From: Yuukianura sp. NJ FZ-2021
Lineage: Eukaryota
DNA length: 64,000 bases
NCBI GenBank assembly: GCA_046563655.1
Contig: CM102287.1
Location: forward strand, 6,200,001-6,264,000
Direction of reading: 5' to 3'
A program made the position numbers and the translations under genes. Below, piece by piece: positions 1 through 64,000 of this stretch. Below the pieces are notes generated by a model, which saw only the letters and a list, made by a program, of their open reading frames with translations, was not told the origin of the DNA and made no database searches. Position 1 is the first letter of the stretch. The number at the start of each line of letters is the position of its first letter.

Positions 1-884
1 TCACGTTCACATAACGATATACAATGTAGTGATTGGTTGCAATGCAAGAAATGTAAAGTAGAAGTCAGTTGGCTTCTGAGTTGAATTCTTATCCAGACGA
101 CCTTGTGTCAAAGTTGCAACTAAAGATTGATGTCAAACCTGTTTCGGAACACTGTCGCTACTGGAAAGTAGCCAAATTTATTCAGTTGTTCAGCTAATTT
201 TAGACATACATATGGACTTATTGTGCTGTCAAGATTTTAGGTACTACTTTTAGATTGTATCTTCATGGACTTTTTACAAGCTTTGGAGAATACTTTTTCA
301 CAGCAAACCTGTAGTTAATACGACATGAAAATAATGAAGCTGGGAAATCTAGCTTATTTAATTTTACGCGTTTATTACACTGATTACTTGGTATGACGAA
401 CGTTGTTTAATTTCAGTTGCGTTTTAATTTATAATTCCTAATGAACTGTATTGGTAGTTAGAAGGTAAAAGTTATTAATTCAATTAACGCAGAAAAGAGG
501 ACTAATTAAGTTAAATACAAATTAAGAATTTCTTTCAAAATTGCAAATCCTCAATTTAAACCAAGCCTATCTGTTACTTTAGTGTTAAACCATACAAGTC
601 TAAAATTCTGTGCGTTTTTCGGATAATAAGGTTTATAATTTAAGTACTAATTATAATTCTAATTTACATATAAGAAGTTTTTTCATCTCAGGTATCAGGT
701 AATAAGAACGAATTCATAAGAATATAATTTTAATTCACCGTTGATATTTTTCACTTTACATGTCTGATTTAATATATTATTAAGTAAGCAATAATTAATT
801 CGAAGTGGTTGATTATGAGAACTTTCTCATCATAGACCTAACTTAATTACTACTGTGCCAGCCTGATCGTATCTTCAACAAAAA

Positions 885-2432
885 ACAAGGTAGGGCAATG
901 CTCAAGGGTTGAGCATGGGTCTTCTGGAGGGAGTTGACAATTGATGCGACTTAAACCGGCCTGCCTCAAAACTGTAGAAGAACTGAGAAACCGTTTTCAT
1001 GTAGCGGATGTACCAAAACGTCGCTCAAAATTTTCAGCGCGGATGTGAGGTACTCTTTTGTGCATGAGTTGCACCAAAACTGCATTGGCAATGGCATTTA
1101 AGGTGTGCGGACACCCTGGAAACTGGGGGTCAAAATGCCGCTGTAACACATGAAATGAAAAATGATCTGGGACATCATAGAAAGGTCGTACAGTGACCCA
1201 CAATATATCAAACTTTAGGAAAAGACTTGATCTAGTTTCTCGCTAAAAAAAAATTACAAAGTTTTAGTTCCATCTTATGTAAATATGGAGGTGAAATGTT
1301 TGGGTCCATTTTTTTTACAGTTACAACTAAAATTTTGTAATTTTTTTTTAGCGAGGTACTAGATCAACTCTTTTCCTAAAGTATGATATATTGTGGGTCA
1401 TTGTACGACCTTTCGACGCTGATCCCCACGATTTTTCATTTTCAATATCGCAGTTTCAGAAAACTTATTTACAAAACCCAAACGACGGCAACCGAACTTG
1501 AGTCAGTATTTTGTTTGTTTGAAAGTTCATACTTTTTTGACCATCTTTGCACTGAACGTTTTTCACATGAGTGTTTCTTGTTGTCGATGTCTGCAACTTT
1601 TACTAACTACACAAGTTCGGTTATCGTGGTAACTAAATTTAACAACTGTTGTTAATTAGACGCATAGCACACGTCCTTAAATGCACTAAAATCATGTTCC
1701 AGTTTTGCGCCCCAAAATATTTTTACTAAATTGATGTTCTTAATTTGTTGAGCAGGATGCACATAATGTATTATCGGTGTTGCCGTGGCAATGTACTTAT
1801 TAGCGAAAAGAGCGTGAACCAAATGGCGTCAAAATAATGATATCGAAATTTATCTTTGTGCATCACGCACAAAATTGAACGCTGAGGAGGATGAGTAGAA
1901 TATCCTTTTTTTAAAAATCAAAATCGGTTCAAATACATGCACCATGTGTTAAATCAAGTGCATAAGTAATAGAGTCGAATATAGCTTGTTAAAATCAAAA
2001 TTATAAAAATTTCTAGTAACTGCAACTTTGACCCCTGTTATGCACTATTCACATGCTAAATATTTGAGCCGGATTTTCTACCCTCTGATCGGTGTTAATT
2101 TAACAACGTAATTAAACATACTGCCAGAAAATGACCAGATCAAAACTCCGTTGTTTATAAATATTTTGAGTGCAATCGAAACTAAAACAGTTTTGCGGAG
2201 CCACGATACTGCGGGTACGTAAAGTAGCCGCCAACATTTACGTTGTTAATTTAACACTTTGAGTGCAATGTAGAGCTACTGAAAACTCTTGAGCCATACA
2301 TAACCCCCCGACTGCGATGGGGCTAATGTTTCAGTGCAATGAGTCCTAAAAAACGTGACAGACGGACAGACAGACAAAGTCGTATCAATAGTCTTCTTCA
2401 GCACGTCGTAGACGTGCGTCTCCAGAAGACTA
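885..2432 (-). mobile_element. Non-autonomous Helentron (HINE/DINE-1-like element)
   Basis: Sub-terminal inverted repeats gtcttctggag (919-929) and ctccagaagac (2420-2430). Hairpin at the 5' end (2389-2432, tagtcttct...gcacgtc-gta-gacgtgc...agaagacta). GTCY microsatellite (gacagacggacagacagac, 2357-2375 on +). Perfect 3' hairpin atgctcaa-ggg-ttgagcat (898-916). Both ends sit in T-runs on the minus strand. Confidence 0.8.
1141..1453. repeat. Foldback/MITE-like long inverted repeat nested in the Helentron
   Basis: About 130-bp imperfect arms, 1141-1269 and 1326-1453 (e.g. gaaaggtcgtacagtgacccacaatatatca vs tgatatattgtgggtcattgtacgacctttc), around a ~55-bp spacer. Confidence 0.8.
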
Positions 2433-3480
2433 AAAAACGCAAGACAATTATTTATACGCTTTCAATCAAAACTAATAATTAATTTACACAAAAACGTAAT
2501 TAAAAAATAGTACTTTTATAGCCCTTTAGTGAATGAAATTAATGGTCGAGTAGGGGCCGCTTTCCCGAATTCATAAGACTTCAAAACGGTGACCTTTGAC
2601 CCATTTGCAATTTCCACATTCCTGCGAAATATCCCCGACCATTCTACTTCTATACGGTAGAATAATAAGTAGCGACAAAGTCTAAGCGTTAGATCCGTAA
2701 TAAGCGTTGGCTCCGAAGCGTAAGCCAAAATTACCGAATTCAGACATTTAGTTGCTCTCACTCATTTTCATTCAAGCGATTGAGATACGCTTTAACGATC
2801 CTCAACCCTCGTTGTTGGTCCCGCAATAGAGGCACTTTGTTACTGGCTGGCTGCACTATACGGCAACTCGTGTTTGCCTCTATAATGTTTTGGTAGCTGT
2901 AGTGGAAAGCGTCATGTGTAGCCACCCAATTACCGCCACCAGCTGAAATGATTTACAATGTGTAGGTACAATGACCTTCATCAAGCCGTACGCCAACCAA
3001 CATAAAACCTAACCTAAAATAAAAAGCTACTTTTCAAATTTTTTCAAATTTTTTTCAAATTGAGTTGATTTGGGAGGGTTCCGTTGAATTCATAAGGTAA
3101 ATCCAATCAAAACAGTACCTGGTTCAAGTTCACACAAAATCCAACCGGAAATTGACAAGGTTTGAGTTTGAGTTGATCTAGGTTAACAACCTGGACGAAC
3201 AACAGGAGACTCCACTTCATCAATCATGGCTGATATTGTAAGTTTATTTTCTGGGTATAAATAGTAAAAGTAAAAGTAAAACCACATTGTCTTATTTTAC
3301 ATAGAGAAGTTTGTGCGATTGACATGGAGATGAACATGAACATCATGATCTCTATGATCTCTTCAGAAGATCCTCTTCTGAGTCTGAGGAGAAAGTATAA
3401 TTAATGGAAAAAGCACATATTAAATGTACTAGTGTTATGTCATTGTTAATTTCTAGGGTGCTGGATGTGCTGGAAGGTCA

Positions 3481-4335
3481 ATGAACTGTGCTGAGGCTGA
3501 TGGCCTATTCTGCGACGTCTGTGGAAATACCTTCTTATCGAAACAGAGTCTGAGTCACCATATGATGCGGCATCTTGGGACACTACCGTACAGTTGCCAT
3601 TTGTGCAACTATCAAGGAGTCCGAATTGGACGTCTCAAGCAACACATCACAAAGCATCACGGTGAACATGAACTTAAAAACGCACTAACTACGCCTAGCG
3701 TGAAGCCGAATACTATGTCCCACAAAATACGGTCCAGTCAGTTACTGAGTTGTCCGACTTGTAACAAAACTTCGACTTCAAAACAAGCGCTGAAGAATCA
3801 TATGAAACAGCATTCTGGAGAGAAGACATTTTCCTGCCAGCATTGTAATTTTGCAACGATTCAAAAAGTTCATTTGGATTCGCACATCCTAAGGCGTCAT
3901 GCTGCAAGACATGAATTAGATGGGAAGATCGCTTGCACAAAATGTCCACGGATTCTGAGTAACCCCGAAAGCCTCAAGTATCACATGCTTGTGCATGAAA
4001 ATAGTAAGCCGTATCCTTGCGATTTTTGTTCGGAAGCGTTTCGGACTCAAAAATTTCTGACTCGACATCAGACACGGAAACATCCTGGGAAAGAGTCCGG
4101 AGCCAGATCAGTTTCCACTCCATCCAATTACTACACTCCAGTTAAGTGTTCCATTTGTACGAAAACTCTGAGTAATCAGTATTCTTATAAGAATCACATG
4201 ACTCGCCATGCTCGTTCCTTGCAGTGTCACATGTGTAACGAAACGTTTTCTCAAAAGCGTTCCTACACAATTCATTTGAAAAAGCATGGACAGGACACAG
4301 ATGCTGTCCAACAAGAACCTATACTTGGCATTTGA
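3481..4335 (+). CDS. Multi-C2H2 zinc-finger protein (~8 fingers)
   Basis: 284-aa ORF with repeated CxxC-x12-HxxxH motifs and linkers such as HSGEKTFSC and HENSKPYPC. Probable upstream exons at 3226-3237, 3305-3394 and from 3457. Confidence 0.92.
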   Translation: MNCAEADGLFCDVCGNTFLSKQSLSHHMMRHLGTLPYSCHLCNYQGVRIGRLKQHITKHHGEHELKNALTTPSVKPNTMSHKIRSSQLLSCPTCNKTSTSKQALKNHMKQHSGEKTFSCQHCNFATIQKVHLDSHILRRHAARHELDGKIACTKCPRILSNPESLKYHMLVHENSKPYPCDFCSEAFRTQKFLTRHQTRKHPGKESGARSVSTPSNYYTPVKCSICTKTLSNQYSYKNHMTRHARSLQCHMCNETFSQKRSYTIHLKKHGQDTDAVQQEPILGI

Positions 4336-4691
4336 ATTAGCTTTCCTCCAAAAAAATCAACGCTACGAGTTAAGATGCTAATAGCTCGTTTTTTACGAAC
4401 ATTAAGTTAATTTTATATTTTTTTAAAGCATTTATCTTTAGTGTTTACTGTAAATAATAATTCATTGTTTTTACTTTTTAATTTTCTCTTGTCTAATACG
4501 GTTTCCTTTCAGTTTCAAGCACAATACTTTGGGGAGATGCGATGCAATGCAACTAATTAGACAAAATTAATTGTTGTAATTAAAAGTAATTAAGCAGAAG
4601 TAAGTGTCTTTTGATGGCATTTAAAAGCGCAACGTTGATAAATTAGTTGCTTAACTTTTTCCCAAAATAAAACTTTCCGTGTTTTACCAAG

Positions 4692-4997
4692 ATGCATTTC
4701 AAATACGTTTTTCTTATTCTTTTTCTGTTCACCGTAGTATCGGTAAGAAAATCTTTCAAATTTACTCCACATTGAGTTTTATTTTTGAGAATTTTTGTTC
4801 AAAACAAAAAGTTCCAGGAAGGAGCTGGGCAAGGGCAACACGACATAAACGGATTGGGAAAAGAAGGAGATCCGTGTACATCCAGTCGAGACTGTGCATT
4901 TTGTTATGGATGTTTCGGAGGCGGAAGTACTTGCACAGTATTAACTATTACAAATCATCCAACTTGTGTAAAGGAAAGAGAGCGTGTTGGCAAATAA
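4692..4997 (+). CDS. Small secreted 6-cysteine peptide (76 aa, two exons: 4692-4742, 4818-4997)
   Basis: Exon 1 encodes a signal-peptide-like MHFKYVFLILFLFTVVS, then a GTAAG donor at 4743. A ttccag acceptor ends at 4817, in phase 0. Exon 2 encodes EGAGQGQHDINGLGKEGDPCTSSRDCAFCYGCFGGGSTCTVLTITNHPTCVKERERVGK*. AATAAA signals at and just after the stop. Confidence 0.75.
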
Positions 4998-5932
4998 AAC
5001 TAACACAACACAATAAAAAAAAACTGCAAGGCGAAGTAAACTTGGGTGACCAAATTATACCCAACCAACCAAATTTTAACCCTGTAATTGTACCCACCCA
5101 TTCTAGACTTCGGATGGGATACAATGATTATTTTAAATTCACCGCGCTTAAAACTCGTTTCGCCTCATCCCAAACGCGCTTCAATTGGGGTGCGCGCTTC
5201 TATTAGGAACCGCGCTTTAAATAGGACATTTACGGTAGTACGGATAATTTGAACTGCTGCGGTGGGTACAGTCCGACCGCCCAAGTTTAATTCAACCAGA
5301 AGCCCAAAACGAAACTGAATTGAATTTAGCATATTGCTTTCGAGTTTTCAATTTTAGTCAAAAAAAAAACTACGACTCAATCTCAACTTCTTAACGACAG
5401 TAAGCAAATATCGCTAACCTAAAACTTGAAAAAAATGGCTAAAGTGTTAGACTACATACAGGAAACAGGAATAAAAATGAATGGTTGGCAAAAATTTTGC
5501 GTCAACATTTCCATAGTTTGAGTAATAACTAATAATAGTAAAATTGATTTACATATACATAAGTACGATCGTTTTTATTTTATTTTTTGCGATATTCGGA
5601 ATTGAGAAAAAAAAGTTAAAAAAAAAAGTTTTCCGAAAAGTTTGCCTCAAAGTTAAAACTCATTTTGTGGTTTCGAACATAAATTACTAATGCGTAATAG
5701 TTAGCTAAAAATAAAAATGCTTCCGGTAACTTAATTTAAACTAGAACAGCAGGGGTTGTGTGCATCAAAGACGAGATTCTAAAATTCTAGCGTGGCATGA
5801 CGTTGAAAACGGGTTAATTAAAAAAAAAGTTTGGAATGGTTTGGCTTAAAATTCTAGTCTTGAAGGATCCAAATAAAGACAAGACTAGCGACAAATTAAA
5901 ACTCAGGAAATGCCAAAAACTCCGTTCGTTGA

Positions 5933-8399
5933 TTAGCAATTGGCGGTTTCGCTACGCGAAGCATGTCTACTTCTGATTTTGCTCTTCTTGGAATGAAAAC
6001 TCCAGAACTTATCTCCAGCGCCAAAATTTGATGCTTCCTCCAACGTTTCTGGCAAATGTTTTCCAAGCGTCTCCGGTAGAATTGAGGAAGACACGCATCC
6101 AATCAGAGAAATTATCATCATGAAGAAGAATGGAGCACCAAAGTAAAATTTTCTCTACACAATCAACAAAATATCGTAAATTAATGAAATTCAAATTGAT
6201 TATGTTCTGAAATTTTTTTTTTGGCAATTACAGTGTACACAACTGACGCATCAAGAAGTGAAGCAAACGATGAGATTGTTGTACAAAGGGCGCTTCCTGT
6301 GGCCCGTAGTGGAGTTGGAAACAATTCCGCTGTTTGAACAAACTCGACGTATTGTAAGATAGATACAGCAAACCTTACGTAGAATTTGAATATTGAATAT
6401 ATAGTTTGAGACACTTTCGACACTAGAGAACTACGAAATATTCCAATTTCACTTACGTGGCTAGGACCGAAGCCGTAGTTCGTATGATTTGCATGTCATC
6501 GGGAACGAATCCTCCCAACAAGCAAATTCCTGCTAGTATAAATCCACCAAAAACGGGTAGCCATCTTCTTCCTATGCTTTCAATCAGATATCCTGCTAAT
6601 ACTGTTCCAGGTAATTGAGAAATGGCCATCAGAAAAAAGTTAACAAATTGATTCCCACTTAAGTAGACTGAGTTTAAAGTAAGCTGATCCGTGACCATTG
6701 CACTTGCTGCTCTGTACATTGGATTACAATTTCAAATTTCAAGCAATTGAATATTACTTGTCAATCTCTAAAGTTTTTATACTTTTGTCTTACCTGGAAG
6801 TTGCAATACAACAAGTGATCAATGCAAGACGTTTGGTGCTAAACAAAGAACATACTCCGAGACGTTTATTTTCATCTTCTTGGTCCAAAGTTTCTAAGGC
6901 ACGCAATCTACTTCCCAGATCAATTCCTTCTAAAGATCTGCCATTCCTTTTGGCAATTCCCCGAACAATTAGTTCTGCTTCGTGAAACCGTCCAGTTGTT
7001 ATGAGCCATCTTGGTGATTCGGGAATACACGGAAATAGAAAGAAAAGTAGAAATACTGGCAGTGTCAATGAAAGACTTAGGGTAAACCAGTTTCTTGTAT
7101 AGTAGGCCACCAATCTGTAATCAAAGAGCACAGAATAATTGTTGGTATTTGATTAGGAAATATAATTAAAAAACAAAAGCTTTATGCAGTGGTTTGTTTG
7201 CAAGTAGCGTCGAACTAATTACGTTACAAATTAAGTGCTAATAGTTACGGTAAAAAACCCGTTCCAAGCACCCAAGCTACCCAATTGACTGCGTAGGTCC
7301 ATGCACGGTAATCTAAAAAATTAATCATCGCAATTGTATAGCTTAAGCGCACCGTAGTATCCAATTTATGTAGTGACGTAAACTCGAAGTATGAAGCGTC
7401 TTACCACTCGCAGACAATTCAGCCATCAAAAGTGGTGGAAGAGAGTAGGCCATTGGGAATCCGGCAGCAGAAAGGAATGTTACGGCAAGGTAGAGCTGGT
7501 AATACTGTGTAATGAATGGATTAATTGTTGCAAATGTTATGTACATCACAAAAGACCAGAATAGGATCGGTTTCCGTCCAAATCTACACAAAAGTTGTCC
7601 ACAAACGAAAGTCAAAAGGTCACATTTGCAAGACATGTGAATTAATATTCCCCAAGACTGAGGTCAATTTCAGTCTTACTTATCTGTTAGTTGTCCGAAA
7701 ATTATATTGCCGATGAGGAATCCTACCGCCGAAGACGTAAAGGCTGTTGTTGCATAAAAATCGCGATCACAAACCCATACATTGTCCGTAGCAATCGTTC
7801 TGTCGAAATCCTTTTTATCAAAAATCCATCCATATTGACATGGAATCTCAGCGCGGCTGAAGTCATCTGTGTAATTGTACATTGTGCACGAGCTAAAGGT
7901 TACACCCTCGCTGCAGTTTGATTTTCTACAGAACAGAATCACAAACAATTATCATACTTGCTGACAAGTAAAAAGGTATATATTCGAATTCAATTTTAAA
8001 ATCACATTGGAATGTATTTCTGCTTCCATTTCTGTAGCTGTCCGTCATCCATAGGTCCTTCATTAGGATTGGGGCGACAGAAATGGTTCGGCACAAACAT
8101 GGTAAAAATATTTGTGTAAGAAACTGCGGCCAACATAAAGGTGAGAGGTACAATACAGCCATAAAGTACAGTCTTCTGGTACCATCCTTTCGAGCCTGCC
8201 AACTCCAGAATGTCGTCGAAGTCTTCTTCCGCAGCGCCCTCTGACGGCTAGAGTAAAAAAAAAAACATTCCTTTGATTTTTCAACAATAATGTAATTTCA
8301 TAATGTTCTCACACTCTCTGCATCAGCTAAAAGCGGGGTTGTTTCTGATAGAACACTCCTTCTGACTATGGGTTCCGGTGGCTCTCGTGATGGAGTCAT
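5933..8399 (-). CDS. SLC22 / organic cation transporter-like MFS protein (multi-exon)
   Basis: Exon fragments carry SLC22 motifs: FDDILELAG..GWYQ, CQYGWIFD..TIATDNVWVCD, D(K/R)FGRKP, PESPRWL, GRR, AELFPTPLRATG, LPETLGKHLPETLEE. ATG at 8399 splices in phase 0 into the next exon. Confidence 0.92.
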
Positions 8400-9750
8400 T
8401 CCTTCAGCTCGCAATTGTAAGCTAATCGATGCACAAACACTAAGCCGGTTCCGGGGTCGTTATAAGATCCAGTGATTTCGGCAGCGACAGGAGAACAGGA
8501 ACGTTGCAATAGAAAAATCAATAAAAAATAACACGAAATGAATGTCCTTGCGAGAGAGAATTTACTTTAAGATTAGAAAATTCTCTTCAAATCTTGTTTT
8601 GTTTGATTGCACGTTAATGCAATATAACTGTTTTGTTAACTTGTTGTAAAAACCCCCTTCTGAATCTGTCAAGTTTCAACGTTGTAATCTGTATTTCTCG
8701 ACGTCTTGAGTCTTCTCTTAACCAATTTCCACCCTCTCTGCCTCTTCCTGTTGTTATCCGGTTTTGCTGAAAATGTAAATGCCCTCATGAGTCATGACCT
8801 CGATTTGTGCAGTATTCAATATCCTCGGTTTCATTTTAGCAGTCGATTCAACAACAACAAGAACAAATGACTTCACTTTTCACTTGACAAGAGATAAAAA
8901 TGCTTGTGTCGATGTTAATAGTACATTTACATGCAAATAAATTCGCAAATTCTATGTTCTACGTCTCGTCTCTCGAATCCATCGCAGTATTAATTTTGAT
9001 TTTGCAACTTGCAATTTCATACAACGTAGTATTCCACTACGACACTACACCGCAAAAAAAAACCTAACAAGAATGGACGCAAGGAGAAGAAGCACCTTCA
9101 AATTTGCAAAACAACGACATGCAAAAAACGCCACAAATCTTATTTTGCGGCATGTTTTTTTCTTCCAATTTAATCTGTAACTTAATGTATTCAAAATGAA
9201 TACTGTCAAAAATGTTATACTGCTTCCTCCAAAAAACAACCTGCGTCTATTATTTAGTGGGAACCTGTATTTTCGCAAACATTGGAATACTTTTCAGTAA
9301 ATATGATAATTTAAATGTTTAGTACTGTAGCTTTCTGCATATTGTTTCTATTAAGCTTGAAAAAGTAAATGGTTTCATTCAGGCAAAATTTTTGCTAATT
9401 TTCTGCCCCCCCCCCCTCACTTCTACTAAACATTGTTGGGTTAAATTCTAAGATTTTTATTTTATTTCAAATTTCTTTTCTGTTCATTAATTCGAATCTC
9501 AAAACGAATTCATTTAATTCTAAATTAGAATTATAGAATACTATTATCGTAGTACTTATTATTTAACATGCTAAAATGTCTTTCTATTTTCAGATGAAGT
9601 ACAATAAACATATTTCCCAATCCAGCATGAAAATTTCATGTTTGTTTTGACTGTTCACTTGTGACCTTAACCTATTAATTTTCATTTTACTACTTTTCAA
9701 TCGTGAATTTAGGTTTCAGAGAATCCCACTGTTTCGCACTTGAGATGAAT

Positions 9751-11301
9751 CTACCAAAGACGCAAGTGCGGAATTGGTAGAGCACTGACAACGTTGTTAG
9801 CAGCACCGGTAGCCATTCCTAACACTGGTCCTACCGTTTCCGCTACAACTGGCGCCACGGCATTTGCAACATCAACTGGCGCCGACAACGGAAGTAGTTT
9901 CATGGCTTGACCTAACACATTGTTCTGACTTTCAGCCTCCTCTCTAGCAATGATCTCCATCTTTGAATTCTTATAACCATCTCCCAACTTTTCTTCAAGG
10001 GTTGGGTTGCATTCAAAAACGTGTTTAAAAAAGTTAAGATGCTTCCTCACATCCACACCTTCCTTAAAATCCAATTGTCGACGCGCATCATCCAAAGTGT
10101 ATGACTTAAAAAATGCGTCGCAAACATTGTCGTTATCTCCGTCCACAATGTCGCTCCAGGGAATGCTGTTTCCGATTGCATGCTGTTGACTGATGTAAAG
10201 CAGCATGTGCAGTTCGTCTTTCGAAAAAAAGGCTCCTCTGACCTTAAAAGCATTCGACTCTTCTGTCTGCGGATGCTGCTGCACTAATTGTTGAATCAAA
10301 TTACTCGGCCAATACAGAACTTTCCGAACGTCAACGTGACCTATGTCCCTGCCTTTGTTTTGCCAAAAATTAACAATGACACCTATTGAATGCCCGGTGA
10401 CTCCCTTCATCGCAAATTGTTGCCCAACATGGTCATTACATGCATTGATAGGGCTTGGGATCTCGGCCAGAAAATTCGTAATGTCCAAGTGCCGTGTAAT
10501 ATTTGCTTCTATCCATTGAGCATGCTCTGGAAGCAGAGTTTTTGCTGCAAGTGCCCCTACATCCGCTACCAACATAAGCCCACCCAGTATTTGAATGGCA
10601 AACTTTTCAATAAAGTTGGAAGCGCCAGGACTTTCAAAAACTGTACAATGAACAACAGACGGTGACCTGTCTGGTAGCCCATCGTCTTCTACGCGTGCTC
10701 TCCATGTGACATCAAGGTTCCAGTCAGCAACGTCGCATATTGCTTCCAACATCTTGGCTCTATATTGTGGGCATTCTACAAAAAATGTGCTCGTCTGAGA
10801 CAGCCAACCACCCAAGGAATGCCCCGTGATAAACACTGCAGAGGCGCACTTTTGAAAAGCGTCCAACATTTCCTTGGTGTATCGAAAAGCGGTTCGAATT
10901 TGAGGAGCAAATTGGTCAAGTACGACAGATATTACATCTGTGATCAAGGATCCGACGTTAGCCACATTAGTTCCACGATGAGCAATGACCAAAATCTTTG
11001 TTTTTGTATTGAAGTAGGTTGCTCCATAGTAGCCGTTAACTGGATTGAACAGTCCACCGGCACGAACAGTTGTGAGGAGAATCCAGTCTTCCGAAATACA
11101 TTCCAGCTTCAAGTCGTCGTCAGATGAGTGACTAAGATCTGAAACGAGGGTGGAGTCCTTGTTGTCATCGTACACGGCACAAGCGAGGTAGGCCAAATCC
11201 TTGATTTCTGGAAAGTAGGAAGCTGTATTGTAGTCTTCAAATGTTGTTCTATACGGCTTCAACACGTAAATCCCAGTTGGTTCAGCTCTCTTCTGAACCA
11301 T
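9751..11301 (-). CDS. Class-3 lipase (Lipase_3, alpha/beta hydrolase), intronless CDS
   Basis: 516-aa ORF with VIAHRGT, nucleophile motif GHSLGG, and downstream FESPG and GHS motifs. A splice acceptor just before the ATG suggests a 5'UTR intron. Confidence 0.85.
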   Translation of the reverse strand: MVQKRAEPTGIYVLKPYRTTFEDYNTASYFPEIKDLAYLACAVYDDNKDSTLVSDLSHSSDDDLKLECISEDWILLTTVRAGGLFNPVNGYYGATYFNTKTKILVIAHRGTNVANVGSLITDVISVVLDQFAPQIRTAFRYTKEMLDAFQKCASAVFITGHSLGGWLSQTSTFFVECPQYRAKMLEAICDVADWNLDVTWRARVEDDGLPDRSPSVVHCTVFESPGASNFIEKFAIQILGGLMLVADVGALAAKTLLPEHAQWIEANITRHLDITNFLAEIPSPINACNDHVGQQFAMKGVTGHSIGVIVNFWQNKGRDIGHVDVRKVLYWPSNLIQQLVQQHPQTEESNAFKVRGAFFSKDELHMLLYISQQHAIGNSIPWSDIVDGDNDNVCDAFFKSYTLDDARRQLDFKEGVDVRKHLNFFKHVFECNPTLEEKLGDGYKNSKMEIIAREEAESQNNVLGQAMKLLPLSAPVDVANAVAPVVAETVGPVLGMATGAANNVVSALPIPHLRLW

Positions 11302-13563
11302 TCTGAAAGGAAAACAATTGAGAGTTACATTTTATTACTACGTGAACAATATTCGTGACGCTTATCAGAAACATTTCCGTTCTTTACAAATCTCTAGTAA
11401 CTACACTTTCTTTTAGAACAAGTTAGGCATTTTAGAAAATACGTCAAAAACAGTGTTTTTAAAAGTAGATTCACGATAAGGCTTTGGGGAATTACACGCC
11501 TCTAAAAGACCATGCACGACATGTCATTTTGCTTTTATGAGAGAAAGCAGTGCACAGAGAACTTTAGCTTTTTATTGAAGAGAAATTGTCACTTCTCTTT
11601 TTCCCGTCTGTTTTACGCTCTATTCAGCCGCTGCTTCTTTACCAGCAGGACTTTCTTCTCTAATCTATATTTTCCAATGTAAATTAATAATTATTAGTTA
11701 AAGTGATGTAATTTACTTACGTTTTCTTGTTTATCTCACACCTCTATCAAATCTTCTTTGACTTCTATACAGTTTCGCAGTGTTTGACACTGAAAAACGC
11801 AGCAAATCAAATAATTTTCTTTTAACTTTGATTCAAAGGTTTTTTTTACCACAATCATTTCGGTTAGTTCTTGGCTTCTAATAATATTGAAAATTTGATA
11901 TCAATAACTGCACACTAGGTTAAAGCAGTTTAGAAAATCTGTCGTCTCTTACCGGCAACCCGGGGCGATGTCTCCCCTTCAACTTCTTTTTGGCCAATGT
12001 CCTAGGAAAACCTTGTAAAAGTGGTTTAAAATAGGTAGGGTTTAGTTGCTAAGACAAGGCTACTTAATAAATTTGACTGGATTTGACCTTTTAGGTTTCA
12101 GATTACATTCGATTACATTCAAGGTGTATTAATTAACATAATCTCGGCAAACCTCGAGATATGGTGCTAGGCTGGTAAGACGAATTAGTTAGCCTTGCAC
12201 TTTGCACTTAATACAATAACTATATTGACCACATACATGATAGTTCACTTCAAAGTAGACATATTAGACAAAAACCATGTCTGACTCTGAATTCCTCTGG
12301 ACTCATCTCTAAGTGTCAAAAACCGGTTATTCTGATATAGTCGAGAATGCTGAGAATACATTCCGTATAATTCAAAATAGCACTTTCTTTTTGAAAACAG
12401 AATTTGCTATAAAAAAAGCTCAGTAAAGTAAAGGTGCACCGTGAATAAGAAGGACATTACCACATACTTGGTAGTTGACTACAAATTGGAAAAGAATGAA
12501 ATACTTTGCCTCAATTCCAGGAATCACAGTGGAGGGTGAAAACCGGTTATTTTAATATCGTCATATAATAGTTACAATCAATATTCTTGAAAATAAAACT
12601 ACGTACATTCTGTATTAAAAAAAATGGCGAAAAAGTTATTTTATTGAAAATAGTTCAGAATCTAATGTTTGCACAGTTTGTGCAATGTTTGTACCGTGAA
12701 GTGTACGAGACAGTAAGCCCAAGAGCTATTTGTTGTGACGATATTTTTTGCAAAATGGACAAAGTATGCAAGTAAATCCTTAATAAAAAAAACGAAGTGA
12801 AAGTACTGGGTTAGTGCATACTGAACTCAAATTTCCCCTGATGAGTTTGCTGATAGTTACTTTTTAAAATGACTCCTTAAAATTAAATAAATATTTTACG
12901 TCAACTTATCGTCATACGTCGAAAATGCATGTTTAAAAACATCCGTTTAGGCGAATGAAAAGATCAAAAATTTCTTTTAAAATGTCGACAAACATATTTT
13001 AAATGTTGAAAACTTGGCCTTTCATGCGGAAAGAGTGCACGAACCGGGATGATATTCAATACTGAATATCCATATACATAAAAATATTCCAAACTATTAA
13101 TTTTCAAAATTAATATTATTTGTAACTGAAAACACTAAAGATTCTTATGAAACAACAAATTACAAGAGTAACACAATTGTCGTGGTATGCCTAAATTGTT
13201 TGTTTTTTGTATGTGGCCAATTATACGATGACCTCGAAATGACCTCGCTAGCGTCAACTACTATTCTACGTCCACCACACAATTACAGTAATTGTGGTCA
13301 CTACTTTTTGTCAGACTCTATCAGCATTTCATGAGCATTACGTAAGGTTGCTGTTTTTTGTTCTACATAATCTTCACTTTTCACACTTTTCATTTCATCC
13401 CGTGATTGGATCCTTTGTATGCTGGAACCTGAAGTGCATCTCTACACGGGATCATGCGTCATGGCCTCCAACAAAATCAAATTCCATTGAGACTGAAACA
13501 GCGTTAACAAAAATTTTGGACAGTGTGAATGTGGAGATAGAAGGAGGAAGAAGTAAAAAAAAA

Positions 13564-15452
13564 ATGTTTGTGATTCTGATTTTGACGGCTATTTTGGGCT
13601 ATCTCTGCTATCGGGCATGGTTCCAGAAACCTCCAAACTTTCCACCCGGTTAGCTAGCATGGAAGAACATTTTTCAGAACCATTAACGATTTTATTTAGT
13701 TAGTACGACTTTTTTTTTTATTATTTATAACAGGTCCATTTTGTTGGCCAATCATCGGTGCAATCCACATAACAAAAGATACACCACATTTAGCTGGACA
13801 AAGACTTGCAAAAATATATGGCCCTACCATTGGTCTGAAATTTGCAAGTGAATGGTCAGTCAAAAATTAATCCAAAGTAATTAAAAAATTTCTAATTAAT
13901 CGTTTTCATGATTTTTTTTTATAAGGAATATACTACTTCATGACCCCAAAACTATCCGGGAAGCCTTTAACGATCCGGCAACAAGTGGCAGGAGTGCAAC
14001 TGAGGCCACCGCATTCGTGCTTGGAGATGAATTCGGAATTTTGCAAGCGTCGGGAGATGTGTGGACGGAGCAGCGCCGATTTGCAATGCGAACTCTACGA
14101 GATTTCGGATTCGGCAAAGCGTCGATGGAGGAGATGATTCTGGAAGAGGCTCAAGAGCTCGTTGATTGGCTGAAGAAACAGGGTGGAAGGCCAGTAGAAC
14201 TCAAGAGACGCTTCAGTTTAGCAGTTGTGAACTCTTTATGGCGAATCCTTACTGGAGAGCGCTATGAACATGATGATCCAGCGCTTGTTGCTATTTTGGA
14301 AAATTTGGAGAGGTGAATTTGCGTAATTTCCAGATTTTTTGAATATGTTTTTGAATTTTTTTAATTGAATTTTTTAGTACTCAACGCCAACTCCTAGATT
14401 TCAGTGCTCCACTCAAAGTAGCTCTGTTATTTTTCTACCCCAAAATTGCAAAATTCTTTTCAAGTTATACTGGTTGGACCAAATTAGAAGAAACTGTGAA
14501 ATCTAGAACAGACTTGTTTGATAGAATTATTGACGAACATTTTGAAACATTGGATAAGAGCAATCCCAGAGATTTTGTCGATGTCTATTTACAAGAAGTT
14601 GAAAAGACTGACAACAGTACGTCCAGTTTCCATCCATCCATAGGAAGTAAGACAAGCTTTTACAAGTTACTTAAAAAGTTCTCAAAAATTTTCAACAGTT
14701 TTTTAAAACTATATCTTGCTGAAATCTAATATTAAGGACACAGTTTGAGATCCGTCATTTCTGACTTGTTTCTGGCGGGTTCCGACACAACTTCTGTCAC
14801 TCTGCTATGGACAATCCTCTATCTACTGCACAACCCGCGGGTGCTTGAAAAGATGCAAAAGGAATTGGATTCAGTTGTGGGAACTGAAAGGGCTCCAACC
14901 CTAAACGATCGAAAACAGTACAACAGCATCATAAAAACAAAATCAGACTAAAAAGTTTTTAAATGTTGATATGATTTTATTGTAATTGTTTGATTTTTCA
15001 GGTTACCGTATTTGGAGTGCGTTATAATGGAGACTATGCGGTACTCCTCAATAGTTCCAATTGGCGTAGCTCATATGTGCGTGCAAGATTGCAAGATTGG
15101 AGGCTACGACATTCCGAAAGGAACTTTGTTAAGTCCGAATGTTTACCACGTCCATCATGATCCAGAAGTTTGGGGCGATCCCGAAGTCTTCCGACCGGAA
15201 AGATTCCTTACTCCAGAGGGAACTTGCGTCGGACGACACGAGTCTTTCATGCCGTTTTCTGTCGGACGTCGTGTTTGCATGGGTGAAAGTTTGGCGCGTG
15301 ATTCGCTCTTCATTTTTACGGCTCTACTCGTTCAAAATTTTACGGTGGCTTTACCCCCAGGAGAAACTGAAATGCCGACGCTTGAAGCCAAAACTGGACA
15401 AGTCACCTTGCAGCCGCATCCGTTTCAAGTTAGCATGAAGAGTAGGTTTTAG
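13564..15452 (+). CDS. Cytochrome P450, CYP2 clan (CYP15/CYP304-like), multi-exon
   Basis: N-terminal TM anchor followed by PPGP. Motifs WTEQRRFAMRTLRDFGFGK, I-helix AGSDTT, ETMR (ExxR), PERF and heme-binding FSVGRRVCMGE. Exons joined by GT-AG introns. Confidence 0.95.
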
Positions 15453-16059
15453 GTAATTCTTTTCCGTTTTAAGAACTCGAAATTTTAGATTTCCAGTTTA
15501 ATACTACCTCTGAGAAAATAATTTTCATCATGCACTGCTGTATGCTTTAATAAATGAGACTATGCAGTAGGGAAACGAAAAATTCGCGAATTTCAAATTT
15601 TTGCAAATTACACATGCGACATTTTCTGGTAGATCGTCGGCTCCCGGTCTCTTTGCAAGGTTTTGAAATTTTGAGAGAGTTGGTTGTCTGAAGTAGTAAA
15701 ATGTAGTGGAGAAGAATTTGCAAATTGTGAAATCCTGATGACATCAACAAAGTCTAATTTCGACATCAGCCTCTTCAATTCATTCTCAAATCTAACAAGA
15801 CGGCTCGTGACTTCCTTGACATTTGAACTTGGAGAATCAAATAAAAGAAAATTAGTAGTTTTCCTCAATAGAAACATGCCGTAGAGGCAGCAGTTTCACT
15901 TCAACGTTCAAGTAAACCATTCTCAAACGACGCTTTTGAAACACGTTTTTTAAAAATGTCAGAAAATCTTAATCGATTTGTTGATAATCTTGTGTAAGGA
16001 CAACTGAATTTATAAGATTTTTGTGTTTTGAAAAAAAAGACAAAGTGTGAAGTTTAATC

Positions 16060-17662
16060 ATGGTAACTTCTCAACAAAGTTACAAGTTGCAAGTGAACAT
16101 GAGCGAACTTAATTTTGAAGAAACTCAAAACAGGACAACAGGGTTTCGAAAGTTTTTAGGAATTTTGTTACCGTTTGTTTCCGGAATTTGTTTTACAATT
16201 ACGAATATAATGGTGAAGCTTCTGAAAAGTTATCATCCAGTTAACATTTCATTTTGGGGGAGTTTTGGATACTTCTTACCAATGTTACCAATTTTGATGT
16301 ATTTCATGTTGTATAAAAGAATCAACATTTTCAAAACATTGCTGCTGTATCAGTACAATACCCAAAACCAAGAGGATTTAGAAAGTAACGTCGGAAGTAA
16401 TAAATTCCCGGACAAATGGAAACCAACAATAATTCTATTGGTAAAAACTGAAAAGCTAACAAGTAGTGGAGTTATAATACGTGTGAAATTTTTTCCTTAG
16501 AAATTTTGACTTTATTTGAAATTTCAGTTTTCAAGATTTTGTGGTGTGGGAACATATATTGCCGAGCTGTACTCACTTCAATATTTGACAATTGCCGACT
16601 ATACGGTGATCAAATACTGTGGGCCAATTGTTACTATTGTGATGGCTCACTTTTGTCTAAAAGAAAGATGTGGATTCATCACCATTCCTATATGTATGAA
16701 ATTGGCAATCATAAATTTAGCTTTACATTTACATCAAAACACTTTTTATTCAATGTTTAATTCTTGTACTTATTGCAGCAATTCTGGTTTTGTTTGGTGT
16801 TGTTGTAATTGCAAGGCCCCCATTTTTAACAAACGAAACAAATTTTAACGGCGATTTACTCGTAAGTTTTTGAAACAAATTTCCCATACAAAATTGTTTA
16901 ACATTTCATAACAATTTTGACTGTTTAGATTTTATCTCTTCCAGATCTTAGGATTGATAACGTTACTTGAATTTATGTACTTAAATTAAGCTTCATTTTT
17001 AATTTTGTAGATTGGAATTGCGTTTGCAATGGTGGTGGTGATGTTATCAGCAATTGTTGTCATTTCGACAAGACGACTGCGTCAAGTTCACTTTGCTGTT
17101 ATGAGCTTTAGTTCGGGATTGGTGGGATTTGTAAGTTGCGGAGTATTGGCGCAAAGTATGGGCGTCCTGCACCCGCCAGCGAACATTAGAGACATTGCAG
17201 TATTTGGTGTCTTAGGATTTTCATCGTTTTGTGGATCTCTGTGCTTCATTATGGCACTCAAATTTGAAGAAGCTTCTACGGTAAATTTTACTAAAAATAA
17301 ATTTAAAACACTCCAAAGTGCATTTTGCGTTGTCTTTCATGAAATATGAATTTAAATGTCCGTATTTCAGGTAAAATTAATACGGATGTCCGATGTAATC
17401 TTGTGCTTTGGTTCCCAGTTTGTGTTTCTATCGGTTGTGCCAGATCGGTGGAGGTTAGTTTATGTTTAGCTTAAACTTACTTAAAGAGTTATTGGAACGG
17501 GTCAATGTAATTAAACTTTTGATGATGTTAATTTTGTTTAATAGCATAGTTGGGGCTTTAATAATTCTCACTGGAGTTGTTCTAATAATGTTCCGCAAAA
17601 TATTATCTACTTTGGGACATCAACACTCATGCAGACAAAGTTGCAGATGCTTCCTGTGGTAG
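16060..17662 (+). CDS. SLC35G-like EamA/DMT superfamily transporter (multi-exon)
   Basis: Multi-TM exons with EamA-type motifs (YSLQYLTIADYTVIKY..PIVTIVMAHFCLKE, ALKFEEASTV, SIVGALIILTGV). The start may be 16060 or 16078. Confidence 0.85.
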
Positions 17663-18284
17663 GATTTGTATACATTGACCTCGGAATGTAACAGAATCAC
17701 TTCTTAACAAACTGCTCCCCAAATCAGTATTGCGTCTAAGAGTCTATGCGTAATTTTATTCGCAAGGTATTCAAGTAACAAGTATAAAAATTAATATTAA
17801 AAAAAACATAAAATATATTTTGGACTACAAAATTTTTATAAACCCAAGGCCATTTCAATTTAATTTGATCATTTATTTGGTTGACATCTGTGGCACTATC
17901 AACATGAGTGGACGTTAGTTATCAGATTATAGCAGGTTGAAAAGTTACTTGGACTAATGTTGGACTAAAGTTTAATCACCTAAGACTAACTTAAACTTTA
18001 AACCAAAGGCTATTTGAATTACTATCAACAATCAAAAAGCCCTGCGTCAACTTCTCTAAAGCCACAATGCTCAAATGTATGTCGTACCAACCAAGCTTCC
18101 TTGACAACCAATCATCTTCTCTTAAGAGGTTGCGTATTACCTCGGTTGTTTACCCAAAAAATGAAAATAACAAAAAACTGAGTACCAGGAGTACCAGTTC
18201 CAAAATAACTTGGTACCAGTAAGAATTCTGATTCTGGAAACCGTTTCCGTTTGAAATCACGCGTTGAAAATCGTACCTTCCAAA

Positions 18285-19104
18285 ATGGTTAACTGTTCTT
18301 TTCCTAAGTGTAACGTTTCTCAGTATAGTTTTAAGTCCAGCACAATCAAATTCAGATTATTTCGAGTTCCAAAGCATCCAGAAACGAGGAAGAAGTGGGA
18401 AGAGGCTTGTGGTGTGACATTACGTGATTCTGCACGCATTTGCTCGAATCATTTCCCTCAACTAGAAGAACATCACATTTATCTACCGAAGGAATTCATT
18501 CCTCAACAACAAACTGCAGGTAGAATTAATTAAAAAAATAATTAAAAAATTTCAGTATTAAGCAATTAGAAGTTTCTGTTTTTTGTTTAAGGAGTTCCAA
18601 CTCAGCCAAAGGGTTCTACAAAAGCGTACAAGAAAGATTACAGACACCGGTATTTTGCTGTACGAAGGAGACGAAACAAGGAGAATTTGGAATTGAAGAA
18701 ACGTTATGAATTGAAACTGGAGAAAAAAGATAAATTAATTTTGAGACTTCGAGGTTTACCTTCTACTGAATTTCTGCAAATGACGGAAGTATGGGATGAA
18801 TACTTCAGAAGGTATCTAAACCCCAACAAAGTATAGAATAGCTTTAAAATTTGGAAATCGTTAAATTAACTCAATTCCCTGTAACTGTTTCCTCAGGTTT
18901 CATGGGAATCTCATCAGTTTGAAGCCTGGAGTAATTCAATTACTTAGTAAAATCGTCGCAAATGAGTTTTCACACGTGGAACCAGAAATTATTCACAAAT
19001 TCATTCGTGTACGCACGTTCATCAGGATCAGACACTTGAATTTCAAGCTTGAAGCTGCAAAATCTAGACACAAGATACTAAAAAAGTCAACTCAGTTCTA
19101 TTAG
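18285..19104 (+). CDS. THAP-domain protein derived from an internally deleted P-element-type transposase (exons 18285-18519, 18592-18811, 18897-19104)
   Basis: THAP C2CH signature (MVNCSFPKC...FRVPKHP..RKKW...ICSNHF). A basic/coiled-coil segment follows, then GLPSTEF...FRRFHG...FIRVRTFIRIRHLN, resembling P-transposase C-termini. The spliced frame is open throughout. Confidence 0.75.
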
Positions 19105-19683
19105 TTCATATTGTTTCTTACTGGAAGCGAAGCATTTCTAAGCAATAAAAAATCTAAAAAAAAAAATTTCAAAAAATTGGAATTTCTCTATTTAAAATGT
19201 TATGACAACGGATTCTTGAAGGCGTGCAAGAAAAGTGCACTTTTTTTTCGAGATTTAAAAATGCATGAGGTAATACGCAACCTTATAAGGGATTCTTTGT
19301 TTACAAACGTTGGTACCAACTTTCTTTTGCCACACCGACCTGTTTTATTTCTTATTGTTCGTTTTTAAAGTGCTCTTTATGAGTTGAATTTAAATTGAAA
19401 GTTCCAATTTAAAACTTTTGCCTGCATACTTAAACATTTTGCTTATACACAAAACAGAGGGCTCGAATTGATAGTTGTTAACTATAATAGCAGAACCTTC
19501 ATATTTAAAATATCCGTTTTTGCTACATTACTTTTCGCAGTGATCATAATTTTGCCTAGTGTTTTGAAGTGGTTTAGTAAACTATCAAATTACACCCAGC
19601 AGGTATAGTTTGCATAAAATTTCTGTTTCTCGACATGTTTCAAATGATTGATAATGATTTCCGGGAAATCTTATATTATATAG

Positions 19684-20163
19684 GTGCATTGCCATTTGCC
19701 ACCTCCATTCGTCCACATTACAAGGATGCACCACATGTGGCTTCTGGGAAATTGACTCGCAAGTATGGTCCAATCGTTGCCCTATTTGCAACTGAACGGT
19801 AAACAAAAGGCTTCAAATCAGTCAAAATCCGAATGTCAGAAATGTTTAAAAAATAGCTACTTTTGTCGAACAAGCATACGGTTCCATTACGGTTACTGAA
19901 CTCATTCGTGAGGCTTTCAATCACCCTGCTGCGACTGGACGAACTTTGACCGAAGTAGACGCGTTCCTTGTTGGAGATGAATACGGAATTCTCCAAGCAT
20001 CACTTGACATTTGGAACACCATTTGGGATGAACATCGAAGATTTACAATGCGAATGTTACGAGATTGTGGGTTTGGAGGAGAGCGTTGATGGAAGAGGCA
20101 CACGATCTCGTTGATAGGCTGCAGAAACAAGAGGGGAGGCCAGTAGAACTTAAGTCACGCTAG
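19684..20163 (+). pseudogene. Truncated CYP2-clan P450 pseudogene, paralogue of the gene at 13564-15452
   Basis: Plus-strand fragments KDAPHVASGKLTRKYGPIV, EAFNHPAATGR..GDEYGILQAS..WDEHRRFTMRMLRDCGFG and EEAHDLVDRLQKQEGRPVELK mirror exons 2-3 of the intact CYP. A deletion/frameshift and stop follow GFG, and the 3' exons are absent. Confidence 0.85.
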
Positions 20164-20426
20164 AATTGACCAAAAACTTGTACTAGTACGCGGTTTTGCC
20201 TAACTTTCCTTTTCTATTTATCGAAGGAAAAGACGTTTTGAAATTTGAAGTTACCTGTCAAAGATCAAAATCTAAAGCAACCTGACCCTTCCTTTTCATA
20301 TTGAGTTAAACGAGAAAAAAAATGGTCTGGGCAACAGTCAGACACGGTTTTGCTAGTTAGCAAATGCATGTATGGTACTTAGTTAATGTGTTTTGTTCAG
20401 ACGAATGGCATGATGCCGTAGTATGT

Positions 20427-23400
20427 GGGACTCCCTAAAAGGCGGATCGCGGATTAGGTGGATTCACCTAAAGATTCACGTAAAACACTACGAAAAGACG
20501 GCTCCGCGCGCACTACAACAGAAAAAGCCGGATTGTTGCACGATATACTGAGAAATCGAAAATCTGGAGCATTATTTTAAGCATATAAAAAGATCATGAT
20601 GCGAGTGACATCATATTACATAAAACACAGTGTTAGGCTGCGGGCTGACGCATACTCTACCCTGAGTCATTGTTCTCTACCAATACTTTCGTCAGTTACA
20701 AAACTTATTGTATCCCACTGGATGTCAACTCAAAAATCCAATACGTTTATAGTCTCCTCACTTCCATTCGCTGCTTCACCCACTCTATATCCCCCGACGC
20801 ATGACAATGACAATTCGTTTTGTACAAAACAGGGTTGAAGTAAGCCAAATACTGAATAGTTGTACCCAGCTTTTGTTTTTTTGTCTCACTTTTTGTTAAT
20901 TTAACAATTGAAGGGGCCAGTCAAAGAAGTGCCTCTAGAAAATTTTGATTTTTAGAAAATCGTGTTACCAAGCCAATTTTTATCAAATTTTAATTTTAAT
21001 TAAAAGCGTCCGCCCGAAACTACGCTCTCGCAGTAAATTTCTTCTAGCGAAATCGCAAAAAATCGCGTGAAAAATCGCACATTGGATTATGACTTTAAAA
21101 AAATCGCGCGTTGTATTAAAATCCCATGAAAAATCGCATTTTGAATTAAGTTGGTGCGAAAAATCGCACGTTGTAACAACATCGCGCGAAAAATCGCACG
21201 TTGAATTAAAATCCCGTGAAAATCGCACGTTGAATTAAGATCGCGTGAAAAATCGCACGTCGAGTTAAGATCACGTGAAAAATCCCACGTTTAATTTATT
21301 TCAGGTTAAGAATCGGTGTATCGGATATCCACTTTTTTAGCATTCCATCCTTATATCCACGAGATATATTGATAAATCTGGATAAAATCCAGGTTCCAGT
21401 GGACGAAATTGGGTTGTTTCACCTGGAAGAAACCAATAAAACCCGGTATATCCCCCACTTTCGAGTAGAGTGGAAGAAGCATTTTATCCATCCATCAACA
21501 CTTAAAACTCGTATCCCGCGATAAAGATTACGTGAGAAATCCTACTAATATTTGAACGCCGTACGCAAGCATTCCACATGCGGCGTATCTGTAAACTTCA
21601 TAGATGTTTAAAACGTTTCGTATCAAAATGCTGAAATGGGACCGAAACACTTGCTAGCTCAGGCTTTGCAGTTTTACCGGCTCGGGTATGTGCCATACAT
21701 TTGCAACGGTTTAGAATTTTGAAAATTGGAAAATTTTTCCTAATGAGAAGTGAGGTGCCCTGCGATTTAGCGATTCTGGCACCCTCTTGAATCGCGTGCG
21801 CAATGCATCGGCTTGATTCATTGCCTTGATCTAATCTAACCCATAATATGCGTTTGCTTTCTAAGCGTATCTTTCAGCTGGTTTTACCTCCATTTACCGC
21901 GAAAAACTACTACCAACTGCCTGTATTATTTACGAGGACCACCGTTGCCACCGGTGCTCCGGAGTTAAAAAATATAAAAACGGAGTTATGCTTATGTTTC
22001 TTAACCAAAGTTTATGATCTGCGTATTTCCGTTACAAATGAAACTGAAAACGGTAAAATTATCTGTAAATGTTTCAAGTTTAATGCATCGCCCAAGCCCG
22101 CATCGCGAATCTGTTGTCCCAAACAAGGCGATTCGGATGTATCGTACGATAAGGAAAAGTGGCGGGATCGCCAGCGATTCATCGGGGCCTCTCAAATGGA
22201 AATATTACCTGTCTCGGTCACTTTTGGGAATTTCGATCCGAAAAGTCTGAATCTTCTGAAATGAGAGACCAGCATTTAATTTAAAACAATTTAATTTTCA
22301 CTTCATCCTGACATTTTTCACGCCATCGTATTTCAGGGTGCAATTTTTCACGCCATCGTTTTTCAGCGTGCGATTTTTCACCCAGTCTTAATTTAGCATG
22401 CGATTTTTCCACGATCTGGATCCAATGCAAAATGTATTAAACATACGAGTTTTAATGCCAAATTCGTAAAACGTGCGATTTTTATCATAAAATAAATTAT
22501 ACGCACGACTTTCAACGCGAAATATTTAAACGTGCAACTTTGAACACGAAATAAATTCAAGGCGCGATTTTTACCCCGATCCTTCTTAAATCAGATTTTT
22601 TTCGATTTAGTTAGAAGTATTTTTCGGGGAGCACGTAGTTTTGGGCCGACGCATGGAATTGAAATTTAAATTAATCTAAATCTCGTTTCATTTCTTTTTT
22701 TCGCCTGTGAACAAAAAAACGTCCGAAGGTCCTAATGGTGGTCCTTTAAAATTTTCAATATTTACGGTATTACGCTTCATAAGAAGTGCGAAGCGTAATC
22801 AATGTATGCACAAAAAATTAATTGTTGCTATCAACAACTGGAATCTGTAATCAACAAGATCTTAGAGGCACTTCTTTGACTGGCTCCTTCAATTGTTAAA
22901 TCATTTTTGGGACATTGTCTGTCAAACTGGTACGCAACAGTCTAGGATCTTCGGTGGCCTGGGGCCACCGAAAGATCCTAGTTCTGCATAAGAGGAAGAA
23001 AACAAAAAATAGCTGCAAGAGTCTAACCCTGGATGAGAGTACTTGAAATCGATACAATGACCCCGAAGACCGAAGCTGCATCTATTACTAACACGCCTGG
23101 AAGGATGTGTAAGTGATTGTATGTAGAGCCTTCATTTGTTATAGGAGGTACCATGTCCTAGTGATAACACTAGGTTTCTACATTAACATGTTTAACTTCA
23201 CCTTTAGTAAGTTGCGTATCCACTGTTGTAAGTATGTGAGTGGAAAAGAGATCCTCAGTCGCATATTTTTATTTTGATATCGTCGTTGTTATGCTAACCG
23301 GCACTGCCCGTGTAATTGTTGTAGGATTGCTCACCGTTTCTCTCCAAATATACCCTCCCGCTTTGGTAATTACTTGGCCGCTACGTCATATGGTGTCGAT

Positions 23401-26040
23401 GTTGCATTCAAACCTACCAGATTGTACAGCAAGTTGATTAAAGGACAAATTGAAACTAAAATTCAGCTGGGTTTCAGGCACAAAACGAATACGTAGCACG
23501 TCGTTCTTGACTAAAACAGTAAATATATTCAATTTTTTATAGAAATAATTAAACTTAACGATCTTTACTCTTACAAGTGAACCATGTTATAACGTTGTAT
23601 AAAGGATGTAAACGTTATGATCTAGTGTAGGGGAATCGAATAAGGGGAGCGTCAATAACGCTGTAAGTACTGCAACCTCTCTCAGCAGAAAGTAGTGTGT
23701 CCGCAACAAATTTGTAGTCGCCCAAACCATGCTGCACTTGGGCAGCAACGTTGTTTTTCTTAGTCATCCCATGCGGTGTTGGTTTCCAAGTTGTCTCGTT
23801 CCCACGGTAATGAATCAGCACGCACGGATTCTTGCATGATGTATCCCTCAGCTTGTACACGTCCCGGAAGAATGGTAGCACCTCATCGTGTTCGTTTTTC
23901 ACCTTGTAATAAATCTTCAACAACACGTTCGGTTTGGAACGAACTGCCTCGCTTCTGAACCCTGCGTAGTGCGTACCCATCTTTGGTATATTCGACGTCT
24001 ACTTGTGAGGAGCAACGGTAGACAAATATTTCCCCACCTCTGGCGGCGGTGGGAAAGAAATTGCATGAAGAAGGCGAAAGTATAACAAAAAAATTCAGCA
24101 AACAGACAAGTAATAACTTAGCTATCTTTTTACAGGTGTTTATTGGAAACGATATAAGTATGACGGGGAGAATCTCGTTGGAATTTCTGTTTCAATCTCT
24201 ACGAATGCATGGCAGCCAAAGTCGGACACTTCAAACGCTCTAGCTTGTTTTGGTCCAGCTGTATAACCTTGAACATGGTCCAGAGGCATAGTGCAGCTGC
24301 CTGGATAGCGGTTAGTACCCAATTTGCCCAGCGTCATGTGACTGTAGCTCATTCCCGGGAAGAAAGTTCTCAATTTACGCATCAATTTCGTCCGAACCGC
24401 AGCTTCTCAGACTTTAACGCGAGTAGACTGGCAGAAGAATAAAGCACATTTAGCGTGAAGGTTGATGTACAGCAACGCGACATGCTCACGCGGTCGAGTC
24501 ATCAAGTTTCCTGTGATGCAGAAGTCGACTGGCAGTAGTATTTTCCCTGCAGGCGGCGTTGCCAAAGAAAGAAAGAGCTTGTGGAACAAGTTTTAGACAC
24601 TTTATCTCGCGTAGAGTTGTGGCATGACCAGGGAATCGCGTATTCCTGGCGCAAGGTCGGTTTTGCATTGAATTCATACCTGCTTTTGCCATGAGGAGGA
24701 CCCAGTGGTAGTTAGGATAATTTCCATACCCACTAATACTCTGCGTGGGTTATATACTAGAAAGGGACTTCCAGTTGTTGCTGGGGGTGAGGTAAATTGA
24801 AGGTACCTTCCCCATCCAGTTAACAGAAGACGTCAGAAACAGTCTAAAATATGAGTGTGTGGTTTTGAATCAATAGGGGTCTACATATTTCAAAATTATG
24901 ATATATTCACAGGGCGTACTGTGTACTACAACCTTACACTTCAGAAACTCACATAAATTTAGTCAATGCTAGGGTTATTACTTGTTATACTCCATTGTTG
25001 CTCCTACGGGCACAGTATAAAAAAGTGAGACGTTTAGTCACATTTTACACGTTAGTTGATACATCACCGCTACATCCGCAAGGGACGTCGCACAGCAGGT
25101 AGGGCTAGGGACACATCATTTTCTGACAGCAGGTTAGTGTTCTCTGCGTCTCACCACTAGTTATTACTACCTTATTACCGTGTGCGAGGGCAAAAGTAGT
25201 TGGATTCACCTGCGCTACAGCCAGGCCGTTGCTGATGAAGAATATCACGGTGTCATACGGGTTATCGGTACATCTGTTATTTCATTCGCTTTTAACGCAA
25301 TAAGCAATACGGCACCACATTTGGTTTGCAAGTTGCTCGATCAACTGTTCGCGGACACAAAGCAAGGGGCTAGCGTCTTGTTCGCATCTCCCTACTCTAC
25401 TCAGGTTCTCGTCAATCACGACTAATTCTTTCACATTCCGTATAACAGCCATATCGTACCCTACTCCGAGCTTACATTGTTTATTGTTGTGTTGGTAAGG
25501 TATGTTTGGCATACTCTATATATACATCTTGCTTTCCAGTCGCCTCATTGGAGTGGTAAGTGTTATGAACAAGAATAGTGTATAATCGAATGTGTGGGCT
25601 GCCAGACATTTTAGGGCGAGCATTTCCTTGTGTGACACAGTTGGGTGGGAGTCAGACTGTAGCCATAGATTCATGTAGACATACATGAGGTATTAAAATA
25701 GTTTTTCAATGGATTTAAATAGCAGAATCGAAGTTGGATTTGGGTTGGATAACCAATTTTAATTAATAATGCCAATTCAAGTTTTAATTAAATTGCATTC
25801 CCTTCAATTTACTTTTACCCTAATTCATTATAAGTTATTCCATCTTAAAATTATCTTGATTTTAATTACCCTTGATTAATTTTAATTCATGTTGATCAAG
25901 ACGAGTTTGCTATAATTGTCGAAAACGATTTTTCAACGTGTAATCCGAGTGTCTCCTGGAATAGTTCGCGATAATCCGCTTTTCCATAGTATAGTGCGCG
26001 CGGTTTCGCCTAATCCGCTATCCGCCTTTTAGGAAGTCCC
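20427..26040 (-). mobile_element. Decayed TIR DNA transposon, probably Mutator-like (MULE)
   Basis: TIRs gggactccctaaaaggcggatcgcggattagg (from 20427) and cctaatccgctatccgccttttaggaagtccc (to 26040), with a further inverted match (ccgcgcgcacta). The 9-bp flanks gtagtatgt / atattattt match 6/9. Minus-strand ORF fragment LIHYRG...PHG..K (23615-23980) resembles, from memory, N-terminal regions of invertebrate MULE proteins. Confidence 0.7.
20905..22895. mobile_element. Nested ~2-kb non-autonomous TIR element with subterminal ~30-bp repeats
   Basis: Near-perfect terminal inverted repeat caattgaagg(g/a)gccagtcaaagaagtgcctcta, with TTAA on both sides (20901-4, 22896-9). Tandem aaaaatcgcacgttgaattaagatcgcgtg-type units at ~21050-21295 are mirrored at ~22310-22580. 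A further inverted match links ~21005-21055 and ~22600-22655. Confidence 0.85.
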
Positions 26041-26284
26041 ATATTATTTTACAAGGTTCTTTTACCACCAAATTGTGTTTCCTACCGCATGTTGCTAAAC
26101 AACTCAATTTGAAAGTTTGCTAAAGTTACAGTGAAACCAATTTATGCACCAATTTGATTAACTTTCCTCCGATTTTGTGATCCCCTAACATTAGATTCAA
26201 TGGGAAGTGAGTCGTGTTCCATTAAGCAGATTATATGCCGTTATGCCTAGAGTTCGCAATACTAATTTTAATTATACAAATTAG

Positions 26285-26632
26285 CATCGTCCAAACTTAT
26301 GTAATTGCTCTTGAAGTGTTGTCCAACTGATGTTAACGCTTCTGGTGTGTTTGTAGAACTGATGTAATTGACACTGATATAGTGTCACTGATGTAAATGC
26401 CATTACGTAATTGAACTGATAAAATGACGTACTACGATTTGATTTATTTGTCAAATAGAAGTAAGGGAGTTAGATTTCTTTCCGTTTCCTAGCGATTTGG
26501 GAATTGTCGGTTTCAGAATTGTTGCTTAAAGGATTGTCGATTTTAGAAATTGTGGTTTTTTGAAATTGTCGATTTTAGAATTGTCGATTACAGGATTGTC
26601 GATTATTGGATTGTCGGTTATGACATGGAACC
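26285..26632. repeat. Degenerate ~15-bp tandem repeats, probably remnant arms of foldback elements
   Basis: Units like aactgatgtaattg (26285-26420) and gaattgtcgattttag (26500-26620), ending in gacatggaacc. Confidence 0.55.
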
Positions 26633-27126
26633 TTATACTACCGCATTTTACCAACAAGAACAACCTTATAAGCATGAAAATCTACTAACATTACTTAGGA
26701 TAAATAGCGTATATTAGCCTATATAGATAGTATATATATCGATTTTACACCTTTTTTGTGTTTGGTCTGCATGTTGGTAAGTATACTCTTTTATCAAAAA
26801 TTATCAACTAATCGAAAAATCATATCTATCGAAAAAGCTCACCCACCTAGCGTTTCTCGAATGTGCCGTAAATGAATTAGTAGTCAAAGTCAAATAAGTG
26901 CCCCACCTAAACTTACAGCACTGCACATACTCAACATATTCTCGCGCAGTCTCTTTTAGCCGGAAATTTCAAAGGTCAGTCACCAATTTTCAAAGGCAAC
27001 CGTTAATCAAGTTTATTAGCCCATAAATTCTTGCATTGGTATTTGTATCGTAACTATTGTTTTTAGAAACCAAGGAAGGGTGTAGGCGGCGTGGCAAGTG
27101 TTTCATCTTTGACTGGACAGTAAAAT

Positions 27127-27652
27127 ATGGCGTTGCTGATGGGTGATGAGAGGCCGTCAACTTGTACTTCGGATTATTGGATCTGGACATTCAATAAAAC
27201 GACGATGAATAACGCTGAGCCGAATGAGAATTGCGGGAAATGGATGATCTTCGATACCTTTGATAACCTCGACGGAGTATGGGCGATCATCAAAAAGGCG
27301 ACGGAGGAAGGCAAGTTGGGCCCTGAGGCAAAAGTTGGGACTCGTAAGAATAAAGAACGTAAGACAATTCTAAACTAACTGGAATCAATAACCAAATCAA
27401 ACCTCCCCGTAGATGTAGGAATACATGCTTCTAATTTGTCAATCGTGTTTAGATGAGCCTGGGGCAACTTTTAAAACAGTGATTTGTATATATACTTACG
27501 ACTGGACAGATGTAGCCGACGTCATGCGAGTGCGTCAAGCACTGCGAGAACTTGGGTTCAACATGAAATTGCCCTACAAGTCTGATGCTGATACATTGGC
27601 CGGAAAGTACCGTGCAACTGGTTATAAGCGAATAAGCAAGTACTACTGTTGA
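27127..27652 (+). CDS. DUF1917 / Bles03 (C11orf68)-like eIF4E-fold protein, compact form, two exons
   Basis: Exon 1 has GKWMIF...LDGVWAIIKKATEEGKLGPEAKV; exon 2 has VICIYTYDWTDVADVMRVRQALRELG...YKSDADT. A GTAAG donor at 27359 (or 27344) joins the tttag acceptor at 27452 in phase 1. Confidence 0.85.
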
Positions 27653-28265
27653 ATCAGCGTATTGCGAATGCGCATAACGGAAAAAACTGTCAAATAAATT
27701 TAGCGATGCTTTCCTCTAAGTTTCTGTTATTCGTGATTTACCTATTTACTTTTGTCATAACCTCAGCGCTTACTCCAATTAACTTCAAACAAGGTCGACA
27801 TAATTTTTCTAACGTAACTTATAATTACAAGTGTTGGGGCAGTAAGAGAGTAAGTATTTTTTGCGAACATGACAAATAAAGCCGTTTAAGCTACATACCT
27901 GGTGACTTTATGTCGTTACTTATATTTCTCGTATGGAAACATTTTAAGACGCCTTGCTATTACACTAAAGCTTTTTGTGCACATCCTTAACCATGACGAA
28001 ATATGTCCCGTCATGCTAGTAAGCTTAATTTAAGTTATTCTTGAAATGGCACTAATTAATACTTGGATCTAAATATTTCATATTTAAAGGAGTATTTTGT
28101 TGTATTTCTAACAATTACCACTGGAAGGTTATAATGTTGTACTAAAATGAATTTTTTTAGTTAAAACCGTTGAGCTCTTTTCTCGCAAAGATATTTTCCA
28201 GCATTTTCTTAAATGCTATGCTGATAAGATTTTTGATGATTTTGATTTGTCAGAAAATCGATCGA

Positions 28266-30719
28266 CTATCTTTTATCCGACCGTGGCTGGAAAGTGCTTG
28301 TTGCTTGGCCATGGTACGACTGCGTCGGTGGAACTACTGGTGGACTGACTTTGAAAGTGGTTAGTTGTGGTGGGTATGTCGAGTGCAAATGGTTGCCATT
28401 TGGAGCTGTGTGTTGAAGTGGTGGCTCAAACGGCATTTCCTCAATTGTGGCAATCATTTTTCCAGTTTTATTCCCATTTTTTTCGTAGTACTGATTGTCA
28501 TAACCGTCACCGCGGAGATGATCGTAGTCTGGTGGCAACGGTGGCGTTCCAATTTCTGGCCTTTCATCTTCGTGCGTATAGTAATGCGCAGCATGCCACC
28601 GGGAGTGAAGAACAATTGCAACGGATGAAATTATTAGCACGAGTAGAATCAGTCCGCAGCCAATGAAAAGCCCAAATTTTGCATCGCTCGCCAAGATGGA
28701 AGCGGATTCAGCAGTGTTACACCATTCCAACATCGATTCTTCGATGGTAATCAATGCTCGATCATAAAATGCTGGCGGTGAGAAGCATCTGAGACAGTAC
28801 GGACCTGTAAGAGCATTAATTTCATAATTATTTTTGCAACGTTGTATGTTTGTTTTGGATTTCCTAATGTTTTTTAATTGTTTTTATTTAGATATTCCCA
28901 ATTACCGTAGGAATCATTACAACCCGTTGCAAAAACTGGATGAAATTGGATCCACTTGAGAAGTGCTGGGATGTTACAGAGATCACAAGCGAACGGGTTC
29001 CCATGAAGTCTTAAATCTTCAAAGTAGAAGAGTTGATTGATGTAAGCCAGCAGTTCGCCATCAATGCCTTTGAGCCGATTAGCCGAAAGATCCAACACTC
29101 GAAGCCGTTTGAGCGGAACTAGAAGATGAGCTGAAAGATCCGAAAGATGATTTCCAGAAATGTTTAGGACTTCAAGTCGATCTTGTTTTTCAAACAGATT
29201 AAGCGGTACTTGCTCCCATTTATTTTCTGCCAGAACAAGCGTCTTCAGTTGATAATTTACGGAGAGGAGAATGGAGATTTGTGTCAAAGACAGTTTTGGA
29301 TTTCGACTCAAATCCAATTTGGACAAGTTCCGCCTCATGGCTTCATTGAAGATTTGAACATCCAGCGTTTCAAATTTATTCCCAGAGAGATCTAACCATC
29401 CTACGGAAGTATTTTGAAATGCATTTCGATCAATTCTAACAATACGATTGGAGGCGAGTGTGAGATGATAAAAGTTTTGGGAGCGGAACGTGTCATCGAT
29501 AATTGCTGAAAGTTGATTTCCATCTAAAAACAGCTCGCGCAGGCGTATGAGACTTCCGAATTCTTCTCGGTTCAAGTACTTGAACTCGTTGTCTCCCAAA
29601 TCCAAAATCTGAAATCCGAAAAAAAATTAAACCTCACTTTTTTGTTTGTTTTCTGTCTTCTTTTTTTGCTAGAATTACCCGCAAGTCTGGCAGGAGGGCA
29701 TACAGAAGCGGGTTGATCGTTTTAAGCCCGCAACTTCTACATCGGAGTTCCTTGAGTCGCCAAATGTCTCTAAAAACGTCCGGTGAAAGTTCGCGGAGCC
29801 AATTTCCAGAAATGTCAAGCACTTCCAACATGTGTAAATTATAGAAAAGACGTTCAACCAATTTTGTTGCACGGTTCCAGGACAGATCCAGGGATCGTAA
29901 TTTGACCAGAGCTGAAAAGGATGCTGAGACAAAGGAATCGATTTTGTTGTGACACAGGTTGAGTTCTTCCAATGAAACCAATCCTTTGAAGTTGGAGTCA
30001 ACGATGAGAGTGATGTTATTTCTGGACAAATTCAATTTTCGTAGAGATTGAACACCCCAGAACGAATTTTCTCCTATGTTTGGAATGTTCGAGTTCACCT
30101 ACATAATGAAAATGGACAAGAAAACCAATTTTGAAATTTAGAACTGTGAAATGTAACACTTTCCAAATTTAATTGAAAAGCGTCCCGGCGCTTTCTCCAC
30201 TTTCACAAAATTTGATCAAAAGAAACATGAAGCCTTTTAACACCACTTCGGATTTTATTTTTAGCTACGCTTTGTTCCAATTTTTGATCAAATTTAGCAC
30301 AAGACCATTAAAAAATTCATTATTCAAAAAAGTACAATATATATTTTTCCCAAAAATTGTAAGATTTAAACTTTGTAGAAACTTACGATATGTAGTTCTT
30401 CCAATTTTTTAAACTGTTTAAAAAATCTTCCGAGTGTGAGATGATTTGGTTGTTGTTCTGGTGGGATAATTCGAATCACTTCTGTAGATGGTGACATTTT
30501 GATTGATGGAATATCTGTCATGCGTCCTTGTGTACAAGCCACTTCCATTCGTCCACGAACATCCAAACTACACTCACATTTGTCTGGACAGAGACCACCA
30601 AAGAGACTTTGAGCATTTACTGGACTTTGGAATGAGAGTCCCAGGACGATCCAGAGGCAAAGGAAGACGAAAGACATTGTCGTCGATGCTGTTCTGGTCT
30701 TTGGCAAATTGGGATTCAT
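28266..30719 (-). CDS. Leucine-rich-repeat single-pass transmembrane protein (4 coding exons)
   Basis: Signal peptide (MSFVFLCLWIVLGLSFQSPVNA), LRRNT CPDKCEC, many LxxLxLxxN repeats, LRRCT GNPFACDLC, TM FGLFIGCGLILLVLIISSVAIVL and a Pro-rich cytoplasmic tail. 5'UTR splice acceptor near 30935. Confidence 0.92.
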
Positions 30720-33700
30720 GTTCTCGATTTCCCACTAGCACGACCAGGACAAATTAACTGTGAAACTTTCACTGCTGCTGAAGAAGGTTTTTGGCAAAAC
30801 CTTTGCCAAAAACTTTCTTTCTGGTCTGGGACTTTGTGGTGGTCCGCTTTAGTTTGTACGTGTTGAGAATTTGATCCTTTTCCAAATCCAAACTAAAAGT
30901 TAATGTGCAGCATAAATCAGGAACGACAACAACCTACAAAGAGAAAAAAAAACTAAAGTTAGTGACAAAGTGGTCAACAATTAATTGAAAGTTGAGGTCA
31001 AACGTAATTCAAGTTGGTCAATGTCATTCCAATTTTAACTTTAACTGACTTGGATTTTTAGGTTACAAATTGAAATAAGTTGCAACTCCATAAGAATATT
31101 TATGACAACCGCAACTCTTTGTATTGTCAAAGAAGTTCTAGGTTGCTTCGTTGTTTCAAAATTTAAAAAAAAGTTGTTCGAACATGTTTAGTTTTAAAAA
31201 GCACTTTCATGTTGACTATTGATTCTTGAGAGCTCGTTTGGTTGGCACAAATTGTCTTGCCGGTTGGTTGAACCTGTCATTTCTATTACCCTATAATTTC
31301 CCCTAATGTTATTGTTATTGAACAACATTTGAAATGAATAATGTGACTGGGCGGAGGGAGCTGAACGGTTTTGGCTAAGTTGCTAATGATAGTAACAGGC
31401 AGGTTTATGACGTCCATAAGGTAGGTTACGACAACAAAATATTTTGATGTTATTTTGCTCCAAACGCGTAACACAACAAACGCAAAAATTTACTTTCTCT
31501 TGTTTATTTCGAAACGACAATTCAAGCAATTCAGGGAAATAGGGAAACGCGTCGGATGCGAAAAACGGGCAATTCCGATGTAGATTTCATTCAATTTGTT
31601 TTCTAATCACCAATTTTCCAAAGTCAAATTTTCAAAGTTTGAATTTGAAGAAATTTCCCAAGTGAAAGCTGAAACAACGTTACTTAAATCGCCTTTTTAG
31701 AAAGTAAGACGATCTGCTCAATTCCTAATGGTAGTCCATTAGGTCTCTAATGTCTTTTAGTATCGACTTTCTTATTGTTTCTATTTCCTTACTATTAAAT
31801 GTCAGCTAAAAGTGGAACAATTACGGCAAAGTGCTAGTGACCTAGTTCTCTTCTGTCGCAGAAATGAATACAAAATATATTTCAAAATTTTACTTGCTTC
31901 AAGTTTCAAATTTTTTAGATAGAAAGAAAACTGGATATCATCGTAGTTTAATTTTCATAAAGCCTTCAAAATTTTGAAAGATATTTAGCTTTTCAGTGTT
32001 TCATTATTCCAAAGAAGAAGAAGTGTTTCGAATTTTCAGAATTCTTTTGGGAAAAGTGAAAGTTTTTGGAACTGTTCCAGGAAGTCTCTAGAGTTTTTTG
32101 TGCTTGAGGAACCTTAAAAATGTGTAAGACATTCAGTTTACATACTGAAGCTTTTTAGGAGGTTATGAAAAAGTTATGCATTCTTTCTTTTTCACTTGCT
32201 AAAACAGTTGGAGTTAATTTTGTAAAGACAAGGCGTTGAGCCGGGTTGAAAAGTGCATATTCAACAAAGACGAGTTTCTCTGTTCTAAAAAACAAGTTTA
32301 AAAATTCTTAGCAAAAAATAATCTTTTATGCACTACTCGCCTGCTCCAGCTTTCTCTAGAATTCCAAATTTTTGTCAAAATATAAACCGCCCAAAATTTC
32401 ATGTACGGCGTATGTGCGATGTAAAAAGTTTTCACTCTCACCCATAGCCAGAATATTTGTTTTTCTTTTCTGAATCATGCAGAATGCGTTTTGTGTTTAT
32501 GATGAAGAAGGGAGAGACTTTTTGCTGCAATTCAATTCATATTAATTAAAAAAGGGCTTGATAAGTCCCAAGAGAGGCTTGTCTGAATTCAATTGTGGGA
32601 TAAAGCGCAGTACAACAGAGGAAGGGCCTTGCATTTGAATTAATGAACGCATCTGCACAAGTCTCCTTTGGTTAAAACTAAAATGGAAAATGGGGGACAA
32701 GCAATCTGTGTACTTGGGTTGTTCAAGTGGTCCATTTACTTTTCTATTCAAAAGTTTGAATTCAAAGGAACTTCAAAGTTTCTTTTAAACAAGAAATCAA
32801 GGCCAATGTAAAAGCTGAATAGGGCGTGGGGGAAGGAGATGTGTTGGACTAATCTGTCTTTTGATCTTAGATCTTTGATCTCTCCAATTTTTCAAATTTT
32901 TCAATACTTGAATTCTAAAGGCACAACTCAAGCATCGGAAGGCAAATTTCCAAAGTTATAGAAGAAAAAAACACTTGAGAATTTTGTATAAGACAAAAAA
33001 TTACGAAAAACGAAACAGATTTCGTGTTTTCTAAAACTGCTAACTCTGATGAAAGTGTTAAATGCTCCCGATGGAGGATGGAGCACTGGCACCAGTTGTA
33101 CTTCCTGAGTTGGCACTGGGAGAAAGTTCAGACTTTTCGCAACTTTCGCTTCGCGTGAGCTACATTTTCAACCTGACTTAACCTAACTTTAATTTAACGG
33201 CTGAGCAGTTTGCTTTGTTCGTAGTATTTCATTGAGAAAAATCCTTCAAGTTAATTAGTACCAAAAGCCAATAGCCTGGAGAACTTAATTTCTGGAAGGT
33301 AATAATCGTTACCGTTTAGCCTCAATTTGTGAGATACAACTCTTCCCCTGGGGGGACTTATACATGTACATTGGAACAAAACGTTATTAGCGCCAAAGGC
33401 CTCACTTTGTGCCAACACAAAATGAGGTCAAAGTATGAACTAGTGCGAAACGCTGAAAGTTGTTTTCACAGCACCGCTGTGGAACTGGTGCGAAACGCTG
33501 AACTTTTAGTGCTTTAGAACCGTCGCCTCACAAAATAAACTTTCGAATTTCCTTCCTCCGCAAAGCAAACTATTTTCCAAAGTTTGGCATGGGGAAAAAC
33601 CTGTGGTTGGTCTTGGAACAAACGAAATGAGTGAAGGGTTTCCAAAAAGCAGAGCACAATTATTACTAGTTCTTCAAACTAAATATATATTTTATAGTAT

Positions 33701-36700
33701 ATGGTTAATGAAACTGATTTTCGAGAAAGTTGGCTTGGAAAGTTATCATTTAAAGGAGGGCACAGAAGTGAAAGTAAGATGACTCATAGCTTAAAAACTA
33801 ATTCGAGTGAAAGTCCCAATTAAAAGAGCTTCCCAATAGACTCTACACTCCAATCCTACCTTGGATACCAGCCCTATGCTAAACCACTTCATTTGAAACA
33901 CCAGCACGGCGCAGTGAACGCTTCCAAGTGAAAGTGAAATCTCTCACTTTCTCTTCCAAATTAATCCATTTCATTTTAACAACAAATGACTCACGAGATT
34001 TCTCTTGTTAAAAACAACTTTCTTCCAACTTATAAATGCTCTTATCATTAATTAAAACGTACTCTACAACAAAGTTAGCCATTTTTAGGCAAAAACGTAT
34101 CGACTGGGTTAGTTTTAGTTTTTTTTTGTTAGAAGTGTTTTGAAAAATGAATCATCGTTGTAGAATCTGTAGGCTTGTGACACGGAGGAAAATAATTTCG
34201 GCATTACGTAGTGTTTGCCTGGAGTGTCATAAAGGGGGAACATTGGGCAAAGACGGATCAAGTTACAGTTCAAAGTTTAGAGTGATTCATGGAAGCACAG
34301 CTGCCGAGTATTTGCCAATTCGTGATTTAACGGGGTTTTCTCTGGGGTAATTTAATTTTCCGCTTGCGAAAACTGGAGAGCTGAGAAAACAAAGCAGCAT
34401 CTGCTTCCTCCCTGTCTAAACTCATTTTGTAAACATTGGATTTTTAAAAGTTTACTTTGGAAAGGCCAGGTTTAGTCTCAAGTGTTTTCCCCAAGTTCGT
34501 GATGGGATTCTGAAGAGTCTAGATTAAATTTTTATGGACTTTTTAAAAACTTAAACTTTTCAAAACAAGGATTAAACAACTTGATTAACAAGTTTTTCCT
34601 CAGAGGCCCACCTTTTGACCAGAATTTGAGAGAGAGCAAGAACTGCTTTTGATTTGGTTCAAGATTTTCTCAATTTGTTTTTGAAACATAAAATCAAAAG
34701 TATCGAGAACTTTCATAAATATTTTTCACTTCAAAGTTACTCCCTCTCGAAAGTTTACTTTGGACGAAAAATAAACTTGCCCGTTTCGGAAGCTATTTAT
34801 TTATTAGTTATTTTCAAAACTTTACAGAACTTGTGAAAATCAAATCGAGCCCAAAATTTTCAAAATTTCAAATAAACGCGAAGAAATAGAAAAGGGCGGA
34901 TGAGCAAAACAGTAAATTCAGAAAAGCGTCTTTTTCAAACACCTCTTGACAAGAAACAACAAAACGATTAATCTTGTCTGATCCTCTTGTTTTTCTAATA
35001 CAGCCTCTTCTGTTTAATTCTCCCAAGTCCAAACACTAAATTACATTTTCCCAGTCTGTTTACAACATAACCTAACCTAAACACGTTCCCACTAACCTTG
35101 CCTCAGCCTGAACATAACCAACAACCAACCTTAACCTTTCCTATTTACTTTCCTTATACAAAGACTGGATCAAGCGAAGTGATAATGGGTGATTAATTAT
35201 TGATGGCACTGGTCTTGCATCTCCAGTAGACAGAAATTCGATTAATTCCACATTGCAAACAACACAAGTTTACCTCTAAAACCTAACAAGTCCTGTTCCA
35301 GTGCTTAACCAGCCTAACATAATCTCATCGCATCCTAATTGCTTAACATCTAACGCTTCAACCGCAAAGTACAAAGAATTGTGTGAAACTATGGTCAAAG
35401 GACGTCAGGTCTCAATGGTTTCTAAGAAAAGTTTTAGCACTTGACACTTCTTAACAAAGTAAATCGGATTTCCAGTTCTTGTGCTTCAGCGAGTCTATTC
35501 TTGTTCAAAAAGTAAAGATAGTTTTTGGACACTTTGACAAAAGGAGATTTGGCGCAGAAAGAAAAGCGTATTTGAATTTAGGACGACTCTCGAACTTTGT
35601 TCTGTTCTGAAAGAAAGTGGAAATTTTCTTAAAAGGATTGTCTTCTTAATCTTCTTTTTCGCTTTCACCATTTCATGAACTTTCCATTCCATGATACTTA
35701 ACTCCATAGTCTAACTCACTTCGAATGAAAGTTTCACTCAACATTTCATATCTCAAATGTGTCTCTCTTCCGCTGAACGTTTTTGGCGTTTGGCGCCCGC
35801 CCTTAACCGCGGAAATATCAAAATCAATGACCCGGAGGATGATGAGAACGCGGAAGATGAAGAACCAAAAGCCTTTTAAGGGAGAAAGCAGCGAGGCGTA
35901 TGGTCGTGACAGCCCTGTCAAAATTCTCAACTAATCAAAAGCCCTACAAATACCGCCTCCTGTTTTTCTCGTCAAAACGTAAGGTTCTGACAGGTCATGC
36001 CTTGACTACCACTTGCAGCAGTAGTTACTACGATTTGTAACACTACAATGTATTACCAATTCAGGACATACTGCGCAAAACATGCCAAAAACACCAACAT
36101 ATCTACGCCTTTCCCATGTTATTTTGAGTCTCTAATTCCCAATTCCAAACAAGACAGTTTTTGATCAATTCTGACAGATTTTTGCCTCGGGCTGATTTTT
36201 CTACAGAGATTTTTGTGATTTTTGTACTGTGGAATGTATTTTTCTCCCAAATTTTTATCCTGTTACTCTTCGCTGTAGTCTTCATGATCAAAAATTTATT
36301 CGAATTATTTGTATCAGTTTGGTTTAGCTTTTTCTAAAATTCAAAACTACACCTCATCGAACGTTAATTATTTTGAAACTCATTTTTTGTCTTTTTTTTT
36401 AAATGAAGTTCTTGTTTCAAACTTTAAACGCAAACCCCAACGTAGGGGTTAAGGTCAGCCCGGTTTTAGTGACTCTATTGACTTTGTAGGGGTCGTAGGA
36501 TTGACTCATTTTGTTCCTATTTATTTTAAATTGCGGCACTTTTCGTAGAATCGTGCCTCAGACAATAATGGGGGGATGATCATCATTTTCCTCTGGCGGT
36601 GCGATACTATTACATCTCTTCTGTATGTTTAAAACTGAGATTCGACAGAGAGGGTATTATCTTCAAATTCAAACAGATTAAAACAGCATTTCAAAGAAGA

Positions 36701-39700
36701 ACATTTTCAAATTCGAAGGTCCATTCGAATTTCTTAAGCCCAACACCTAACACACGCAGACACTCCTAAGAACGTTAAGACCCAACCGGAATTGAAATGC
36801 ATGAACCGATTGCAACTTTCACTTTTAAAGTAATCGTAAATTCAAAACATTTTGCAAAAACTTGTGTACCAAATGCGTTCTGCATCTCCTCTTTCCAAAA
36901 AATGCTCCATATGTAGTAACTTTGAAAATTTTGGACCGAGTCCAATCGCATACAACTCGGCGAGGTCAACCGTTAGGATATGTGTTGACCTTTGACTCCA
37001 TTTAGAACATGTGCTTCTACAAAAGCCTCCTAGAGCACTTTTTTTTATTTTAAAAAACAATACCCCTTTTGTTTAAAAATCCAGAGCAGGGAGTCTAAAA
37101 ATAAATGAGGAAGCATAAACAATGGGAACCTAATTGGGCTCCACAGTTAGACAAGTCTCTGCTCACTGACTAAGTGCCACCATCAATTCTGAGGGTCTGT
37201 CTTACAGGCTTAAGGGCCCCCTGTTCAAGATGCAACCCCCCTCCAAGTTTAAAGTTTAAAGAAGAACCAAATGAATAAGTGACTGAAGGAAGTGGGTGAT
37301 TAGAATTGTCACACACTTGTCTCAATAACACTTTTACTTTTCAAGTGGAGCATTTCTAGAGATTTAAAGATTATCCAACAGGAGTTTTGGATTTAGAGGA
37401 AAAAGTAACGGAAGATTTGAATTAAAATTAATCTTGGTCAGAGTTAATGCTCTAGCTTTCGTCCGAAAGATCCATCGTGGGGTGTATTCCAAGCGATACT
37501 GATAGTTTTTAAGATTTTTTGAAAATCATGAGCCTATGGAGATTTGGTCTCATAAATCAATCATGCCACCTAAGTATCTTCGTTTCTTCTTCCCTTGTTA
37601 TCTGTGAACATAAATCCTCTATGCATCATAAACCTAACAACATATCTTCAAGTTAGGCTAAACCGCACTAACCTCAGAGGCATAAGTATTAGAAGCTTTA
37701 GTTGTGCCACTCCAATTATCATTAATAGGCTCTCACAAATAATATTTATATTATATTAATGTACATTAATTCGTATACGATTGTATCAAGTCTAAGCATC
37801 TTGAAACCTAAGCAAAAAAAATCCCACTTTGCTCAAACAGATAATCTAAAATATAATAAAAATGGGATAACTGTAAAAAAAAAAATTGTTCAATTGTAAA
37901 AATTCATTTCAAAATTCTGAATTCAAAAGAAAATTGAGGGAGTTAGGAATTTGTTTAAATTTTCCCGTGTGAAAGTGGGCATACTTTATTTATCTCTGAC
38001 AAACAGGAAGATGGAAGGGAGGGAGCCGACATCAGGAAGCGGGTATTTTCAAAAACGTGCCGATCCGAATTCTGTCCAGATCCACACCAGCGTCAGCCGA
38101 CGACCAGCAAAAGTCATTTCTCATGCGTTGAAGGGCAGTTGACAAAACCAAGTCAACAATCACACCCTTCACACGCATCCCATTTTACAATTTACGTGAA
38201 GCCTCGAATAACACAGACCACACATGCAACACTCGTAAAATCAACTAACCAACAATTCCGACAGCCAAACCTGATCAACAACAAACTTGTCAAAACGAAA
38301 GTGTCCAACAATCCACAACTGTCCACAACAGACCTAACTTTACATAATTTGAACGCCACCCCCTATGTTCTTTTATAGTACCCTCTTTTATGAAATCTTG
38401 AATTTCTAAGGACATCACATAAAATGCAAGATTTCAAGAACTAAATCCATCACTTGTTTACATGGCACGAGCCCATGTACATTTGCCAAGTTTGATTTCC
38501 CTTGCGGATTGGATTACTTTTTTTCAGAAAGAGCGCTTCCGTTTGCAAAAGTTGACATTTACATACAGCAGGCATATACTATGTAGTCGTACAGTAAATG
38601 AATGTGTTTTTTTTCGTAATGTCTCAAATTTCAATGGATTACTGCCACTGTGCTTACTCGTGACATGTCATATGGATGGCGCTTCTTTTTAAGCATAACG
38701 TTCTAAGAACACATGCTTTCACAAATGCTCGAGATTTATGAACTCCGGCAGGCACGCGTAAAAGCACTTCAAGTCTAGTCTACTAAAAAGGAATATTTTT
38801 CATTTTCATACTGTAGGACTACGACCTCTCAGTCTCACCTTATTACATAATGAGACACTTTCCAAAAAACTTCAGAAATACTTACTGCAATTTTTGAAGA
38901 AAAAATGCGATCTGAAACTACCCCAGTCAGAACACGGTGAAAACTTCGGCTAAAAAAATTACATCACTCGAAGTCCTACCCTACCTCGTACAACGTTAAC
39001 CCACACATTTTAAACTTCAATTGCCTAGTTTTTAAAAACAAAATATGAGATCTTCCTCTGTTGTGTTTACACTTTTGCAGTAAACCACTTGACACCTATT
39101 TCAAAGTGTTAAAAGCACAAGTCCAGGCAGCATTTTTACTTAAAGACATCCCAAATCACTTCAAAAACAAAATATCAGGATTATTATTATACTTGTTGAA
39201 TTCCCACTGCCATCGCTGAAGAACATTGTAAGTGTTAAAAACAAAAAACAGAAACCTTGTTCACGCAACCACTAAAATATTAGGAAAAATATATTTCATA
39301 TATTAGGAATACAGTATCCAGTGTATGTAATGAATTAGAAACAGAGGGTGAGTAGGAATTATTTTAAAGTGAAAGTTAAGTAAAAGCGTAGAATTTTAGG
39401 CCCTTAATGGATGAGATCTGGTTCTCCCCAGGAAGAAGACTACGAGTGAAGAGCCTAATTAGTTAAAATGACTCACCTGAGAATACGTAAACTGACTTTC
39501 ACTGCTACTCTAAGCAACGGAAAATATCCTAAAGCAAAATGAGCCACTTGGGAAAAACTTTGCTTTCTCTAGGCCTCTACCCTAACAAATCTGACTTCAA
39601 ACATACGCCAACTTAAGCTTTGTAATCATAATGAATCACCTGAGTACCTTAGGTTAAAACACGTTTTTAGAAAAACTAAGTTTCTAAAAACAAGAAAAAG

Positions 39701-42700
39701 GGAAAGGAAAAGCGGAAATGAAAACGACTCGGTGCACTTGAGAAACTTCCGGATAAGGCCCCTTACGGAAGAGTAGGTTCTGTTAAAAATTGTTCCGTGT
39801 TAACGTTATTGCATAATACATCGGCTAAACTTTTCTCGATGAAATTAAAAGGATTCTATTGATGTTTGAATTGGTGTATTTTTCAAAAACCTTCGTTTTT
39901 GGACGTTTCATTAACTTTCTACTAGTTACGAGAAAACTTTCCAGAAAGAATGGAATTGATTGCTTTTTTTAATATCAAATTGATTACTTTCTGAGCGGAA
40001 AGTAGATACGATACAAAGACTACGAGAAATGAGTCTTTCTAAATCAAAAGAAAAAATGAAATTTTTATGCAGATTTTATGAAATTTGGAAACAGGGTATT
40101 GGCATTGAGGAATTTTTGAACTCTCTGGTGTCCCTATGTCCCTGCTCATCACTCATTTTTCATGATCTTTTTCCAGTCTAGAAGAAATGGGAGTTCCTAG
40201 GAACGAATCATCTTCAAAAGCCATTTTTTAGATGAAGGAATCTTTCGGAGGGGATCAGTGGTTCTTCGCATAAGAGTCAATACTAATCACCCTTATCTTC
40301 TTCCTCACACTGACAATGGAAGTGCCAGAGAAAGTGGAGGGAGTAACTATGGAAGTGCTGAGGAGAAAGTAAGTGGAGAAATGCGGAAGGAAATGGGATC
40401 TTGGTGGTCGTGGTGGATTTCTGGTGAAAAAAGGAAGAATTTGCATTTGAATCGTATCTGCCGCAGTGTCAAGCGGTTTCTCTGCTCATATCCTCTAAGG
40501 AACTTCTTCCCTCTAAAACCAGTTCCAGCTGGAGCTAAGCTACTGCTGCCAAGAAATTTTTCTAGAGGAACTTATTTTCCAAATTTTGAAAGAAAATATT
40601 CTGTCACACTTTCACTTTCTACTTTCCATGCCTTTTCCCGTGCCTTGATTGATAATGGAAATGAGGATGAGACACTTCCGTTTTCCTGACGCTAAACTTT
40701 AGAATTTTCAAAAATTGAATTATGCACCCCAGGTTTCCTATTTTCATTTTTTCTGGAGACTTTCAACAATTTTAATAAAAAATTCAAACTCTATACTCTC
40801 ATAATTTTAAAATAGTATCTCGCATGCGCAAATCTAAATAAAATATGCATCACAGGGTGATAAACTCTCACAAGAAAAAATTGACAGCATGCAATTGAAA
40901 ATTTCTAGTTTTTTGCAACACGGAAAATAACGAGCGATTGCAAAAATTTTCGGCAGTAAAAACCTTGAAAGTTTTTGCCAACTTTTTTTTGCGCTACTGC
41001 TTAAATTCTGTTCCACCTTCCAGGAAACGTAAAAACAAAAGACATGGGCCGTTTCCTCTTTAATTTTCTCATCACCGTTGCAATGTGACACGCAAATATT
41101 TTTCACTTGCTTTCAAAATTCATTGCAGGTGAGAATTTTTGTTTGCTGGCACAAGATTTTTCAATTTTTCTAGTTTAAAAAAATAGTTACTCAACATCAT
41201 CCTGATTTTAATGTGCCCTGTCTAATGTTAGGTGTTGACATTCTACACATTGTGTGCGTGTCTACCAGTGCTAAAGCCAAGATTGAAATCTTGGCAAAGA
41301 ATCTTGTAATTGAAGAGTTGCCAGAATAAGTTATATGGCCAATACAAACCGAAATGTTTAACCATTAGTCTTCCGCCTGAGTGCGTTCCCGTAACCTAAG
41401 ATGATTGATGCTCACCTGTCGTGGACCTTTGATTGATGATTGATGCTTCAAAAAGTTTGAGAGATGCGAGTAGGGGGACAGCGACCGCCGTAGTTCAGTC
41501 GTTAGGTTTCTTTTATTAAATTCCGGAGAGACCCATTCAGTGGGGTTCCAACGGAAGGAGTCATAAACTATCCGAAAAGCTGAAATCGGGGTCTGAAATC
41601 CGAAATCGGAGCGTAAGTCGCGTGATAACTCCAAATGGAACCGGGAAACTGTCAGTGGTAAGAGGCTCTAACAAGTAGATTTCTCTTTTGATATATTTTT
41701 GTTACTCCAGAACCAACTTTTGAATCTGCTTTTTGTAAGATCTTTCAAATTTTACGATGAGAGGGAGATTCCATGGAAGCTAAAATCCAACTGAAGATGA
41801 GAAGCGTTTTAGTTAGTAACCTACCCTCCAAAGTTTTTTTTTGTTCCATGCACGCACACTCAGATCTTTCATGGATGTGTAAGTGGTGCTGCTGCTGCTA
41901 TGTTAGGTTGCGAAAAGCTGGGAGGCTGCTGACTACCCGGGTAAAATCCGTTGACAAAAGGTGCTTCTCTCCCGGGTTTTCTTCTTTTGTTCTCCGGGCA
42001 TGGAAAAGTTGAAGGGAAAAGAATTGAAATGGTCGGAAGATGAGGAAATAAATTTTGGTCCGTCGTGGACTCTGTTCCGCGTAGTTTGAAAAAAAACGAC
42101 CGACCCTAACCCCAATTGGAAATCATATTTTTTTGGACTTCTTTTGGACAGGCGGGATTGTGATTCCAATTCGAACCCCATTCCACATGTCGTCCACTTA
42201 CATTTATGAGATGACCTTCAAATGCATGAGAAAAATTCGAAACAGATCAGAGGTCATGATGACGAGCACTTATAGGGGTACCATAAAAGCCCGTTTTCAG
42301 ACACGCGCCACATAATGCGAATTCATTATGACTTTACGCACAAAAGCACTATTTATAACCATTATGTTTTGTGCAACTTGTGCTTTGCCCGTGTCCTTGC
42401 CTTACGTACATTTTCAAAAAAAGTGAAACTTGCAAAAATGAAACTTCAGATCCCGTGGGAAAATGAAATTAAGTTTTTCGATTTTTTTTCCAATTCGGAA
42501 ATGGTTTTTGGCTGATGGCTGAATGTAGCAGAAAAAAACCAATGAAACACAAGACGCACTGCGCCGATTTTATGTTAGACATAAAAGTGAAAGTAGATGG
42601 TGAAAGTTAATCCATCAACTCCACCATTCTGGTTTTAGTTTTCCACAGGCAAGTCATTGACCTCATTTACCACATCACATCCTCAAGGGGATTTGACAAA

Positions 42701-44794
42701 TGAGATCAATTCAGAATTGGATTTCGTAATTTTTTCAAAACTATTAATCTATGGCGGAAATTGCGATTTTGCAACTTTGATTTAAAAAATCGAAGATCCG
42801 AAGAATTCGATTGTTTAGTTCGAACAATGAATCTGCTCAGGATTGAATGATGCAACTCTGGTGTATTTTTGTACGCTATGTTTTGAAATAGGAAGTTTGA
42901 ATGGCGTTAATTCAAACTTTGTAAACGTATTTTAAAATGTGCAATTACTCATGCCTGGAGATGTTGTGATTAAGCTGATTGTTAGATGAGTCATACTTTC
43001 AGAACATTATTCAGCGGGTGACTGGAGTGTTTGAAGTTTTGATTAAATTATTCATCTAAAGCCTCAGGAGGAGGTACAGTAACTAGTGGGAGTGTAAATT
43101 AAAATAGGGAGAAAGCAGGAATTACTGATGAAGAAAGTCTTCTAAATTGAATCACTTTCACTTTCAAGAAGCAATGACTAAACAGAGACCTACCATAAAC
43201 TAATACACTGAAAACCATCCCCCTGCCGCTGGCAAAAGTCTAAATCAGAAGCAAGACTTTAAATCAGAATCAGATAGCTTTCTCTTTGACTAAAATTGGG
43301 AAATTAATCACTTCAGTGAGCTCTCAACAGTCAAGATTAATTGCAAATAACCTCCCTATTTTAAACTCCCTGCTACCTTCCAACATCAACACAATTTTCA
43401 TTCCAACAACAAAAGAAATTTATGTGATGGAGTCTGCCAATTTCAAAATTGGAAGCTTCATTCTAATTAAAGGTCTTAGGCCAAGAAAAATACAAGGAAA
43501 TGAAAAGTCCTTCAGTAATGGAAACAATCAGTATCGCTTCATTACCACAACTTGAAATACAATTAGAATCATTTTGGGAGTTTTTTAAATTTGAAAGTTA
43601 TGACGGTTAACGAGTTTCGAAAAAGTTTTGGTAACTTTTGATTTGAAAAGTTTAAACACGTTACGTTTTTCGAAATACCTATGGTAAAATAAAATAAAAC
43701 GCCACATTTTTAGGATAGTTTTGGTTCGGGCATTCTTTCCCTGTGTAGATTCTTTTCTCAGAAGCAAAAAATTTTGGGTAGAACAAAAGAAAAGTTTCAG
43801 CAACTTATCGTTGGAAATGTTTCTGTAAGTATATTTGCTGGTCCGTGAGAAAATACTGCAGCTGAATTGCATCGGGAAAGTGAATATTTATGAAACAATT
43901 AGCAATTTTGTGTTTCTATTTTAATTAATGGGAAGAAAGAAGATTTAAAGATACTTTCAAGTCGTTTTTCTTTTGTATTTAACACGTCAGTCGCTTACCT
44001 CGCACTTTGCGTGTTTCTATTGTTATTATTTATACAATTGTTTCATCTTTCCTTCAACTTAATTATAAATGAGTCTCTCTCCTCAACGTTAAGTGAAAAG
44101 GGAGTACCTACTGCCTAAAATAAATCTCCTTCGTATATTTTCTAAGTTGTGTACACTTTCTATGAGTTGATTTATAGAGCAACATGTTGACCCCCGAAAT
44201 TAAGCAGCTTCTTAAGAAGGCTCTTCGTGACCTCAACACTTGTTTGCCCCCTATCCCTCTTCCCATCTCCAATTACTCCTCGGGAGTACTAATGTTTCCA
44301 CGAAATTTCAATAACGATTAAATTGAAAACTTATATAAACACAAAACTTATTTTTCATCAGAAATTTTACTCAAATGGTGAAAACTTCCTCTTATGTCAC
44401 GTTTTGTATTACATTAATCACTGTTATTAAAATCTGCCTCATGACAGGCCATAGGAAATCGAACCTCAAATGATTTTCACGTACGAGTACAACTAGGCTT
44501 GTGCATCATAAATCAATTTCTGTAATTAATTTCCAATTCACAGAACCAAACATAAACAAACCTACTTCTAATGCCAACATACTCCTTAATACACGATGTT
44601 TTGAAATTAGTTTTTCAGAATCACATTTTTCAAAATGGTTTTTTGAAAAGTTAAGGTAAAAAAAAAATTGAGATCGTGGAAAAGTGCGTGACGGAGGCTA
44701 ATTAATCCGAAAGTGTTTGGGCATCATTACGCCTTGTGAGGGATCAGGGCTCACATAGCTTGAGAGACACACGATGACAGTGCAGAAAAAATAA

Positions 44795-44869
44795 GTGACC
44801 GAGTGGGATTCGAACCCACGCCTTCTCCAATCCGGGGAGACAGCTCTAACCCTTAAGCTATCGAGTCAC
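44795..44869 (-). ncRNA. tRNA-like Pol III module in TRIM LTR (copy 1)
   Basis: Minus strand reads GTGACTCGA TAGCTTAAGGGTTAGAGC TG TCTCC-CCGGATT-GGAGA AGGC GTGGG-TTCGAAT-CCCAC TCGGTCAC: A box, anticodon-like arm, B box/T arm, then TTATTTTTT. Confidence 0.7.
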
Positions 44870-45082
44870 AATCTGCACAGGATAGAATCGGAAGGCTACC
44901 ATAACAGGCACTGTCCATTCCATACACCTCTATCCTTGGCGGTTGGGAGTGGGACTGTTCCCAAACGCCACATCACCCGCCCCTCAAGCCCCCTCACTGC
45001 CTTCCCGGCTTTCGGCACCATATGTGAGGGATCAGGGCTCACATAGCTTGAGAGACACACGATGACAGTGCAGAAAAAATAA

Positions 45083-45157
45083 GTGACCGAGTGGGATTCG
45101 AACCCACGCCTTCTCCAATCCGGGGAGACAGCTCTAACCCTTAAGCTATCGAGTCAC
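45083..45157 (-). ncRNA. tRNA-like Pol III module in TRIM LTR (copy 2)
   Basis: Identical to 44795-44869. Confidence 0.7.
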
Positions 45158-48100
45158 AATCTGCACAGGATAGAATCGGAAGGCTACCATAACAGGCACT
45201 GTCCATTCCATACACCTCTATCCTTGGCGGTTGGGAGTGGGACTGTTCCCAAACGCCACAGCCTTGTGCTCCATTTCGATTTCTGGATTTCACCAAAAGC
45301 CTTTTGGATAATCACCGTCTGAACACAGCGTGTAGCAATGGACCATAATCTTTAGGATAGATTTATCCCCAGTAGAATTACTTTTCTCACTTAACTTTAC
45401 TCTCCTTCAGGATCTTTTTCGGTAAGAAATGCTCTTAAAGTTGGAAAAGTTTTAAGAGAAAGCTTTTCCCTCTACTACTTTCAGTCCAGTTTTCATGCTT
45501 CAGCAACTCCATTGTAGAAAACGATAGAGTTCGCCATCCCAATCTTACAAAGCTCTTGATCATAGTCACGCATAAAAGTTACCTAACAGAACCTAATATA
45601 AAACCCAATGTGTTTTTTAGAACCTAACCTAAAACCAAACCCCAGCAAATATAACATTTTAAAAGAGTGTCCTAATGCAGGTTGAAAGCAGTAGTTTTGC
45701 AAGTTTTTTTTGCTTCTAGAGGAAATCTAAGCTGCAAGGAGGAAAAAGTGCTTACTGATCGAGCATTAGCGTTGGGCAGATTAGGTTAAGAAATTTTGTT
45801 AGGCTAAGAGTTCAGATTATGTTTGGTTAGACTAAGGAATGTTAGGTTAGGTTAGGCCAAGGAATTCATGAAAGCGTTGGCGGTAACAAAAGAATTGAAA
45901 ATGGATTTGACCATAGAAGCGGTAGTAACACCTTTTGAATGACCGAATAACTTTAGACAGTGTCACACAGTGAAAAATGTTGAGGTAAGTTGGCATTGTT
46001 CACTTGAATCTCTCCAGAGACTACGTAAATCCTTATTTCTTAAAGTACAAAAGTCCTTTTGAGGATTCATCTTTTGGTTCCTACGAAGTTCATATGAAAA
46101 GTGTATCCAACTGTGCTCACAAGTACAGTTTAATTCACTTTGATTGACAGACATTGTGGGAACATCTTCTTACAATTTCTCCTTCTTAGGGAACGCGTAA
46201 CACTTTAAGGGATCACCTTCCATTTAAGGACTCCTGAGCCCTTCATCTCATAAGAAATCTAAAACCGTCAAAAAAGATGATGCTCGTTATGTTTCTCACA
46301 TATTTTGTCAAAGAGGATGGATTTCTGTATTGTTGGTTAAAATTCTGAAGGCTCAAATACTTCGAAGGTCAAGGGTTGCGTTAGGTTAGGCTGACCATGT
46401 CCAATCACTTTTCACGTCTGTGTTGAACTTACATGAAACTGAAACGTCCATCAGTACAAAAACAAACCGTATGATGATGAACGTCCGAGCTCTAAAGTTA
46501 GGCTTTTAGGCTATTCCGTTATAATGTTAATTTTGAAAGTTAAGTTAGCTTTGGTTAAGTTATAACCTAGTTTTCAAAATAATAAATTTTGAAAAGTTGA
46601 ACAAAAAAAAACTTGGAAATGGAAATTTATTATGGAAAATGTAAAAAGAATGAGACCTGAAGTAACCCCGTGGAGCGGAAACGGAGATGACAGAAAATGA
46701 AACCAAGATCTGTCAAAAAAGAAAACGGAATGCTTAAGTTAGGTTAGGTTTTTTGAAAAACCGGGTTTAAGGGTCCTCTCTCTCTTCCTTTGTATCTGTC
46801 TTTGTGACCCCTTAAATTATGACCCTACGTATTATAAGTTATTTTAGGCTAAAATCCACTTCCGACAATGATGAACAACTCTATTCTAAAACTAGGTGTA
46901 GGAATTTTTAGACTAAAGAATGAAACTTTTTTCTCTTTACTTTTTAGTTCAGGGATTCTTTTTAACATTTGAAAGATCTAAAAGAAACTTGTTTCCAAAA
47001 TTCTTTTCAAGACTAAAAGAACTAAAAAACGACTGTTCCTTGAACTTCAAAATTTTAGAGCAGCAGAAGATGCAACGTTATTTTTGGCGCCTGATAAACT
47101 TGAAAGGTGATGTTATGGGTCATCTCGTGCGTCTAACTCTTTTAGATGACAGTTGACCTGTGACTTGCACGCTTTTTCGAATGACGATTTCGAAACAGCA
47201 GTTTCTAGTTCTAACAAATAACGTCGCTTGCAGTATCTTTATCTACACGCTGACTACTGTACGATTTGTGGCTTATTCAGTAATTACGATATCAGTGACA
47301 AGGGTTGTCGCCAGTCTGACTCGTCTGAGGATTAGTTGCATACAACCAAAACAAGAAGCGTCACTTACTACGGCACTGTTAACCGCTTCTATTAAATTTT
47401 CATTAAAGAAATGGCTTCGCAGCAAGGTCAAATCACCAAAAAAGTGACGTTTGACCTTTAAACCTGACCCTGAAAAGCAATAGAAGGTGTGAGCTTTTTG
47501 AAAATAGACCACACCGACATGCTGCAAAAGGCTGCTTTTGTTCAAATTTAATTGCCCAACGCCTGTAGGAACAAAAGGAAAATGTGAGTTCTAATTGTGT
47601 TTGTTCTTTATAAAAAAAAAATAGAGAGAAAGGAAATGTTGTCCTATAATTAACCAATTTCATTGAAATATGGAAGGCAGGACTTAATTACACAAAATCC
47701 GGTTGCAATGTAGTCAGAAATGATGTAAATGCCAAAAAATAGGTAAATTAAATTGTATTACTACTATAACAAAATTTTTAATACAATCTTTTAAATTGTA
47801 CTGGTTTAAAAAAAATGCAGTACAAAAACAAAACAAAATCAGCAAACAAATTTCAAAATTTTCAATTTTTCAAAAAAAAATTTGATAGTGTCAAAATCTG
47901 TGCTTTTACCTATTAGAGCAGAATTTTTGATTTAAAGAATTCCGTCGTTCAATGGCACTCACGAACCCAAAATATTTTTAGTGCATGAACTTCGATGTTG
48001 TTGACAGTTTGGGGTTTGACAAAATTGTGTCTTTTCTACAGTTTTTTCTCCTGTTTTTGGACATGTCTGGATTGAATTGACGTGTTGAAGAGAGTCAAAA

Positions 48101-51100
48101 CGCGTTTGAGTCTGGACTACGGAGATGATGGAACTGAACTGATCTGAAATTCTACGAGAGAACTGTATAGGAAATGAACTTCCATTTTTTGTAGAACATC
48201 TGAAGCTGTCCTGTTTCCAACTGGAAAAGATCGGAAGACATGGACGGAGGCTGGGACCGGGACTTGTCTGTGCTTCTACCCGGGTAAAATCCTTTTGACA
48301 AGAAGGGCTTCCCTCCCCTAAGTCCCTGCTTTTATTCCACACAGAGCAGAGGCCAATTTTGTTTCAACATGAAAGAACCTTCGGGGCTGGAAAAAATTCA
48401 CAGACAAAAGAAACCCCGAATCACAAAATGCATTTTGGTCTGTCTGGTTGAATCGAGGCAAAATGGAAGTTCGATTTCCACTGAACGCATCTAGCACTTG
48501 TAAAGTGGTTGGAACCGTGGGAAAATTTCGACAACAATGGAAGCATCAAATGATCAACCATCGTGACCTTTCGTTGGAGTAATCAAAGGTCATGGGTAAA
48601 ATTGATCAAAGAGTAAAATTAAATTGAACTTTTCAGAGAAATTGCATTAAAGCTTGTCAGGTTCAGGTTAGATTAGGTTTCTCGAAAGTGTAATATTGAT
48701 TATTGCTTTTTGTATTAGAAAGCATTTTTTTTTTCAAAAAAATGTGACTGCTGCTTGTTGACAGATGGTGAAGAACGTAGAAACTGGAAGCCGCAGTGCT
48801 ACAATACCCCAGGGAGTGCGTTCTACGGCCTGCCACAAAAGGCGTCACTTTCACTTTCACGTCAACCGTTCAACAAAACACGTTTCCCGCCTTTGATTTG
48901 CTCATTGATTGGACGCGCACTGTGAACCATGTTAAAATTGAGCTGGAAGCGACAGACAGGAAAGGATAAAAGTCAAACAACACCAAATCCAGGAGTTAGA
49001 AGGAAACAAAAGTCGGGAAATTCCAAATTTTTTACGAAAAACGAAGAAAAAGCTTCTTTTTCCTTTTAAATTGGCAAGCCGTGTGACTCTGACCTAACTT
49101 ATGTTGCGTACTAAGAAAATAAAAATGCTCAAAATCCGGACTAATAAGGTATTCTAACAAAAAATAAAATGGGAATTTTGTATAGTTATAAAATATACTC
49201 CACAAATTATAATAATCTTTGTAGAATCTTCTTTTTTGTTATGTTTAGTAACTTGAGACAAAATTGTGAAAGCTGAAACTTTCGCGTGCGTTTTTTCAGC
49301 CACACAACTTGAACTGCCCATACTTTACAATAAAAGTCACGGGAAAGTTGGAGAAAGCGTCCAAGTGGCTTCCCAGTGCCTTTGAAAATGGTCGTTTGAA
49401 CCTTAAGAGATAGAGCTGCTTAAACTTTCTACTTTCCAAATAGAAAAATATTTCGAAAACTTCAAAAAACTTGGTTGGTGTTTTCTTTTTTCCAGCATAG
49501 ATTTATTTTCCCATATTGCATTTTATTCTTACGCATGAGCAAAATTTGTTTTTCAAAATTTACAAAACAAGAAATTAGAAATTTAAAAATATGTAGTTAA
49601 GTAATAGGCTCCAGGTGTCCGGTTTTTTGAAATTTTGAAGAAAATTGAAACTGTCCAGAACATTGAACTTTAAAGTTTGAGAAAACGGGAGTTGTTTCTA
49701 AAAACATTCTTTAAAGAATTGAGTCGTCTTCATTTTCAGTTTTCAAACATAGGATTGGGAGTTCATTCGTTTGATTTTTTAAGAAGACAAGCGCTTCCTT
49801 TTATCGAGAGAGTGCGTAGCACATGCTGGAAATCCTAAGATTTATTATCGTAAATGTGTAAACGAACATACTAAAAGGGGAAGCATGCTTTTCCTTTTCA
49901 TTTTTTAAAAGAAAGAGTCTAAGAGTGACTCTATTACATAATGAGGCTGTTCCAAAACCTTGAAAAATCTGTTCTAAACAAGCGCCCTTTTTAAGCTTTT
50001 ACAGTTTTTTTTTTCTGAAAGTTGATGTTTGGTGGTCCATTTCCTTCCAATAATTTTTAAAACGCACTTCACCTAAACCACACCAATGACTCAAAAGAAC
50101 AACCCCTATTAACCCCTGTTTTCGTTTGAAAAAATAATGTTGTATGGCACTGCGTTTTTCGACTTGCTCAGGTTGATTGATACTAAGCAGGTTCCGTGCC
50201 TGACTCGCCATAACACGAACTCAAACCAAAATTAAAACAAAAGTTTCCAAAATAATTTTAAAATATAACACTTTTCAAAAAAATTTACTTTTACGTTTTA
50301 CTGAAAAGAGAAAACTACTCATAAAAATAAAATTGTGTACATTAGCAGTGAACATTTTCTAAAAACTTTTTTTTTGTTTCCATGTACCAGGGGACGCTGA
50401 AGTACAAAAGCTAATTGTAAGTTTAATTAATGACCAACCTGTTGTGCAAGTTAATTAGAAAGTTAATTAACAACCTAAAAAGTTGTATGACAAAAACAAA
50501 GTTTCTATTGTTGGAAATGATAAATTAGCGAAAATTGCTGCGAAATAAGAACAATAATTTTTTGCAACTTCTCATCGGATGTTGGCTGGGCGGGGCGGTA
50601 GGGTGTAAATTTATTTGAAATATACTGGCAAACTTTTGACCTAAATCTCAAAAGTTTGGAACTAGAAATTAAAGTTTTCTAGTGGAAAGTCAGCGGAGGA
50701 AGGGGAAATTGTAGATCCGGATTTGCCGAAAGTTTGATCTTTGACCCCAGGGATTCGCTAGCTGTTTCCTTACCGTCTAAAGTTCAGATTGCACTGAAGA
50801 TTAAAATCCAAGTAGGTCAACATAATAGAAACCTCCCACAAGGAATACTGTATTGAAACGCCAAGATGAAAGGAAAGGAAATCCTGGACATGAACATACA
50901 TTCTTCTGCTGCTGTGATTTCCTAGCGAGTAGGCGGATGCTTCATCCATCAGCGGAAGGAAGAAGCTAAGCAAAGTTTGTACTCCTGGCTTCGTCAATTG
51001 TTATTTCGAAGGAAACCTTATAAAAAACGAATTGGTTGACAGAAACTAATTGTTTTGACTCTGGAGACTCATTAGCTCTTCGTTTTGACTTGAAACACTC

Positions 51101-51689
51101 CAGCAAATGAATCCTACGACTACCAAATTTTTGAAGTTGTTTGAAAGGTCAAAAGGAGGTCAAACTACAGTTTCCAATTAATCACAAGCATGAGCAATGT
51201 CCTACATTCACTAAAACAATCAATCAAACGGAAATTACTTTTTCATGTAACCCAACCATATCCTAAGTAACTTTTTTTTAATTTTAAACGTTCTGGATAG
51301 AAATTATTGAAAACTGTGAACTCAAGGAGCATCCAAGGCCAATGTTCATACATATTTCAAAAATGTCACAATTTTCAAATTTGTTGTTCAAAATTACAAA
51401 GTTCCTGCTACAAATTGTTCAAAAACAAAAATATTAGATGCCACGTTTAGTTTATTTTGGTTTTTCTGATGCAAACCGAAAGCCAGCGGAATTCAAATTA
51501 ACGTTAGAACTAACTGCTAAATTTAGAATATCCGGATTACAATTGAAACTTCTAAAGCCAAATGGAGAACAAAGGATGACTGAAGCCAAATTATTTCCTT
51601 CCTGGGAGAGAAGGGAATTAATTAAAGCATGATGTTAAAACAAATGTCAATAGCAGAGGAAGTAGATAGCTATTCTAAAATTACCAAGT

Positions 51690-53509
51690 TCATTGCACTT
51701 TGTTCTTAGCTGCGACACTTTCGATCAAGTCTGCTGCAGCTGATTGGCTATTTGTAGATTGAATTCTTTTGGCAATCGAGGTCATACGTTTTTCCAAAAG
51801 TTTATCTGCCAGTAGTTTCTCAATACTGCCCAACAGCTCTGTTTCGGTAACCTCGTATGGGTTACAACAAAGCCCAAGTCCAGTTTCGTAAATCCTCTTT
51901 AAAAAAAACATGAAAAATAAAAATTTTAACATGAAAAATTATTGAAAGTGAAAATGCAACTAATTTTTATTTTAGTTACAGTTGCGTTGTCTAGTTGATC
52001 CCAAAGCATCGCCATAACCAGGACACGTTTGCCGTAGTAGAACGATTCCGTCACTGTATTGTTCCCCCCATGGGTAATAACAAGGTCGACTACCGGAATG
52101 ACCCTGGTCTGCGGAACACTTTTCTCTCCCCACATATTGTCAGCCAGGTCAAGTTCATCTCCCCGGGGTCCTAAAAGTGTTCAAAGTCCTGCAAATCAAG
52201 GTTCTTTGACAACCAGATTGTATTTCCTAAAATAGGTTGTCCAATAATTCAGCGTTTTCAAAAATCTTGCTTCGAACTACTTTTAGCACCAATCCCATTT
52301 AGATTACAAACAAAAAATTATCATGGAAAGGCAGATTTGCTACTTTCAAATTCAAATTTTAAAACTTCGAGTTATTAGACAACCTGGTGTAGACAAAGTT
52401 TTCTTTTTGTTTACGAACTTTGCTGGAATTAAGCATAAAAAATTTAACTTTTGCAGAATCTACCTTTTGACACAATGAATCTGTTTGGTGACTTTGCAAG
52501 GATTTTGATCAACCTTTTCATAAGGTCAATGTCCGCTGAACCAATTGTGCCAAGCGAGAAGTAAATGAGTTTGCCTTGACCTTCCTTAAGTTTTTCGGGT
52601 ACTTCGAAACTTCCCTCAGTGTTTCTTACGAAAGCGTCAAAACGATACAAATTCTTCGGTGGATTTAGTCGTATGTAATCCAGTTCAAATGGAAACATGC
52701 AAATGTTTGCCCAGGGACTGGGTTTGACTAGAAGCGGGTGCGAGAATTCTTCAAGTTCTGGCCCGCCATTTTCAATAAGCCATTTTTTAAATTTTTGAAA
52801 AAAGTCTCCGTACACCATTTCCTGACGTTTTTTAAATATTTTCCATTCATTCCTGTCTCCGTATGCGGAAAGCCCAGAATTCGATGGCGGGAGATTTATG
52901 TCCGGAAACATCAGCGGATTGCACGAGCAAGACAATATCCAAGGCGTCTCTGGAAATTTAGCAAAATGAATCAACTAAAATTCTTGCTCGAGACAGTTTC
53001 TGGCAAAAATATTTTATCCAACATTATTAAATATTATTATATAACCTAATTATTACGACGTAAAATTGAAACTGACTTTCGTTCATTAGTGCCGGAGTGT
53101 GAAGGACTTGATCAGCAACGACAACATCCGGCTTCACCCGCTCCATAATTCGTTTGAGAACTGCATCCTCTTTTTTGATTTGCTCAAACATTCCTTCAAA
53201 TGCGTCCAATGTCATCATCTCGTTTACTTGGTCACGTGATAGTATATCTGCACCAGCGAATTTTGCCATAAGTTTTGCGAATTCATCTCCATCGTCTTTT
53301 GCCGCCGATTCTTGCAACGTTTTCTCAGTTGTCACGTAGATCACTTCTTCAGCGAAACCCTGAGCTTCCAATTTTCCTTTCCAGTTCTCGGGCGTTGCAA
53401 AAACAACTTTGTGTCCGCGGTTGCGCAATTGTTCAGCTAGTCCGATACAGGCGTTTACAGGACCCACTGCACCAACTGGAGCAAACAGAAATGTGTACTT
53501 TTGTTGCAT
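51690..53509 (-). CDS. Bacterial-type (MGT/YjiC-like) GT1 UDP-glycosyltransferase, copy 1
   Basis: Motifs LAEQLRNRGHKVVFA, KPDVVVAD, LIYFSLGTIGS and VPQTRVIPVVDLVITHGGNNTVTESFYYG..WDQLDNA. Three introns; no signal peptide or TM. Confidence 0.92.
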
Positions 53510-54051
53510 GTTTTCCAAATGATTATTGGTTTTTGAAAATTGGGTGAGTATTTAATGCTCTTCGATATTCGACTGCGACAATGTTTTCAACTGCCTTGAA
53601 AAAAAATTTGTGTAAACTGACATCATATTGGAGGGTGCGGTTTCTACAGATTTAAAAGATTTGACCTTCACTTTATAACACTAAAGCTTGGAGCCCACTT
53701 AATTAAGACCACTCCTGCAATTTCAGTTGTCACTTGCCACTCTACTATTCCAGTTTTCTGAACTTTTCTGGACACTAATATGAATTGAAAATTCAGGAAA
53801 TATGAATTGAGAATTTAGTAAATGATTCCGAATGAAATAAGAATTGGAGCGAGTGCTTGTAGAAATGAAAGCGGTTTTACAGTGGTACGTCCTTTCGTTG
53901 TTTTAAATGATTTTCACACAATTAAAGCATGATCCAGACAAATACAGCAGTACATAACCTGTAAAAGTTGGCAAAATATGGAAGGAATAGAAAGGTTATG
54001 GAGTTTGCAAGTCGTGAACCAGTAAACTTAAAGTATGTTTAAATTGTTGTT

Positions 54052-55589
54052 CTAAACTCGGCATTTTGCTGCAATCTTTTCAATCAAATCTGCCGCTGCG
54101 GATTGGCTATTGGAGGACTGAATTCGTTTTGAAATAGATTTCATTCTTCTCTCCAACAGATCGTCGGCCAGTAGCCGCTCAATGCTGTTTAGGAGTTGGT
54201 CCTCGGTAACCTTATAGGGATCTAGACGCAAGCCCAAGCCAGTATCGTGAATACGCTGCGCATTATCTACGATTTTGAAAAATATGTTTCGCCATTATTC
54301 AAAGTTATACGCTGACACGGTCATAAACTTTTAAACTTTTAGGAAATTCTAACCGAGTTGATCCCATAGATGCCCTAGAACTAACGTCCGTTTGCCAAAG
54401 TAGAAAGATTCTGTCACAGTGTTGTTCCCCCCGTGGGTAATCACAAGGTCAACCAATGGCAGCACTCTCGTCTGGGGAACGCTATTTTCACCCCACATAT
54501 TGCCAGCCAGTTCGAGTTCATCTCCACGGGGTCCTTCAAACATTTAAAGTTGTCAAAATAAAAATAAAAATTTGACTTTTTATAAAATTTACCTTTGGAC
54601 ACAATGAATCTGTTTGGTGACTTTGCGAGTAATTTGATGAGTCTCTTCATGAGGTCAATGTCTGCTGATCCAATTGTACCCATAGAGAAATACACAAGTT
54701 TCCCCGGACCTGTCTTCAGTTTCTCCGGAATTTGAAAGCTTCCTTCAGTATTTCTTACGAAGGTGTCGAAGCGGTGCCAATTCGGTGGATTTGGACGAAT
54801 CGGAGTATAATCCAACTCAATTGGGTACATGTACAAATTCCCCCAAGGCGAAGGCTTGACGAAATTAGGAAAAGTGAATTCTTCTGTGGGCCCGCCATTT
54901 TCGATATTCCATTTCTTAATATCTTGCAAAAAATTTCGAAATACGTCGTTGGCTTTGTCGTTATAAATTTTCCATAGACTTCGGTCACTATCCTCTGCAT
55001 ACCCAGAATATGCTGGAGGGACATCGGGAGTCTTCGAAATTCCGATGGGGTTGTAAAGAACACAATGTATCCACGGAGTACCTAACGCCACCACCAATTA
55101 TCATTTCAATTCAATAATATTTATTATTCCTCTTAAATTATTGAAGTTACCGCTATCCATTAATGCTGGTGCGTGAATAATTTGATCAGCGATTACCACG
55201 TCCGGTTTTACTTTGTTCATGATTTCTTTCAACCTTTGATGTTGATTTTTGTTTTGGTTAAAAAGTTCCTCCCAAATTTCAAGATGCAAAGCTTCATGTC
55301 GCTCAATTGGTGGTAACCGAGCCGCAGCACAGGATTTAGCCAAAATCTGTGCAAACATGTCGCCGCGATTTTGTTGCTCTGTTGCATTCTTTGGACTTTC
55401 GTTTGACGCAGGCGCGTCTAACAATTCTTCGATAAAACCGAGCGCTTCCAGTTTTCCTTTCCAACTTATGGGCGTTGCGAATACGACCTTATGCCGCCTG
55501 TCACGCAGTTGTTCCGCTAATCCTATTAAGGGATTCACACTTCCTGTGGCGTCCATTGGAGCAAACAGGAACGTGTAACAATCTGCCAT
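54052..55589 (-). CDS. Bacterial-type GT1 UDP-glycosyltransferase, copy 2
   Basis: Same motifs, four exons. Checked intron 1 (55082-55150) and intron 3 (54267-54353), both GT-AG and in frame. Confidence 0.92.
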
Positions 55590-56780
55590 GATGTCTGAAA
55601 CAACACGGACTGAAATGTTCGCTCGAAAATGATTTTTGAATTCAAACTTTTCTTTTTTATACTTTTTTGATTTTATTTAAATTGATTACTGATTGCCTCC
55701 GCTGGTGCTGGACTACCAGGAATCTGGTGCTTTTTATAAGCAAACCATTTTTGTAACCGAGTCAAATTTTTGAATTGGAATTCGATGAGTACGTAAAAGC
55801 GAATCTAAGCCAGAGATAGTGCAAACTCGTGGAGAACTCAAGGTTAGTAACTTGTACGTTTACGTAACTACGCTTTAGTGCAATACGGAAAGCACGAAAC
55901 TTACCTGTCGAAGACAAAGAAAAAAAAACTAAAAATAAAAACTCGATAAACGCGTTAATTGAATTCAAATTCAGCAAAAACTTGTTGAAAGTAGCTCTTT
56001 TTATTTATAATGTGAGCTAAAGTACAAGGTTTGTCATGAAATAGCTATGCACGTTACATTGGAAAAAACAAAATCAAAGCAATCGAGGGTTCCATTTGTC
56101 TTTCTAAAACAGATTGAGGAAAACATCTCTTGAGTGTGTTTTTTTTTTTCATCCAATTCAAGGTCGAGACTTTCGTGTTTTGTTTCACGTGTAATTTTTT
56201 TTTCCAGTAAAGTCGACCATAATTTCAATTTGACACCATCAATTAAGTACAATAGCGTGAAGTGCTCTTTTTATATAATAATATTAGCAAGATTAAAATA
56301 CTTCTTTTGAAAATCATGACAGAATAACCCTGAACTTGGTTCAAAATGTTGCTCCTACTGGATTTGGCTTTCGCTTCATAACACTAAAAGCTTGGGGCCC
56401 ACATTTAATCTCCTGCAATTTCAGTTGTCACTTGCCAATCCACAATGACAGTTTTTTGTACTTTTTCCACAGTGTCTTCCACACCACAATGAATGTCTAC
56501 GAGACAAAAATGTGAAAATCAATATGAAATATGGATTGAGAATTTAATAAATGATTCCGAATGAAATAAGAATTGCAGAGGGTTGTGGAAATTAAAGTGG
56601 TTCATGGTACGTCTTGCGTTGTTTTAAATGATTTTCATACAATTAAAGCCTGTTACAGACAAACAGAGCAGTACACAACCTATAAAAGTTGGCAAAATAA
56701 GCAAGGAATAGAAAGCTTATAGAGTTTGCAATTAGCAAACTTAGTAACCAGTAAACTTAAAGTGTGTTTAAATTGTTGTT

Positions 56781-58319
56781 CTAAACTCGGCATTTTGCTG
56801 CTAGGTTTTCAATCAAATCTGCCGCTGCGGATTGGCTATTGGAGGATTGAATTCGTTTCGAAATAGATTTCATTCTTCTCTCCAACAGGTCATCGGCCAG
56901 TAGTCGCTCAATGCTGTTTAGGAGTTGGTCCTCAGTAACCTTATAGGGATCTAGACGCAAGCCCAAGCCAGTTTCGTCTATACGCTGGGCATTATCTACG
57001 ATATGGAAAAAAGTGTTTCTAAATTATACAAAGCATTATGCCGAAGCAGTTGAAAACTTTTGGCGTTTACAAGAAATTCGAACCTAGTTGATCCCATAGA
57101 TGCCCAAGAACTAGCATCCGTTTGCCAAAGTAGAACGATTCTGTCACAGTGTTGTTCCCCCCGTGGGTAATCACAAGGTCAACCAATGGCAGCACTCTTG
57201 TCTGGGGAACGCTATTTTCACCCCACATATTCTCTGCCAGTTCGAGTTCATCCCCCAAGGGTCCTACAAATATTTAAAATTGTCAAAATAAAAATAAGAA
57301 TTTAACTTATAAAATTTACCTTTCGACACGATGAATCTGTTTGGTGACTTTGCGAGTAATTTGATGAGTCTCTTCATGAGTTCAATGTCTGCTGATCCAA
57401 TTGTACCCATGGAGAAATACACAAGTTTCCCCTGTCCTGTCTTCAGTTTCTCCGGTATTTCAAATCTTCCTTCAGTATTTCTTGCGAAGGTGTCGAAGCG
57501 ATGCCAATTCGGTGGATTTGGACGAAGCGGAGTATAATCCAACTCAATTGGATACATGTACAAATTTCCCCAGGGCGAAGGTTTGACGAAACTAGGAAAG
57601 GTGAAATCGTCTGCTGGCGGCCCGCCATTTTCGATATTCCACTTCTTAATATCTTGAACAAAATCTCGATATACCTCTTTGGCTTTGTCGTCATAACTTT
57701 GCCATAGACTTCGATCACTATCTTCTGCATATCCAGAATATGGTGGAGGGGCATCGGGAGTCCTCGAGATCCCGATGGGGTTGTAAAGAACGCAAAGTAT
57801 CCACGGAGTACCTAACGCCACCACCAATTATCTTTTCAATTCGATCATATTTATTATTCCTCTTAAATTATTGAAATTACCGCTATCCATTAATGCTGGT
57901 ATATGAATGACTTGATCAGCGATTACCACGTCCGGTTTTACTTTGCTCATGATTTCTTTCAACCTTTGATGTTGATTTTTGTTTTGATTAAAAAGTTCCG
58001 CAAAAATTTCAAGATGCAAAGCTTCATGTCGCTCAATTGGTGGTAACCGAGCCGCAGCACAGGATTTAGCCAAAATTTGTGCAAACTTGTCGCCGCGATT
58101 TTGTTGCTCTGTTGCATTGTTTGGATCTTCGTTTGACGCAGGCGCGTCTAACAATTCTTCGATGAAACCGAGCGCTTCCAGTTTTCCTTTCCAATTTATG
58201 GGCGTGGCGAATACGACCTTATGCCGCCTGTCAAGCAGTTGTTCGGCTAATCCTATTAAAGGATTCACACTACCTGTGCCGTCCATTGGAGCAAACAGGA
58301 ACGTGTAACAATCTGCCAT
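56781..58319 (-). CDS. Bacterial-type GT1 UDP-glycosyltransferase, copy 3
   Basis: Very similar to copy 2 in exons, introns and flanks. Confidence 0.92.
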
Positions 58320-59102
58320 GATTTCTGAAACAGCAAGGACTGAAATTTTCCTAAAGAATGATTTTTAACTCAAACTTTCCTATTTTATACTTTTTTGATT
58401 ACTACTTAAATTAATTACAGAATGGCTCCGCTGATGCTGGAGTGGCAGGAAGCTTTACGTGTTTTTGCTTATTATAAGCTCACCATTTTTTAACAAAACC
58501 AAATTGTTGGATTGCAACTCTTTTAGATAAAAGCAAATCAAAGCCAGAGATAATGCAAAATTTTGAAAGTGACGAGAACTCAAGGTTAGTAACTTGTCGT
58601 TTTACTTAACTCGTTGTGCAATGCGGAGATCGTGCTGTATGTAAGTCCGCGTTTTTAAGCACCACACTTAACCTGTCAATCAGCAAAAAAAAAAAATTAA
58701 AAAATAAAGACTTGATAAACGGGTTAATTGAATCCAAATTCAACAAAAACTTGTTGAAAGTAAATCTTTTTATTTATAATTTGTAATAGAGTACAAGGTT
58801 TGTCATGAGATAGCGATCAATCAATGTTAGTAGATTAGAAAAAGCAAGATTAATGCAATCGTGGTTTCCAATTGTCTTTCCCGCACAGAATTGAGAAAAA
58901 CATCTCTTGAGTTTTTTTTTTCATCAAATTCAAGGTCGAGACTTTCGTGTTTTGCTTTGTTTAATTTTTTTCGAATAAAGTCGACCGTAATTTCAATTTC
59001 ACACCATCAATTCAGTATCATAGCGTGCTCTTTTTTATACAATATTAGCAAGAATAAAATACTCCTTTTGAAAATCATGATTAGAATAAACCTGAATTTG
59101 GT

Positions 59103-60984
59103 TCAAAATGTTGCTCCAACTGAATTATTCTTTGCGATGCTTTCGATCAAATCTGCGGCTGCAGATTCGCCTTTGCTGGATTGAATTCTTTTGGCAATAG
59201 ATTTCATTCTTCTCTCCAAGAGGTCATCCGCCAGTAGGTGCTCAATGCTGCGTAAGAGTTCTACCTCAGTAGCCTCATATGGGTCCAAACGCAAACCCAG
59301 GCCAGTTTCGTGTATGCGTTGTGCATTATCTAATGTTTTCAAAAAAAAGGCAGTATTAACCAAAACAACGTTTTAGAACTCTGGAATTTATAACAGATGC
59401 GAACCTAATTGATCCCAAAGATGCCCTAGAACTAGCGTCCGTTTGCCAAAGTAGAACGACTCTGTCACTGTGTTGTTCCCTCCGTGGGTAATCACAAGGT
59501 CAACCAATGGCAGCACTCTCGTCTGGGGAACGCTATTCTCTCCCCACATATTGTCAGCCAGTTCAAGTTCATCCCCCAGAGGTCCTAAAATGTATTCAAA
59601 GTTATCAAAATCTATTAAAAATTTGATTTTATGAAATTTTAATTTACCTTTTGACACAATGAATCTGTTTGGTGATTTGGCAAAGATTTTAATGAGTCTC
59701 TTCATGAGGTCAATGTCTGCTGATCCAATTGTACCCATGGAGAAATACACAAGTTTCCCGTGACCTGTCTTCAGTTTCTCCGGAATTTCAAAGCTTGCTT
59801 CAGTATTTCTTACGAAGGTGTCGAATCGATGCCAATTCGGTGGATTTGGACGAAGCGGAGTATAATCCAACTCAATTGGGTACATGTACAAATTCCCCCA
59901 GGGCGAAGGTTTCACGAAATTAGGAAATGTGAATTCGTCTGGCGGCCCGCCATTTTCGATATTCCACTTCTTAATATCTTGAACAAAATTTCGATACACC
60001 TCTTCGGCTTTGCCGTCATAAGTTTTCCAGAGACTTCGGTCACTATCTTCTGCATATCCAGAACAAGGCGGCGGGACATTCATGCGGGATATTCCGATGG
60101 GATTGTAAGTAACGAAAAGCATCCACGGAGTCCCTGCCGTCATAACAAATTTTGATACCAATTTTAATAATACTACCTTATAATCATTTGTCCGTCCGTC
60201 CGTCTGTATCATTGAAGAATTATATTATTATGAAGAAGAAACTACTAGACCAATTTCATTACGGTTTTCACCGAATGACATCTCACGACGGTCGTTCATT
60301 CACTATTGAATATCATCCGGATCTAGGACCTTCTACTAGGTGAAAGGTCAAGGTGATTGACCTTTTTAATATTAACCAGAAAAATAAACTAACAAAAGTT
60401 GTTCCTTTGACATTGAGATTGAGAGAGTAACTTTCGTATAGTTGAACCAAGTGTTTTTGACCTCTCCGAATTTGTCAAGGTCAACATTCTAACATAGTTC
60501 ACAGTATGCATGGGTAAGACTTAGCTTATTTATTGTTAAATTATTGAATTTACCGTTATCCATTAATGCTGGTACATGAACTAGTTGATCAGCGACTACC
60601 ACATCCGGTTTTACTTTGTTCATGATTTCTTTCAACCTTTGATGTTGATTTTTGTTTTGGTTAAAAAGTTCCGTCCAAACTTCAAGATGCAAAGCTTCAT
60701 GTCGCTCAATGGGAGGTAACCGAGCCGCGGCACAGGATTTAGCCAAAATTTGTGTAACCTTATTGTCGGCCTCATTTGTTTCTCCTGTTGCGTGGTTTGG
60801 ACCTTCGTTTGACGCAGGCGCGTCCAATAATTCTTCGATGAAACCGAGCGGTTCCAGTTTTCCTTTCCAACTCATAGACGACTTTGTGTCGCCTGTCACG
60901 CAGTTGTTCAGCTAATCCTATACAGGGAAGGACACTGCCTGTAACGTCCATGGGACCAAAAAGGAACGTATAACAGTCTGTCAT
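59103..60984 (-). pseudogene. Bacterial-type GT1 UDP-glycosyltransferase, copy 4, frameshifted in exon 1
   Basis: Relative to copy 2, gggcgttgcgaat is replaced by ag at ~60876 (net -11 bp). This splits exon 1 into ORFs 60772-60984 and 60489-60899. Later exons look intact. Confidence 0.8.
60170..60530 (+). mobile_element. Probable HINE-like insertion in intron 1 of UGT copy 4
   Basis: This intron is ~350 bp longer than in copies 2, 3 and 5 and contains a (gtcc)n microsatellite at ~60190-60207. Ends not precisely resolved. Confidence 0.5.
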
Positions 60985-61259
60985 AATTTCTGAAATAGCA
61001 CGAACTGAAATTTTTGTGCCAAAATTATTTTAAGTTCAAACTTTTTTTTACTTTGTTTGATTCCAAACTTGATTTTTGATTGCCTACTCCAGGGCAAGAA
61101 TGGCACAAAGTCTATGCATGCTTGTGATTTTTATAAGCATACCATTTTTTACCAATCCCAAACTGTTTGATTGTTATTCTTTATTACACATAAGTTAATC
61201 AAAGCCATATATATTGAAAAATTGTAAAAGTGCGGAGAACTCTAGGCAAACTATGCTTT

Positions 61260-61655
61260 TATTAAGTATCACTTGATACTTATTGGGATTGTCTTGTCCG
61301 TCCATCTGTACAGCTTATAATTCCGTAACCACAAGACCAATTTCTAAGCGTTTTTCTTGAATTAGTAACTGCTGACCTGATGACTAAAAATCATGTTTTG
61401 GGTTTAACTCAAGTGATCTCTAATAATGACAAAGGTGAATGCTCCCTTTACAATTCGGAAACCGATGGACCGATTCGGATTTCGGAAGAGGTTTGTGAGC
61501 ATGGATCATTGACGACGCGGAGACAATTATTCTGATGACCTCAAGTGACCTCTAACAATATCAGAGGTGAAGGTCAACAATATTCTGCAGGGGAATTCTC
61601 TATAACTGATCTGACGATACTTACTTGTATCGTCTTTGTAAGAAGTCTATTTAGC
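61260..61655 (+). mobile_element. Probable HINE-like element upstream of UGT copy 4
   Basis: T-run, then palindrome taagtatc-actt-gatactta (61263-61282) and a gtccgtcc microsatellite. 3' hairpin gacgatac-ttactt-gtatcgtc (61613-61634) overlaps the gatactta subTIR. Confidence 0.55.
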
Positions 61656-62147
61656 TGGGTTAGTGTAGTGTGAGATATGGAGCACGTGCATTAGTCCCCC
61701 TACTTCTGGACAAATTTAAAAAAATACTGAAAACTGGTTAGTTGAATGCAAATCCATCCAAGGTTGTCGAAAGTAGCTCCTTTTAATTATAATATGTGAC
61801 GACGCTACATCATGAAGCACGCTACTTTAGAGCGTGTGTCATGAGATGGTTACGGACGTTACATTAAAATGACAAACAAAATTGTAAAGCTATTATTGAT
61901 GTTTCTACCAGTTGTTCTTGTAGTAGTTTTTTAACTAAATTTTAAAATTCAAGGTCGCAACCTTCGTGTTTTGTTTCAGGTAGTATTCCTTTTTTTTCGA
62001 CTAAGTTGACTTTGTCGATTAAGAGTAAATTTGACATCAATGTATAACATTAGAGTGCTTTCTGTTTATACTGTATAATATTGCCAATAAGCAAGACTTA
62101 AGTCCTCCTTCGTTTTCTAAATCGTGATCCTATAACTCTAAAATTGA

Positions 62148-63680
62148 TTAAAATGTTGCTCCAACTGGATTATTCCTTGCAATGCTTTCGATGAAATCTG
62201 CTGCTGCACATTGGCTTTTGGTGGATTGAATTCTTTTGGAAATAGATCTCATTCTTCTCTCCAAGAGGTCATCCGCCAGTAGTTGCTCAATGCTGCGAAG
62301 GATTTCTTCCTCAGTAGCCTCGTATGGGTGCAAACGCAAACCCAGGCCAGTTTCGTGTATGCGTTGTGCATTATCTAAAGTTTTCCAAAAAAAAAAAAAT
62401 GTCAAAAAAAATCAAAAACAACGTTTTAAAATTCAGGCAAAAGAGAAGCGAACCTAGTTGATCCCAAAGATGCCCTAGAACTAGCATCCGCTTGCCATAG
62501 TAGAAGGATTCTGTCACAGTGTTGTTTCCCCCGTGGGTAATCACAAGGTCAACCAATGGCAGTACTCTCGTCTGGGGAACGTTATTTGCACCCCACATGT
62601 TGTCAGCAAGTTCAAGTTCATCTCCCAGAGGTCCTAAAATTATACAAACTTATTAAAATAAGTTTACAAAATTTCGTAGTATGACTTTTATGAAATGTAC
62701 CTTTCGAGACAATGAATCTGTTTGGAGACTTTGCAAGTATTTTGATGAGTCTCTTCATGAGGTCAATGTCTGCTGATCCAATTGTACCCATAGAGAAATA
62801 CACAAGTTTTGCCTGCCCTGTCTTTAGCTTTTCAGGCACTTCGAAATGCTCTTCAGTACTTCTGATAAAAGTATCGAAGCGATGCCAATTCGGTGGATTT
62901 GGGCGTAACGAAGTGTAATCAAGTTCAAATGGGTACATGTAGATGTTACCCCACTCGGATGGTTTGAAAAGGAAAGGATAGGAAAAATCGTCTGTTGGCC
63001 CGCCATTTTCGATCGTCCATTTTTTGACGTCTTGAATAAAATTACGATAAACTTTGTTGGCTTCATCCTCATAAATTTTCCAAAGACTGCGGTCACTATC
63101 TGTTCCATATCCAGACTGCGGCGGTGGGACATTTAACCCGGAGAGTCCAATGGGGTTGTGAGAAATGCAATGGATCCATGGAGTTCCTAACGCAAAAACG
63201 TTGCTGACAATCAAATATTTTCTGATTTGCTTTTCAGCTTTTATTGAATTTACCACTGTTCATTAAAGATGGCACATGTATAAGTTGATCAGTAATTACA
63301 ACGTCCGGTTTCACTTTGTCCATGATTTCTTTGTACCTTCGATGTTGGTTTTTGTTTTGTGTAAATACTTCCTCCCAAATTTCAAGATGCAACGCTTCAT
63401 GGCGCTCAATTGGCGGTAACCGAGCCGCCGCACCGGATTTAGCCAAAAGTTTTGCGAATTCGTCGCCGCCACTTTCGTTTTGCTTTCCTTCGTTTGATGC
63501 AGGCGCCTCCAACAATTCTTCACTGAAGCCAAGCGCTTCCAGTTTGCCTTTCCAGTTTATGGGTGTTGCAAATACGACTTTGTGTTGCCTATTACGTAAC
63601 TGTTCGGCTAACCCTATGCAGGCATTAACATGACCTACAGCGTCCATAGGAGCAAACAGGAACGTGTAACACTTCGGCAT
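62148..63680 (-). CDS. Bacterial-type GT1 UDP-glycosyltransferase, copy 5 (retains catalytic His)
   Basis: MPKCYTFLFAPMDAVGHVNACIG..., with the same four-exon structure and C-terminal HGGNNT/WDQ motifs. Confidence 0.92.
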
Positions 63681-64000
63681 GATTTCTAAAATTAATACCT
63701 AATTGCTGAAGCTTGTATACTTCACAGGAAAATTAGGTTTAAACTTTTCCGCAAACAATTTTAATAGTACTAAAGTTGTCGCCTGGATTACTTTTTACTA
63801 ATGTGGCCATGCGTGCTGTTTTTAAGCAGAACGATTTTTTCTCACCCAAAAAAAAACTGTTTGTTTAATAGTGTTATTAGATAAAACATATCAAAGCACG
63901 AAAGGATGAAAAATTGTAAACTTGTTATCGTAAGTGCAGGTTATCGAGCGTGTACTTTTCTAAAACTCAATATTGACTTGCGGAGTTTCTGTCAAAACCC

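Follow-up and report, generated by a model that had tools for sequence, protein, structure and literature searches.

A minus-strand element of 526 bp was found in the analysed window, a 64-kb stretch of DNA. It comprises two short LTRs, each with a tRNA-like module, and only a primer-binding site (PBS) together with a polypurine tract (PPT) lies between them. Its core identity, a Helenus-type TRIM that represents a real recent insertion of a mobile family, is held with high confidence. Very probably it is an intact copy of a new Helenus-type family, a comparison made by short words with the consensus file of Kojima only. Helenus, a rare type, and 'TRIMp3' elements were first described in 2024, from consensus sequences (Kojima 2024, Biology 13:119, PMC10886601). 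To study LTR retrotransposition driven by Pol III in an experiment, one needs a family that is possibly still moving, as this one. The element also adds tRNA-Phe to the primer types of Helenus-type elements, as far as these are given in that source.

Structure of the element and its tRNA-like module

The element lies between two copies of GCCT (Table 1). The direct repeats were identical at 238 of 238 positions and their ends, TGTG...CACA, are readable on either strand. The G+C content of the LTR was 51%, compared with 37.5% for the window. In minus-strand order, the 50 bp between the repeats (44973-45022) consisted of TA, the 18-nt PBS, a 7-nt spacer and the 23-nt PPT. When set against oligonucleotides from the literature that are complementary to the tRNA-Phe 3' end of fly and of human, the PBS agreed at 17 of 18 positions. 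Two identical 238-bp LTRs around a 50-bp internal part, a GCCT target site duplication (TSD) of 4 bp, a PBS matching the tRNA-Phe 3' end with one mismatch and a PPT had all been described in the sequence-only reading, and each was recovered. The longest ORF starting with ATG had 41 amino acids, and the element is without coding capacity. Among the features of a TRIM, those present were short TG..CA LTRs, PBS, PPT, small size, lack of coding capacity, and a TSD with a corresponding empty site. No further copy of the element was present within the 64-kb window.

Table 1. Features of the element, with positions in the window. LTR positions are counted in element orientation.
Feature	Position	Strand	Remark
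TSD GCCT	44731..44734		Downstream copy in element orientation
3' LTR	44735..44972	-	238 bp, TGTG...CACA, same sequence as 5' LTR
T6 run, Pol III terminator-like	44786..44791	-	LTR positions 182-187; predicted 3' end of genomic RNA
tRNA-like module of 3' LTR	44794..44869	-	LTR positions 104-179; ARAGORN, Rfam, fold
Polypurine tract GAGGGGGCTTGAGGGGCGGGTGA	44973..44995	-	Adjoins 3' LTR upstream; 18/23 purines (78%)
Primer-binding site TGGTGCCGAAAGCCGGGA	45003..45020	-	2 nt (TA) past 5' LTR
5' LTR	45023..45260	-	238 bp
T6 run in 5' LTR	45074..45079	-	Read-through would be needed by a transcript starting at the module
tRNA-like module of 5' LTR	45082..45157	-	Would contain the internal Pol III promoter; R predicted to begin here
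TSD GCCT	45261..45264		Upstream copy in element orientation

On the minus strand, which is also the strand of the PBS, ARAGORN predicted one 76-nt cloverleaf per LTR. With the Rfam tRNA model, both modules scored 39 bits at a gathering score of 29, and the match in the 3' LTR spanned 44796-44867. The cloverleaf fold had an energy of -28.3 kcal/mol and a z value of -1.78. A 28-nt word from the module matched twice in the window versus 0 matches in 100 shuffles. A box A-like motif, TAGCTTAAGGG, was located at LTR position 113 and a perfect box B, GGTTCGAATCC, at LTR position 157. Compared with the tRNA consensus TRGCY..YGG, box A fitted partially, with TAGCT present and the YGG part reading GGG after an A. 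Of the earlier proposal that each LTR carries a tRNA-like module with A and B boxes on the PBS strand, the module and box B held and box A did so only in part. The T6 run starts 4 nt past the Rfam-defined module; the LTR's sense strand has no other run of at least four T.

The isotype assigned by ARAGORN was Ser(GGA); a tRNA-Ser has a long extra arm, for which the 76 nt of the module are presumably too short. Position 33 of the module is C and position 37 is U, and the Rfam alignment had one mismatch and one gap in the acceptor stem. Because tRNA finders call a tRNA-Ser(GGA) gene in each LTR, families like this inflate annotated tRNA gene counts. A 5S rRNA was not detected in the element by Rfam, which reported only the tRNA and a sub-threshold plastid motif. 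The exact 58-nt module word had no match in the metagenome contigs.

The DNA surrounding the element is without recognisable genes. A Pfam scan of 24 ORFs around it had its sole match in the first glycosyltransferase exon (51926-52180). The host is an invertebrate-like eukaryote. Within the window, a P450 exon showed at most 52% identity to named mollusc, echinoderm and springtail proteins and a glycosyltransferase exon showed 46-47% identity to bdelloid rotifer proteins. Relatives of a lipase-like ORF were mostly metagenomic.

Empty sites and further copies

Contigs of four of the six public runs listed, X1, X2, X4 and X6, the last an RNA library, were compared with the window. Two organisms are represented among the runs. 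A search for an empty site had been suggested from the sequence alone, and two contigs bridged the locus without the element: X1 record 5 (512 nt, with 201 and 310 nt on either side) and X4 record 16 (2376 nt, with 966 and 1034 nt on either side). Two further bridging joints in X2 were left uncounted, with sides of 28 and 23 nt. GCCT was present once in the X1 empty-site contig, and the X4 contig had GCGT there. Past the downstream TSD, the filled allele read TG versus A in the empty alleles, which may be a haplotype difference. The empty-site contigs identify the arrangement as an insertion, as opposed to a repeat that arose by chance. Insertion into the GCCT target was very recent: there is no difference between the LTRs, and the site is still empty in other haplotypes and in a related organism. 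The intact, very young TRIM postulated in the sequence-only reading was borne out by the same two observations, the identical LTRs and the empty site in X1 and X4.

In X1, 79 of the 99 aligned contigs matched the LTR and fitted two places; in X2 it was 156 of 226 and in X4 42 of 48. Identities of the matching contigs were 85-100%, and these contig numbers are not copy numbers. A second copy with a TSD of its own, a solo LTR or an autonomous partner was not among the sequences directly observed. The depth over the LTR was not used as a copy number either, and in X4 the LTR contigs had a lower depth than the flank. X4 records 17, 18, 19 and 21 covered 44735-45051 with 0 differences, including the LTR-internal-LTR arrangement, though X4 is empty at this locus. 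Record 17 began exactly at the first LTR base. X6 had three contigs covering 44791-45240 but no contig from the flanks. Carry-over of DNA from an element with many copies would give the same picture, and the contigs are no proof of transcription. They ended at the first T of T6, which is no evidence of termination, since the DNA contig X4 record 18 broke at the same base. The flanking DNA of the two organisms differed by about 3%, and the element sequence was identical in both. Judged by the run contigs, the family is multi-copy, with older and near-identical members. The empty site, the LTR-matching contigs and the identical junction contigs elsewhere identify the element as a real, very young insertion of such a family. 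Given the identical LTRs, the empty allele, the identical copies elsewhere and the presence of the sequence in an RNA library, the family may still be mobile.

An assembly artefact or a local tandem duplication without any transposition is extremely improbable. It would agree with the observation that the filled allele was found only in the window assembly: no contig joining flank and LTR was among the matches listed, and the bridging contigs listed all showed the empty site. TG..CA repeats with a base-exact PBS and PPT would arise from neither process, and neither would duplicate a 4-bp target that is present once in the X1 empty allele. Independent runs of two organisms, as well as the RNA library, moreover contained the same LTR and internal sequence. 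An artefact, or a single copy without dispersed relatives, had been named at the outset as what would speak against the element; the empty site and the many LTR-matching contigs, with junction-identical ones in X4, argued against both.

It is very unlikely that the element arose as a one-off, by internal deletion from an autonomous LTR retrotransposon with the same LTRs, and is no member of a self-standing miniature family. Autonomous elements with these LTRs are possible in the host genome. However, contigs identical over LTR, 50 bp and LTR occurred in X4, which is empty here, and in X6, which has no flanks, so the 50-bp form exists elsewhere. A loose end at 44994 in one X2 contig revealed a sister variant with the same PPT end and a different PBS, of the Lys-CTT type, which also argues against a single deletion event. 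A 238-bp LTR with T6 and without a poly(A) signal would, in addition, be ill-suited to a multi-kilobase Pol II transcript.

Priming and transcription

As a self-standing miniature family, the element would depend on enzymes supplied in trans. Reverse transcriptase and integrase would be provided by a tRNA-Phe-primed autonomous LTR retrotransposon that makes 4-bp duplications, probably of the Ty3/gypsy type. For animal Helenus, an autonomous Gypsy-type partner with the same PBS is among the criteria in the published description (PMC10886601). No other tRNA-Phe PBS was present in the window. In metagenome contigs, the exact 18-nt PBS had 46 matches at 44 loci, most of them with 51-71% G+C and no LTR-like context. 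In one contig, L009, the identical 18-nt PBS stood right after ...ACA-TA. Next came a gag gene, whose domains are an Arc-like capsid (E 2e-6) and a CCHC knuckle, and after it an aspartic protease. Since L009 carries the PBS together with gag and protease, autonomous Ty3/gypsy-like elements with this primer site exist. ORFs were inspected in eight of the PBS loci and four of these ORFs were subjected to Pfam; retroelement domains were confined to two ORFs of L009. tRNA-like sequence was found in none of seven metagenome PBS loci and LTR-like direct repeats in none of the four tested. The metagenome loci, L009 included, had no relation to the element beyond the PBS.

Self-priming by the LTR's own tRNA-like RNA was also considered. 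With CCA added, its complement fitted the PBS at only 8 of 18 positions, and self-priming was rejected on these grounds.

The tRNA-like module is predicted to serve as an internal Pol III promoter via boxes A and B. The transcript would run from near LTR positions 100-104 to the T6 in the 3' LTR. R would then correspond approximately to the module, U3 to LTR positions 1-100 and U5 to positions 188-238, giving a genomic RNA of about 370 nt. Some transcripts would have to read through the T6 of the 5' LTR. Synthesis of the genomic RNA by Pol III is rated slightly better than even. The T6 run speaks against this step, as it should stop most Pol III transcripts at about 85 nt, before U5 and the PBS are reached.

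For the transcription step only, a different scenario has a considerable chance, somewhat short of even. It retains the same TRIM core and regards the module as a passenger, derived from an old SINE or tRNA insertion in the LTR, whose output would not exceed a short Pol III transcript that stops at T6. The reverse-transcribed RNA would stem either from Pol II activity on the LTR or from read-through that begins outside. A T6 run is a strong Pol III stop in animals, and its position 4 nt past the module, ahead of U5 and the PBS, suits this scenario. In many contigs of X1, X2 and X4, the shared sequence was limited to the module's 3' half and gave way to another tRNA-like sequence, which fits a separate tRNA-derived repeat family as donor. 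The Pol III promoter activity of Helenus is, by Kojima's own statement, without experimental validation (PMC10886601). However, no TATA box, AATAAA or ATTAAA was present on either strand of the element. Across the families of Helenus, boxes A and B are conserved (PMC10886601, as far as described there), and box B of the element is perfect. Short T-runs just past the module also occur in many fungal Helenus consensus LTRs, and Pol III terminators are held by the LTRs of plant Cassandra, where they pose the same puzzle as T6 of the element. On the published examples, the arrangement of module and T-run thus recurs in independently arisen families.

The most far-reaching version of the Pol III reading is tentative and rather doubtful as a whole: a currently transposing Pol III-type TRIM in which module and T6 form R, with sister subfamilies that have switched their primer tRNA (Phe and Lys-CTT-type). 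If true, this would be the first Helenus family caught transposing. It would also offer a tractable test of LTR-retrotransposon genomic RNA made by Pol III and of the passage of the terminator in the 5' LTR.

Comparison with Helenus and other systems

The sequence-only reading had described Helenus as TRIMs with tRNA-like sequence that make 4-bp TSDs in animals and had called the element Helenus-like. This description agrees with the published account, and the tRNA-like LTR module, the sizes and the TSD of the element support the assignment (Kojima 2024, PMC10886601). The ranges in Table S1 of that work are 104-323 for the LTR, 43-621 for the internal part and 311-1263 for the full element, with a TSD of 4 bp in animals. 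With 238, 50 and 526 bp and a 4-bp TSD, the element lies inside all ranges published there for animal Helenus. As in Helenus, short LTRs with tRNA-derived boxes A and B enclose only a PBS and a PPT, and there is no ORF. The defining tRNA-derived LTR module with box A and box B GGTTC was found, the YGG of box A not being exact. In anatomy, the nearest of the tabulated families were the fish LTR-11_DR group (LTR 181-205, internal part 43-48) and the Lingula families (internal part 58-60). Helenus modules are described as tRNA-like without being working tRNAs, with isotype disagreement in most families, and a tRNA-derived SINE is the module source proposed in Kojima's model (PMC10886601).

The PBS types listed for animal Helenus are Lys, Leu, Trp, Arg, His, Ile, Pro, Glu and Ser (PMC10886601). 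The PBS of the element is of the tRNA-Phe type, and 'Phe' occurs 0 times in the Kojima supplement. Seven element-specific words of 11-13 nt had 0 matches in the consensus file Data S1, a word search that finds close relatives only. A generic 14-nt T-arm word had one match there, in the fungal Helenus-5_CroRib. It is structure that defines Helenus, and several origins are assumed for it (PMC10886601). The lack of word matches therefore points to a new Helenus-type family and not to a non-member.

Ordinary TRIMs, such as PbTRIM of the harvester ant (PMC3532108), share the miniature LTR-PBS-PPT-LTR order, the lack of coding capacity and the mobilisation in trans. Unlike the element, such TRIMs lack a tRNA-like module and are presumably transcribed by Pol II. 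SINE2 elements have a tRNA-like head with A and B boxes in common with the module, and they carry a LINE-type tail. SINEs have no LTRs, PBS or PPT; they are copied by LINE enzymes, and their duplications are longer and variable. A SINE2 identity was rejected, as the module is part of a 238-bp LTR, the unit is ordered LTR-PBS-PPT-LTR and its TSD has 4 bp. Cassandra of plants and Ajax of nemerteans are likewise TRIMs whose LTRs contain a promoter derived from a Pol III gene. Their module is derived from 5S rRNA, whereas that of the element is tRNA-like according to Rfam, and the TSD reported for Ajax has 5 bp compared with 4 bp in the element.

Structure of the element and its surroundings

The TRIM has the layout of a retrotransposon in minus-strand orientation within the window. 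Its two direct repeats of 238 bp were identical, with the ends TGTG and CACA, and were abutted on their outer sides by the 4-bp word GCCT (44731-44734 and 45261-45264). Without this target site duplication (TSD), the element measured 526 bp, and its longest ATG ORF comprised 41 aa. Its ends are built like those of an LTR retrotransposon, its primer site is of tRNA-Phe type, and it bears the signature of a 4-bp staggered cut; it has no coding capacity. A sequence-only reading had reported identical 238-bp LTRs with a gcct TSD and 50 bp between them, holding an 18-nt primer binding site (PBS) matching the tRNA-Phe 3' end with one mismatch and a purine tract; all of these were recovered. The G+C content of the LTR was 51%, compared with 37.5% in the window. 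No third repeat copy was present within the 64-kb window, where blastn of the repeat returned only chance matches of at most 26 nt. A 28-nt word from the tRNA-like part matched twice in the window and not once in 100 shuffles.

Intron-bearing genes of animal type in the window were those of a clan-2 P450, an LRR protein and a C2H2 zinc-finger protein, together with an SLC22-like transporter exon. The best identity of a P450 exon to named proteins was at most 52% (molluscs, echinoderms, springtails). The tandem glycosyltransferase genes had their best protein matches on short metagenome contigs (55-56% identity); among named eukaryotes, bdelloid rotifers showed 46-47% and an oribatid mite 42%. 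The identities point to an invertebrate-like eukaryote as host, with no close named relative in the protein collection searched. The tandem units may represent a gene family of bacterial descent that has expanded. A foreign origin is also possible for the lipase-like ORF, whose 77 relatives were nearly all metagenomic, the best with 43% identity. The 30-nt tandem repeat and its inverted partner resemble the subterminal repeats of a DNA transposon about 1.3 kb long, and the near-palindrome resembles a MITE.

Coordinates of the element's parts and of other features in the window
Feature	Position	Strand	Remark
5' LTR	45260 down to 45023	-	direct-repeat comparison
TA, then 18-nt PBS TGGTGCCGAAAGCCGGGA	PBS 45020-45003	-	after 5' LTR
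Spacer, 7 nt	between PBS and purine tract	-	
Purine-rich tract (PPT), 23 nt, 18 purines	44995-44973	-	3' LTR directly next
3' LTR	44972 down to 44735	-	direct-repeat comparison
Loose ends of half-module contigs	behind 44818-44819 and 45106-45107		runs X1, X2, X4
Near-palindrome	1153-1441		137-nt arms, 82% complementary, 15 nt between
Intronless 526-aa ORF	9751-11331	-	weak lipase_3/Mbeg1-like matches
Clan-2 cytochrome P450 gene	13250-15450	+	several exons
Fragment copy of one P450 exon, 83 nt	20090-20172		80% identical, 6 kb downstream
30-nt tandem repeat and inverted partner	21100-21307 and 22315-22425		five overlapping 89-nt copies; partner about 1.1 kb off
Five tandem units of about 2.7 kb	51680-63700	-	intron-bearing, bacterial-type MGT/EryCIII-like glycosyltransferase genes

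Insertion at the locus and related copies

Contigs of four (X1, X2, X4 and X6) of six listed public sequencing runs were compared with the locus. In X1 (organism A), a contig of 512 nt ran from 44534 to 44734 and, after a single intervening letter, resumed at 45267. A contig of 2376 nt in X4 (organism B) linked 44732 to 45267 through three intervening letters. Both are empty sites, with each side of the joint far above 31 nt; two X2 joints with sides of 28 and 23 nt were left out of the count. Over 511 letters, the X1 flanks showed 4 mismatches to the window; over 2000, the X4 flanks showed 63 mismatches and 13 gaps. Another haplotype, belonging to a very close genome, therefore lacks the insertion, and so does a relative about 3% diverged. 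The target read GCCT, present once, in the X1 contig, as expected prior to a 4-bp duplication, and GCGT in the X4 contig. The sequence-only reading had proposed a very young TRIM and a search for an empty site elsewhere; the identical LTRs and the empty alleles in X1 and X4 bear this out, and the insertion is recent. No contig among those listed linked a flank of the locus to the LTR, so the filled allele is known only from the assembly of the window. An assembly artefact or a tandem duplication in place of transposition is very improbable, as neither would yield TG..CA repeats with a correctly positioned PBS and PPT in combination with a duplicated target that is present once in the empty X1 allele. 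The finding is real. Directly after the downstream GCCT (45265-45266), the window has TG and all empty-site contigs of X1, X2 and X4 have A; the cause may be haplotype variation or a scar left by integration.

LTR-derived contigs, fitting two places of the compared stretch, made up 79 of 99 contigs in X1, 156 of 226 in X2, 42 of 48 in X4 and one of three in X6, and the identity classes of all contigs compared (at least 99%, 95-99%, 90-95% and below 90%) held 22, 17, 36 and 24 contigs in X1, 77, 37, 61 and 51 in X2 and 12, 6, 16 and 14 in X4; these figures are contig counts and, like depth, not copy numbers. Four X4 contigs (records 17, 18, 19 and 21) covered 44735-45051 without a difference from the window. 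One of them spanned an LTR, the internal part and the next LTR, and X4 is empty at this locus. The start of record 17 coincided with the first base of the LTR in the window, the outcome of an assembly graph for one repeat with several different flanks. Several sequence variants, old and young, are present in the two organisms. Between 7 and 24 contigs per run (X1, X2 and X4) matched the tRNA-like module only in the half with the acceptor and T arm. They continued into different tRNA-like sequence, similar from contig to contig and sharing the CCGGA core of the anticodon loop, which points to a related tRNA-derived repeat family. This family was possibly the donor of the LTR module.

The tRNA-like module and a model of transcription

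ARAGORN called a 76-nt tRNA-Ser(GGA) in each LTR on the minus strand (LTR positions 104-179). The Rfam tRNA model scored 39 bits at 44796-44867 and 45084-45155, with a gathering score of 29. D, anticodon and T arms were intact in the Rfam alignment, and the acceptor stem held one non-standard pair and one gap. The module RNA folded as a cloverleaf at -28.3 kcal/mol (z -1.78), a modest gain over shuffles. Box B GGTTCGAATCC at LTR 157 was perfect; the box A region TAGCTTAAGGG at LTR 113 contained the TRGCY part of the motif used by Kojima 2024 (PMC10886601), with YGG not clean. The cloverleaf with A and B boxes on the PBS strand, as originally described, thus stood for the tRNA fold and box B, but only in part for box A. 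The anticodon loop was CCGGAUU, with C at position 33 and U at position 37, and a module of 76 nt is presumably too short to include the long extra arm typical of tRNA-Ser. The module was therefore interpreted as derived from a tRNA and probably not encoding a functional one.

In the proposed replication cycle, tRNA-Phe would prime the minus strand at the PBS and the PPT would prime the plus strand, and gag, reverse transcriptase and integrase would be supplied by an autonomous element. The LTR's own tRNA-like RNA was rejected as the primer, its complement matching the PBS at only 8 of 18 positions. The template RNA would most likely extend from the tRNA-like module in the 5' LTR to a T6 run in the 3' LTR. 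This run (LTR 182-187), 4 nt past the Rfam-defined module, was the sole sense-strand run of at least four T. U3 would then correspond to about LTR 1-100, R to 100-187 and U5 to 188-238, with an RNA of about 370 nt. It appears somewhat likely that Pol III makes the genomic RNA, because TATAAA/TATAWA and AATAAA/ATTAAA were absent from both strands of the element and because a module followed by a T run recurs in Helenus and in Cassandra, a plant TRIM with a 5S-derived LTR module. Both points weigh against the alternative that the tRNA-like module is a passenger and the template stems from Pol II or read-through. That alternative is favoured by the T6 run of the 5' LTR, which should halt most Pol III transcripts at about 85 nt, so that only read-through molecules could be copied. 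Transcription by Pol III remains the slightly preferred reading. In X6, an RNA library from an environmental sample, three contigs covered 44791-45240, and the flanks had no contig. One was identical to the window through 5' LTR 153-238, the internal part and 3' LTR 1-50; an RNA origin of this contig would mean that the T6 in the 5' LTR is read through. The X6 contigs are a weak hint of transcription, since a multi-copy element present as DNA in the library would give the same picture.

Primer site, candidate partner and comparison with Helenus

Published oligonucleotides against the tRNA-Phe 3' end of fly and human both start with TGGTGCCGAAACCCGGGA, and the PBS matched them at 17 of 18 positions, with one differing. 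A scan of metagenome contigs for the exact 18-mer found it 2 nt past ...CA in three eukaryote-like contigs (L009, L021 and L023), suggesting that some eukaryotes may have a tRNA-Phe matching the PBS at all 18 positions. In such a tRNA, the G at PBS position 12 would imply C at position 65. A second tRNA-Phe PBS was absent from the window, and Pfam searches with 24 ORFs of the 38-52 kb region returned nothing except the first glycosyltransferase exon. On L009 (1-3138, minus strand), ...ACA and TA preceded the identical PBS. Downstream lay a 762-aa gag, with a capsid part matching Arc (E 2e-6) and a CCHC knuckle (Pfam E 3e-6), followed by an aspartic protease ORF extending past the contig end. 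Arc derived from Ty3/gypsy gag. The gag and protease with an Arc-like capsid agree with the inference of Kojima 2024 (PMC10886601) that animal Helenus use Gypsy-type partners. L009 holds part of an autonomous LTR retrotransposon and serves as a lead to the partner only; it shared nothing else with the element beyond the PBS and contained no tRNA-like sequence. One X2 contig with a loose end behind 44994 had the PPT end of the element, followed by a PBS that started TGGCGCCCAACG and ended in the seven letters that also close the element's PBS. Such tRNA-Lys-CTT-type sites occur in many Helenus families (Figure S2, PMC10886601), and the contig may represent a sister subfamily with a switched primer tRNA.

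Helenus were defined as TRIMs whose LTRs contain tRNA-derived sequence and flank a PBS and a PPT, with TSDs of 5 bp in fungi and plants and 4 bp in animals (Kojima 2024, PMC10886601). Animal hosts given there are Arthropoda (chalcidoid and cynipid wasps), Brachiopoda, Chordata, Ctenophora, Mollusca (pteriomorph bivalves) and Nemertea, and the animal primer types are Lys, Leu, Trp, Arg, His, Ile, Pro, Glu and Ser. 'Phe' did not occur in the supplement. Within the literature searched, 'TRIMp3' in the retrotransposon sense was used only in Kojima 2024, and 'Helenus' was mentioned along with TRIM in 4 papers. Seven element-specific words of 11-13 nt had no match in the Kojima consensus file, a method that detects close relatives only; a generic 14-nt T-arm word matched one fungal family. 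With an LTR of 238 bp, an internal part of 50 bp, a full length of 526 bp and a TSD of 4 bp, the element lies inside the ranges of Table S1 (LTR 104-323 bp, internal 43-621 bp, full 311-1263 bp). The likeness to Helenus and the 4-bp TSDs of animals, which the sequence-only reading had put forward, agree with this definition and these ranges, and that reading as a whole was right in substance. Among the Helenus families described there, the nearest by build were the fish LTR-11_DR group and the Lingula families. By its structure, the element belongs to Helenus, in which it represents a new family, with relatedness checked by short words only. The Helenus kind is already known and was recently described; the element's family is new, and the finding is valuable for its signs of ongoing activity and for the tRNA-Phe type of the primer site.
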